A stretch of DNA of 64,000 nt from Mobula hypostoma (taxonomy: Eukaryota): the NCBI RefSeq assembly GCF_963921235.1, contig NC_086097.1, positions 95,730,001-95,794,000 on the forward strand. The letters run 5' to 3'. The notes below the pieces were generated by a model that was not told where the DNA came from, ran no database searches, and saw only the letters and a list, made by a program, of their open reading frames with translations. Of the stretch, positions 1 to 64,000 are shown one piece after another. The translations under genes were made by a program, and so were the position numbers. Numbering within the stretch: position 1 is the stretch's first letter; the number at the start of each line of letters is the position of its first letter.

Positions 1-217
1 CCAGTGAGGTAATCTCATAGTCAATTCTGCTTGACGCCATTTCAGTAATAACATTCATCATTTTGTTAATCAAGTGCAGTTACAATTTTTGTTTTTTGCT
101 GGCACATATAACTGGAAAATGTTCCATAGAAACTTGTAGTTTATTGATTTATTTATTTTGACACACAGAGTGTTACAGGCCCTTCCCAGCCCAGCAACAC
201 ACCTGTTGATCACTAGC

Positions 218-2600
218 TAATCAGAATCAGGTTTAATATCACCGCATGTGGTGTGAAATTTGTTAAGCAGTAGCAGTACATTGCCAAACATAGTAATGAA
301 AACTGTGAATTACAGTAAGTATATATATTGACTTTGAGTTAACTTCTAGCAAAAATATATAATATATATTTGAAAAGTTAAATTAAATTAGTAATGCAAA
401 AAAACGTAGTGAGGTGGTGTTCATGGGTTCAATGTCCATTCAGAAATCAGACGGCAGAGGGGAAGAAGCTGTTCCTGAATCATTGAGTGTGCACCTTCAG
501 GCTTCTGTACCTTCTCCCCGATGGTAGCAATGAGAAGAGGGCATGACCTGGGTGATGGGGATCATTAATGATGGATGCAGCCTTTTTGATGCATTGCTCT
601 TTGAAGATGTCCTAAATGCTGGGGAGGCTAACATCCATGATGGAGCTGACTGAGTTTACAACTTTCTGTCACCCCAACCACAAAGTGTTCCAGCTGTTAC
701 CATTTGGGAAATGGTACCGCAGCATAAAAGCCAGGACCAACAGGTTCCAGGACAGCTTCCTCCGCCAGGCCATCAGACTGATTAACTCATGCGGATACAA
801 TTGTATGCTATTCTCTATGCTATATTGACTGTCCTGTTGTACATACTACTCATTGCAAATTACTATAAGTTGCACATTGCACATTTAGATGGAGACATGA
901 CATAAAGATTTTTACTTCTCATGTATGCGAAAGATGTAAGAAATACAGTCAATTCAATTCAGTTCAATAAACAGCAGCCTGACACAAGTATTAGTATTGT
1001 CCTGGTGATCCAAGGCCACATGAAGAACCATTGAGATCACATTCGCCATAGAGTGATCATGACGATTTGCAAATTGCAGTGGATCCAGGTTCTTGCTGAG
1101 ACAGGAGCTAATTCTAGCCATAACCAACCTCTCAAAACACTCCATCACTGTAGATGTGAGCGCTACTGGACGATGGTCATTAAGGCAGCCTTCCCTGCCC
1201 TTCTTGGGCACTGGTATGATTGGTGCTCTTTGGAAGTAGGTGGGAACTTCCGACTGTAGCAATGAGAGATTGAAAATGGCTTTGAGCACACCCACCAGTT
1301 GGTTGACACAGGTTTTCTGAGCTCTACCATGTACCCCATCAGGGCTTGTCGCTTTGGCAGGGTTTACCCTCTTGAAAGACGATCTGACGTCGGCTTCCAA
1401 TTTACAAATCACAGTGTCACCGGCTACTGCAAAGATCGTCATAGCTGTAGTTTTATTCTCCCCTTCAAAGCAAGCATAAAAGGCATTGAGCTCATTTGTG
1501 AGTGAAGCATCACTGCCGTTCCTGATGTTAGGTGTCGCTTTATAGGAAGTGATGGTCTATAAACTCACCCCCACCCCCCCACAGAGTTGACGTGCATCTA
1601 ATTCCGCCTTTAACCTCATTTGGAATTGTTCTTTTGCTCTTCAGATAGTCCTCTGCAGTCACACCTGGCCTTCTTATATTGTCCTAGATCACAGGACTTA
1701 AATGCCACAGATCTTACACTCAGCAGACTACGAGTCACCTGGTTCATCCATGGCTTTTGACTTGGGTATGTACAGCAAGTCCTTGTAGGCACATACTCAT
1801 CCATATAGGTCAGTGACAGCTGTGCCGTACTCATTCAGACTCGAAGGTGAATCCCTGAATACTATCCAGTCCACCGATTCAAAGCAGTCCTATAAGTGCT
1901 CCTGTGCCTCCCTGGTCCAAACCTTCTTGGTCCTCACAACTGGTGCTGCAGTCTTCAGTCTCTGCCTATACTCAGGGAGTGGCAGTACGGCCAGGGGATC
2001 AGACTTCCCAAAGTGTGATGTGGGATAGCACGGTAAGCATTCTTTATGGTGGTGTAACAGTGGTCCAGTGTGTTGGTTCCTCTGTTACTACAGGTGATTT
2101 GTAGGCCATAGTTATTCAGAGACATTTTCAAGCTGGCCTGGTTAAAACCCCCCAGAATAGTAGAGAAGGCATCAGGGTGCACAGTTTCATGCCTGTTGAT
2201 TACATTGCTCAGTTTACCTAGAGCTTGTTTGACATTGGCCTGTGGAGGGATGCACACCGTTACCAAGGTGACAGCTGAAAACTCCCGCAGCAGATAAAAC
2301 GGACGACTCTTGATTGCGAGATGTTCCAGGTCGGGTGAGCAGGACTGGGACAGCACCACCACGTTTGTGCACCACGAGGAGTTGATCATGGAGTGTACTC
2401 CAGCTCCTGTCTTTGAAAGACTCAGCAGCCCCATCTTGGCAGCGAATGGTGAAGCAACCCCCTATGTTTCGATGCACACGTAATAAGTAATTCTGAATCG
2501 GAAGTCTACAGATCCCAAATTACTGCTGTATCACTGAGTCTGGAATGGCGGGGATATCCAAGACTCCGTGAAATGAAAACTAGGTCCTACTGCCGCTCTA
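218..2600 (-). mobile_element. Decayed Rex/Babar- or L2-like LINE (APE and RT remnants) with an opposite-strand 3' fragment at about 668-960
   Basis: ORFs 954..1442 (PKKGREGCLNDHRPVALTSTVMECFERLV, RT) and 1955..2434 (SRPFYLLREFSAV...LDHCYT, APE-like). Short-repeat tail near 218-240. Confidence 0.8.
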
Positions 2601-2931
2601 GTACAGCCATCTTGCTCTAAGATCATTGACTTTATTGACCAAAGACTATACATTTACCAGCACGATAGTAGGGAAAGCTGGAAGATCATCTCCTTCAACA
2701 AAATTTTTGAACCAGTGCAGCATCCTCTCTTCTGCTGGAACCCACAATAGCAACCAGAGACTGCCGTTTGAGACTCAACAACTTTGGGTACCAATAGATA
2801 TTTTAATCACCTTAAAACGATGTTACATACTGTATTTTCCATGACTGCAGCTGTGGATTTCAGCTGCAGCCCCCTAAAACGGGAATATTTGATGATTTCC
2901 ATCAGAGCTGCTCACATGAGTCACCTTCTTA

Positions 2932-5900
2932 ATCATAAGATCACAAGATACAGCAGCAGAATTAGGCCATTTGGCCCATCGAGTCTGCTCCACCATTTCA
3001 TCATGGCTGATCCAATTTTCCTCTCAGCCCCAATCTTTTGCCTTCTCCCTGAATCCCTTCATGCCCTGACCAATCAAGAATCAATCAATCTCTGCCTTAA
3101 TCATTTAAACACATAAACACTTGGCTTTCCACGGCTGCCTGTGGCAAAGAATTCCTCAAGTTCACCACTCTTTGGAAGAAGAAATTCCTCCTCATCACCA
3201 CTCTAAAAAGAAGCCCCTTTATTCAGAGACTATGTCCTCTGGTCTTAGACACTCCCATCATAGGAAACATCCTCTCCACATCCACTCCATCAAGACCTTT
3301 CACCATTCGATAGGTTTCAATGACATCACCCTTCATTCTTCTGAATTCCAGTGAATACAGGCCATCAAATACTCTTCATATGACAAGCCATTCAATTCTG
3401 GAATCATTTTCGTGAATCTCCTTTGAACCCTCTCTAGTTTCAGCACATCCTTTCTAAGATAACGGCCCAAACCTGCTGACAATACTCCAAATGAGGACTT
3501 AGCAATGCTTTATTAAGTTTCAACATTACATCTTTGCTTTTATATTCTAGCCCTCGAGCTGAATGCTAACATTGCATTTACCCTCCTCACCCCAGCCTTA
3601 GCCTGCAAATAAACCTTTAGGGAATCCTACACAAGGACTCCCAAGTCTCTTTGCACTTAGGTTTTTTTTTGTATTTTCTCACCATTTAGAAAATGGCCAA
3701 CCCTTTCATTTCTTCTACCAAATTGTATGACCATACACTTCCTGACACTGTATTCCATCTGCCATTTCTTTGCCCATTCTCCTAATCTGTCTAAGTCCTT
3801 CTTCTAGCCTCTCTCCTTCCATAAAACGACCTCCCCCCTCCTCCTATCTTCATATCGCCTGCAAACTTTGCAAGAAAGCCATCAATTCCATCATCTAAAT
3901 CATTGACATATGATGTAAAAAGAATTGGTCCCAACACAGACCCCTGTGGAACACCACTACTCGCTGGCAGCCAACCAGAAAAGGTTCCCTTTATTCCCAC
4001 TCTCTGCCTCCTTCCAATCAGTCACTGCTTTATCCATGCTTGAATCTTTCCTGTAATACCATGGGCTCGTAGCTTGTTAAGCTGACTCATGTGTGGCACC
4101 TTATCAAAGGCCTTCTGAAAATCCAAGTACACAACATCAACCGATTCTCCTTTGTCTATCCTGCTTGTTATTTCCTCAAGGAGTTCCAACAGAGTTGTCA
4201 AGCAAGATTTTCCTTTGAGAAAACCATGCTGACTTTAGCCTATTTTATCATGTGCCTCCTATTATGCTGAAACCTCATCCTTAATAATCGACTCCAACAT
4301 CTTCCCAACCACTGAGGTCAAACTAACAGGCCTATAGTTTCCTTTCTTCTGCCTCTCTCTTCTTGAAGAGTGGAGTGACATTTGCAATTTTCCAGTCTTC
4401 CAGAACCATTCCAGAATCTAGTGATTCTTGAACGATCATTACTATGCCTCCACAATCGCTTCAGCCACCTCTTACAAAACTCTGGAGTGTACGTCATCTG
4501 GTCCAGGTGACTTCATCTACTTTCAAACCTTTCAGTTTGCCAAGAACCTTCTCTCTAGTTAGGTCACACGTTTCATGCCCCGCTGATACCTGGAACTTCG
4601 ACCATACTGGTAATGTCTTCCACAGTGAAGACAAATACAAATTAATTATTCAGTTCATCTGCCATTTCATTGTCCCACATTACTACTTCTCCAGGATCAT
4701 TTTCCAACAGTTCCATATCCACTCTTGCCTCTCTCTTACACTTTATATATCTGAAGAAAATTTTGATGTCCACTTTAATAGTACTGGCCAGCTTACTTTC
4801 ACATTTCATCTTTGCCTTCTTAATTACTTTTTTAGTTGCCTTCTTTTGGTTTTTAAAAGCTTCCCAATCCTCTAACTTCCCAATAATATTTGGCCTATTA
4901 TATGCCCTCTCTTTAGGTTTTATGTTGGCTTTGACTTGTTTGCCACAGTTGTGTCATCTTTCCTTCAGGATACTTCTTCCTCTTTGGGATATATACATCC
5001 TGCACCTTCTGAATTGCTTCCAGAAATTCCAGCCATTGCTGCTCTGCCATCATCCCTGCCAGTGTTCTTTTCTAATCAATTCTGGCCAACTCCTCTCTCA
5101 TGCCTCAGTAATTCCCTTTAGTCCACTGTAATACTGATAAATATGACTTTAATTTCTCCTTCTCAAATTTCAGGGTAAATGTGATCATATTATGATCACT
5201 TCTCCTAAGGGTTCTTTTACCTTAAACTCTCTAATCAATTCCGGTTCATTGCACAACACCCAATCCAGAATACCTGATCCTCTAGCGGGCTCAACCATGA
5301 GTTGCTCTCAAAAGCCATCTTATAGGCACTCTAGAAATTCCCCCTCCTGTAATCCGGCACCAACCTGATTTCCCAATCTACATGCATATTGAAGTCCCCC
5401 GTGACTATTGTAACATTGCCCTTTTTAACATGCGTTTTCTATCTCCCATTGTAATTTGTAGGCTGCATCCTTACTACTGTCATCAGGGTCTTTTTATCCA
5501 TAAGACCATAAGACAAAGGAGCAGAAGTCAGCCATTCGGCCCATCGAGTCTGCCCTGCCATTTTATCATGAGCTCATCCATTCTCCCATTTAGTCCCACT
5601 CTCCCACCTTCTCACCATAACCTTTGATGCCCTGGCTACTCAGATACCTATCAATCTCTGCCTTAAATACACCCAATGACTTGGCCTCCACTGCTGCCCG
5701 TGGCAACAAATTCCATAGATTCACCACCCTCTGGCTAAAAAAAATTTCTTCGCATCTCTGTTCTGAATGGGTGCCCTTCAATCCTTAAGTCATGCCCTCC
5801 CCCATCACGGGAAACAACTTTGCCACATCTACTCTGTCCATGCCTTTCAACATTCAAAATGTTTCTATGAGGTCCCCCCTCATTCTTCTAAACTCCAAGG

Positions 5901-8900
5901 AATACAATCCAAGAGCGGACAAACGGTCCTCATATGTTAACCCTCTCATTCCCGGAATCATTCTAGTGAATCTTCTCTGTACCCTCTCCAACGTTAGCAC
6001 ATCCTTTCTTAAATAAGGAGACCAAAACTGCCCACAGTACTCCAAGTGAGGTCTTACCAGCACCTTATAGAGCCTCAACATCACATCCCTGCTCCTATAC
6101 TCTATTCCTCTAGAAATGAATGCCAACATTGCATTTGCCTTCTTCACCACCGACTCAACCTGGAGGTTAACCTTAACGGTATCCTGCATGAGGACTCCCA
6201 AGTCCCGTTGCATCTCAGAACTTTGAATTCTCTCCCCATTTAAATAATAGTCTGCCCGTTTACTTCTTCTACCAAACTGCATAACCATACACTTTCCAAC
6301 ATTATATTTCATTTGCCACTTCTTTGCCCATTCTTCTAATCTATCCAAATCTCTCTGCAGACTCTCTGTTTCCTCAGCACTACCGGCCCCTCCACCTATC
6401 TTTGTATCATCAGCAAACTTAGCCACAAAGCCATCTATTCCATAATCCAAATCGTTGATGTACAACGTAAAAAAAAGCGGCCCAAACACAGACCACTGTG
6501 GAACACCACTGGTAACTGGCAGCCAACCAGAATAAGATCCCTTTATTCCCACTCTGTTTCCTGCCAATCAGCCAACGCCCTATCCACGTATATAACTTTC
6601 CCGTAATTCCATGGGCTCTTATCTTGTTAAGTAGCCTAATGTGTGGCACCTTGTCAAAGGCCTTCTGAAAATCCAAATATACAACATCCATTGCATCTCC
6701 CTTGTCTAGCCTACTTGTAATTTCCTCAAAAAATTGTAATAGGATTGTCAGGCAGGATTTTCCTTTAAGGAAACCATGCTGAGTTCTGCCTATCTTGTCA
6801 TATGCCTCCAGGTACTCTGTAACCTCATCCTTGACAATCGACTCCAACAACTTCCCAACCACCGATGTCAAGCTAACAGGTCTATAATTTCCTTTTTGCT
6901 TCCTTGCCCTTTCTTAAATAGCAGAGTGACATTTGCAATCTTCCAGTCCTCCGGAACCATGCCAGAATCTATCGACTTTTGAAAGATCATCGCTAATGCC
7001 TCTGCAATCTCCACAGCTACTTCCTTCAGAACACGATGGTGCATTCCATCTGGTCCGGGAGATTTATCTACCTTTAGACTATTCAGCTTCCTGAGTACTT
7101 TCTCTGTTGTAATTGTGACTGCGCACATTTCTCTTCCCTGCCACCCTTGAGTGTCCGGTATCCTGCTGATGTCTTCCTCAGTGAAGACTGATGCAAAATA
7201 CTCGTTCAGTTCCTCCGCCATCTCCTTATCTCCCATTATAATTTCTCCAGCATCATTTTCTATCGGTCCTATATCTACTCTTACCTGTCTTTTACTCATT
7301 ATATACTTGAAAAAGCTTTTAGTATCCTCTTTGATATTATTTGCTAGCTTCCTTTCATAGTTCATCTTTTCCCTCTTAATGACTTTCTTAGTTTCCTTTT
7401 GTAAGCTTTTAAAAACTTCCCAATCCTCTGTCTTCCCACTAATTTTTGCTTCCTTGTTTGCCCTCTCCTTTGCTTTAACTTTGGCTTTGACTTCTCTTTT
7501 GTCAGCCACGGTTGCATCCTTTTTCCATTCAAAAATTTCTTCTTTTTTGGAATATACCTGTCTTGCACCTTCCTCACTTCTTGCATAAACTCCAGCCACT
7601 GCTGCTCTGCCGTCCTTCCCGCCAGTGTCCCTTTCCAGTCAACTTTGGCCAGTTCCTCTCTCATGCCACTATAATTTCTTTTACTCCACTAAAATACCGA
7701 CACATCGGATTTCAGCTTCTCTTTTTCAAATTTCACAGTGAACTCAATCATGTTATGATCACTGTCTCCTAAGGGTTCCTTCACCTCAATCTCTCTAATC
7801 ACCTCCGGTTCATTACACAATACCCAATCCAGTACAGCCGATTCCCTAATGGCCTCAACAACAAGCTGTTCTAAAAAGCCATCTCGCAGATATTCTACAA
7901 ATTCTCTCTCTCGAGATCCAGTTCCGACCTGATTTTTCCAATCCACTCGTATGTTAAAATCCCCCACAATTATCATAACACTGCCCTTCTGACAAGCCTT
8001 TTCTATTTCCAGTTGTAATTTGTAGTCCACATCACTGCAGCTGTTTGGAGGCCTGTACATAACTGCCATCAGGGTCCTTTTACCCCCACGATTTCTTAGC
8101 TCAACCCATAAAGATTCTGCACCTTCCGATCCAATGTCACCTCTTTCTAATGATTTGATATCACTTCTTACCAATAAAGCCACGCCACCCCCTCTGCCTA
8201 CCTTCCTATCCTTCCGATACACCGTGTATCCTTGGACGTTCAGCTCCCAGAGACATGCATCCTTTAGTCAGGTCTCAGTGATGGCCACAATGTCATACCT
8301 GCCAACCTGTAGCTGTTCGACAAGATCATCCACCTTATTCCTTATGCTGCGTGCATTTAAGTATAACACCTTAAGACCAGAATTTGGTACTTTTCACTTT
8401 GATTGCACTGCAACTTTATTGCACTGCAACTCATCCCAATGGCTACAAATTTGCCCCATCACCTGCCTGTCTTTCCTGACATCTTTACTGCTCACTATCT
8501 TAGATTTATTTCTGTTTCCCCTTCCTCCGCTCTGTCATTCCGGTTCCCATCCCCCTGCCAAATTAGTTTAAACCCTCCGTAACAGCTCTATTAAACCTTC
8601 CTGCCATTTCCTTGCATTTCCTTAGCTCTATCCAGAATGATTCAACATCTTCTGACCCAACGTCACCTCTTTCCAATGTTTTGATTTCATTTTTTTTTAA
8701 CCAACAGAGCAACACCACCCTCTCTGCCTTCCTGCCTATCCTTTCAATACATTGTGTATCTTTGGACATTAAGTTCCCAGCTATAATCTTTCAGCCATGA
8801 TTCAGTGATGCCTACGACATCATACCTGCCAATCTGCAACTGTGCTGCAAGTTCATCTACCTTATTCCGTGTACTGCGTATATTCAGATACAACACTTTC

Positions 8901-10300
8901 AGTCCTGTATTCATACTTTTCGATTTTGTCGCACCATGCTCAACCTTTTGATTCCTGACTTTGAATGAGGTCTTACCGACATCTGCCTCCACAACCTCTC
9001 CACTATCTGTTCTGGCGCTCTGGTTCCCATTCCCCTGCAACTCTCGTTTAAACCCTACCGTGCAGCATTAACAAACCTTCTCGCTAGGATATTAGTCCCC
9101 CTCCAGTTCCAGAGCAAACCATCCCATCTGTACAAGTCCCAACTTTCTTTGGAAGAGAGCCCAATGATCCAAAAATCTTATGCTCTCCCTCCTAGACTAT
9201 CTCCTTAGCCATCTTCCTAATTCTAGCCTCACTAGCACATGGCATGGGTAGCAATCATGAGATCACAACCTTGGAGGTCCTGCCCTTTAACTTAGCACGT
9301 AACTCCCTGAACTCCCTTTGCAGAACCTCATCACACATCCTACCCATGTCTTTGGTACCTACATGGACCACGACTTCTGGCTGTTCATCCTCCCACTTAA
9401 GAATGCTGAGGACTCAATCTGAGATATCCTAGACCCTGGTACCCAGGAGGCAACATACCACCTGGGAATCTCATTCTCACCCATACAACATCCTGCCTAT
9501 TCCCTAACTAACAAATCCCCTATCACCACAGTGTTCCTCTTCTTCCCCCTTCCCTTCTGAGTCACAGAAACAGACTCAGTGCCAGACACCTGACCACTGT
9601 GATTTTCCTCTGTCACGTCCAAACACAGTATCCAAAGTGATATACCTGTTGTTGAGGGGTATGGCTACAGGGGTACTCTGTAATGGCCCCTTAACCTTTT
9701 TCTCCTTCCTGTCACCCAGTTTCCTGTGTCCCGTACGGTGGGTGTAACTAGTTGTCTATATGTACTGTATATCACCCCCTCAGCCTCCCGAATGATTCAG
9801 AGTTCATCCAGTTCCAGCTCCAGCTCCAGCTCATTAACACAGAGTGTTAGAAGCTGCAGCTGGATGCACTTTTCACAGTGGTAGTGGTCAGGGACACTGG
9901 AGGTTTCCCTGCCTCCCACATTCCACAAGAGGAGCATTGAACTACCCTGCCTGTCATCTAGATTCCCTTAGCTGAGCAGGTATAAAGAAGAGAAGGAAAA
10001 AAAACTTGAGCTTTTCTTTCCTTTGCTCTCTCTGAGTGAAACCTCTCTTTATTGAAGCCTCGAAGAGCTAAAGCCTTAAGATCACCACTCAGAGTATGTC
10101 CACTCAGACGATGGCCACCTTGCTTGCTCCTGCCTCCCTTTAATCTGCTCTTCCTAATCAACCTCAAACACTGATTGGCCACTGCTCAAAGCTCTATTAT
10201 GTTGCCACGACCTGCTCCTGCCTTTTTTCCTCGGGCAGTGGACCTGATTGAAGTCCCCTCCTCTCCAAACTTCTGATGTGCAGATTGGCTGCTGGTCAAA
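2932..10300 (-). mobile_element. Near full-length decayed CR1 LINE (5' region, ORF1, APE-RT ORF2), split by a younger CR1
   Basis: 3' tail at about 2932-2950. RT remnant SGVPQGSVLGP...FAGD (3791..4000). The APE sequence breaks at about 5497 and resumes at about 8610 (KVLYLNIRSTRNKVDEL). Esterase-like ORF1 remnant (EQPEVVVHVGT) near 9350-9400. Confidence 0.85.
5498..8605 (-). mobile_element. Younger 5'-truncated CR1 LINE with nearly complete but frameshifted ORF2 (APE + RT)
   Basis: Overlapping ORFs 7689..8222 (APE, GDFN, SDH), 6868..7599, 6419..6871 (YLDFQKAFDKVPH) and 5854..6567 (KFADDTK, LVRPHLEY). (TCTTATGG)n-type tail at 5498-5513. Confidence 0.9.
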
Positions 10301-10311
10301 GTTCTATGTAA

Positions 10312-10505
10312 AGAACAATTTACAATGGCCAATTAGCCTGTTAACTGGTACGTCTTTGGACTGTGGGAGGAAACTGGAGTACCCAGAGGATATTCATGCA
10401 GTCACGGGGAGGACATAAAGTTTCCTTATAAACAGCCACGGAATTCAACTCTGACCGTCCCGAGCTGTAATAGTGTCACACTAGCCACTGCGCTACCCTG
10501 GCACC
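10312..10505 (-). mobile_element. tRNA-derived V-SINE (HE1-like)
   Basis: The minus strand has a tRNA-like head (GGTAGCGCAGTGGCTAGTG...) and the V-domain-like TCCAGTTTCCTCCCACAGTCCAAAGACG. Confidence 0.7.
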
Positions 10506-12529
10506 CATGGTTTAGCAAGTGCCAGGGTTGCAGCTTTCCTGGAAGGCCCAGTTGATACAATGATAGTAATTTGGACTCTGTAGCCTTCAGACTCAGATTT
10601 ATTTTTCACATGTACTATACTTCAAAATGTAGGGGCTTGTTCTGCTGTTGTTGTTCTATATGTTCTGTGTTGTTGTGACGAGCATGCTTGGGGTGCTATG
10701 CTGGCGCCAGAATAGTGGGGGCACCTTACAGGCTGCCCTGGTGCACTCTTGATTACAACTGTTTCTTCACATCATGTGGAGCGAATCTTACTCAAGCCTT
10801 GTATCTGAGGTGGTGGAGCCCTCTGAAAGAGGATGAGAAGACTCGTCAGCTGGACATTGAAGATGGTCGAAGATTTTTCAGCCTTGTCTCTTGCACTGCT
10901 TTTGGGCTACACCACCCACGTGCATCGATTGAAAATTACTTTGAATCCATGAACGTCTGTAACTTTCTCAGTTGTGTTTTCAACATTAAGTATTAACTAT
11001 TTCTTTCAGAGGCCAGCAGCTTCAGTGGAGTGTTTCCAGAATGCTCTATTTTTGTTTGACTTTCATGGATTGTCCTCCCGCTGTTAATGATGCTATACAA
11101 ATGGAAGTTGTCATTGAATCAAATAGTTCTGGTGAATGCCCATCTGGAGAAATGATACGGGAGAGTTGTCTTCAGATTCTTGGGGCACTGAAACAACTCT
11201 AGATCAGGAAAGTATGAGAGGAAAACTGGGAACATTGTGTTGGAAAGGGAGTAATTACAAGGAGAAAAACAAATGCAGTTTAGTCTGTTGATGAAAATTG
11301 TTTTACGATAATTAAAGAATTTTATTTGTAGCTTTAAATAGATTTGAACAATTTTTGCTAATTATTTGTCACTGCTTTGAATCTACAGTTCCTATTTTCT
11401 TTCACTGTGCATTTTAAGTGGGGTCTAGGAACCAAGAAAAAAAGTTTGGGTACCACTGACCTAAACTTTCATTTTCACTGCCATTTGAAGACAAGCCTGA
11501 CAATAAATAAAGCTTAAAAATTCCATAATTGACTTTTTATTATTTTTTAAATTACATACAGGGGCTATCAGTTGGAATACTGGGTCCAAGAAATTGTTCT
11601 TCTTCATCTTAATGGCATTAAAATAGGCATATGAATCAGCCTTATCCTACAAAGATCACAATCTTCAATTGTGAGGTTTACATGCGGTGTTACTAAGTTT
11701 CCTGTACAATGGCTAGCTGTTTCCACACTGAACTAATCAAACAGTCAATGGCAATTTCTCACATCTGCCAACACTTAGCATTGCAGATGCTATCTCAACA
11801 CCCAACTCTCAAAGGGAAATACCACAATATAAGCAGCATTCTTTTAGCCACAGGGAATTGTTGCTGCTACATAAATGGACTCTGCAATGATGGATCGGGT
11901 TGGGACAATGCACTAGGGAGTCAGAAGGAGATGGAACAGCTAATAAGGAACTGTGCGCACAGAAGGCATGTTCTTTCGACAAAGGGATTAAAGAGAGCCT
12001 CCACCCCACCTGCAAGGCAGGAAACCATCAGGAAGATTTCTATAAGGAATTATACTACCTGAATGTAGTTTATAAAACGTTTGCACTTAAGGGAGATTTG
12101 TCAAGCCAGTGAAATATTTGTTTTCCCTGCTGTGGAAGAAAAAGTAGATGAATCCTCACTTCCTTGAGAATGGAGTTTGGGTGACCCCCTCCCTCCACTG
12201 TAATTTGATGTTATAGAATTGAGAACATTAACCTCTATGGCCAAGGGAACCCAGGCAAATATGTCTGCGAGTGGTGGGAGGTCGCAGGCTGAGTGAAGAC
12301 AAAGAAATCAGTTTGAGCTCTGGCTATCCAGTGTGACCTGCATGTGACACAAAACCCACCTTGCTATTCTCTGAAATATCTGATGCAGGACATCCACGAA
12401 CAAAACAAAAAATAAATAAAAACAGCAGGACACAACAAAGGAGAATTTTACTGCAAAGAAACTGATTCCTTATTCCCAACCAGTGCCTGTTGTTCTTCAC
12501 TCGAGCCTTGCTCAACCTTCACTATACTT

Positions 12530-13040
12530 TGACAACATATGGCTTTACTTCATTGCAAGTTTGAGGAGATTTGGTATGTCACTAAAGACTCTGGCAAGTT
12601 TCTACAGATGTACTGTGGACAGCATTCTGATTGGTTGCATCAATTGTATGGAGGGGCCACTGCACAGCCTCAAGAAAAGCTGCAGAAGATTCTAGACTCA
12701 GCTGCTCCATCATGGGCACCAGCCTCCCCACCAGCGAAGACATCTTCAAAAGGCAATATCCATCATTAAGGACCCTCACCATCTGGGACATGCCTCTTCT
12801 CGTCACTATCATCAGGGCTAAGGTTCAGGAACCTGAGGATGCACACTCAGTGTTTTAGAAACAGCTTCTTCCCCTCTGTTTCAGAACGGTCCATGAACCC
12901 ATGAAAACAACCTCACTATTTTGCTGTTTTTGCACTATTTATCATTTTTTTCTATTTCTTGTTGTAACTTTTTATGTTTTGCACTGAAATGCTGCTTCTT
13001 CAAATTTCATGTCAGATATAATAAACCTGATTCTGATTAC
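12530..13040 (+). mobile_element. Rex/Babar- or L2-like LINE 3' fragment
   Basis: LYFIASLRRFGMSLKTLASFYRCTVDSIL C-terminal motif; tail AATAAACCTGATTCTGATT. Confidence 0.75.
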
Positions 13041-13778
13041 ATCTGCGATGTTCTCATGCCTTGTCAATGTGAAGTAATTGTTAATCAGAATGCTAACAGC
13101 CCATCACATAATTGGACAACAGACTTTTCTTGGGCTGTGGGGGACTCTGGATAGAGGTAGTATCTTTGATGTCTGGCAGCTGCACTCTACCTTGTAGCAT
13201 GGACAGACATTACTGGTCCTCATCCATCTCCTAAATCTCTAGCGTCCGCCTCCAAGTGGCACACCCTGGTACGCCACTTCAGCTGGTGGGCTATACAACG
13301 CGAGGGGGTGGTGTTAACATGGCACCACTGGGCAAAGGACCTCGTCGACAAAGTCACCAGCCAGGGTGGACGAGGTCCCTGAAGAAATACAATGGCCGTG
13401 TGTTTGAGACCAAAGCAAGCCACCTAGTTGGAGAACATTGGCTGTGGTCTGGCCTGGAGAGGGATGGCTGCCACCAGGCCTCACTAGCCCAAGACATTCA
13501 AAAGCACCCCTATGACCCATATGCAGGTTGCGGGATCTGAACCAAACGTTTTTATTCAGGGCATTGCAGGATATGGACCAGTGGCTTGTAAGCAGAGACT
13601 AGAAACGCATTAGTCAGAATGTAGTTCATTGGATGACCTGGGTGGAAAACTCAAAGATAATTTCTGTTTCTATGATCCAGACACAGTAACCATTAATGAA
13701 GCACACCTGATACCCTTGGCAATAATTTATATCCAAGCTACCATCCAGAGGAGGAAAGTTTCACTGCAAACTACTTAC

Positions 13779-13967
13779 AAAGTCCTGCTGAATGTCTTCA
13801 AAGTCTTTTCCATACTTCTCCAGTGCTTCTTCAAACAGGCTGGCCTCTGAAGCAGACCACTCCTCCATTTCATCCCGACAAAGCACTGGGCCACCCTGAG
13901 GGACCAGCGCAGAGATGGCCTGCGAGACCTCATAGGTACTTTTGTACAGGGTTTCCATGGCATGAAA
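13779..13967 (-). CDS. MTA1: MTA1-like coding exon (189 bp, ELM2 end / SANT start)
   Basis: [63 protein letters not shown]. Acceptor TCACAG|, donor TTT|GTAAGT. Confidence 0.94.
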
Positions 13968-16308
13968 CTGTGATGAAGGAAAAGAAGAAATTCTCAAATA
14001 AAAGGCCTCACACTGCTCGGATGAGCTCTGCTTTTCACCAGACACAACCCCAAAAGCTCTGTACAGTTCCAAACCCATTCTACTAAAGAGGACAGTCATA
14101 AACATGTTGAAGAGCTTCTCCTTTATTATTGGTCAATAGGCAAAAAGAGTAACATTGAAGGTTTTGTGATTGGTGATGCTTTACTGTCAGGTATGGTTCT
14201 GGGACAGGAGATTGTAGATTAAAGTCCTATTCCAGAGGATCGATCACAATGTTGGCAGATATTCTTGTACTTTAATGTTGATGCATCCATCTTGCAACTG
14301 AGGTATTAAACCAAAGTCTAGTCTGCTTTCATGGAAAGATGTTAGAAATCGCACAGGTAATATTATAGAAAAGAAAAGGATTTCTGTATCATATTTACGC
14401 CCTCAAGCAACATGAAGAACATACCTACCCTCGATAGGACCAAATCTTCAACAAAGACAGAATCACCGGTGATCAACATTCTACCATATATATTCTCAGG
14501 AAAACAAAATGAATTACTGAAGTGAAGTTGTGTAGCGACGGCCAGTGCAGGGGCAGGAGATCTGTGAGAACAGCAGCACAGACAACAGAGGCTGAATGGA
14601 AGGAACGCTGGAGGGGACCAACTCCACAGGGTCTTGTCTGGGCATCTGGCTACTAGAGGGGATTGACTGCAGGGGGTCACGACTAGAGGTTACACTGGGA
14701 GCAGGAGGAAGGCAAGACTGACCAGACAAGAGCAGATCGAGAGGGGTCAGCAGTGTTTCTCTGATCCTTTGGGTTCTTCCGGAGCTCAAGAATGGTGAGG
14801 AGTTTAAATTCTGAACAACCGCTTATTTCAAAGTTTAAACAAATGTACAAATACTAGCAAACTAAGTGAAGAGCTGAGCAACAAAGATGGAGAAGATGAA
14901 AAGGAGAAGATAAAGACAAAAATGACACCTCTGAAAAATTCCTCACCTTTTATAATAAATAACAGAAAGTTTCTTAGATAAGAATAAACCAATCAATGGT
15001 TGCACAATTACATCACATGGGTAGTATACTAACACTTAACCAATGAAAAATGAGAAAAGTGATAGCTGCTATACTGCTTTCTGCCAGTAAGTGGGAACGA
15101 ACCTCCACATACTGTGAAAAATACATGAGTTTGTTAAAAAAGTACAAATGATTAAACATTGACTTTAGTGTTACATTAATTCATCTAATATCTTATAAAA
15201 AGTATTAAAAAAGTAGATTCAAACAGCAGAGAGGGGAGAGTGAACAGCTACATGAAGCATCATTCTACAGCTCTGCTTGATAGAGGATTGATTATGTTTC
15301 CTCAAGTTTTCAGGAGATTTACTTTTAAACAGTCGAGGCATGTTGTACAGAAACAGGCCCTCTGGTTCAGCATGTCCATCCCCTTCAAACGTGTGAGGTT
15401 ATAAAGGAAGAATGAAGGTAAATTCAGGTAACTAAAAGGCCCTATCGAGCATGAGAACATGCAGATGATGCTCATCTCCTGTAAAGAGATGGATTAATTA
15501 TCTGCTCCATCATTAAAGTAATATTAATTAATATGACTGTCAATCTCCATTCAAGATCAATGAGTTGTCTGAAGAAAGGAAACTACACTGGAGTTGGGCT
15601 GAGGTTGAAATTGAGGCATTTTATTGGAAAATTTATTTTGTTGATATGATTTCAATCTTTCCTTTTTTAAAAATATGTAACGGAACAGTGTAAATTTATT
15701 TGTCTGTCATTTCTCCTTTTCTTTTCTGAGTCAGTAAGGGAAAACATTGAGGAAGCTTTATTAGAACTCTAATCAATATTCTAAGCGGGTCTGAAGGGAC
15801 AGTGCCAGTGCTCAGCAAGCTGCTCGGTGACGTTTACTCGTCTCTGTGCTGAACGCAGCCTCTGGCCTGCAACTAACGGGTTTCTGATGGGCTGCAGTGG
15901 CTGTGGGTTCACTCTCGTGGACTTCAGCTCTGAATGTCATTTGTTTACTTTTATTGTTTGCATGATTGGTTTTGTTTTCTGCACCTTGGGGGTTTGACGT
16001 TCCTTTTTTTAAAATGGGTTCGATTGGGTGTCTTTGTTTCGTGGCTGCCTGTAAGGAGACAAATCTCAAGGCTGTATGTACTGTACATACTTCGAACTTT
16101 GATAAACCGCGCCCGACAACAGGGATTCCCTCAATGTGACATCATGATTTAAACCTGGATTCTTGTGCACAAGTTCCTGAATAATGTGCTACCCCAGTGG
16201 CTGAGTGGGATTGGAATCCACCAGCTGAAACTACAGGCAATGTGGTGAGAACAGAATGGTCAGCAGGAAGGCCCTTTATACAATGGGACACCATGCATTG
16301 TGTCTTAC

Positions 16309-16408
16309 CTGGGTGATATCCCTGGATGCAGCTGCCGCACTCATGTGCAAGCTGGGCTGTCTCACCGAACTACTGCAGTCCAAAGCACGGGCAAACGTTC
16401 CGACAGAG
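16309..16408 (-). CDS. MTA1: MTA1-like coding exon (100 bp, ELM2)
   Basis: (R)[33 protein letters not shown], not present in the ORF track. Acceptor GTCTAG|, donor CAG|GTAAGA. Confidence 0.93.
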
Positions 16409-16849
16409 CTAGACAGCACCAGAGACGGTTACATATCAAAGTCAAGTTTATCGTCAAATGTCCAAGCGCACAAATGCACATATGCAATGAAAAAACTTGC
16501 AGCAGCATCACAGACGCAACATTCGCAAGTATGAATTCAACAGGAATCAAACACAATTAGAGCAGAGAGCACAAGGATCATTGCACTCCAAAATGGTTAT
16601 GGAGTGATCAGAGTTGTGAAGTTTGCTTCAAAAAAAGAATGGCTGAAGGGAAATAGCTGCTCCTGAACGTGGTGGTGTGGGACTCCAGGCTTCTGTACCT
16701 CCTGCCCAATGGCAGCATGGCATCCCAGCTGCTTATTTGGGTCATACTGTGGAACGCAGGTACAGTAGTTATCTCACCGCCCCAATTACCCAGGTTCCAC
16801 TATGACCTCTAGAGTTACATGATCCTGTTTCCTCTGAGACTTGATGGGC

Positions 16850-17025
16850 TTCCCTCCCCCCACCCCTACATCGGCCAGTAAGCGAATAGACTTCTCTCCC
16901 CCCATCTTCCCACCCCGTGCTGCAGTTTCCCCACCCCTACGCCGGTCAGTAAGCAAATAGACTTCCCTCCCCCCATCTTCCCACCCTGTGCTGCAGTTTC
17001 CTCACCCCTACACCGGTCAGTAAGC
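16850..17025 (+). repeat. 71-bp tandem duplication (about 2.4 copies) inside a decayed SINE
   Basis: CACCCCTAC...CAGTAAGC recurs at 16861, 16932 and 17003 (period 71). Confidence 0.85.
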
Positions 17026-17713
17026 TAATGGGCCATTGTAAATGATCTAGTCCAGGTGCCTGGTATGACAATCGGGTGCAGGTTATTAGTGGCCATCTAT
17101 GCATGAATAATGTACAGGGAAATATGGGTGCATAGATGGTTAGCATAGACTAGATAGGTGAAATGGGCTCTTACATCATAAAGAAATATGAAAAATAGCT
17201 TCATTTGGGTTTAATCTACACATTGCTTCCTGTTGGTGTGAGTGATTCCAAACTAATGCTAAAGTTGTCAGTTCAAACAGCTTGCCAAACTGCCCTCTTC
17301 ACCACAATTCCAAATTTGGCAGGGCATTGCAGTGGTCTCCATTCTCTTCATGGATACTTCCTTGAATAAATGTTAATTAGTTTTAATAAATAACAATGTA
17401 AACATAGCTTAAGCATGTTTCTCTAGCTTTTGAGCTACCTATTATGAAGGTCACTGTGTGCCCAAAGTCCTGTTTAATAGAAAAATTTTATCACAGAATG
17501 AGATGTTGCAATATCTCTTAATGAGCAAATACATGGATTGATATTCCGACCGTCACTGACTGATGCATAATCATATTATTAAATACATGGACCAAATCTA
17601 GTAACAATGTGATTACCAGCCCTAAGCCTACAATCCCTACTTGGACGAGATAATTACTTTTGCAACTGTACCAGCAATAAAGGGTTCTGTGGACAGCAGC
17701 TCGCCCAAGTGTT

Positions 17714-18345
17714 CAGAATCAGAATCAGATTTAATAACATTGGCATATGTTGTGAAATGTACTGCTACGTGGGAGCAGTACAGTGCAATACATAATAAAC
17801 TGTAAATTACAGTAAGTGTATGTACATTAAAAAAGTTAAGTAAGCACTGCAAAAAGAGAAAACGGGGTAGTGAGGTAGTGTTCATGGGTTCAACGTCCAT
17901 TCACAAATCTGAGGGACAGAGGGGCAGAAGCTGTTCTTGAATTGTTGAGTGTGTGCCTTCAGGCTCCTGTACCTCTTTGCTGATGGTAGCAATGAGAAGA
18001 GGGTATATTGTGGGGTATGGCGGTGGGGGGGGGGGAGGGTCCTTAATGAAGGATGCTACCTTTTTAAGGTGTTACTCCTTGAAGGTGTCCTGGATGCCGG
18101 GGGCCTATGACGGAGGTGACTGAGTTTACAACTTCCTGTAGCTTATTTCGATCCTATGCAGTGTCCCCCCCCCCCCCATCATCACCACCATCTCAATCCG
18201 CCGCATACCAGTCAGAACGCTCTCCACAGTACACCTCTCGAAATGTGTGAGTGTCTTTGGTGACGTACCAAACCTCCTCAAACTCCTAATGAAATATGCC
18301 GTGCCTTCTTGTAACTGCATCAATAACGTTGGGCCCAGGATATTC
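17714..18345 (-). mobile_element. Rex/Babar- or L2-like LINE 3' fragment
   Basis: ORF 18126..18347 (YFIRSLRRFGTSPKTL...RCTVESVLTG); (CAGAAT)n tail at 17714-17730. Confidence 0.78.
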
Positions 18346-18536
18346 ATTAGAGTTTTTCATTACGTCAACAACACTCACAAAGAAGCAATCACGAAACTGG
18401 TAACATAGAGATTACCAGCTCTCAGCCTACAATCCCTTCTTGGACAGGATGACCACTCTTGTAACTGCACCACAGTGAAAGGGCTCTGTGATTAGCAGCT
18501 CACCCAAGTGTTATTCAGAACATACTCAACACTCAC

Positions 18537-18639
18537 CGAGCAACAACTAGGAACTGGTCAATCTGCTTGTCTGTCAGTGGAGTGTCCCCATCCCAGACCT
18601 TGGCTTCCATTTCAGCTTGATCTCTTCCATCCTCCTCTC
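18537..18639 (-). CDS. MTA1: MTA1-like coding exon (103 bp, ELM2)
   Basis: (G)[33 protein letters not shown](R). Acceptor CTTACAG|, donor TCG|GTGAGT. Confidence 0.93.
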
Positions 18640-19985
18640 CTGTAAGCCAAGAAAGACAACAGTGACAAATACCCACCCAGACCAAAGCATCAGGCATCAG
18701 GGGGTTGAAAATCAACCAACAGGCATTATCTGTGACACTTGCAAAAAGAATCGTTGAATTGGTTAAAGAGGCAGTCAACAGAGGAGAGGGTAAGTTTCAT
18801 CATCCATTCAAGGGACGACCTGCGGACCTCCTTCACGTCCCTGGACCTCCTGAAGTTTAGGGCACAAGGCAAGGAAAGGCCACTGCAAAATGCAGCTGTC
18901 ATTTTTAGCAGCACATCAATGCAGTGCAGACTGGTTCAATTAGCAGCACTGCCACATCTGGAGCAGAGAGAAGGTTCACGCCCCACTCAAGGACCGGAGG
19001 GCAAAAATGCCAGCTGAATCAAGGTTTTCCATGTTGGAGCATTCAACTTTCACGAGGTGTGTTAAATCAAGACCCAGTCTGATCCCCCAACCAGACAAAA
19101 TCCCATGGCACAATTTCACAGTAGAGCAGGGGAGTTATCCCTCAATCCATGGAGAGAAAAACATCACAGAAATGGGACTTTTGGCCCATCATGTCCATGC
19201 TGACCCTTTTGTTCATCTACAATATATTAATTCTGTTTTCTCACATTAGCATCATATTTTCTCCTTTTTGTGTCTGTGTAACAGTGATTATATCTGATTC
19301 CTCCATCTCCTCCACCTGGGTGTCCCAGATGTAGACCACCCTATGTAACATAACCTACCACTCTGATCCCTTTTAATACCCCTTTCTTCTCACTCAGGAG
19401 AAATGTGCAGATTTCACACAAAGCATACTAAAGTGTTACAATCCCTTCAAAAATTCAATCATTTCTCACCATGTCACAATATCAAATTTGTGAATGGGCA
19501 GTTAAAATGAACTCAATGGTCTGTCCAGTCACACTGAAGCCAAGAGGTCACACATCTCAAGTTCAATATGTCTAATAAAGGGAAAGAGCAAAGGAATGAG
19601 CCCAGGTTTTTACAGACACACTTTTTAAGACAACAAGTAGCTTACACTATCCAGCTACAGATGTCTTCAGGGAAACACAATTACTCTCAGTAGGGGTGGG
19701 GGAGGATTGGTTTCAGAAGAGTTTCTTTGAGACAGCAGTGGGACTTAGCTGATTTTGTAGGAGACTCTAAGTTTAGAAGAGAGATTTTGATCAAGTAATC
19801 AGTATCAACGATTCCTCCTCAATTAATTTATTGAGGAATTAGTCAATGTAGTTAGACCCAAGCAGTCTTGATGCTGTAAAATGCTGCACACACTTGGTGG
19901 GTCCGATGGCAAGTCGTGAGATGTTTTGACCCCTTGGTGGGCCCATTGCCACATGTGGGAATGTTTACCGGTTAACTTCACCGAC

Positions 19986-20103
19986 CTTCTTTCAGGAGGT
20001 CTGTAATGTCTGCTTGGTACTGGGGGCCGATACGAATCTCTCCCTTATCTGCCAAAAGAGTCTTCAGTTGTGGATCGTAGACCAGTGAATAAAAAAATGC
20101 ATC
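19986..20103 (-). CDS. MTA1: MTA1-like coding exon (118 bp, BAH end / ELM2 start)
   Basis: [39 protein letters not shown](G). Acceptor CTGCAG|, donor AAG|GTCGGT. Confidence 0.93.
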
Positions 20104-20654
20104 CTGCAGGGAAGAGAATCGAAGAGAGTCACTCACTTCAAGCTCAGTTAAGGTTGCCTTAGAATTTGAAAAGGACAAATATGGTAGATAAACAGTGATC
20201 CCAACGTCCAACAACTGAAATTTCAACAGCAGTTGGACGTATATGTTGACTTCCTTCTAAGGACGTGTGCCAGAAAATACATTCCAGATTAGGATTAACT
20301 ATGAATAAAGCTCCCTCCAACCCAACAAGCAATCCCACAGTAGATATCCTGTGGGATTGCTCCTCTGACCTGCTGCGAGGGAAGTTCTAACCATCTGTGC
20401 TAGGGCCTCTGCAGTTTCTGCACTTGCCTCCCACAGGGTCCGAGGGAACACTTTGTCAGGCCCTGCAGATTTATCCACCCTAATTCACCTCAAGACAGCA
20501 AGCACCTCCGCCTTTGTAATCTGCATCACTCCCAGATGAGCTCAACATCTTTTCTGCACAGTTTGAAAGGGAGAATAAAACTGCACCTGTGCAAATCCCT
20601 GCAGCATCTGGTGGGAGAGGAAGTCAAGGAAACACACACCAGTCCTCATGGAGA

Positions 20655-21905
20655 AAACATAAGAAGTAGGAGCAGGAGTTGGCTATCTGGCCCATCGAGC
20701 CCGCTCTGCCATTCAACAAGATCATGGCTGATCTGACCATGGACTCATCTCCACCTACCTGCCTTTTCCCCATAACCCTTAATTCCCCTACTCTGCAAAA
20801 ATCTATCCAACCTTGCCTTAAGTATATTTACTGAGGTAGCTTCCACTGTTTCATTGGGCAGAGAATTCCACAGATTCATTAGTCTTTGGGAAAAGCAGTT
20901 CCTCCTCGTCTCCATCCTAAATTTACTCCCCCGAACCTTGAGGCTATGTCCCCAGTTCTAGTCTCACCACCCAGTGGAAACAACATTCCTACCTTTATAT
21001 TATCTATCACTTTCATAATTTTATATGCTTCTATAAGATTTCCTCTCATTCTTCTGAATTCCAGCGAGTACCGTCCCAGGCAACTCAATCTCTCCTCGTA
21101 GTCTAACACCCTCACATCTGGAATCAACCTGGTGAGCCTCATCTGCACTGCCTCCAAAGCCAGTATATCCTTCCTCAAGTAAGGAGACCAGAACTGCACA
21201 CAGTACTCCAGATGGGGTCTCACCAGTACCCTGTACAGTTGCAGCACAATCTCCCTGCTGTTAAATTCAATCTCTCGAGCAATGAAGGCCAACCTTCCAT
21301 TTGCCTTCTTGATAGCCTGCTACACCTGCAAACCAACCTTCTGTGATTCATGCACAAGCCCTCCCAAGACCCTCTGCAAAGCAGCATGCTGCAATTTTTT
21401 ACCATTTAAATAATAATCTGATCTTCAATTTTTCCTTCCAAAGTGGATGACCTCACATTTACCAACATTGTACTCCATCTGCCAGACCCTTTCTCACTCA
21501 CTTAACCTATCTATATCTCTCTGTAGACTCTCCATATCCTCTGCACAATTTGCTTTTCCACTCAATTCAGTGTCATCAGCAAACTTAGATACACGACACT
21601 CGGTCGCACTTCCAGATCGTTAATGTATATTGTGAACAGCACCAACCCCTGCAGCACACCACTCACTACAGATCGTCAACCAAAGAAACATCCATGCATC
21701 CTAACTCTCTGCTTTCTATTGGCTAACCAATCTTCTATCCATGCTAATACATCACCCCAACTGTATGCATCCTTATCTTATGGATAAGTCTTATGTGGCA
21801 CCTTATCGAACACCTTCTGGAAATCCAGTAAATAACGTCCATCTGTTCCCCTCTATCCACTGCGCCCATTATATCCTCAAAGACCTCCAGTAAGTTTGTC
21901 AAACA
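20655..21905 (-). mobile_element. CR1 LINE 3' fragment
   Basis: ORF 20879..21292 (LYRVLVRPHLEYCVQFWSP) and further RT motifs up to about 21900. Confidence 0.85.
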
Positions 21906-21907
21906 GG

Positions 21908-22545
21908 AATCAGCGGTGGAAGGGTTGAACAGTTTCAAGTTCCTGGGTGTCAACAGCTTTCAAGATCTATTCTAGATCTAATATATTTAATGCAATTTCT
22001 AAGAAGACTCAGCAGTTATATTTAATCAGGAGCTTGAGGAGACTTGGTTTGACACCAAAGACTCTTGCAAGTTTCTACAGAGACACTGCGGAGAGCATTC
22101 TAACTCATTGCATCATCATCTGGTGTGGAGGTGAGAACTGGAAAAAGCTGCAGAGCATTGTAAACTCAACCAACTGCATCACGAGCACTAGCCTCCCCAG
22201 CATTGAGGATATCTTCAAAAGGCAATGCCTCAAAGAGGTGGCATCCATCATAAGGAAACCATCTCCTCTTCATTGCGACCACCAAGGAGGAGGGACAGGA
22301 GCCTGAGCACACACACTCGATGCTTTAAGAACAGTTTCTTTCCCTCCACCATCAGATTTCTGAATGGACAATGAATGCATATACACTGCCTCTATTTTTT
22401 TTTTGCTTTTTTCTTTATACTACTTGCTTAATTTAATTTTATATAGTTATTGTAATGCATAGCCTTTTACTAATATGTATGGCAATGTACTGCTGCCACA
22501 AAACAAATTTCACATCACATGCCAGTGATATTAAACCTGACTCTG
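21908..22545 (+). mobile_element. Rex/Babar- or L2-like LINE 3' fragment
   Basis: ORF 21947..22306 (KKTQQLYLIRSLRRLG...FYRDTAESIL); tail ATTAAACCTGACTCTGA. Confidence 0.75.
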
Positions 22546-23011
22546 ACAAGATGTCACATGAGAGGTTATAAAACAAAATAGGAAAATTAGAAAAATGTAT
22601 GATTTTTTTCAAATGACAGTTGAATGGTTAAGAGAGACCTGAGTGTCCTTGTACACAAATTACTGAAAGTTAACATGCAGGTACAACATGCAGTTAAGAA
22701 GGTAAATAGTGTGCTGGCTCTCTATCATTAGGGTATATGTTAAAGACAAAGCAAGTTTATCACCATACAGGTACCTGCATGATGATAAACATGTACCTTT
22801 AAGTACATGTATACACATGTGGCTTGAAAAATTTACTTGCAACTGTATCACCAGCATCTAGCATCAAATATACAATAGTCACAAAAAACACAAATTCTCC
22901 CACGTTTTTTTCAAGAATGCAATTGGAACAAAAAGCAAATTCCATTGGAGCACAAGGTGATCATAGAGTTTGAGTACTAAAGTAGAAACGCCATTGATAA
23001 AATTATATTTC

Positions 23012-23595
23012 AGGGGTGGCACGCTAGCGTAATGGTTAGCACAACGCTTTACAGTACAGGCGATACAGGTTTAATTCCCACTGCTGCCTGTAAGGAGTTT
23101 GCACCTCTCCCTGTGACCGTGTGGGTTTCCTCCGGGTGCTCCGGTTTCCTCCCACAGTTCAAAGACGCACTGGTTGGTAGGTTAATTAGTCATTGTAAAT
23201 TATCCCGTGATTTAAGGCATCCGTTAGTCTTGCGAGACCATGGATCTGCGCCTGGAAAGTGTTCACTCTCCAGGGCACAGGCCCGAGCAAGGTTGTATGG
23301 AAGACAGGCAGTTGCCCATGCTGCAAGTCTCCCCTCTCCACGACACCGATGTTGTCCCAGGGAAGGGCAAGGGCCGAAACAGCTTGGCACCAGTGTCGTC
23401 ACAGAGTACTGTGTGATTAAGTGCCTTGCTCAGGGGGACAACACGCAGCCTCAGCTGGGGCTCGAACTCACAACCTTCAGATCGCTAGTGAAATGCCTTA
23501 ACCACTTGGCCACATGTCAACTTAATCCCGTGAACAGGCTAGGATTAAATCAGGGATTGCAGGGCAGCGTGGCTCGAAGGGCCGGAAGGGTTTAT
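23012..23595 (+). mobile_element. V-SINE (HE1-like) containing a second tRNA-derived SINE inserted antisense at 23211-23524
   Basis: Outer element has a tRNA-like head and GGGTTTCCTCCGGGTGCTCCGGTTTCCTCCCAC. The inner element is flanked by ATCCCGTGA at 23202-23210 and 23525-23533. Confidence 0.8.
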
Positions 23596-24194
23596 TAAAA
23601 ACACATGAAGGCTCTGACGATACTGCATCTGGAATGTTTTATACAGATCTGGTCTCCCTACCCAAGGAAAGATTTACTTGAGAATAAAGGCATTGCAGCA
23701 AAAGTTCAGCAGATTGATTTCAGTGATGGGAGCAAAGCAGGCTCGTTGAATGACAAAAGGCAGACTGGGCCTACACACACAAGTTTAGATGCATGATTGG
23801 TGATCTCACTGAAACATTCAATATTCTCACACACCTTGAAGCTTCCTCAGGGATCTAGAACCAACGATCACAGTCGCAAAACAAAAGGTCAGCCAGATGA
23901 GAAAAACTTCATACAATGTCTTGTGAATTTCTGGCATGTTCTACACAAGAGGACTGTGGAGGCTTGGTTACTGACTATATTGGAAACAGAAATCAATCGA
24001 CGTTTGGATCATAAGGGGTTATGGAATCAGTGCTGAAGCAGAAAGTTGGCTCAAATCTTACTGAATGGTGGAACTGGCAGAAGGGGTCAAGTAGCTGACT
24101 TCTGCTTCAGTTTTATTATGTATGCATTTTGAATGCTTCATCCTGGTTAGGTACAGAGTTATACCACACACACACACACACACATTTTATCAGC

Positions 24195-25690
24195 TACCTG
24201 GAACAGTCAATGCTCCAAGCCTACACTGGTGTCACTTTTCCTACACTACACCGATGACTGCATTGGTGCGACTTCCTTCACCCATGCGGAACTCGTTGAC
24301 TTCATCAACTTTGCCTCCAACTTCCACCCTGCCTTCAAATTTACCTGGTCCATATCCGACATCTCCCTCCCCTTTCTCAATCTCACTGTCACTATCTCTG
24401 GAGACAGCTGGTATCTACTGATACCTTTTATAAACCCACTGACTCTTACAGCTACCTGGACTATACCTCTTCTCACCCTGTTAGTTGTAAAAATGCCACC
24501 CCCTTCTCTCAATTCCTCTGTCTCCGCCACACCTGCTCTCAGGATGAGGCTTTTCATTCTAGAACGAAGATGTCCTCCTTTTTCAAAGAAAGGGGCTTCC
24601 CTTCCTCCACCATCAACACTGCCCTCAACCACACCTCTTCCACTTCACGCACCCCATCCTCCCACCACCCTACCAGGGATAGGGTTCCTCTTGTCCTCAC
24701 CTACTACCCCACCAGCCTCTGCATCCAGCACATAAATCTCCATGACTTCCACCATCTCCAACTGGATCCCATCACCAAGCACATCTTTTCCTCTTCCACC
24801 CTCTCCCTCACTTTCTGCTTTCTGCAGGGATCGCTCCCTACGCGACTCCCTTGTCCATTTGCCCCACCCCACTGATCTTCCTCCTGGCACTTTTCCTTGC
24901 AAGCGGAACAAGTGCTACACCTCCTCTCTCACTACCATTCAGGGCCCCAAACAGTCCTTCGAGGTGTGGCGACACTTCACCTATGAGTCTGTTGGGGTCA
25001 TTTACTATATCCAGTGCTCCCGGTATGGCCCCTTGTATATTGGTGAGACTAGACGCTGATTGGGAGACTGCTTTGTTGAGAACCTACTCTCCGTCCATCA
25101 GAAAAAATGGGATCTCCCAGTGGCCACCCATTTCAATTCTACTTCCCATTCCCATTCCGATATGTCAGTCCACGGCCTCCTCTACTGTCGTGATGAGGCC
25201 ACACTCAGGCTGGAGAAGCAACACCTTACGTTCCATCTGGGTAGTCTCCAACCTGATGGCATGAACATTGATTTCTCAAACTTCCAGTAATGCCCTTCCC
25301 TTCATCAATCCTCATTCCCATTTCCCTCTCTCACCTTATCTCCATGCCTGGCCATCGCCCCTATCTGGTGCTCCTCCCTCCTTTGTCTCCCATGACCTTC
25401 TGTCCTCTCGTATTAGATTCCTCCTTCTCCAGCCCTGTACCTCTTTCACCAATCAACTTCCCAGCTCTTTACTTACCCCTCACCCCTCTCAGTTTCACCT
25501 TTCACCTTGTGTTTCTTCCTCCCCTCCCCCACTTTCTAGCTCTGACTCTTCAGCATTTTTCTCTCCAGTCCTGCTGAAGGGTCTCGGCCCGAAACGTCGA
25601 CTGTACTCTTTTCCATAGATGCTGCCTGGCCTGCTGAATTCCTCCAGCTTAGATTTCTAGTTTCTGCAGATTTACTCTTGTTTGTTACCA
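24195..25690 (+). mobile_element. Penelope-like element remnant (RT C-terminus, GIY-YIG endonuclease, pseudo-LTR with hammerhead motif)
   Basis: YTDDCIG RT motif (ORF 24229), VIYYIQC...LYIGETRR GIY-YIG motif (ORF 24742) and C-terminus LGSLQPDGMNIDFSNF. Hammerhead-like motif at 25566-25603 has a core change (CTGCTGA). Confidence 0.88.
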
Positions 25691-26254
25691 GCAAAAATGT
25701 GATGCTTTGATATAGTATATATTTCAATATCTCAACAAATATTTCAGGTTATGGACAACCATTAAACCCTCAACCATCAGGCTCTTGAACCAGAGTGGAT
25801 AACTTCACCCACCCAAACTCTGAACTGATTCCACAACCTATAGACTCATTTAAGGATTCTACATCTCATGTTCTTGGTATTTATTCTTTACTTATTTTTT
25901 TGTATTTGTAGCGTTTGTTTTTTTTTTGCATATCGGTTGTTTGTCTGTCTGTTGTGGGCAGTTTTTCACTGAATCTGTTGTGCTTCTTTGTATTTACTGC
26001 AAATGCCTGCATGAAAATGAATCTCAGGGCTGTATATGGTGACATACATGTACTTTGATAATAAATTTACTTTGAACTTTGAATGGACCAGCCTAACCTG
26101 CTGCAAGTCATTGATCAAAAGTATTAGTTTAGATTCCTCCCCCCCGCTACCTTCAATGCATCCTGACCTGATGGGGGTCAAACAGTGCTACAAAACACTA
26201 ACTTCTCACACCGCAGCACCAGTGCAAACGTATAGTCAAAATAGGCAGAGGAAC

Positions 26255-27815
26255 GTAGAAACATAGAAAACCTACAACACAATACAGGCCTTTTGCCCCA
26301 CAATGTTGTGTCCAACATGTCCTTAATTTAGAAAGTACATTGGGTTACCCATAGCCCTCTATTTTTCTAAGCTCCATGTACCTGTCCAAAAGTCTCTTAA
26401 AAGACCCTATTGTATCCGCCTCCACCACCGTCGCCAGCAACTCATTCCACGCACTCACCACTCTCTGCGTAAAAAAACTTACTCCTGACATCTCCTCTGT
26501 ACCTACTTCCAAGCACCTTAAAACTGTGACCTCTTGTGGCAGCCATTTCAGCCCTGGGAAAAAACCTCTGGCTATCCACACAATCAATGCCTCTCATCAT
26601 CTTATACACCTCTATCAGGTCACCTCTCATCCTCCGTCACTCCAAGGAGTAAAGGCCAAGTTCACTCAACCTATTCTCATAAGGCATGCTCCCCAATCCA
26701 GCAAAGTCCTTGTAAATCCCCTCGGCACCCTTCCTATAGTTTCCACATCCTTCCTGTAGTGAGGTGACCAGAACTGAGCACAAGTGGGGTCTGACTAGGG
26801 TCCTGTATAGCTGTAACATTACCTCTCAGCTCTTGAACTCAATCCCATGGTTGATGAAGGCCAATACACCATACGCCTTCTTAACCACACAGTCAACCTG
26901 CGCAGCAGCTTTGAGTGTCCTATGGACTCGGACCCCAAGATCCCTCTGATCCTCCACACTGCCAAGACTCTTACCATTAATACTATATTCTGTCATCATA
27001 TTTGACCTACCAAAGTGAACCACCTCACACTTATCTGGGTTGAACTCCATCTGCCACTTCTCAGCCCAGTTTTGCATCCTATCAATGTCCTGCTGTAACC
27101 TCTGACAGCCCACCACACTATCCACAAAACCCTCAACCTTTGTGTCATCAGCAAATTTATTAACCCATCCCTCCACTTCCTCATCCAGGTCATTTCGAAA
27201 AATCACGAAGAGAAGGGGTCCAGAACAGATCCCTAAGACACACTACTGGGCACCAACCTCCAAGCAGAATATGACCCATCTACAACCAATCTTTGCCTTG
27301 TGTGGGTAAGCCAATTCTGCATCCACAAGGCAAGGTCCCCTTGGATCCCATACCTCCTTACTTTCTCAATAAGCCTTGCATGGGGTACCTTATGAAATGC
27401 CTTGCTGAAATCCTTATCCATTACATCTACTGCTCTATCTTGATCAATCAATATGTTTAGTCACATCCTGAAAAAATTCAATCAGGCTGGTAAGGCACAA
27501 CCTGCCTTTCACAAAGCCATGCTAACTATTCCTAATCATATTATGCCTCAGCAAATGTTCATAAATCCTGCCTCTCAGGATCTTCTCCATCAACTTACCA
27601 GCCATTGAACTCACTGGTCTATAATTTCCTGGGCTATCTCTACTCCCTTTCTTGAATAATGGAACAACATCCGCAACCCTCCAATCCGCCAGAACCTCTC
27701 CTGACCCCATTGATGATGCAAAGATCATTGCCAGAGGCTCAGCAATCTTCTCCCTCGCCTCCCACAGTAGCCTGGGGTATATCTCATCCGGTCCTGGTGA
27801 CTTATCCAACTTGAT
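26255..27815 (-). mobile_element. CR1 LINE ORF2 3' half
   Basis: ORFs 27522..27809 (KSPGPD...NYRPVS), 27233..27451 and 26826..27206 (KFADDTK). Tail near 26255. Confidence 0.87.
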
Positions 27816-27819
27816 GCTG

Positions 27820-29680
27820 AATGTTTACAGGAATGCTTTGAATTAGCGATCTGGACCATTTTCAGAGATTCATCTTCGGATCTGACTGAATACGCCACAG
27901 TCGTCACCAACTTCATCAAGACTTGTGTGGATGGGTGTGTACTTTCAAGAACATACTGAATCTTCCCACACCAGAAGCCCTGGACAAATCTGGAGATTTG
28001 CAGAATGCTCACAGCTAGATCGGTGATATTCAAGACCAATGGACCAGAATCCAACACTGTAGAAGTCCAAGCATGAGCCACGGAAGCCATTGTGAGAGCA
28101 AAAAGGCAATTCCATGTGGAGTTAGAGATACAATCGGATTCACGTCCAATGTGGCAGGGTTTAAACGCCATGACCTCCTGCAAGGCGAAACCGAACAGCA
28201 TAGATGGCTGAGTTGCCTCACTCCCTATTTATGCACACTCTGGATGGGAAAGGATAACTATACTTATGCAAATCACCACAGCAACTCTGTGATCTCTGTC
28301 TTGGGGTCAGGGCTAGAAAATCCTTCAAGAGGGTGAACCCTCACAAGACATCCAGCCCCAGCTGTGTACCTAGCAGGGTACCGTAAACCTGTGCCAACCA
28401 ACTGGCTGGAGTGTTTAAGGATATTTTCAACCTCTCACCGCTACAGTTGTAACTCCCCTCCTGATTCAAAAGGGATTCAAACATATCAGTGCCCAAGAAG
28501 GGGATTGTGAGCTACCTCGATGACTATCACCGAGTTGCATTCACATCTACCGTGATGAAGTGCTTTGAGTGGTTGGTCATGGCTAGAATTAACTTCTGCC
28601 TAAGCAAGGCCTTGGACCACCTGGACAATAGTTATGTCAGGCTGCTATTGATCAATTATAGCTCAATCTTCAACACCATCATACCTAATTACCAAGCTTC
28701 AAAACCTGGGCCTCCATAGCTCCGTCTGCAAACAAATTCCTCACTGGGAGACAACAATCAGCGCAGATTGGTAATAACATCTCTTTCTCACTAGAAATCA
28801 ACACGGGTGCACCTCAAGGATGAACACTTAGCCAGCTGCTCTACTCTTTCTACACTCATAATTGCATGGCTAGGCACAACTCACAAGCAATATATACATT
28901 CACTGATGACACCACTGCTGCTGGCAGAACCCCAGATGGCAATGAGAAGGCGTACAGGAGTGAGATAGACTGGCTGGTTGAGTAGTGTTACAGCAAAAAC
29001 AAAAACTTGCCCTCAACATCAGCAAGACCAGGGAATTGATTATGGACTCAGGAAGGGGCAGTCAGGAGAACACACACTACTCCTCACTGAGGGGTCTGCA
29101 ATGGAAAGGGTGAGCAGATTGAAGTGCATCTCAGAGCATTGAGGCTCAATACATTGATGCAATCATGAAAATGTACCAACATCAATATTTCATTATCAAT
29201 ATTTCATTGGAAAGTTGAGATTTGTTACGGCACCAAAGACTCTAGCAAATTTATATATACACACAGCGGAGAACATTCTGACAGGTTGCATCACTGTTTG
29301 CTCTGGAGGGTCCAATGTGCAGGATTGAAAGAGGCTGCAAAGAATTGGAGACTCATCCAGCTCCATCACAGACACAAACCTCCCCAACATCAAGGACATC
29401 TTCAAAAGATGGCGTCTCAGCATCCTTCATTAAGGACCCTCATCATCCAGGTCATGCCTTCTTCTCGTTACTTCCACTGGGACAAGCCACAGGAGCCTGA
29501 AGACCCACACTCACTGTTTCAGGAACATCTTCTTCCAGCATCAGATTTCTGAACTGTCCTTGACCAAGAACACTTTGTTTCTATTACACTTTTGCACTAC
29601 TTACTGTCTTACAAAGCACTGCTGCCACAACACAATAAATCTAATGACATACATGCCGTATGTCAGTGATACTAAGATTC
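27820..29680 (+). mobile_element. Decayed Rex/Babar- or L2-like LINE
   Basis: ORF 28489..28719 (DYHRVAFTSTVMKCFEWLV), GAPQG and FTDDT remnants, and the family 3' region. Confidence 0.78.
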
Positions 29681-30094
29681 AAACCATCACAAGTCTTTCC
29701 TCTGTCCTATTCACCCCTCCCACCACCTTCTATTAAACATCTCTTTTAATCTCACTTTCACAGTTCTGATCAAGGGTTTTTGACTTGAAATGTTAACTCT
29801 GTTTTTCTTTTCAGAGATGATGCCTGATCAAAAGCTTTCTGTTTGTATTTGAATTTCTAGCATCTGCAGTCATTTGCTCTTGGACAGAGTCAATTTTCTT
29901 TAATGGTCAAGCAACAACTTACACTATACAGATACAGAATAAAGAAATCTTGTACTTAAAGCAGGTATAGCACGCTAGATATAAAAAAAAAGTTCCTAAA
30001 CTGGCTAATAAAATGCAGCAGGAGATCCACAGAAAGGATTGGATAAAGTGGGTGATTTTAAACAGGAATACTAGATTGATCTACGAATACTAGG

Positions 30095-30390
30095 TGTGGT
30101 GCATGGCCAAGTGGTTAAGGCATCAGTCTAGTGATCTGAAGGTCGCTAGTTCAACCCTCTCAGCTGAGGCAGCGTGTTGTGTCCTTGAGCAAGGCACTTA
30201 ACCACACATTGCTCTGCGACGACACTGGTGCCAAGCTGTATGGGTCCTAATGCCCTTCCCTTGGACAACATCGGTGGCGTGGAGAGGGGAGACTTGCAGC
30301 ATGGGCAACTGCTGGTCTTCCATACAATCTTGCCCAGGCCTCAGTCAACATCGAAAATCCATGGACAGTTGAAGAAGACTAGATTGATGT
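30095..30390 (+). mobile_element. tRNA-derived SINE with CORE-like middle (same family as the inner SINE at 23211-23524)
   Basis: A-box-like TGGCCAAGTGG, B-box-like AGTTCAACC, then GTGTCCTTGAGCAAGGCACTTAACC. Confidence 0.75.
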
Positions 30391-30659
30391 ACTTGGTTTA
30401 GGAGAAATTGGTTTTGAAGGGTATATCCAACAATACCCCTTTCCAAACTGTCCCTTCTGTTGCGGGAAGTGTTGCGGGAAGGGAAGTGATGAAATTCTTC
30501 CAGCCAGAGGAGGATCCTATTTAGTCCCTTCATTTGAAATTAGAGACATATTGGATATGAGGTCTTTTAGTCCCGACCCACAATGGATTCCTGCCACTCA
30601 ACGTCATTGGGCATTTGTATTTCTACTCCAAGGACAGACTTTTCCCAAGGATCTCATAG

Positions 30660-31695
30660 AGTCAGAATAAGAAGGTGAGGAGAGGGGAGGAAGAAGTACA
30701 AGGTGGCAGGTGATAGGTGAAACTGGGAGAGGGGGAAAGGGGAGGGGGGAAGTAATGAGCTGGGAAGTTGATTGGTGAAAGAGATAAAGGGCTGGAGAAG
30801 GGGGAATCTGATAGGAAAGGGTAGAAGACCATGGAAGAAATGGAAGGGAGAGGAGCACCCGAGGCAGGTGATGAGCAAGTAAGAAGAGAAGGTGTGAGAA
30901 GGAAACAAGAATGAGGAATGATGAAGATGGTGGGGGGGGCGCAATTACCAGAAGTCTGAGAAATCAATGTTCATGCCATCAGGCTGGAGACTATTCAGAT
31001 GGAATATAGGTATTGCTCCTCCAACCTGAGAGTGGCCTCATCTGGGCAGTAGAGGAAGCCATGGACTGACATGCTGAAATACGAATAGGAAGTAAAATTG
31101 AATAGAAGACCACACAAACAGGGTGAAGGTGCTCGTCCAAGTGGTCGAAGCGTCGCCTCACCTGGAAGGACTGTTTGGGGCCATGAATGGTGGTGAGGGA
31201 GGAGGTGTAGGGACAGGCGTGGCACTTGTTCCACTTGCAAGGACAGGTGCCAGGAGGGAGATCAGTGGGGAGGGATGAGTGGACAAGGGAGTCGTGTAGC
31301 GAGTGTCCCTGTGGGAAGTGGAGAGAGGAGGGGGGTGAGGGAAAGGTAAGCTTGGTGGTGGGATCCCGCTGGAGATTGTGGAAGTTACAAAGAATTATGT
31401 GCTGGACACGGAGGCTAGTGGGGTGGTAGGTGAGGACAAGAGGAGCCTTATCCCTGGCGTGGCAGCGGGAGGATGGGGCGAGGCCAGTGTTGATATTAGA
31501 GGAAGGGAACCCCTTTCTTTGAAGGAGGAGGACATCTCAGTTGTTCTGGAATGAAAAACCTCATCCTGAGAGCAGATGTGGCGGAGATAGAGGAACTGAG
31601 AAAAGGGAATAGCAGTTTTACAAGTGACAGGATGGGAAGAGGTATCGCCCAGATAGCTGTGAGAGTCAGTGGGTTTATAAAAGACATCAGCAGAC
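30660..31695 (-). mobile_element. Penelope-like element remnant
   Basis: Reverse-strand homolog of 24420-25550; ORF 30995..31240 ends MSVHGFLYCPDEATLRLEEQYL. Confidence 0.82.
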
Positions 31696-31944
31696 TTTAG
31701 TGTCTGCTCTGTCTAAAGAAGAGAAGTGAGAGCTGGGACTTGGAGTGGGAGCTGTGAGAGTTTAAAAGAGATGGGCCTTGGGACTGCTAGTGAGTTCCAC
31801 TTAAAAGGGGCATGTTTGGCAAAGTGCTAGTTAATTGGCTAATGAGCTAACTAACAGCAGCTAAGGAAAGGAAGTTAGGAAGAAGTGGAGCAGCCACTTT
31901 GAGAAGGATCAGCTGGTTGTCAAAGTGTAGGCTTTGGTGAGGAG

Positions 31945-32024
31945 CATTAGCTCTCAACCTTTTTTATGCTACTGACCCCTACCATTAACCGAGAGGTCTG
32001 TGGACCCCAGGCTGGGAACCCCCG
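31945..32024. mobile_element. About 80-bp hAT/Charlie-type MITE
   Basis: Degenerate CAGGGGTTCCCAACC-type termini; 8-bp flanks GTGAGGAG (31937-31944) and ATGAGGAG (32025-32032); reverse homolog of 58803-58883. Confidence 0.65.
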
Positions 32025-34101
32025 ATGAGGAGGCCGAGCAAGCCAAGGTAACGAGAGAGTAGGTTTTCATTTTGTTCCCTCAAAGCTCACGTGTTACGGC
32101 AGGTGAGTGCAGGGAGGCTGCCGATGACTACGTGTGTCAGAAGTGCATCAAGCTGCAGCTCCAGTCAAACCACACAGCGGCACTGGAGCTGTGCATGGAT
32201 TGACTCGGAAACATCTGTAATGGTGAGAATGTTGTGGATAACATGTTCAGTGAGTTAGTCACACTGCAGGCTAAAGAGCTAAGAGAAGACTGGGAATGAG
32301 GACCAACAGTAGCAGGAAGCCTGTGGTCATCTCTCTCCAAAATAAATATACTGCTTTAGACACAAAATGCTGGAGGTACTCAGCAGATCAGGCAGCATCT
32401 ATGGAGTTAATGCTTTGGGCTGAAACCCTTCAACAGGACAGAAAAGGAAGGGTACAAAAGCCAGAAAAAGGAGGAGAAGGGGAGGGAGTACAAGCTGGCA
32501 GATGATAGGTGAGGTCAGGTGAGGGGAAAGGTGGGTGGATGGGTGGGGTGGGGTGGGGGGGAGAAGAAGTAAGAAGTTGGGCGGGGGGAAGACTAAAGAG
32601 TGGAAGAGCTAGAGTGGTTGGGGATTCCATGGTTAGGGAATGGACAGGAGCTTCTGTGACTGCAAAAGGAACTCCCAGTTGGTCTGTAGTCTCTTGGGTG
32701 CAAGGGACAGGGATGTCTTTGAGTGGCTGCAGAGCATTCTAAAAAGGGAAGGTGAACAGCCAGTTGTCCTGGTACACGTAAGTAAAAACAATATAGGGGG
32801 GGAAAGTGTTGAAATTGGGAAGCCAGGACATAAATTAAAAGTCGGATCTCAAAGATAATAATCTCAGGATTACTAACTGTGCCACTTGCTAGTCAGAGAA
32901 GGAATAGCAGAATAGATAAGATGGATATGGGTGATGTGAGCAGTGATGCAGGAGAGAAACTTTTAGATTCCTGGGGCACTGGAACCAGTTCTTGTGAAGA
33001 TGGGACCAGTGTAAACCAGACTGCCTACGCCTGGGCAGAACTGGGATTAATGGCCTAGTGGAAGTGTGTGGTAGTGATGTTGGGAAGGGTTTAAACACCA
33101 CTATACCACATATGGCAGGAAGATGGGAATCCATGGAGAAGAGGGGAGCAATGTGGAAACCAAAACAAAAGTTAGAAAAGAGAAAGGTAAGAGTTTTGAA
33201 ACAAGGTCAGTGAATTTGTGGCACAAACCCGTACAAAGGGGTATGATTTAGTGGCCATTATGGAAATGTGGCTGCAGGGTAGAAGTGTATGTGAATTAAA
33301 TACCCGAGGGTATCAGGTAATATGAAAAGATAGGCACGAAGGCAAGGGAGGTGGGGTAGTGCTGTTAATTAAGGATGAGATCAGGGCGATAGAGAGAGTT
33401 TATATAAAATCTAAGGAGCAGAATGTTGAGTCCATCTGGGCAGAGATTGGCATTAATAATAAGGGACAAAAAAAATCACTGGTGGGAGTTGTCTATAGAC
33501 CTCCAAATATAACATTACAGAGGCACAGGCAATAAGCCAAGAGATATCTGATGTGTTCAAGAATGGAACAGCAGTTCTCATGGGGACTTCAACTTGCACA
33601 TACAGTGGATAGGGCAAATAATATGGTCGAAGACTTCATAGAATGTACCTACGATAGCTTTCTTAAACAGCACGTTACTGAACGTACCAGGGGAAGTGTT
33701 ATCTTGCATCTGTAATAAGACAGGTAAAAGTAATAATCTTGTAATTTGTGCTTCTCTTGGACAGAGTGATCACAGTATGATTGAAACCAATGTACTATGC
33801 CTAAACAAGGGAGACTACAATGGAGTGAGGGAGGAGTTGACGAGCATAGACTGGAAATTCAGGCTATATGATGAGACAGCTGAAGAACAGTGGAAGACTT
33901 TCAAATGATTTTTTCAGTGCTGACTAGAAGTATGTTCCAGTTCAGAGCAAGGGCAATATGGGTGGGGAGAGTTGGCCTTGGGTAATCTATAAAATAAAGG
34001 AGGACAAAAACTGAAAGCTCATGCATACAAAAGTCATTGGAAGATTGGGAAAACTTTATAAAGTAAAGAACCACTAAACAAGCAAGATACTTCATGAAAG
34101 T

Positions 34102-34694
34102 GCAGACACGAGGAAATCTGCAGATGCTAGAAGTTCAAGCAACACACACAAAAACTGCTGGTGAACGCAGCAGGCCAGGCAGCATCTCTAGGAAGAGGTA
34201 CAGTCGACGTTTCAGGCCGAGACCCTTCGTCAGGACTAACTGAAGGAAGAGCTAGTAAGAGATTTGAAAGTGGGAGGGGTTGGGGGAGGGGGAGATCCAA
34301 AATGATAGGAGAAGACAGGAGGGGGAGGGATGGAGCCAAGAGCTGGAGAAGGGAGAGGATCAAGGGACAGGAAGCCTGGGGAGAAAGAGAAGGGGGGAGG
34401 GGAGCCCAGAGGTGGAGAGCAGGCAAGGAGTTATAGTGAGAGAGACGGAGGGAGGAAAAAGAGAGAGAGATAAAAAAGGGGGGGAATAAAAAATATATTA
34501 AAGAAATAAATAAGGGATGGGATGTGAAGGGGAGGAGGGGGATTAACGGAAGTTAGAGCCTCCCACTTTCAAATCTCTTACTATCTTTTCTTTCAGTTAG
34601 TCCTGACGAAGGGTCCCAGCCTGAAACATCGACTGTACCTCCTCCTATAGATGCTGCCCGGCCTGCTGCGTTCACCAGCATTTTTTGTGTGTGT
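34102..34694. mobile_element. Inverted pair of Penelope pseudo-LTRs (fold-back insertion) with 14-bp TSD
   Basis: Left arm is minus-oriented and right arm plus-oriented. Flanks are TACTTCATGAAAGT (34088-34101) and TACTTCATAAAAGT (34695-34708). Confidence 0.85.
34202..34237 (-). ncRNA. Minimal type I hammerhead ribozyme motif (Penelope-associated), intact core
   Basis: Minus strand reads AGUC-CUGACGA-AGGGUCUCGGCCU-GAAAC-GUC-GACU: helix I AGUC/GACU, CUGANGA and GAAA boxes, helix II AGG/CCU, palindromic ACGU and a GUC cleavage triplet. Confidence 0.8.
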
Positions 34695-35763
34695 TACTTC
34701 ATAAAAGTAACTGGCCCAAAGTATGAAAACAGTAAGATGTTGTTATATAAAGCAGAAAATTTGAATGGCTTAAGATGGTGCTGAGCTGTGACCTCCATTA
34801 GGAGGTTTTTTGTGGAATTTTTGGGATCCGATTATTATATAAATGGTGAAAGATTGTGGCATGCTGTTCTGCAAAGAGACTGGGGAGTACTTGTGCATGA
34901 ATCACAAAGATGGTTGGCAGGTACAACAGGTTATCAGGAGGAGATTAAATGTTGGTCTTCATGCTAGAGGAATTGAATTTTGAAGTTTTGTTTCAACTGT
35001 ACACGGTACTGGTGAGGCTACACCTGGTGTACTGAGTACTATTCTGGTCTCTTTACTTGTGGAAAAATACACCGACTTTGGAGGCGGTGCAAAGGAGGTT
35101 CACCAGACTGATCGTTGCGATGAAGGGATTAGCTTACGAGAAGAGATTGGAATTCAGAGGAATAAAGGGATAAAAAATATCTATAAAATTATGAAAGGAA
35201 CAGAATAATAAAATTATAAGACAGAAGCAGGCAAGTTGTTTCCATTAGTAGAGACTAGAACTAGGAGATAGAGACTCAAGATTCAGGACTAGATTTAGGA
35301 TGCAGATGGAACTGCTTTTCCCAGAGAATAATGAAACTGTGTAATTCTCTGCAGCAGTAGAGGTTACCTCATTAAATATTTAATATTACGTGGAGAGGCC
35401 AGATAAATGGACCTATGTACATGGCCAGATATGCCATGACATCACTGAATGTCAGTGCAGGCTCAATGGGCCAGGTGGCCTAGTCCTCCTTAAGTTCTTA
35501 TGAGTGTCACATGCATATCCTCTTACAAATTGCTTTCAGAAACAATATGAGACAGGAACTTTGACCTATTCCCTCTCCCTTGTCCAGGGACTAGTTAATT
35601 TACCCGTGGCCGGTGTGTTGGACGGTGAGTCAATGCCCGGTGAACGGTATAGTTCAATGGTGGCTCAGAGCGGCAGACAAACTGCTGGCATCTAATACAA
35701 ACGACTGAAATGTCTACATAGAAACATGACAGATGATAAATGCTTGCTGAAGCTGACTCTTAC

Positions 35764-35827
35764 CTCACGTTCCAGATAGGACAAAAGCAACTCTGTTTCA
35801 TTTAACAACGTAACGCTGCACTTTCCC
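35764..35827 (-). CDS. MTA1: MTA1-like coding exon (64 bp, BAH domain)
   Basis: (R)GKCSVTLLNETELLLSYLERE. Acceptor TTCCAG|, donor GAG|GTAAGA. Phase matches the exons on both sides. Confidence 0.93.
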
Positions 35828-36089
35828 CTGGAAGGGAATTGAAAAAGGTGTCAGTAAGAGTCTCGGACAGGTACACAGAACTCCTCCCTTCCACTGTTGG
35901 AAGATCTTGGGTTTGAGGCGTACTCAAAAACTGATGACATAGCTCAGGTCTGAATGCGGTGCCGTACTCCTGGAGGTATCCTGTTCAGGTGAGACATCAC
36001 ACCTCCTGTCCTGTGTGGAAGAATTTGAAGAAAATAAGGGAGTTTTGAAAGTGGTTGATTAATCAGTGGAGGGGTGGGGGACAGTGATT

Positions 36090-37565
36090 AGGGGCCATCA
36101 GCATGGCTTTGTGTGTGGGGAATTCAAGTATTACAAACTTAATTAATATTTGATGTGACCAAGAAGAATTTGAGGTCATGGTCAATATGGACTTTAATAA
36201 GGCCTTTAAGCTGCCCTGGAATATTACACTGCATGGAATTTAGGAGGGGCTGGCTAATTGGAATCACAACTAACTTGATGGTAGGAAGTAAACGATGACG
36301 GTGGAAAGTCATTTCGCAGAGTGGGAGCCTGTGACAAGTGATGTGCCTCAGGGGTCAGTGCTGGGTCCCTTGTTTGTCACTTATAATAACAATCTGGATA
36401 AGATTGGCACGGTAAGTTTGCAAATGACATGAAAACAGGTGCTGTAGTAGACGGTGAAAATGATCAAAAATAGTTGATAAACTAAGTAAGTGGGTTGAAG
36501 AATAGCAAATGGGGTTTTAATTTGGAAATGTGCGAGGTGTTGTAATTTGGAAAGTCAATCCAGGCAGGTCTTTCACAGTGAATGAACGGACTCTGGGGAG
36601 CGTTATTGAACAGAGGGAGCTTGGAGTTCAAGTACAAAGTTCCCTGAAATTGGAGTCACCAGCAGGCAGACTGGTGAAGAAATCTTGTGACACATGAGTG
36701 TAATCAGTCAGGATACTACATATACAAGTTGGGAGGTCATGGTACAGTTGTACAAGGCATTGCTGAGACTGTGTTCTTGAGTATTGTGTTCAGTTTCGGT
36801 TGCCCTACTATAGGAAAAATCTACAGGGATGCGGCCAGACTAAGTGACAGGGAGAGATTGGACAAGCTAGGACTTCATTCCATGGAGTGTAGGAGATGGA
36901 GAAGTATTCATATTGAGGTGTATAAAATCATGCGGGGCATTGATAGGGTGGATACACTTGATATATTGATAGGGTGGATACACATAGTCTCATTCATTTA
37001 TTTAGAGATACAGTGTGGATCAGGCCATTCCAGCCCAGCGCCGGATTGCTCACCAACACACCTTTTTAACCCTAGACTAATGACAGGACAACTCACAATG
37101 TCCAATTAACCTATTGACAAATACATCTTTGGACTGTGGGAGTTAAATGGAGCACCTGGAGGAAACCCACGTGGTCACAGGAAGAACGTACATATTCCAG
37201 GGTTGGAGAATTAAACTTGAGGCCACAGATTTAGACCATAAGATATGGGAGCAGAATTTTGTCCCATCGAAACTGCTCTGCCATTTGATCGTGACTTACT
37301 TTATTTAAGGCTAGAGGAAATATTTAATAGGTACTTGAGAGAAACATTTTTTAAACCCTTAGTGTAGAATGCATGTGGAATAAGAAGCCAAAGGAAGTGG
37401 TTGAAGCAGGAGTATTAACTGTTTAAAAGATATTTGGGCAGGTACATGGATGAGAAAGGTTTAGAAGGTTATGGGCCGAATGCCGGGACTAGCTTGGAAT
37501 GACATCTTGGTCGGCACGGTCTGGTCAAGGCCAAAGGGTCTGTTCCATGCTCTATGACTCTATGT
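36090..37565 (+). mobile_element. Decayed CR1 LINE 3' half with an inserted V-SINE (about 36995-37190, minus)
   Basis: VPQGSVLGP-like sequence at about 36345, EVYKIMRGIDRVD, and a (CTATGACT)n-type tail at about 37550. Confidence 0.75.
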
Positions 37566-38280
37566 TCCTCCAGACTCCTGGATAATCTTCAACTCTCAAT
37601 CAACATCCTAAAGTAAGATCACAGATAGCTGAAAATCTGAAATACACAGCAGGTCTGTCAGCATCTGAAAAGAAAAACAGTTAACATTTCAGGTCAAAGA
37701 GCCATCACCAAAGCATGTAAATGTTAGAAATTAAATGCATTATATGCTGAAAAGAAGGAAGGGGTGGAGAAGTAAGGGGACATTTGTAATATAGTGAAGG
37801 ACATTGGTGATGGTGGTGCTGACTGAGAGGGCGGGGAAGGCTTGTTAATTGACCCTCCTCCAGTCAAGAGAAGGATACTAATACAAACAGATGGCGGAGT
37901 GAAAACTTGCTAGGACTACCAGAAACAAAACACTGTGGTTGCTGTAATATGAATTGACATAGGAATTCTGGGAATATCCAGAGGGTCAGGCAGCATCTGG
38001 TAAAGAGGAAAATCTGAGTTATACTCACAAGTTGATGACATTACATCAGAACTAGCCAGTCTTGATGTTCTCATTGACATGCATCATGAGGAATAACTAA
38101 GATAGGATTATGCCTCATCTGTGGGATCGCTTACCCAATTTAGTCATTGGGACTCGATTCAGCTGGGAAAACACTTTACTCTATATGAGTTCAGTGACTA
38201 CTATTGGCTAATTATGGTCACATGTACCAAGATATAGTGAAAAGTGTCTTTTTTTATTTTCATGCCATCCAGACAGACCA

Positions 38281-38532
38281 TACATACACACATATATACA
38301 CACATACACACACACATATATACACACATACATACACACATACACACACACATATACACATATATACACACATACACACATACATACACACATATATACA
38401 CACATACATACACACATACACACACACATATATACACACATACATACATACACACACACACACATACACACATATATACACACATACACACATATATACA
38501 CACATACACACATACATACACACACACATACA
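38281..38532. repeat. Compound (CA/TA)n microsatellite, about 250 bp
   Basis: Continuous alternation of A with C or T (TACATACACACATATATACA...). Confidence 0.97.
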
Positions 38533-39314
38533 CTGAAAAAGGAAAAAGAATGCAAAGTTTAGTGGGGACGCAAGACATTGCAGACACTGGAAATCTGCAG
38601 CAAGGAAGCTGGAGGAGTTCAGAAGGTCCGGCTGCATCTTTGGAGGGAAATTAACAGTTGACGTATCAGGCTGAGCTGTTGATCAGGACTAGAAAGGGGA
38701 AAGATGGCCAATATAAAAAGGGAGGGGGGAGGGGGCAGGGAGGGAAAGGTGAGGGGAGGCAGTGTAAGAGCTGGCAGACGATAAGTGGATCTATGTTAGG
38801 GGGTGATCGGCAGGTGAGGAAAAGGTGGGAGTAGTGGCAGGCTGGGCCCTAAATGGGTGGAGGAGAAAAGAGCTAAATCTAATTGGAGAGGACAGTGGGC
38901 CATGGGGTAAAGGGAAGGAGGTAGGGAGAGGAACCAATGGGAGGAATAGGTGGGTGGTAAACAGATAAAGAAGGTGGGGAGAAGAGGAAAGGGATGGGGT
39001 GACTGCGGCCAGTGGGATTTTGCCAATTCTCTGCATAGATGCTGCCTGTCCTGCTGAGTGCCTCCAGCTTTTTGTGCAGAAAATAGTAAAGCAGTTACAG
39101 AGGGTGCAATGTAGGTAGACAAATAGCCAAGGTCATCGTCATTTCTGAGTTCCTTTTCCTGCTTTGACATAGCAATTTTGGAACTATGGAATGAATTGTT
39201 GCACCATTATAGACACCTTTCAAACATCAATACATTGCTGAGAGCCCTGAGTCACTGATAGGTTGGGCAAAATGAGTTTGACAGATTTCCTCCTGAAAGA
39301 TTTTGTGAACCAAA

Positions 39315-40285
39315 GTTCTTAGTAAATTTATTATCAAGGTATGTATGTTACCACAAACAACCCTGAAATTCATTTTCTTCATGACGTTCACAACAGAACA
39401 AAGAAATACAATTGAATCAATGAAAAGCTACAAAGTCTAACAAACAACCAATGTGCAAAAGAAGACAAACTGAAAACAAACTAATAAATAATCATAGTAA
39501 ATCAATAATACTGAGAACATGAGATGCAGAATCCTTGAAAGTGGGTCCAAAGGTTGTGGAATTTATTTAGTGTTGGGGTGAGTGAAGTTATCCATACTGG
39601 TTCAGAAGCTTGATTGTTGGAGGGTAATAACTGCTCCTGAACCTGGTGGTGTGAAACCCAAGGCTCCTGTACCTCCTTCCCGATGGCAGCAGTAAGAAGA
39701 CAGCATGGCCTAGGTGGTGGAGGTCCTCGATGATTAATGCTGCTTTCTCATGGTAGCACTCCAGTGCTCAATGGTGGGAAGGGTCTTTCCTGTGAAGGAC
39801 TGGGCTGTATCCAACACTTTTTGTAGGCTTTCTGTTCTGGGGCATTGGTATTTTCACACCAGGTCATGATACAACCAGTCAGGATACTCTCCACTGTGCA
39901 TCTATAGAAATTTGTCAAGGTCTTAGATGACTTAGTGAATCTTTACGAATTCCTACAAAAGTAAAGACACTGCCATGTCTTCTTTGTAATGGCAGTTAAA
40001 GGCTGGTCTTAGGACAGATCCACTGATACGATAAGGCCAAGGAATTTAAAGTTACTAACCCTCTCCACCTCCAAACCCCCTTTCTTCCTCCTGCAGTCAA
40101 TAATCAGCTGTTCGGTTTCACTGATGTTCATTGAGGGGTGATTGTTGCGGCACCATTCAACCAGATTTTCAATCTCCCTCTTATACGCTGAATCGTCAGC
40201 AAACTAAAATATGGCACTGGAGCTGTACTTAGCCTCACCATCATAAGAATAAAGCAAGTCGAGCAGGGGGATAAACACACAGCCA
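39315..40285 (-). mobile_element. Rex/Babar- or L2-like LINE 3' fragment
   Basis: Reverse homolog of the family 3' region seen at 25760-26080 and 29200-29550 (FYRCTVESILTGCI-like at about 39870-39910). Confidence 0.7.
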
Positions 40286-40563
40286 GATAAGTTTTTTGTA
40301 ATCACATGGTCGTGTTGTTCATTATTACCAAGATCCTGGCACAGCACACAGCTGCTCAGCATCAGAAGACTTCTGGGGTTAAAATAAAATCAAAAGAACT
40401 ACAGATGCTGGAAATGCAAAAGGAAAATGGGAAACACAGGAGATTCTCAAGTCAGGATTAATGTTTCAAATCAATGGCTTGTCACCAAACTGAAACTTAT
40501 CATTTTTTTCCCTCCTGCCTGACGTAATGTATCTCTAACATTTTCTATTCACAGGGCTGAGAC

Positions 40564-43500
40564 TTACAGACAGCACTCCTGCTTGCCCCCTCCCCGGTTA
40601 CAGAGAGCCCTCCCCCTTGCCCTCTCCCTGGTTACAGACAGCACTCCCCCTTGCCCCCTCCCCGGTTACAGAGAGCCCTGCTTGCCCCCTCCCCGGTTAC
40701 AGAGAGCCCTCCCGCTTGTCCTCTCCCCGGTTACAGAGAGCCCTCCCGCTTGTCCTCTCCCTGGTTACAGACAGCACTCCCGCTTGCCCCCTCCCCGGTT
40801 ACAGAGAGCCCTCCCGCTTGTCCTCTCCCCGGTTACAGAGAGCCCTCCCGCTTGCCCCCTCCCCGGTTACAGAGAGCCCTCCCCCTTGCCCCCCCCCCGG
40901 TTACAGAGAGCACTCCCCCTTGCCCCCTCCCCAGTTACAGAGAGCCCTCCTTGCCCCCTCCCCGGTTACAGAGAGCCCTCCCGCTTGCCCCCTCCCCGGT
41001 TACAGAGAGCCCTGCTTGCCCCCTCCCCGGTTACAGAGAGCCCTCCCGCTTGCCCCCGTCCGGGTTACAGAGAGCCCTCCCGCTTGTCCTCTCCCCGGTT
41101 ACAGAGAGCCCTCCCGCTTGTCCTCTCCCCGGTTACAGAGAGCCCGCCCCCTTGCCCCCTCCCCAGTTACAGAGAGCCCTGCTTGCCCTCACCCCGGTTA
41201 CAGAGAGCCCTCCCGCTTGCCCTCCCCGGTTACAGAGAGCCCTCCCGCTTGCCCTCTCCCGGTTACAGAGAGCCCTCCCCCTTGCCCCCTCCCCAGTTAC
41301 AGAGAGCCCTCCCGCTTGCCCCCTCCCCAGTTACAGAGAGCCCTCCCGCTTGTCCTCTCCCCGGTTACAGAGAGCCCTCCCGCTTGTCCTCTCCCCGGTT
41401 ACAGAGAGCCCTCCCGCTTGTCCTCTCCCCGGTTACAGAGAGCCCTCCCGCTTGTCCTCTCCCCGGTTACAGAGAGCCCTCCCGATTGCCCCCTCCCCGG
41501 TTACAGAGAGCACTCCCCCTTGCCCCCTCCCCGGTTACAGAGAGCCCTGCTTGCCCCCTCCCCGGTTACAGAGAGCCCTCCCGCTTGTCCTCTCCCCGGT
41601 TACAGAGAGCCCTCCCCCTTGCCCTCTCCCCGGTTACAGAGAGCCCTCCCGCTTGTCCTCTCCCCGGTTACAGAGAGCCCTCCCGCTTGTCCTCTCCCCG
41701 GTTACAGAGAGCCCTCCCGATTGCCCCCTCCCCGGTTACAGAGAGCACTCCCCCTTGCCCCCTCCCCGGTTACAGAGAGCCCTGCTTGCCCCCTCCCCGG
41801 TTACAGAGAGCCCTCCCGCTTGTCCTCTCCCCGGTTACAGAGAGCCCTCCCGCTTGTCCTCTCCCTGGTTACAGACAGCACTCCCGCTTGCCCCCTCCCC
41901 GGTTACAGAGAGCCCTCCCGCTTGTCCTCTCCCCGGTTACAGAGAGCCCTCCCGCTTGCCCCCTCCCCGGTTACAGAGAGCACTCCCCCTTGCCCCCTCC
42001 CCAGTTACAGAGAGCCCTCCTTGCCCCCTCCCCGGTTACAGAGAGCCCTCCCGCTTGTCCTCTCCCCGGTTACAGAGAGCCCTCCCTCTTGCCCCCTCCC
42101 TGGTTACAGAGAGCCCTCTTGCATGCCCCCTCCCCAGTTACAGAGAGCCCTCCCACTTGCCCTCTCCGGGTTACAGATAGCCCTCCGGATTGCCCCCTCC
42201 CCGGTTACAGAGAGCCCTCCCGCTTACCCTCTCCCCGGTTACAGACAGCCCTCCCGCTTACCCTCTCCCTGGTTACAGACAGCCCTCTCGCTTGCCCCCT
42301 CCCCAGTTACAGAGAGCCCTGCTTGCCCCGTCCCCGGTTACAGAGAGCCCTCCCGCTTGTCCTCTCCCCGGTTACAGAGAGCCCTCCCGCTTGCCCCCTC
42401 CCCGGTTACAGACAGCCCGCCCCCTTGCCCCCTCCCCGGTTACAGAGAGCCCCGCTTGCCCTCCCCGGTTACAGAGACCCCTCCCGATTGCCCCCTCCCC
42501 GGTTACAGAGAGCCCTCCCGATTGCCCCGTCCCCAGTTACAAAGAGCCCTGCTTGCCCTCTCCCCGGTTACAGAGAGCCCTGCTTGCCCCCTCCCCGGTT
42601 ACAGAGAGCCCTCCTGTTGGCCCTCTCCCCGGTTATAGAGAGCCCTCCCGCTTGCCTTCTCCCGGTTACAGAGAGCCCTCCCGCTTGTCCCCTCCCTGGT
42701 TACAGAGAACCCTCCCGCTTGTCCCCTCCCCGGTCACAGAGAGCCCTCCCGCTTGCCCTCTGCCCGGTTATAGAGAGCCCTCCCCCTTGCCACCTCCCCG
42801 GTTACAGAGAGCCCTGCTTGCCCCCTCCCCAGTTACAGAGAGCCCTCCCGCTTGCCCTCCCCGGATACAGAGAGCCCTCCCGCTTGCCCCCTCCCCGGTT
42901 ACAGAGAGCCCTCCCCCTTGCCCTCTCCCCGGTCACAGAGAGCCCTCCCGCTTGCCCTCTCCCAGTAACAGAGAGCCCTCCCGCTTGCCCTCTCCCCGGT
43001 TACAGAGAGCCCTCCCCATTGCCCCATCCCCGGTTACAGAGAGCCCTCCCGCTTGCCCCCTCCCCGGTTACAGAGAGCCCTGCTTGCCCCCTCCCCGGTT
43101 ACAGAGAGCCCTCCCGCTTGCCCCCTCCCCGGTTACAGAGAGCCCTCCCGCTTGCCCCATCCCCGGTTACAGAGAGCCCTCCCGCTTGCCCCCTCCCTGG
43201 TTACAGAGAGCCCTGCTTGCCCCCTCCCCGGTTATAGAGAGCCCTCCCGCTTGTCCTCTCCCCGGTTACAGAGAGCCCTCCCGCTTTCCCCCTCCCCGGT
43301 TACAGAGAGCCCTCCCCCTTGCCCCCTCCCCGGTTACAGAGAGCCCTGCTTGCCCCCTCCCCGGTTACAGAGAGCCCTCCCACTTGCCCCCTCCCCAGTT
43401 ACAGATAGCCCTCCCCCTTGCCCCTTCCCCGGTTACAGAGAGCCCTGCTTGCCCCCTCCCCGGTTACAGAGAGCCCTCCCGCTTGTCCTCTCCCCGGTTA

Positions 43501-46500
43501 CAGAAAGCCCTCCCGCTTGCCCCCTCCTCGGTTACAGAGAGCCCTCCCGCTTGTCCTCTCCCCGGTTACAGAGAGCCCTGCTTGCCCCCTCCCCAGTTAC
43601 AGAGAGCCCTCCTGCTTGCCCCCGTCCGGGTTACAGAGAGCCCTCCCGCTTGCCCTCTCCCCGGTTACAGAGAGCCCTCCCGCTTGCCCCCTCCCCGGTT
43701 ACAGAGAGCCCTCCCGCTTGCCCCCTCCCCGGTTACAGAGAGCCCTCCCGCTTGCCCTATGCCCGGTTACAGAGAGCCCTCCCGCTTGCCCCCTCCCCGG
43801 TTACCGAGAGCCCCGCGTGGCCCCCCCCCGGTGACAGAGAGCCCCCCCGCTTGCCCCCGTCCGGGTTACAGAGAGCCCTCCCGCTTGTCCTCTCCCCGGT
43901 TACAGAGAGCCCTCCCGCTTGTCCTCTCCCCGGTTACAGAGAGCCCGCCCCCTTGCCCCCTCCCCAGTTACAGAGAGCCCTGCTTGCCCTCACCCCGGTT
44001 ACAGAGAGCCCTCCCGCTTGCCCTCCCCAGTTACAGAGAGCCCTCCCGCTTGCCCTCTCCCGGTTACAGAGAGCCCTCCCCCTTGCCCCCTCCCCGGTTA
44101 CAGAGAGCCCTCCCGCTTGCCCCCTCCCCAGTTACAGAGAGCCCTCCCGCTTGTCCTCTCCCCGGTTACAGAGAGCCCTCCCGCTTGTCCTCTCCCCGGT
44201 TACAGAGAGCCCTCCCGCTTGTCCTCTCCCCGGTTACAGAGAGCCCTCCCGCTTGTCCTCTCCCCGGTTACAGAGAGCCCTCCCGATTGCCCCCTCCCCG
44301 GTTACAGAGAGCACTCCCCCTTGCCCCCTCCCCGGTTACAGAGAGCCCTGCTTGCCCCCTCCCCGGTTACAGAGAGCCCTCCCGCTTGTCCTCTCCCCGG
44401 TTACAGAGAGCCCTCCCGCTTGTCCTCTCCCTGGTTACGACAGCACTCCCGCTTGCCCCCTCCCCGGTTACAGAGAGCCCTCCCGCTTGTCCTCTCCCCG
44501 GTTACAGAGAGCCCTCCCGCTTGCCCCCTCCCCGGTTACAGAGAGCACTCCCCCTTGCCCCCTCCCCAGTTACAGAGAGCCCTCCTTGCCCCCTCCCCGG
44601 TTACAGAGAGCCCTCCCGCTTGTCCTCTCCCCGGTTACAGAGAGCCCTCCCTCTTGCCCCCTCCCTGGTTACAGAGAGCCCTCTCGCAGGCCCCCTCCCC
44701 AGTTACAGAGAGCCCTCCCACTTGCCCTCTCCGGGTTACAGATAGCCCTCCGGATTGCCCCCTCCCCGGTTACAGAGAGCCCTCCCGCTTACCCTCTCCC
44801 CGGTTACAGACAGCCCTCCCGCTTACCCTCTCCCTGGTTACAGACAGCCCTCTCGCTTGCCCCCTCCCCAGTTACAGAGAGCCCTGCTTGCCCCGTCCCC
44901 GGTTACAGAGAGCCCTCCCGCTTGTCCTCTCCCCGGTTACAGAGAGCCCTCCCGCTTGCCCCCTCCCCGGTTACAGACAGCCCGCCCCCTTGCCCCCTCC
45001 CCGGTTACAGAGAGCCCCGCTTGCCCTCCCCGGTTACAGAGACCCCTCCCGATTGCCCCCTCCCCGGTTACAGAGAGCCCTCCCGATTGCCCCGTCCCCA
45101 GTTACAAAGAGCCCTGCTTGCCCTCTCCCCGGTTACAGAGAGCCCTGCTTGCCCCCTCCCCGGTTACAGAGAGCCCTCCTGTTTGCCCTCTCCCCGGTTA
45201 TAGAGAGCCCTCCCGCTTGCCTTCTCCCGGTTACAGAGAGCCCTCCCGCTTGTCCTCTCCCTGGTTACAGAGAGCCCTCCCGCTTGTCCCCTCCCCGGTC
45301 ACAGAGAGCCCTCCCGCTTGCCCTCTGCCCGGTTATAGAGAGCCCTCCCCTTGCCACCTCCCCGGTTACAGAGAGCCCTGCTTGCCCCCTCCCCAGTTAC
45401 AGAGAGCCCTCCCGCTTGCCCTCCCCGGATACAGAGAGCCCTCCCGCTTGCCCCCTCCCCGGTTACAGAGAGCCCTCCCCCTTGCCCTCTCCCCGGTCAC
45501 AGAGAGCCCTCCCGCTTGCCCTCTCCCAGTAACAGAGAGCCCTCCCGCTTGCCCTCTCCCCGGTTACAGAGAGCCCTCCCCATTGCCCCCTCCCCGGTTA
45601 CAGAGAGCCCTCCCGCTTGCCCCCTCCCCGGTTACAGAGAGCCCTCCCGCTTGCCCCATCCCCGGTTACAGAGAGCCCTCCCGCTTGCCCCCTCCCCGGT
45701 TACAGAGAGCCCTCCCGCTTGCCCCCTCCCCGGTTACAGAGAGCCCTCCCGCTTGCCCCATCCCCGGTTACAGAGAGCCCTCCCGCTTGCCCCCCGCTTG
45801 CCCCCTCCCCGGTTACAGAGAGCCCTGCTTGCCCCCTCCCCGGTTATAGAGAGCCCTCCCGCTTGTCCTCTCCCCGGTTACAGAGAGCCCTCCCGCTTTC
45901 CCCCTCCCCGGTTACAGAGAGCCCTCCCCCTTGCCCCCTCCCCGGTTACAGAGAGCCCTGCTTGCCCCCTCCCCGGTTACAGAGAGCCCTCCCACTTGCC
46001 CCCTCCCCAGTTACAGATAGCCCTCCCCCTTGCCCCTTCCCCGGTTACAGAGAGCCCTCCCGCTTGTCCTCTCCCCGGTTACAGAAAGCCCTCCCGCTTG
46101 CCCCCTCCTCGGTTACAGAGAGCCCTCCCGCTTGTCCTCTCCCCGGTTACAGAGAGCCCTGCTTGCCCCCTCCCCAGTTACAGAGAGCCCTCCTGCTTGC
46201 CCCCGTCCGGGTTACAGAGAGCCCTCCCGCTTGCCCTCTCCCCGGTTACAGAGAGCCCTCCCGCTTTCCCCCTCCCCGGTTACAGAGAGCCCTCCCCCTT
46301 GCCCCCTCCCCGGTTACAGAGAGCCCTGCTTGCCCCCTCCCCGGTTACAGAGAGCCCTCCCTCTTGCCCCCTCCCCAGTTACAGATAGCCCTCCCCCTTG
46401 CCCCTTCCCCGGTTACAGAGAGCCCTGCTTGCCCCCTCCCCGGTTACAGAGAGCCCTCCCGCTTGTCCTCTCCCCGGTTACAGAAAGCCCTCCCGCTTGC

Positions 46501-47150
46501 CCCCTCCTCGGTTACAGAGAGCCCTCCCGCTTGTCCTCTCCCCGGTTACAGAGAGCCCTGCTTGCCCCCTCCCCAGTTACAGAGAGCCCTCCTGCTTGCC
46601 CCCGTCCGGGTTACAGAGAGCCCTCCCGCTTGCCCTCTCCCCGGTTACAGAGAGCCCTCCCGCTTGCCCCCTCCCCGGTTACAGAGAGCCCTCCCGCTTG
46701 CCCCCTCCCCGGTTACAGAGAGCCCTCCCGCTTGCCCTCTGCCCGGTTACAGAGAGCCCTCCCGCTTGCCCCCTCCCCGGTTACAGAGAGCCCTGCTTGC
46801 CCCCTCCCCGGTTACAGAGAGCCCTCCCGCTTGCCCCCGTCCGGGTTACAGAGAGCCCTCCCGCTTGTCCTCTCCCCGGTTACAGAGAGCCCTCCCGCTT
46901 GTCCTCTCCCCGGTTACAGAAAGCCCTCCCCCTTGCCCCCTCCCCGGTTACAGAGAGCCCTGCTTGCCCCCGTCCCGGTTACAGAGAGCCCTCCCACTTG
47001 CCCTCTCCCGTTACAGAGAGCCCTCCCGCTTGCCCCCTCCCCGGTTACAGAGAGCCCTCCAGATTGCCCCGTCCCCGGTTACAGAGAGCCCTCCCGCTTG
47101 CCCTCTCCCCGGTTACAGACAGCTCTCCCGTTTGCCCCCTCCCCGGTTAC
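40564..47150. repeat. Intronic minisatellite, 34-bp consensus GGTTACAGAGAGCCCTCCCGCTTGCCCCCTCCCC with a 31-bp variant, roughly 195 copies
   Basis: Directly visible tandem array of about 6.6 kb; copy number estimated from length divided by unit size. It abuts the exon at 47151. Confidence 0.98.
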
Positions 47151-47277
47151 CTGATGTGGGTTGCTGGTAGGGACTCCAGCTGCCGTGACAGGAAGAGCTC
47201 GCGGTGTTTCAGCTGGTGCCGCTCGTTCTCAGAAAGTTCCTGCAGCTCTCCATTTTCCATCTCCTCTTCTACTTCCT
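47151..47277 (-). CDS. MTA1: MTA1-like NuRD subunit, internal coding exon (127 bp, BAH domain)
   Basis: Translates to EVEEEMENGELQELSENERHQLKHRELFLSRQLESLPATHI(R), the MTA-family BAH motif. Acceptor ...CCGCACAG|, donor CAG|GTAACC. EEEMEN and QLES are MTA1-type residues. Family is certain, paralog assignment less so. Confidence 0.93.
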
Positions 47278-48372
47278 CTGTGCGGAGATCAAAAACATGG
47301 GGTCAACACAATCAGCTTCTGCACTTCCAAAATGTTACCCAGTTCTCAAATCAGCTCGCATGTTGCCCTACCAAAAATTAACAAAACAGAAGTGCAGAGG
47401 TGTCAGCCATGATTTTGTTACCAGCCAACTGGTCAACTTCTGTGTGAAGACTTGCTGCTGTGAGTGAGTCTAAATTCACACAAAACCAGACATGAACCAC
47501 TAGTTCTGTGTCCCTGCCTGTGAATGTCAGCTGGGTACAATTTCATCCCACGTTTTACTTGAATCACCAGAATGGAGGAGGTCTCTCGGGCTATCTGGTG
47601 TCTGCCGTCTCCCGAGGAGCAATCCCAACAGTTCTGTTCACTCCTTTCTAATTTTCCTGCACCCCTGCATCTTATTGTCTCCCACATGCCCATCATTTTC
47701 CCCCATTGCACTCTTTTGCCACTTATCCACACTGAGGGAGAATTTGCAACACATGCATCAGCCAACAAAATTCCAAACCTGTATACTGCATTCAGACATC
47801 ATAAATATGATTTTTTACACTGCAGACATAAAACCCAGATTGGGCGATTACTTTGTGGGATCTCTGCATTCATCCACAGGACTGACCCTGAGCTTCTAGT
47901 TGCCTGTTGATTTTGTTTTTCATTTCACTGCCACTGGGATCTGCCTGCCTGCTGCCTTCCAGAATGATAGATTGAGAGCCCACACAGGCTTGAGCAACAA
48001 CACCACATCTTCTGGAGACACAAGAGACTGCACATGCTGGAAATTTGGACCAAGACATAGGAGCTGTAGGAACTCAGGATTGATGAAGGGTCTTGATCCA
48101 AAACATTAATAGTTCATTTCCTTGCATAGATGCTGCCTCACCCACTGAGTTCCTCTAGCTCCTTTATGTGTAACCTTCTGTCTTTTGGACTATTTCTCCA
48201 AGTTTCAGTAACTTGCTCTTTTCACTCTGTCTGTATCAGCACTGGCCATTTTTGAAAATTGTCGATCTGTGACTTTTATGCAGTTTTCCTCTCCATCAGT
48301 ATAGTATTATGTGCTGGATGGGTCCCACAACCCTGCCATCTGCAACGCATAAACAGACAAAAGCATAATCTG

Positions 48373-48609
48373 AGCAACACACATCAAAGTTGCTGGTGAA
48401 CGCAGCAGGCCAGGCAGCATCTGTAAGAAGAGGTACAGTCGACGTTTCAGGCCGAGACCCTTCGTCAGGACTAACGAAGGGTCCTGACGAAGGGTCTCGG
48501 CCTGAAACGCCGACTGCACCTCTTCCTACAGATGCTGCCTGGCCTGCTGCGTTCACCAGCAACTTTGATGTGTGTTGCTTGAATTTCCAGCATCTGCAGA
48601 CTTCCTGTT
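48373..48609. mobile_element. 237-bp palindromic non-coding Penelope-derived element with two opposed hammerhead motifs and a perfect 14-bp TSD
   Basis: Arms of about 100 bp (48373-48471 and 48481-48579) are near-perfect inverted repeats. AAAAGCATAATCTG occurs at 48359-48372 and 48610-48623. Confidence 0.92.
48437..48472 (-). ncRNA. Minimal type I hammerhead ribozyme motif, intact core
   Basis: Same 36-nt sequence as 34202-34237 on the minus (host-transcribed) strand, with CUGACGA, GAAAC and GUC. Confidence 0.8.
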
Positions 48610-50684
48610 AAAAGCATAATCTGCTTCTAATTGCACCAATAATCTATTTTATCTCACCTCATCATTAATGTTTTCCCTGTTCTGTCCATCTCTTCCCCCA
48701 TCCTCTCTGCTACTGAAAACTAACCCTCCTTCTAATTCACCCTTCTCTTTCCACAGACATTGCCTAACCAGCTGAACAATTACAGTTGCTTTTATTTATT
48801 TCAGATTTCCATTGTCTGCAGGGTTCTCTTGCTGCATTTTCAATTAATGTTTTGGGACAAGGAAAGCTAACTTGACCTTCCCCTCTCCTCACCAATCTGC
48901 CTGTTGCAGGCTTAACTTTACAGGAGTAACAGCCAGCCAGTCCATGTGGATTCAAGGGCCAACTTCTATACTCACCATTATCCCATGTGGCAATACCACC
49001 CGCTTAGTAGTAAGATTCTAACTGAGATTGGAAAGACACTGTCACTGTGACCTACCACGTCAAGGGCTTTAAACCAGGCCACAGAGGAGTACAAACTAAG
49101 ATCACAAAGGCATCAGAATTGGTAACAGGGCATGTGCTCTGTTTTCAAAATCAAGGCTGGTCTTATAACTCCACTCCTTTCTCCTTTTCCTTCATGCTCT
49201 TGAATAAGGAATTCAACCCACTCTTGAATAAATTCAACAAGTTATTGTCCGTAACTTCAGTAGAAAAAATTCCAAAGCTTAAAAATTCTGTGAATTTTGT
49301 ACTTCAAACCAAATTGGACCACTAAGTCTTGACCCCAAGCTCTCAACTTTCCATTCACAGAAAAGAGTCTTTCAGGTCTACCTGGTTACACTAACAAAGA
49401 ATTGTACACATTTCGGTGAACTTACTCCTCATTGCTTTAAACTCTACAAATTACCTGTTCTTCTCAATCTCCCCCATGAAACAACTGTGTCGTTTTAAGT
49501 ATTCCTTTCTGTAAACAAGACCAGACCTATCCATGGTGGCACAGCTGTGCTCTACTTGCAACAAGACTTCCCAGGAAAAAAAACAGTAAATTGTCACTAC
49601 ATTGTCTTCAAAGCAAGAATACCCTTGTCATAATGAGACCAAAAACACTAGGCCATTTTACCAAAGCCCCTTGCAACCATAAGATGACTACCTTAATCCT
49701 ATAACTTCAATCTCCTTATTAACTTCAATCTCCTTATTATCTCCTTCAATCTCCATTTGTTTAATTGTACCTGCATATTAACTTTAAGATTCATATGTAA
49801 GAATCCAAATCTTTGACTATAAACATCTCAGAGTGCTCAAAGTTTTTCAGAAATTCTGCATTTGTATTCTTCCTTTTAAAATAGGTAACCTCGCGCCTCC
49901 ACATGTCATACACCATTTCCCACTTTTTTCCTCATTTAACCAACCTGTGTACCTTTCTCCCAACTCCACCCTTGCTCCTCCCTCACCTGGCTCAACCTGC
50001 TTGTCAGTCTTCACCTCTCCTTGGTCCCCCATTTAGCTCTGGTACCCACCCATCTCACCACTTCCCCTCTCCTCTTTATACTGGACATCTCCTCAATCCT
50101 GATGTAGGGTTTTCACCTGAAATGTTAACAACAGCTCTCCCAACTACAGATGCTGCTTGACCCACTGAGTTCTTCCAAAAGATTCTATGTTTCAGCTTCC
50201 AGCATTTACAGCCTCTTGTGTGTTGTGTTTTTTAATACCTTAGCAGCAGTTCAACTTGCCACCCGTTACCATATCCCACATTTATCATTTGTAAACCTGA
50301 AAACATTATTCTTGGTTCTCTCTGTTAATTTAGTGAAATAGACTGTAAACAATCAAAACCCACATTTTTAATTTTGTGGCAACCCTATAAGCTCCATTCT
50401 GATTCCTAAGTACTTATTTATTCCTAAATATTTATTCAGATTTCTGGCCAGGCTAATATATTAACCACAATCCCGTGAACATTAATCATGTTAATAACTT
50501 CATGTGTAGCACTTTAATTATATTTTCTGAATATGCAAAACTACTTTGCAATAGACCATAAGAATTAGGCCATTCAGCCCATTGATTCTGCTCCACTTTT
50601 TCATCATGGTTGATCCATTTGCCCTCTTAACCCCATTCTACAAGACCATAAGACGTACAGACAGAATTAGGCCATTCAGCCAGT

Positions 50685-52245
50685 TGTGCAGCAAAGGAAC
50701 AGGCTCTTAGATCCATTACATCTGTGCTGACAATCATGCCCATCAACACTAATCCCTCTATGCCTTGCTCGTTCATATACCTATCCATATGCCTTTTAAC
50801 TGTTGTTCCTGTCCTGCCTCCACCACCTCCTCTGGCAGAAGATTCCAGAAACCAGCCTTCTGTGTAGGAAAAAAACTTACCCCTCAGATCTCCTTTAAAT
50901 GTCCTCCCTCTTACCTTAAACCTCTGCGTTTAGACATCCCTACCAGAGAAAACAGGCACCGGCTAGCAACCCGATCTATTCCTCTCATAATTTTGTACAC
51001 TTCTATCATGTCACATATCTGCACCCTTCATTCCAGCAAAAACAAATCTAGCCGATCCAGTTTTACTGAATTAAAGAAGGAAATCAGGAGGGCTAAAAGG
51101 AGACATGAGGTTGCTCTGGCACATAAGCTGAAGGAGAGTCTCAAGGGCTTCTACTGATATATTAAAAGCAAAAGGAGAGAAGGGACAAAAATAGTCCACC
51201 TAAGGATCAGCATGATCATCTATGCGTGAGGTTGAAAGAGATGGGAGAGATCTTTAATGGATTTTTTTGCATGTGTATTTACTCAGGAGACGGACACAGA
51301 GTCTATCGAACAGAGGCAAGACAGCATTGAGGTCGTGGACCATATACAGATTACAGAAGAGGAGTTTGAGCCAAACTTTGTTGAGTAGGTTCCTAGGGCC
51401 TGACAAGGACCTTGTGGGAGACAAGTGTAGAAATTGCTGGTGGACTGGAGGACAGCCAATATTGCTCAGAGTTGTTCAAGAAAGGCTCTAAGAATAAGCC
51501 AGGTAATTATAGGCCAGTGAGTCTGATATCCGTAGTGGGTAAATTACTGTAAGTATTTTAAGGGACCGGATATATAAGTACTAAGATAGACAGGACCATG
51601 ATTTTCGCTTTGTGAGTGGTAGGTAGGTCACGTCTAACCAATCTGACAGAGTTTTTTGAGGAGGTTACCATGAAAGTGGATGAAGGCAGGGCAGTGGATG
51701 TTGCCTACATGGACATTAGCAAGGTCTTTGACAAAATCCTGCAAATGCGGCTGGTCAAGAAGGTTCAGTCGTTTGCCGTTCAGGATGTGATGGCAAATTG
51801 GATTAAACTGTGGTAGTAGATGCTTGCCCTCTGAGTAGAGGCCTGTGACTAGTGGTGTGTCGCAGGGATCAGTGGTGGGTTTGTTGTTGTTTGTCATCTG
51901 TATTAACAATCTGGATGATAATGTAGTAAACAGGATCAGCAAATTTGCGGATGACACCGGGAGTGGGGGTGCAGTGGACATTGAGGAAGACTATCAAAGC
52001 TTGCAGCAGGATCTGGACCATCGGGAAAAATAGGCTGAAAAGTGGCAGATAGAACTTAATGCAGACAAGTGTGAGGTGTTGCAGTTTGGGAGGAATAACC
52101 AGGATAGTACTTATATAGTGAAGGGTAGGACAGTGAGGAAAGTGGAAGAACAGAGGGATCTGGCAGTACAGATATATAATTCCTTGAAAGGGGCTGGTAG
52201 ATGGGTTTTAAAGAGATCCTTTGACACATGGGCCTTCATAAAACA
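50685..52245. mobile_element. CR1 fragments in opposite orientations (3' end minus at about 50685-51060; ORF2 plus at about 51065-52245)
   Basis: ORF 50765..51157 switches from antisense CR1 to sense KKEIRRAKRRHE. Downstream are AVDVAYMDISKVFDK and KFADDT. Confidence 0.72.
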
Positions 52246-54524
52246 ATGTTTCTAGTCCCAGTGCAGGGTTTTGAACAGAAATGTCAACAATCCCTTCTAC
52301 ATTTATAACCACCCCCCTCTCCATAGATGTTGCTACACCTGCTGAGTTCCTCCAACAGATTGTTGCTCAAGATTACTCTACATCTCGGATTGTCTTCAAC
52401 CTGACTTTATTTTCATCCCTAAGTTCCCTTCTTCCCTTCTAATTATTGGTTTAAAGCCCCATTGGGTTAATCAGTTAACCTGTCTGGTTCATGGGGCTCA
52501 TTAAATGACTGGTCCAGGAATTTGAGTTCCTGTCCTCTGCATCTAAATCCATTTGTCTCCTTCCATCTTGGGCTCAGCTGGAAACTAGGAGGTTCTGTAT
52601 TTTAATCAATTTTCCAGCTATTCAAACAATCTTAGTCTAGCATCAGTCCTTAGTTTCAGAAGATGCTATCTATTCCATCACCTTAAACCATTGATATATA
52701 GCATAAAAAGAAGCAGCCCCAACACTAACCTCTGCAGAACACCACTAGTCACTGGCAGCCAACTAGAAAAACGATCCTTTTTATTCCCACTTGCTATGGG
52801 TTCCATGGACCTGAGTGTTTTCAGCTTTTTCTGCCTCATATTTCCAAGTACCTGCAATTTTTCTTTAATTTTCATCCATCCTAGCTCTGTGCTTACAGTT
52901 ACAGTGTGGCTCACAATTGCCCGAGTCAACGATGAGCTAGATTGTCACAGTGGGATTCCTCCCATACCCAGAAGCCTTGCAGTTTGGGATGGTAATCGGC
53001 CTCTTGTACGTACGTAGGTGAGTGGTAGAATCTTGCAGAGCAGCAGGGAACGTGTGGATGGTGAAATATTTTTAGTGTAAATGGGTACCTGATGGTTAGC
53101 AGGGAGTCAGTGGGCCGAAGGGCCTGTCTCCATCTGTTTGACTGTAGGCATTGAAACCTGAGAGCCATGTTAATTCCACGTGTGACTGCTATTTATCATG
53201 AACACACAGAGCAGGAGCGTGAGAAGTAAGCTATTCGGCCTCTCTTTCCTCTTCCACCGTTCAATAAGATCATGACTGATCTTCTACCTCAGCACCACTT
53301 TTCAGCACTAATCTTAAAACTCGTTGATCCCTTAAATATGCAAAAATCTTCCATCTCAAATATACTGAATGACTGAGCTTTCACTGACCCCTTGCACAGA
53401 GAATTCCAAAGACTTACTACTCTCTGAGTGGAGGGATTCCTGTTTATCCATGTCCTGACTGGCTGACCGTTTATATGACACTATTTCTCCTGAGTCTGAG
53501 TATTCCAAACAAGATAAACATCCTTCCTGTATCGAGACTGCCAGGCCCCAAACAAAATTTTGTATGGTTCAAGTTCATCTCTCATTCTTAAACCCAAGAG
53601 TGCATTGGCTGAATCGAAAAGCAAAATAAAAACTGAAGATGCCAACCATCAGAAAACAGAAAATTCTGTTCATGAAAACGGTTTGCAACATGAAATATTA
53701 ATCCCGTTACTGTTGCCATCGATCCTGACTAACCTGATGAGTGTTTCCAGCAATTTATTTTTGTTTTTATTTGAGAGTACAGGACTCATCTGCTTAATCA
53801 AGAGGCCCAGAAGTTGGGGTTCAAATCCCACTCCAGAGCCAAATCCAGGCTGAGCATCAGTGTACGATATAATACGATGTGCTAGATACTGGATGAGATG
53901 TCTGCCTCTCAGGTGGTGTTTACAAAAAGGGATTCCTGGTTTCCCGGTCAATATTTATCTCTCAATTAATCGTATTAAAATATATTCTCACTGCTGTTTG
54001 TGAGAGCCTAAAGTGTCGAAGTTGGTTTACGCATTTCTTTCAATATAAAAGCAACCATACAAATGCAAAGTTCTCTGCTATATAGTGCTTTCTACAACAT
54101 AGTTAATTCATACTTAATGTGACTATCTCAATACATACTGAAGTATTGCACCCCCTCCACACATGCACTGGCAATTTGCCATCTGATTCAGATGGGGTGC
54201 TGCCATGAGCCTGCGACTATTGCCAGGTGCTGCTTCTGGGACAGCCACTAACTTTGCACCAGCCATCAGCTACACATTTACATTAATCCTGTTTCTGTTT
54301 TAAATTCTTCGCCCAATCCCATCAGTTCCCTCCGCCCCGCAGAATCTACTCTCCTAAACACTAGGGGCAACTTACAACAGCCAATTCACCTCCCAGTCCA
54401 TGTCTTTGGGATATAGGAGGAAAGCTATCTAACCACCAGGGAGAAAGTGGAAATTCCACACGAACAACACCCTTGGTCAGGATTGAACCTGTGCCTCAGG
54501 TATCAGGAGGCAGAAGCTCTACTT

Positions 54525-55436
54525 CCCCACTCTTTCGGCTTTCCGCAGGGATCGCTCCCTACACGACTCCCTTGTCCATTCGTCCCCCCCCAACCCTTCC
54601 CACCGATCTCCCTCCTGGCACTTATCCCTATAAGCAGAACAAGTGCTACACCTGCCCTTACACTTCCTCCCTCACCACCATTCAGGGCCCCAGACAGTCC
54701 TTCCAGGTGAGGCAACACTTCACCTGTGAGTCGGCTGGGGTGATATACTGCGTTCGGTGCTCCCAATGTGGCCTTTTATATATTGGCGAGACCCGACACA
54801 GACTGGGAGATTGTTTTGCTGAACACCTACGCTCTGTCTGCCAGAGAAAGCAGGATCTCCCAGTGGCCACACATTTTAATTCCACATCCCATTCCTATTC
54901 CGACATGTCTATCCACGGCCTCCTCTACTGTCAAGGTGAAGCCACACTCAGGTTGGAGGAACAACACCTTATATTCCATCTGGGTAGCCTCCAACCTGAT
55001 GGCGTGAACATTGATTTCTCTAACTTCCGTTAATGCCCCTCCTCCCCTTTTTACCCCATCCCTTATTTATTTATTATTCCCTCTCTCGCCACCCTTTTTT
55101 CTCCTCTCTGTCCCTCTCACAATCACTCCTTGCCTGTTCTCCATCTTCCTCTGGGCTCCCCCTTTCTTTCTCCCTAGGCCTCCCATCCCATGATCCTCCC
55201 CCTTCTCCAGCTCCGTATCCCTTTTGCCGATCAACTTTCCAGCTCTTAGCTTCATCCCTCCCCTCTCCTGTCTTCTCCTATCATTTCGGATCTCCCCCTC
55301 CCCCTCTCAAATCCCTTACTATCTCTTCTTTCAGTTAGTTCCGACGAAGGGTCTCGGCCTGAAACGTCGACTGTACTTCTTCCTATAAGATGCTGCCTGG
55401 CCTGCTGCATTCCACTAGCATTTTGTGTGTGTTGCT
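54525..55436 (+). mobile_element. 5'-truncated Penelope-like element (GIY-YIG domain + pseudo-LTR) with a perfect 13-bp TSD, inserted in a V-SINE
   Basis: ORF 54473..55033 reads FTCESAGVIYCVRCSQCGLLYIGETRHRL...EHLRSV. AGAAGCTCTACTT occurs at 54512-54524 and 55437-55449. Hammerhead-like motif at about 55337-55372 has CCGACGA. Confidence 0.92.
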
Positions 55437-55689
55437 AGAAGCTCTACTTGTTGTGTCACTATGCAATCAAATTAAAAGGACAGCAAGGTAAAGCTGCAAT
55501 GCAGGGCGATGTACGTGCATTCTAAGCAGCATATCCAAAGCAAAATAGAGTGCCAAGCGATCTCACAATCAACGTACGAGATCAGAGTTCTGTAATTCCG
55601 TCAGTCATGAATGGCAGTGGTCTTCTAAGGAGCGAATGGGGGAGGAGTGTCCAAGAAGATCTTCATCTTCCATGATGACAGGGCCCAGC

Positions 55690-57560
55690 ACTTGAGTGCC
55701 AAAGTCAAGGATGACACATTAACAGTAATATTTGGGCAAAAGTGCAAAGAGAATTACCTATCCTTGATTCCTCCTGAAATCCAGCCAATTTGATTCATGC
55801 CACGTTAATTTAAGAAACATCCAAGTGGGCCTGCTACAGCAAAGGCTGTGCAACCAGACAAAGTCCTAGCTGTAGTTCGGAAGACCCATGCTCCAGAACT
55901 AGCCTTACTTGTAGCCATGTTATTTGAACATTATAAACACAGTTACAACACTGGCATTTATCTGACAAGTGTGGGAAACTGTTCAGGTGGATGCCATCAC
56001 AAAAAAAGCCAAATCCAACTAATTATGAGACAATCACCGTCAATCAGCAGGAAAGCAGGTGAAGATTTTGTCATCCACCTTACCCACCAACATCCTGTTC
56101 AAACCTTCAGTTTGGCTCTTGCCAGGATTACTCAGCTCCAAATGTGGACCAGAGAGCTGAACTCTAGAGACAAGACAAGGTGAGTCTGACTGCCATTGGT
56201 CTCAAGGCAGTGTTTGATCAAACATGGCATCAAGGAGCCCTGGTAAACCTGAAGTCAGTGGCCACTGAGGAGGAAATATTCAAATGGTTAAGGGTCCTGC
56301 CTTACACGTAGAAAGATGGATATGGTTGCTAGTAGTCATCCCAGGTCTAGGACACTCATGACAGTGTTGTAAGTTCCCACAATGACCTTCCTTCCATGGT
56401 AAAGTCAGAAATGAAGACGGCCACTGCCTGATGTTCAATGCCATTCATAAATCTTCTGACAACTGAAGCAGCCATGCCTGCATGGAACAAAACCCAAGCA
56501 TAACTAACAAGTGCAGGTAACACCAAAGTGCCAGCCAATTACCAGCTCCAACAAGAAAGAACTCATCACCTTCTCTTAGTGCATTACCAGAAATTACTGT
56601 CTGTCACGCCTGTGTTTAGGGCAGCAATGATCTCTGGGGGTGTCCAGGGCTTCCTTCATCATGTCAGTAGCTTCTGTCACTACTGACAGCCAGCAAGTCT
56701 TGGGTGGAGGCTCAGGAATACTGTTGCACACAGATGTAGAAGGATTCTTCCATTGCTGCTTCCCTAACTGTTTTGTTTTATCAGTCAGGGTTGTTAGCCA
56801 TGGGCTGAACCTGGAGGACTGGTGGACTGGACTCTGCCCTTTGACCTGTGTGGCATGGGTGACCCCAGCAAGAGCCAAAGCATAAAGACCTGACTCCAGC
56901 CAACATCGCCATCTGGGTCACTGAGGCACACAGGCCTCCAAACCACGACGAGGTTGTGGTCCTCTGGGGAGGACCTTCACCAAATCACCCATCCTTGATA
57001 TCCTGGGTTTCACCACTGCCTGGAAATTCAACTGTGGACCAAACACATTAATACTATGGGTACAAGAGCAGGTCCAGTTCTGAGTCTTCTGTGGCAGGTC
57101 ACTCACTCATGATATCCCAAGACTTTCCATGCATCAACTCGGGAATAGAATATCTCCATATACCAGGAAGAGAACAGCTGGGGAATAAAAGAACACTGAA
57201 GAATCCCAACACATTCAAGTGCAAGGTAGACATATGAATGTAGAGAAATGGAGGAATATGGATCCAACTTGATTGGTATTCCCTCCATTAACTGACCGCT
57301 GTGGCTGCAGTATCCCCCATCTACAAAATACAATGCATTTACTCGCTCAGGCTACCTTGACAGTACCACCGAAACCCATCACCTCTAGCACCAGGATAAG
57401 GACAGCAAAAGCAAGAGACCACCACAAACTACAAGCTCCCTCCACTCATTTGGAAATATATTACTATTTCTTCATCACCACTGGTTTACATCTTTGCCCA
57501 ATAACATTCTGGAAGAGGATAAGACTGATTTCAATAAGGCAATTTGCCAACACCTTCTCA
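55690..57560 (+). mobile_element. Old decayed CR1/L2-group LINE remnant
   Basis: PDKVLAVVRKTHAPELA (ORF 55848) and an LKAVFDQTWHQG-like RT remnant at about 56200-56240. Confidence 0.6.
56590..56972 (-). mobile_element. Short non-coding insert resembling a bipartite (5'UTR + 3' end) non-autonomous RTE element
   Basis: Minus strand starts CACAACCTCGTCGTGG...GTGCCTCAGTGACCC...GGGTCACCCATGCCACACAGGTC, recalled as RTE/Expander-type 5' sequence. It interrupts the surrounding LINE. Confidence 0.5.
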
Positions 57561-57586
57561 AGAGCATTGACTGCTGGCTTTGATAG

Positions 57587-58284
57587 TGTAAGGGGTTTCT
57601 ATTTTTTATGTCACTGCATAGTCTAATTAAAATGGCTTCTTTGTTATGTTATAATTGAAAGGGCTTCTTTGTTATGTTAAATGCTGAGAAAGTCCTCCCG
57701 CTAGCAGTTTGTTGAATCACATTACTGATAAGAAGATGTTATGAACCAATTGAGATAGTTGTTATGTTTTTGGTGTATCTGTAAGATATTGTATGCGCGG
57801 GGTTTTGGGGCAGAAGGCGGGAGAGAGAGACAGAGGATGGACCAGGTGCCATGAGTCCGCTAACGGGGTCGCACCCTGAGCGGGGCGTTCAGCAAGGAGA
57901 GGAGATGGAGACGGACTGGTGTGGAGCGTCTGGTCGACCACTGTTGTTGGTCCCAGGTGGCCGGTCGAGGCGGTCTGAGGGGTCGCAGGATGAAGAAGAA
58001 GGGTCCTGAGCTCCAACTGTTTGTGCACGAAGAGATTGAACTTTGATAAGTGCGGCGCCTTTTATTTTCCTTTTATATTTTATTCTCTATTAATTATATA
58101 GTTCCAGTAATATCTATAAACTGTAAATCATTTAATTGTATCTGGTGTAGTGTCTGTTATTTGGACGGGGTGGGGTACATCACACAGCATCCACACAAAC
58201 GAATTACCCAGTTTGCCAGGGCCAAGGGCTGTTTCCCTAGACGACAGCGAGTTGAGCGACCCTAAGGGTGGCCAGGGGGCTACA
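57587..58284. mobile_element. Solo LTR (698 bp) of an LTR retrotransposon or endogenous retrovirus
   Basis: TGTA...TACA termini with a 4-bp TSD ATAG (57583-57586 and 58285-58288). CpG-rich core, no credible ORF. Confidence 0.75.
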
Positions 58285-58394
58285 ATAGTGACATACAGAT
58301 CTCAAAACTTAAGTTAAAAAAAATGTTTGTAGATAGCTATACATGTGACAGTGAGGAAGAAAGTCATAGGTGACCGGATGACACAAATGGACCG

Positions 58395-59410
58395 ATAGAA
58401 CATGGAACAATACAGCACAGGAATGGGCCCTTTGATCTATGAAGTCTGAGCTGAACACAAGATCAAATTAAACTAACTCTCGTCGGCCCATACATGATCC
58501 ATCTCTTCATTCCCTGCATATTTAGTCTGTCTGAAAGCTGCTTAAATGTCACTATCACACCTGCTTCAACCACCTCCCCTGGCAGCCTATTCTGGGTACC
58601 TACAATTCTCAGTGTCAAAAGGTTTGCCCCACCCATACCCCTTAAACTTACCCCCACCCCACCTCGAACCCTGACTGCCCACCCTTATCTGTGTCTCTCA
58701 TGAGCTTATAAACTTCTAACGGATCTCCCTTCAGCTTCTGACGCTCCAGAGGAAATAACCAAAGTTTTTCCAACCTCTCCTTACAGCTCATACCCTCTAA
58801 GGCAGGAGTTCCCCACCCTGGGGTTCACAGACCACTTGCTTAATGATAGTGATCCATGGCATAAAGAGAGTTGGGAACCCCTGCTCTAAAGTAACTTTCC
58901 AACTCACACTCAATTCCCTAACCAATGAAAGCAGGTATGCAACGTGCCTTCTTTATCACTGCTTATCACACTAGGTACTTGCGTGACCACTTTCAGAGAC
59001 CTATAGACTTGGACCCCAAAATCCCTCTGTACATCAATTGACAGTCCTGCCATTAACTACACACTCCCCCCCCCCCGCCCCCAACCCCGTACACTTGACC
59101 TCCAAAGGTGCAACACTTCCCCGGGTTAAACTCTATTTTCCACTTCTCCGACCATATCTGTAGCTATTCTAAATCATGTTACATCTCTGACAACCTTCTT
59201 CACTATCTGTAACTCCACCAATTTTTGCGTCTCCTGCAAAGATATGAATCCACATGTCTACACTTGCATCCAAGTCATTTACATATATGTAACAAACGAA
59301 AGAAGTCCCAACACTGATCCCTGCAGAGTACCACAAGTGACCGACCTCCAGCTTGAGTAAAAACCTTCTGCCACTACGCTCTATCATCTACAGGCAAGAC
59401 AATTCTGAAT
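58395..59410 (-). mobile_element. Decayed CR1 3' fragment
   Basis: ORFs 58463..58657 (NRLPGEVVEAG) and 59169..59387 (YVNDLD...IFAGDAKIGG). Confidence 0.75.
58803..58883. mobile_element. 81-bp hAT/Charlie-type MITE
   Basis: TIRs CAGGAGTTCCC...GGGAACCCCTG; 8-bp flanks CTCTAAGG (58795-58802) and CTCTAAAG (58884-58891). Confidence 0.75.
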
Positions 59411-60764
59411 CCAAATTCTGAATTCTGATAGGTGATTAGAAAATTGGCAACGACCATATAATCAGAAGCACAAGAATCAATGCATTTGGGGAAGGCACAA
59501 GGCAGGGGAAATACAGAATACACGGTAAAATAATGAACAGTGCAGAGGAACAGGGTGCAAGTCCAAGGATGTCAGCGGTATGAGGATCGTTAAAGAGTAA
59601 AGGTATGGAATGGGATATTGGAACTGTCTAAAACTCTAGTTGGACACTGCTTCAACCATTCAGTTCTTGAATAGCATAGACTTTTGCCATACGCTGACTA
59701 TTTTTGATCACTTCGCACTAAATTTTTTTGTTCTAATTGCGACTTTCTTGTAAGAATTGTGTCGAGCTTCACGTTGCACGTGTTCCTAGGTTCTAGTTAC
59801 TCTTTTTTTGCTGTCTTTGAGTGGTTTGCTTGGGGCGCTTCGGCAAAGAAATGGACCTGCGGCCTGCACTTGCTGGCGGTGCAGCACTGAACTAAACTGA
59901 ACACCGCTGGCCTATTGCTTTGATGTTTGATATTCTATGTGCTGTTTGCGCATTTCGTTCTTTTCTTTGCATGTTGCGTGTTTGATATGTTTCCTTGAGC
60001 GGGTTCCACGGCAGTTCGTTGTTTCCTGGCTGCCTGTCGAAGGAAGAATCTTGGAGTTGTATTCTGCATACGTACTTTGATAATAAATGCACTTTGCTTT
60101 TATTTTCTTACTTCTGCTTTTCTTGTGAATGGTGCTTATATAACACTATGTACTTGTTACGCTGCTGCAAGCAAGTTTTTTATTCTCTATAAGTTACTGA
60201 ATGTTAAATTTAACTGAAGGACCTGCTTGTCAACTTCAGATAGTGTTAAATTGGGGGAAGGCTTTACTTGCATTCAGAGATTGATGAGGGTCTGGAACTC
60301 ACTCCCAGAAAGGATGGTGAGGGCAGAAGCCCTCATCACATTCACAATACTTAGATGGGCACCCACAGAACTGTAGGCTTGGGACAGACTTTAACTTTAA
60401 CCCACAGATCAAGTACTGCAGGGCAGCAGCAGGCTGGGTAGCAAACATTCGGCCAACATGGAGCAAATGGTAAATTTCTTAGATTGTTTGTACTCAATAT
60501 TACTCTCACTTCTCCCCTCACTGCCAACATACAAAATACTTCGTCCCCATATCAGTGTACCCGAACGCTGTTTCTCTTCAACAATCAGTATTTGCCCAGG
60601 GTAGCTGCTTTCACACGGGTTACTGTTGCCTCGTCACAGTTTTAAACTGACCACTGTGTCCTTGTCAGGTTTATCCTTCACCTTAAATCCGAACGTACAT
60701 TTGCAATCCATAGACAAATGGAAGATTCCTGCCAGCAGACTGACGCAGCTGGTGGAGTCACTAT

Positions 60765-63700
60765 TTCCTAGACGGCTTTCTTGAACTGCATGTTACTGAA
60801 CTACAAGGAAATGTGCTGTCTTAGATCTGGTCCTGTGCAATGAGACAGGTATAATTCGTGATCTTGTAGTTAGAGATCCTCTTGGAAAGAGTGATACAGT
60901 ATGATTGAGTTTCTCATACAAATGGAGGGTGCAATAGTTCGGTCGAAAACCAGTGTATTATGTCTAAACAACGGAGACTACAATGGGATGAGGGAGGATT
61001 TCTATAATGTAGACTGGGAACACAGGCTATATGGTGGACGGTTGAGGAACAGTGGAAGACTTTCAAAGAGATTTTTCACAAAACTCAACAGGAGTATATT
61101 CCAGTTAAAAGCTCGTGCGTATAAACCACTAAGCGAGCAATAAAGAAAGGGAAGATAGATTATGAAAATAAACTAGTACAAAATATAAAAATGGATAGTA
61201 AAAGTTTGTATCATTATATAAAGCGGAAAAGGGTGGCTCAAGTGAACATGGGTCCCTTTGAGGACGAGAAGTGGGGGGGGGCTTGATATTGGGTAATGAG
61301 GAAATGGCAGAGGCTTTGAATGACTATTTTGTGTCGGTCTTTATGGTGGAGGGCATGTCTACATGCCAAATGGAGATGTTATGGATGTGATGGGCGGAGA
61401 GGACCTCATTAGCTATCACTAAAGAGATAACGTTGAGCAAACTTGTGAGCCTGAAGATTGATAAGTCCCCTGGTCCTGATGAAAGAAGTGGCAAAAGTTA
61501 TAGTAGAGGCTTTGGTGATAATTTACCATAATTCTCTGGACTCTTGGGCAGGTCCTGGCAGATTGGAAAACGGCGATTGGCACACCACTGTTCAAAAAAG
61601 GATGTAGGCAAAAGGCAGGTAACTATAGGCCACACACATAAAATGCTGGTGGAACACAGCAGGCCAGGCAGCATCTATAGGAAGAAGCACAGTAGACGTT
61701 TTGGGCTGGGACCCTTCGTCAGGATTAACTGAAAGAAGAGATAGTAACAGATTTGAAAGTGGGAGGGGGAGGGGTGGAGCTAAGAGCTGGAAAGTTGATC
61801 GGCAAAAGGGATACAGAGCTGGAGAAGGGGGAGGATCATGGGACGGGCAGCCTGGGGAGAAAGAAAGGGGGAGGGGAGCCCAGAGGAAGCTGGAGAGCAG
61901 GCAAGGAGTTATTGTGCAGAGGGACAGAGGGAGAAAAAGAGAGAGAAAAAAAGGGGGATAATAAATAAATAAGGGATGTGATAAGAAGGGGAGGAGGGGG
62001 CATTAAAGCAAGTTAGAGAAATCAATGTTCATGCCATCAGGTTGGAGGCTACCCAGACGGAATATAAGGTGTTGTTCCTCCAACCTGAGTGTGGCTTCAT
62101 CTTTACAGTAGAGGAGGCCGTGGATAGACATGTCAGAATGGGAATGGGATGTGGAATTAAAATGTATGGCCACTGGGAGATTCTGCTTTCTCTGACGGAC
62201 AGAGCATAGGTGATGGCATGAATATCCAAACTGATGGCATGAATATTCCGTCTTGGTAGCCTCCAACCTGATGGCATGAACATTGATTTCTCTAACTTCC
62301 AATAATGCCCCTCCTCCCCTTATCCCATCCCTTATTTATTATTTCCTCCCCCCTTTTTTCACTCATTTTTTCTCTCTCTCTGTCCTTCTCACAATCACTC
62401 CTTGCCTGTTCTCCATCTTTCTCTGGGCTCCCCTCCCCCTTTCTTTCTCCCTAGGCCTCCCATCCCATGATCCTCCCCCTTCTCCAGCTCTGTATCCCTT
62501 TTGCCAATCAACTTTCCAGCTCTTAGCTTCATCCCTCCCCCTCCTGTCTTCTCCTATCATTTCAGATCTCCCCCTCCCACCTTCAAATCTCTTACTATCT
62601 CTTCTTTCAGTTAGTCCTGACAAAGGGTCTCGGCCCTAAACGTCAACTGTCCCTCTTCCTATAGATGCTGGCCTGCTGCGTTCCACCAGCATTTTGTATG
62701 TGTTGCTTGAATTTCCAGCATCTGCAGATTTTCTCGTGTTTGCGTTTAACTATAGACCAGTTAGTTAACATCTGTAATTGGGAAAATTTTTGAATATATC
62801 ATTAAAGAAGAAATAGCAGAAGAAATGGACCATCAGGCAGACACAGCATGGAGTCAGCAAAAGCTGGTCCTGTTTGACAAACTTACTGAAGTTCTTTGAG
62901 AATATAATGGGCGCAGTGCATAGAGGGGAACAGATGGATGTTATTTACTTGGATTTCCAGAAGGCGTTCGATAAGGTGCCACATGAAAGACTTAACTGTA
63001 AGATAAGGATGCATAGATTTTGGGGTGATGTATTAGCATGGATAGAGGATTGGTTAACTAATAGAAAGCAGAGAGTTGGGAAACATGAGTGTTACCCTGG
63101 TTGGTGATCAGTGGTGAGTGGTGTGCCGCAGGGGTCGGTGCTGGGCCTGCAACAGTCCACAATATACATTAACGATCTGGAAAAGGAGACCAAGTGTAGT
63201 GTATCTAAGTTGGCTGATAATACTGAATTGAATGGAAAAGCAAATTGTGCAGAAGATACAGAGACTCTGCAGAGAGATATAGATAGGTTAAGTGAGTGGG
63301 CAAGGGTCTAGCAGATCGAGTACAATGTTGGCAAATGAGAGGTCATCCACTTTGGAAGGAAAAATGGAAGATCAGATTATTATTTAATGGTAGAAGATTG
63401 CAGCATGCTACTGTGCAGAGGGACTTGGGAGTGCTTGTGCATGAATCACGAAAGGTTGGTTTGCAGGTGCAGCAGGCTGTCAAGAAGGCAAATGGGATGC
63501 TGGCCTTCATTGCTAGAGAGATTGAATTTAACAGCAGGGAGGTAATGCTGCAACTGTACAGGTGAGGCCACACCTGGAGTACTGTGCGCAGTTCTGGTCT
63601 CCTTACTTGAGGAAGGATATACTGGCTTTGGAGGTGGTGCAGAGAAAGTTCACTAGGTTGATTCCAGAGATGAGGGGGTTAGATTATGAGGAAAAATTGA

Positions 63701-64000
63701 GTCGCCTGGGACTGTACTCACTGGAATTCAGAAGACTGAGAGGAGATCGTATAGAAACATATAAAATTATGAAAGGTATAGATAAGAGAGATGCAGTAAA
63801 GTTATTTCCACCAGTAGGTGAGACTAGAACTAGGGGACATAGCCTCAAGATTCGGGGGAGTAGATTTAAGACGGAGATGAGGAGGAACTGCTTTTCCCAG
63901 AGAGTGGTGAATCTGTGGAATTCTCTGCTCAATGAAGCAGTAGAGGCTATAAATATATATAAGACAAGATTGGATAAATTTTTGCCTAGAAGGGGAATTA
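60765..64000 (+). mobile_element. Decayed CR1 ORF2 running off the window, interrupted by a fold-back Penelope insertion
   Basis: YLDFQKAFDKVPH (ORF 62874), SGVPQGSVLG...KLADNT (ORF 63111) and KKANGMLAFIAR (ORF 63296). The NYRPVS codons are split by the insert at 61633-62746. Confidence 0.87.
61633..62746. mobile_element. Inverted pair of Penelope 3' ends (GIY-YIG tail + pseudo-LTR) with 13-bp TSD
   Basis: Minus arm at about 61633-62210 (ORF 62003..62302, LGSLQPDGMNIDFSN) and plus arm at about 62245-62746. Flanks are TAACTATAGGCCA (61620-61632) and TAACTATAGACCA (62747-62759). Confidence 0.88.

Follow-up and report, generated by a model that had tools for sequence, protein, structure and literature searches.

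We found that a 6.6-kb minisatellite in an intron of MTA1 begins exactly at the first intronic base of a coding exon, and that the donor at its edge is the one joined in spliced RNA. The evidence below makes it likely that this is a lineage-restricted, tolerated, young, G4-motif-rich intronic minisatellite abutting a constitutive donor. The locus offers a clean, dated minisatellite birth, with a single copy of the unit in two relatives and an array (~200 copies in the host) in two sister species, and in this dated birth the edge unit keeps the old sequence. It also indicates that an array may begin exactly at a donor without making competing donors. Since the copies lack the exon-side bases and only the real donor appeared in the RNA checked, we regard the array as an ordinary repeat expansion, of a type also found in human genes, which would matter more only if its length changed MTA1 splicing or dose.

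The array and its host intron

MTA1 is a scaffold of the NuRD complex. The exon next to the array is a 127-nt coding exon of the BAH-domain region (47151..47277, minus strand), which we take to be equivalent, in numbering, to human exon 5. We assigned it to MTA1 from its 42-aa translation, whose best match was an MTA1 cluster of Pristis pectinata (98% identical across the 42-aa query), with shark MTA1 next; by this protein similarity the host is a batoid. The translation also matched human MTA1 residues 82-122 in PDB 7ao8, and an RNA contig covered the exon with 0 differences. The window (the whole 64-kb stretch of DNA analysed) holds six MTA1 exons, all on the minus strand, and an MTA1 exon upstream of the 127-nt exon was not found in 47278-64000. 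The RNA contig joins an exon ending in DKHA straight to the 127-nt exon, the same arrangement as in ray and shark proteins, and one primate protein (P0058) differs in the stretch before the 127-nt exon. The next exon, the acceptor partner of the real donor, is 64 nt long (35764..35827, minus strand), and the array makes up 58% of the 11,323-nt intron between the two.

The minisatellite occupies 40568..47150 on the minus strand and was parsed into 197 units of ~34 nt over 6,583 nt; TRF called 40564-47150 with a period of 34, 197.1 copies and 87% matches. A period of 34 over 6.6 kb is that of a tandem minisatellite, with units of 10-100 bp arranged head-to-tail over 0.5 to several kb. An earlier note on this DNA had described a ~6.6-kb minisatellite starting exactly at donor +1 of an MTA exon, and both the TRF call and our reading of the junction agree: on the minus strand, exon and array meet at CACATCAG/GTAACCGGGG, with unit 1 beginning at 47150. 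The far end likewise reads TCT/GTAAGT as had been stated (40567-40562, minus strand; 6/9 donor matches, -5.4 kcal/mol), and its GTAA forms a 4-nt terminal direct repeat of the array. GTAACC had been put at about 195 repetitions, a slight overcount, as it opens 158/197 units counting the real donor (GTAACT opens 23 and other hexamers 16); the accompanying remark that TCT replaces CAG before the copies was correct. Array GC is 67%, and among the units 147 are 34 nt long, 32 are 31 nt long, and 73 distinct variants occur. A 20-nt unit motif, allowing up to 3 mismatches, matched the window 180 times, every time within the array, versus 0.01 matches expected from shuffles; beyond the array, the unit was not found elsewhere in the 64-kb window (best match 11-15 nt).

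Within the array, we found a block duplication of ~2565-2600 bp comprising 77 units (41069..46249, minus strand), with an identity of 0.936 versus 0.864-0.882 in 5 shuffles of unit order, and 80-mer diagonals at 2564-2581, 2801 and 2980 bp. Blocks 2565 bp apart have long identical unit strings in common, and their few differences resemble local consensus noise (e.g. the unit near 43835), as they would if the assembly had written the 2.6-kb block twice or placed two haplotypes in tandem, making the 6.6-kb length partly an artefact. This is improbable, however, because 42 mismatches and 15 gap openings separate the two blocks, the offsets of 2801, 2980, 1104 and 399 bp are those of repeated nested duplication, and relative B, one of the related organisms compared below, independently has many unit copies.

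Other elements lie in the MTA1 introns. The array's own intron contains a CA/CATA microsatellite (38279-38533; TRF), and another MTA1 intron has a 71-bp tandem repeat of 2.4 copies, away from splice sites (16858-17029; TRF). A short dispersed repeat forms two inverted pairs in MTA1 introns, of which one is a near-perfect palindrome (48373-48606; 93% over 207 nt) and the other an inverted repeat with a spacer (34137-34699; 92% over 141 nt); from their arrangement, it is possible that these pairs yield dsRNA. An Rfam search over 35000-50000 gave 0 matches at the gathering score, and an RNA fold of the junction region 46980-47200, using a model without G4, showed nothing special (z = -0.53).

The unit in related species and the birth of the array

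We compared the locus with DNA contigs of relatives B, C and D (3 of 8 other organisms with data); these are short-read contigs, from which array lengths are unreadable. Relative B, at 21 differences over 778 nt (about 97% identical to the host), has the array: summed depth was 166 over unit 1 versus 8 on the flank, a joint went back 34 nt, and there were loose ends of array units with the derived ending GGGAGGGCTCTCT. For relative C (39 differences and 10 gap letters) and relative D (63 and 20, respectively), a single contig each comes in from the upstream intron, crosses the exon and enters unit 1, aligning as far as 47121 in C and 47114 in D; neither showed extra depth or a 34-nt joint at unit 1. 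Differences common to C and D are absent from B, and on this ground we grouped B with the host. The simplest reading of these contigs is an ancestor with one unit, followed by amplification in the lineage of the host and B; it is conceivable that C and D carry a strongly diverged array, as their contigs end with 90 and 47 unaligned letters past unit 1, respectively. The earlier note had proposed that the opening ~34 nt of the intron, once present as one copy, were amplified into the array, which one copy in C and D and an array in B bear out; the single-copy state that it looked for in the orthologous intron of related species was indeed seen in both of the more distant relatives compared. Unit 1 (47117..47150, minus strand), matched by one contig each in C and D, is of this ancestral, single-copy type; three of its positions (20, 27 and 31) depart from the array consensus.

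The same contigs yielded three further observations. The donor +6 base (47145) is T, the consensus base, in relatives B and D and C in the host and relative C, a pattern that disagrees with the species grouping; as GTAACT also opens 23 array units, the base may have been converted by the array, or the change may have recurred. Second contigs in relatives B and C match an exon part (47145-47224) with 12-13 differences per 80 nt and, judged by this divergence, probably represent a paralogous MTA exon. At 47833-47888, a 40-41-nt stretch is in tandem in B, C and D, as seen from joints that go back (summed depth ~410 in D), and TRF found no repeat there in the window; a second small intronic minisatellite thus varies between species.

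If whole units are removed on paper, the sequence left is CAG/GTAAGT, a consensus donor, as if a dispersed satellite or foreign 34-mer had been inserted into an older donor with duplication of a GTAA target, the insertion supplying the present donor. We consider this origin extremely improbable. Relatives C and D already carry unit 1 right after the exon as a single copy, which largely refutes it there, and we saw no copy of the unit outside the array in the window; contigs with additional units were likewise absent from C, D and the RNA run (X17). Insertion of the array itself into an ancestral CAG/GTAAGT donor was rejected, since unit 1 stands directly after the exon in C and D. As an older event, insertion of the unit would imply CAG/GTAAGTCTCAG without the unit in deeper outgroups.

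Amplification from a single copy, in contrast to insertion, would have begun with slippage or microhomology between the GTAA of the donor and another GTA(A) lying 34 nt further into the intron. The cited passage of PMC2820488 (citing Haber and Louis) sets out a model in which minisatellites arise between short direct repeats. A duplication between two GTAA words would account both for the array edge lying exactly at +1 and for the TCT-GTAAGT at the far end. We infer the ancestral second GTAA downstream of unit 1, where the match to relative D reaches only as far as GTA and that to relative C falls 4 nt short of a full unit. An A-to-G change at position 27 may then have given one variant a fourth G-run, and with it a G-quadruplex motif inside one unit, and this variant may have become the consensus, after which G4-prone transcribed DNA could have grown via slippage, conversion and unequal exchange, with the 2.6-kb block duplication enlarging the array late. 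The array would have been tolerated and spliced out with the intron, we propose, because TCT/GTAACC goes unrecognised as a donor and the exon keeps its CAG/GTAA with G-runs near.

The donor in use and the repeat copies as donors

The RNA evidence comes from one host run (X17) of five RNA-type runs, read as contigs on 47110-48009, a form of data that drops rare transcripts. Its contigs show exon-exon joins, which identifies X17 as spliced RNA. One 2121-nt contig (depth 57) joins the upstream exon, the 127-nt exon and the exon starting at 35827; depth over 47110-47139 was 0, and none of the 5 X17 contigs entered the array, the other four being short weak matches upstream, in the intron. This contig establishes 47151/47150 as the working donor, the authentic 5' splice site being CAG/GTAACC (47145..47153, minus strand). 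It confirms the earlier note's view that unit 1 opens with the real donor, supplied by the array edge; alternative donors or retention, which had also been considered, gave no sign in the contigs of this one run, where the normal junction alone was seen. Read-through past the junction meets an in-frame TAA as its first codon. Stop-containing transcripts are degraded by NMD, so the products of any downstream donor would probably be degraded.

The consensus donor is MAG/GTRAGT, and we scored sites by our own match count and by duplex energy against the complement of this consensus, not by MaxEntScan. The repeat stops short of the exon (over its final 34 nt, 6/34 positions agree with unit 2), which is why the copies read TCT/GTAACC with the exonic CAG absent. 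By these scores the real donor reached 7/9 and -8.0 kcal/mol versus 4/9 and -1.3 kcal/mol for a typical copy, and 1711 of 2234 ordinary GT sites in non-array MTA1 intron paired better than the typical copy. Donor-like sites, defined as those with at least 6/9 matches plus -1G or +5G, numbered 1.7 per kb in the array versus 8.4-10.1 per kb in three ordinary intron stretches. Within the array, the only donor-like sites are four variants reading AGG/GTAAGC (44826, 44792, 42261 and 42227, minus strand; 7/9, -8.9 kcal/mol) and two reading GGG/GTGAGG (43993 and 41192, minus strand; 6/9, -9.8 kcal/mol), which outpair the real donor and lie at least 2.3 kb downstream, at about background density. Pyrimidine tracts (at least 9 pyrimidines in the 14 nt upstream) were found at 0/49 YAGs of the array, leaving no pseudo-exon acceptor by this measure.

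These scores speak against the earlier suggestion that the repeats form a field of decoy donors: scoring real against repeat donors placed the copies at background level, far below the real donor, and the array is poorer in donor-like sites than normal intron; such a field is not supported. For the repeats to act as functional decoys, they would have to attract U1 and either rival the real donor or serve as its backup. GT opens 190/196 downstream units, GTAACC is repeated in 157, the six variant sites pair as well as the real donor or better, and in F7, according to the cited passage, pseudo-sites become usable once the first site is mutated (PMC1557585). Yet the unit lacks exonic positions -3 to -1, a -1G or +5G occurs in just 1/190 of the GT-starting downstream units, donor-like density falls under the intronic background, the six good sites are far from the exon with no usable acceptor in the array, and X17 contigs never enter it. 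Functional decoys are thus highly improbable, and a tolerated array beside a single working donor remains our preferred reading.

G-runs, array length and known systems

The array contains 673 G-runs and 88 canonical G4 motifs, on the sense strand only, whereas the remaining 57.4 kb of the window has 12 G4 motifs. The canonical motif occurs in 88/197 units, including the consensus with its four G-runs, and is absent from the commonest variant (35 copies) and from unit 1, which has three G-runs; G4Hunter scores were 1.21 for unit 1 and 1.19 for the array. G4-dependent minisatellite instability is known for CEB1 and CEB25 from the cited passages of PMC2673046, PMC3486850 and PMC5491262. Growth of the MTA1 array driven by G4 is plausible only, given that the motif is missing from the commonest unit and that unit 1 and the array are nearly equal in G4Hunter score.

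Within the first 100 intronic nt after the real donor, we counted 10 G-runs, versus 0-2 after five other MTA1 donors in the window, and as this donor lacks +5G, a local G-run enhancer role is possible. In the passages cited, enrichment of G4s and G-runs was measured over the 100 nt next to splice sites; it is strong in mammals and birds, with depletion in zebrafish and frog (PMC9065059) and low levels in lamprey and fish (PMC3606033), and sharks and rays are outside the scope of these passages. Given the 100-nt range of these measurements and the weak or absent signal in fish, units after the third would be unlikely to add enhancer activity.

By geometry, the closest known system is human ABCA7 intron 18, where, in the passages cited, a VNTR with a 25-bp unit lies at the exon-18 donor, spans 300 bp to over 10 kb, and exon-19 skipping tracks its length (PMC6660495, PMC13747324); a 2026 study reports that length and splicing could not be correlated in its RNA cohort (PMC13747324). 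An effect of this kind at MTA1 would have a length-variable array whose sense G-runs or G4s bind hnRNP H/F or slow the polymerase and so tune MTA1 dose, by shifting the share of retention, cryptic donors and skipping of the 64-nt exon, all of them frame-breaking. The ABCA7 precedent, a real donor at 7/9 without +5G, the 10 G-runs nearby and the 673 overall are consistent with it. We nevertheless hold it unlikely, as the RNA run showed only the normal junction, the cited passages describe depletion of G4s and G-runs at splice sites in zebrafish and low enrichment in lamprey and fish, and relatives C and D keep the same exon with a single unit. A bolder version, slightly less likely still, is that in one ray lineage the array serves as a heritable dial for the dose of MTA1, with allele length setting the amount of stop-containing forms or, conversely, the G-run field propping up a donor without +5G. 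If true, it would mean a G-run splicing element working in cartilaginous fish, with dated single-copy ancestors for comparison.

Splicing-associated tandem repeats are common in humans, numbering 9537 in the cited passage of PMC10078293, and descriptions of shark and ray genomes include simple tandem repeats (cited passage of bioRxiv 10.1101/2025.06.08.657570). A literature search, with most subscription journals outside it, found no paper on the MTA1 intron array. CEB1 and CEB25, as described in the passages cited, resemble it in their GC-rich units, quadruplex motifs and many interspersed variants; G4 folding and instability were demonstrated there, whereas for the MTA1 array the likeness is in motif counts alone. 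Intronic G-run and G4 enhancers of weak 5' splice sites, bound by hnRNP F/H, are similar in that G-runs on the non-template strand directly follow a donor without +5G. They differ in that their enrichment, measured within 100 nt in the cited passages (PMC9065059, PMC3606033), peaks in mammals and birds, with low or depleted levels in fish.

Minisatellites at exon-intron junctions form a second group, for which the cited passage of PMC1557585 lists human F7 IVS7 (37 bp x 5-9), CBS IVS13, 6-16, LAMIN B2 and PDGF. As there, the MTA1 repeat begins at the exon-intron junction and repeats intronic donor bases, and, as described for F7, LAMIN B2 and PDGF, the most upstream site is the one normally used (here, in the contigs of one RNA run). 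In the systems of that passage, however, the first monomer holds exon bases, the exact donor is copied and the pseudo-sites are functional, whereas the MTA1 unit starts at +1 and drops the CAG. The MTA1 monomer does not span the boundary, with the exon end matching at 6/34 positions and TCT preceding the copies, and by our scores its pseudo-sites are predicted to be much weaker than the real donor (4/9, -1.3 versus 7/9, -8.0 kcal/mol). Copy number differs as well, at 5-26 in that group versus 197 here.

ABCA7, in the passages cited, shares with the MTA1 array a multi-kb minisatellite (>200 copies in long alleles) right beside a donor, unit variants and internal cryptic donors, and the MTA1 array, like it, lies immediately next to its donor. 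The core described for ABCA7 is cytosine-rich, whereas the MTA1 array is G-rich and G4-like on the sense strand; and for ABCA7 an effect on splicing and expression was measured and polymorphism shown, whereas no such effect was seen for the MTA1 array in the one RNA run.

Follow-up and report, generated by a model that had tools for sequence, protein, structure and literature searches.

A short inverted insertion in the genome of Mobula hypostoma belongs to the smallest class of inverted, 5'-truncated insertions of a Penelope-like element

Introduction

Inverted 5'-truncated copies with a one-sided tail of 30-40 bp are listed among the typical features of Penelope-like elements (PLEs), and the formation of their tandem and inverted structures is named an open mechanistic question in the same account (PMC8557442). 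The general PLE layout given there and Pen2a_Av of Adineta vaga (PMC3846280) share with the locus described here the head-to-head inverted pLTR, a tail on one side only, a TSD and a hammerhead ribozyme (HHR) motif within the pLTR, as well as a parent in partial tandem arrangement and short palindromes at the inversion junction. The HHRs of metazoan PLEs have been described as minimal type I motifs that lack loop 3 and have a palindromic ACGU at helix III, a short helix I and an extra nucleotide before helix II (PMC4209133), all of which is common to the motifs found in this study. According to the experiments reported in that source, a single minimal motif does not cleave and dimers cleave at a low level; dual minimal HHRs on opposite strands, separated by about 100-700 bp, had already been noted there. 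Minimal HHRs are described as needing either a dimer (PMC4209133) or the protein of the element (PMC11167929).

On the side of the enzyme, a purified PLE protein was reported to cut and extend both target strands in vitro, to form a predicted dimer and to work independently of HHR cleavage (PMC11167929). This source also describes two RNA sites, one at either boundary of the tail, at which a PLE protein begins reverse transcription, with no start-site difference between the strands in the data it presents. PAc, a Poseidon element of the green anole treated in PMC11167929, resembles the copies analysed here in having two fixed end sites, separated by about 30-35 nt, that bound the tail, and also in its AT-rich targets, an HHR in the pLTR and, as far as that account goes, the lack of a clear homology between target and RNA. 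No model for an inverted arm was encountered in the text consulted. Animal non-LTR retrozymes (bioRxiv 10.64898/2026.07.22.740005) are likewise short, non-coding and derived from the pLTR of PLEs, and they carry type I HHRs.

In this study, we analysed a window of 64,000 nucleotides from Mobula hypostoma (NC_086097.1, positions 95,730,001 to 95,794,000), in which an earlier note made from the letters alone had pointed out a palindromic insertion composed of two back-to-back hammerhead modules. Two readings had been offered: the minimal product of a Penelope insertion, or a self-propagating family of ribozyme hairpins. The layout of an inverted pLTR with a tail is already published, and the insert is probably a dead remnant of an established class of retroelements. 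Its value is statistical rather than that of an object in itself.

Results

Structure and age of the insertion

The insert of 237 nt is located between two identical 14-nt copies of the TSD (48359-48372 and 48610-48623), which agrees with the perfect duplication claimed before. The empty site is present in two relatives: single contigs of run X5 and of run X6, both from one sample of organism B, and one X13 contig from organism D join position 48358 straight to 48610 with a single TSD copy. Contigs of M. hypostoma itself (X1, X2) cross both outer junctions, and none of them covers the entire insert. It is a genuine insertion that postdates the split from organisms B and D.

Two inverted arms of 99 nt differing at three positions, the left one on the minus strand (48373-48471) and the right one on the plus strand (48481-48579), enclose a centre of 9 nt (48472-48480) that forms the inversion junction. 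This corresponds to the arms of about 100 bp and the centre of about 9 nt given in the earlier note; its description of the insert as palindromic had overlooked 30 nt at 48580-48609 (plus strand), which lie outside the right arm only and constitute a one-sided tail, so that the palindrome does not extend over the whole insert. No open reading frame of at least 150 aa overlaps the insert, consistent with the lack of coding capacity assumed initially. The three mismatches between the arms are all transitions, a number too small to be read for A-to-I editing.

Hammerhead motifs and predicted folding

The hammerhead call was made by motif matching against the published description of minimal HHRs (PMC4209133). 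It yielded one CUGACGA...GAAAC core per strand, followed by the triplet, which reads GUC in the minus and GCC in the plus arm, exactly as had been proposed from the sequence. The minus motif (48437..48472) has an intact core and consists of a stem I of 4 bp, CUGACGA, an extra A, a stem II of 4 bp with G-U as its first pair, GAAAC and GUC; from this layout, a cut is predicted between 48441 and 48440. The plus motif (48480..48515) carries a U16.1 to C exchange at 48510, a site occupied by U in 101 of 104 sampled arms, and is predicted to be inactive. CUGANGA, GAAA, NUH and the helices I and II are therefore found together in the minus arm only. Both cores were intact in 36 of 52 sampled pairs, one core in 11 and none in 5.

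In comparison with the hammerheads of PMC4209133, helix II measures 4 bp here and 7-8 bp in the Schistosoma families, and the two cores lie only about 15 nt apart. The pair G10.1-C11.1, called highly conserved in that source, is replaced by G-U in both arms of the insert and in 90 of 103 sampled arms, when read in the register with the extra nucleotide. A scan of positions 47000-50000 against Rfam with E values up to 10, a search suggested by the earlier note, returned no hammerhead and seven chance-level matches to other families.

The plus strand of the insert folds with -204.3 kcal/mol (z -26), and none of 200 shuffles folded equally well. It had been expected that transcription from either strand yields both a hammerhead motif and a long dsRNA stem. 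While this is correct for the sequence, the antisense arm is transcribed ahead of the core on both strands of the palindrome, and forcing the hammerhead fold in growing transcripts is predicted to cost 40-44 kcal/mol on the plus and 50-53 kcal/mol on the minus strand. The respective cost in the native pLTR context of two parental copies (L119, L120) amounts to 7.5-8 kcal/mol. Given a single sense motif per strand and the reported need for a dimer or a protein, the expectation of a hammerhead from either strand is limited to the sequence level. If transcribed, the insert is predicted to form a 99-bp dsRNA hairpin that buries its hammerhead rather than to act as a ribozyme. Contigs from three presumed RNA runs (X17, X20, X15) cover the repeat family and hardly the unique flanks; these contigs carry no information on strand, ends or editing and speak neither for nor against expression.

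The parent element

Exact matches to the 14-nt core motif number 94,687 in the genome of 3.5 Gb, as against 28 for its reversed control. Further copies are present within the window, two of which are longer inverted insertions of the same PLE family. The arms of the first (34111..34699) extend upstream of the core by about 260 and 41 nt, with the tail on the left arm, and the left arm of the second (61629..62760) contains the C-terminus of a GIY-YIG endonuclease (62006-62203, minus strand). A search with this GIY-YIG peptide led to copies with open frames of 678-828 aa, and the tailed arm in the window, which corresponds to the pLTR from the hammerhead core onward, is 96-99% identical to the 3' pLTR of the open-frame, RT/EN-coding copies L118-L120. 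The arm is the pLTR end of an abundant endonuclease-bearing (EN+) PLE.

The 828-aa frame of L118 exhibits DKG at residue 233, motif A at 375, motif B at 436, YIDD at 474 and GVIY..YIG at 731, with a CX4CX2C motif at residue 695 between RT and EN. Its GIY-YIG core includes CSRC and is followed by two histidines downstream, which is the CCHH arrangement by which EN+ PLEs are defined in PMC8557442. In Pfam, the frame matched RVT_1 with an E value of 4e-5, below the curated cut-off, and no endonuclease family, so the GIY-YIG assignment is one from motifs; a PDB sequence search with the same frame gave 0 matches. According to PMC8557442, Penelope and Poseidon elements are without the CX2-5CxxC linker motif. 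The CX4CX2C linker of L118 thus excludes these two groups and sets the parent apart from PAc, and the motif definitions of this source place the parent with Neptune or Nematis among the EN+ PLEs.

A natural partial tandem is represented by L228, in which a pLTR with tail (2022-2150) is followed by the body up to 5535 and by a second pLTR (5539-5635), and L229 is built similarly. In full-length copies, the tail extends into the element's 5' region (L204, L206, L218, L227, L228): among 30 long-tail loci, it continues into a common 5' region in nine, and four of these reach the L118 body about 610 nt further on.

Size series, ends and geometry of inverted pairs

Back-to-back core pairs were most abundant with a centre of 0-30 nt (1,341), followed by 798 with 31-60 nt and 146 with 301-330 nt, and pairs whose arms extend 1-1.8 kb upstream are present too. 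The insert represents the shortest class of inverted 5'-truncated insertions within a continuous size series. Together with the pLTR identity, the one-sided tail and the TSD, this series supports the first reading offered in the earlier note, namely the minimal product of a Penelope insertion. It is hardly conceivable that a longer inverted PLE insertion lost its middle at a later time. Longer pairs do exist, and long palindromes are unstable; however, the centre holds an added, apparently templated piece of 5 nt in place of a clean deletion, and short and long pairs are equally young, their identity to a reference copy being 86-98% and 79-98%, respectively.

The ends were determined in a sample of 79 candidate pairs, of which 60 were scored and 41 were clean. 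The TSD measured 13-15 nt in 36 of the 41 clean pairs, in comparison to the 8-10 nt reported for A. vaga (PMC3846280), and had an AT content of 71%. The tail-less arm ended at +94 to +101 in 36 of the 41, a range that includes the insert, whose tail-less arm spans the pLTR between the hammerhead core and the inner end site (+99 from the core start), and the tailed arm ended at +128 to +138 in all 41. Microhomology at the outer ends averaged 1.3 and 0.9 nt in the clean pairs against 0.3-0.4 nt in a null that counts only one of two ambiguity directions; it is not clearly above chance and gives no direct footprint of a priming at both target ends.

The geometry was assessed in 79 stretches around consecutive, unselected core matches, which contained 27 inverted pairs and 57 solo arms; partners without a core or beyond the fetched range were scored as solo here, as were the two arms of L135, which carries an inner insert. 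A tail was present on exactly one arm in 25 of the 27 pairs, on none in two and on both in none. The lengths of the arms were coupled (Spearman rho 0.76), with 14 of 25 pairs differing by no more than 30 nt where 6.6 were expected. When the difference exceeded 30 nt, the tail-less arm was the longer one in eight and the tailed arm in three of the 25 pairs. A correlation of this size is not expected of two cDNAs that truncate independently, and it fits a fold-back process equally well.

Fold-back had been proposed in the Discussion of PMC3846280. In the version considered here, the second arm of a newly made PLE stump would arise by self-priming of the nascent strand or of antisense RNA at a short self-complementary word, and the endonuclease would later trim the tail off one arm. 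Coupled arm lengths, centres that often are short perfect hairpins or palindromic words, and the near-identity of the arms of one copy at subfamily sites are all in agreement with this explanation. Without trimming, however, it requires the tailed arm to be the longer one, and a simple copy-back of the tailed cDNA fails, since the tail-less arm is often longer. In addition, both target strands were extended in vitro, and both tail boundaries were start sites of reverse transcription in PMC11167929. We therefore regard fold-back as a rather unlikely origin of the second arm.

Recurrence of the junction and the question of unit copying

A genome-wide count of the junction had been suggested as the test for a family. 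The exact junction of the insert does recur, with 22 matches in the genome, one of which lacks an inverted arm, and each inspected copy is located at a different target. This recurrence is nevertheless misleading: the 21 two-armed copies carry the tail on one side in 13 cases and on the other side in eight, and they comprise several subfamily haplotypes with arms matched within each copy. Moreover, the exact junction accounts for approximately 1.6% of the short class (22 vs 1,341), in which 39 distinct centres were counted by eye among the first 50 listed places (0-30 nt).

For the comparison of arms, 67 loci, partly picked by similarity to the window insert, were reduced by seven duplicates and eight loci without a parsable junction to 52 (51 for distances, one copy of another family being left out). 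Arms of the same copy agreed at subfamily sites in 51/52, 49/52, 48/51, 48/51 and 45/49 cases, with 28, 22 (21.7), 27, 31 and 30 expected, and their distance was 3.5% as compared with 6.2% after permutation (0 of 10,000 permutations). Tailed and tail-less arms had like letter counts at 12 of 12 variable columns, with no fixed left-right difference. The arms of the window insert differ at one subfamily-variable site (column 37). Matching arms could partly reflect gene conversion between the arms after insertion.

These data bear on the second reading of the earlier note, in which the PLE protein would re-insert transcripts of the 237-bp hairpin in one piece, making it a self-propagating, non-autonomous palindromic ribozyme element. 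The junction shared by copies at different targets, the position of the short class at the peak of the size series, the frequent preservation of both cores and the pLTR alone being reportedly enough for mobilisation in trans (PMC3846280) speak for it. A unit-copied palindrome, however, would keep one tail side as well as arm-specific changes, and neither was seen; the diversity of centres and haplotypes also stands against it, and the start region of reverse transcription would be buried along with the ribozyme in the predicted hairpin. By shared junction, tail orientation and arm-specific inherited changes, the insert does not belong to a unit-copied non-autonomous family of the SINE or MITE kind. 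The idea of a self-propagating family is largely refuted by these findings and, in our view, very unlikely.

The first four nucleotides of the centre continue the left arm into the native upstream sequence, and the remainder repeats 5 nt of the hammerhead core. The upstream form present in the centre continues into the element body six times in the genome, and the native form 43,738 times. An origin of the centre in a subfamily with a native upstream sequence shorter by one base was ruled out by these counts. The centre is thus non-native, and its repeat of the adjacent core, a 13-nt near-repeat (D4), points to a templated slip during joining. Such a slip, or short self-complementarity at the joining step, may account for the recurrence of some junctions. 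Junctions cluster at short self-complementary words, which are taken as a sign of self-priming in PMC3846280.

Discussion

We consider it almost certain that the insert is a PLE stump formed de novo. Its more specific interpretation as a shortest-class inverted 5'-truncated PLE insertion, made anew at this site by two-end priming and leading to a dead end, is probable. Taken on their own, the new formation at the site is likely, and so is the dead end.

In the proposed course of events, the RT-endonuclease would make a staggered cut, with nicks about 14 nt apart, in AT-rich DNA. Both freed 3' ends would then prime reverse transcription on the RNA of the element: priming at the outer site (+128 to +138) by one of them would give the tailed arm, and priming at the inner site (about +97) by the other would give the tail-less arm. 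Both cDNAs would halt in a coupled fashion just beyond the hammerhead core, and their inner ends would be joined by repair using a self-complementarity of 1-5 nt or a short templated slip. Priming of both ends at two sites and joining of the inner ends could explain the head-to-head layout, the single tail and the TSD. The mechanism is read from end products, with no intermediate seen. The lack of a start-site difference between the strands in PMC11167929 counts against the assignment of one site to each arm made here.

The proposed route resembles the twin priming of LINE-1, in which both target ends prime cDNA and an inversion arises within the TSD. Twin priming, however, joins two pieces from different parts of one RNA, whereas the arms of the insert duplicate the same 3' part and begin at two fixed start sites. 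A literature search revealed no paper on this PLE family or on two-end priming for PLEs, although supplements, subscription journals or Repbase could hold one. The coupling of the arm lengths is considered mildly new.

Compared with Pen2a_Av as described in PMC3846280, the body has been wholly lost in the present insert, leaving arms of about 100 nt, and the copy number is huge, with more than 1,300 short pairs and about 95,000 core motifs, which makes the ends statistically measurable. In contrast to animal retrozymes, which are described as head-to-tail tandems with at least two HHRs on the same strand (bioRxiv 10.64898/2026.07.22.740005), the insert is arranged head-to-head with one HHR per strand and is not copied as a unit. 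Stumps of this type may be confused with MITEs, microRNA hairpins or retrozymes, and a junction that recurs does not prove that a family propagates itself.

Over 2,000 short pairs with sharply defined ends are available in this genome and could separate two-end priming from fold-back, thereby contributing to the mechanistic question raised in PMC8557442. That either arm can be the longer one, and that arm lengths are coupled, are constraints on any model of PLE insertion. In a broader view, for which we see the chances as evenly balanced, the thousands of mirror-image stumps may be a fossil record of PLE insertion, in which a dimeric RT-endonuclease would prime the two cut strands at two fixed sites of one and the same RNA and arrest the two cDNAs jointly, in many cases shortly beyond the hammerhead. 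If this holds true, a single step would account for the inversion of the pLTR, for the tail on one side and for the coupling between arm lengths, and the element would seed its host with ready-made dsRNA hairpins directed against itself.

Results and discussion

At both end sites of the inverted Penelope-like element (PLE) insertion, the outer ends of its tail-less arm and of its one-sided tail, the sense RNA carries GU-rich and mutually similar words (window 48373-48382 and 48600-48609), namely TGTGTTGC and, in longer tails, TGTTGTTTGC. These words may be a start signal for reverse transcription and are considered here as candidates for this role. Long inverted pairs of near-symmetric structure were found at two sampled loci of the family, with approximately 1.1 kb (L131) and 0.4 kb (L135) of non-arm sequence between the arms.

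Further copies of the pseudo-LTR (pLTR) or of related pLTRs were located in the window. Repeat analysis (repeats D1, I2 and I3) identified a decayed, older relative at 48025-48163, about 200 nt left of the main insertion, which is composed of an inverted tail piece, a core-like piece and a 3' arm piece and is a member of a pLTR family related to that of the insertion. Two solo copies without an inverted partner, which belong either to the pLTR of the insertion or to a related one, lie at 55343-55440 and 25568-25636; approximately 800 nt and 1,100 nt of the body, respectively, are retained upstream of them.

A reverse-transcriptase fragment on the minus strand (window 5854-6567; Pfam RVT_1, E 4e-9) is probably a broken LINE and is unconnected with the inverted PLE insertion. 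The long open frames at window 40.5-47.4 kb are due to a GC-rich minisatellite left of the insertion (40564-47150; 6.6 kb, 34-nt unit, ~197 copies, 87% match), and none of the four frames tested from this region had a match in the Pfam search.

Elsewhere in the genome, locus L232 (G000:C1:46045500-46050000) harbors a same-strand hammerhead tandem of three head-to-tail pLTR units spaced by ~435 nt, each comprising the core, the tail, ~180 nt of the 5' region and the 3' region; L208/L209, L211 and L226 are further loci of this kind. Such a same-strand tandem would match the structural definition of a retrozyme, a head-to-tail arrangement with at least two hammerheads on one strand, and could allow the formation of a dimeric ribozyme.
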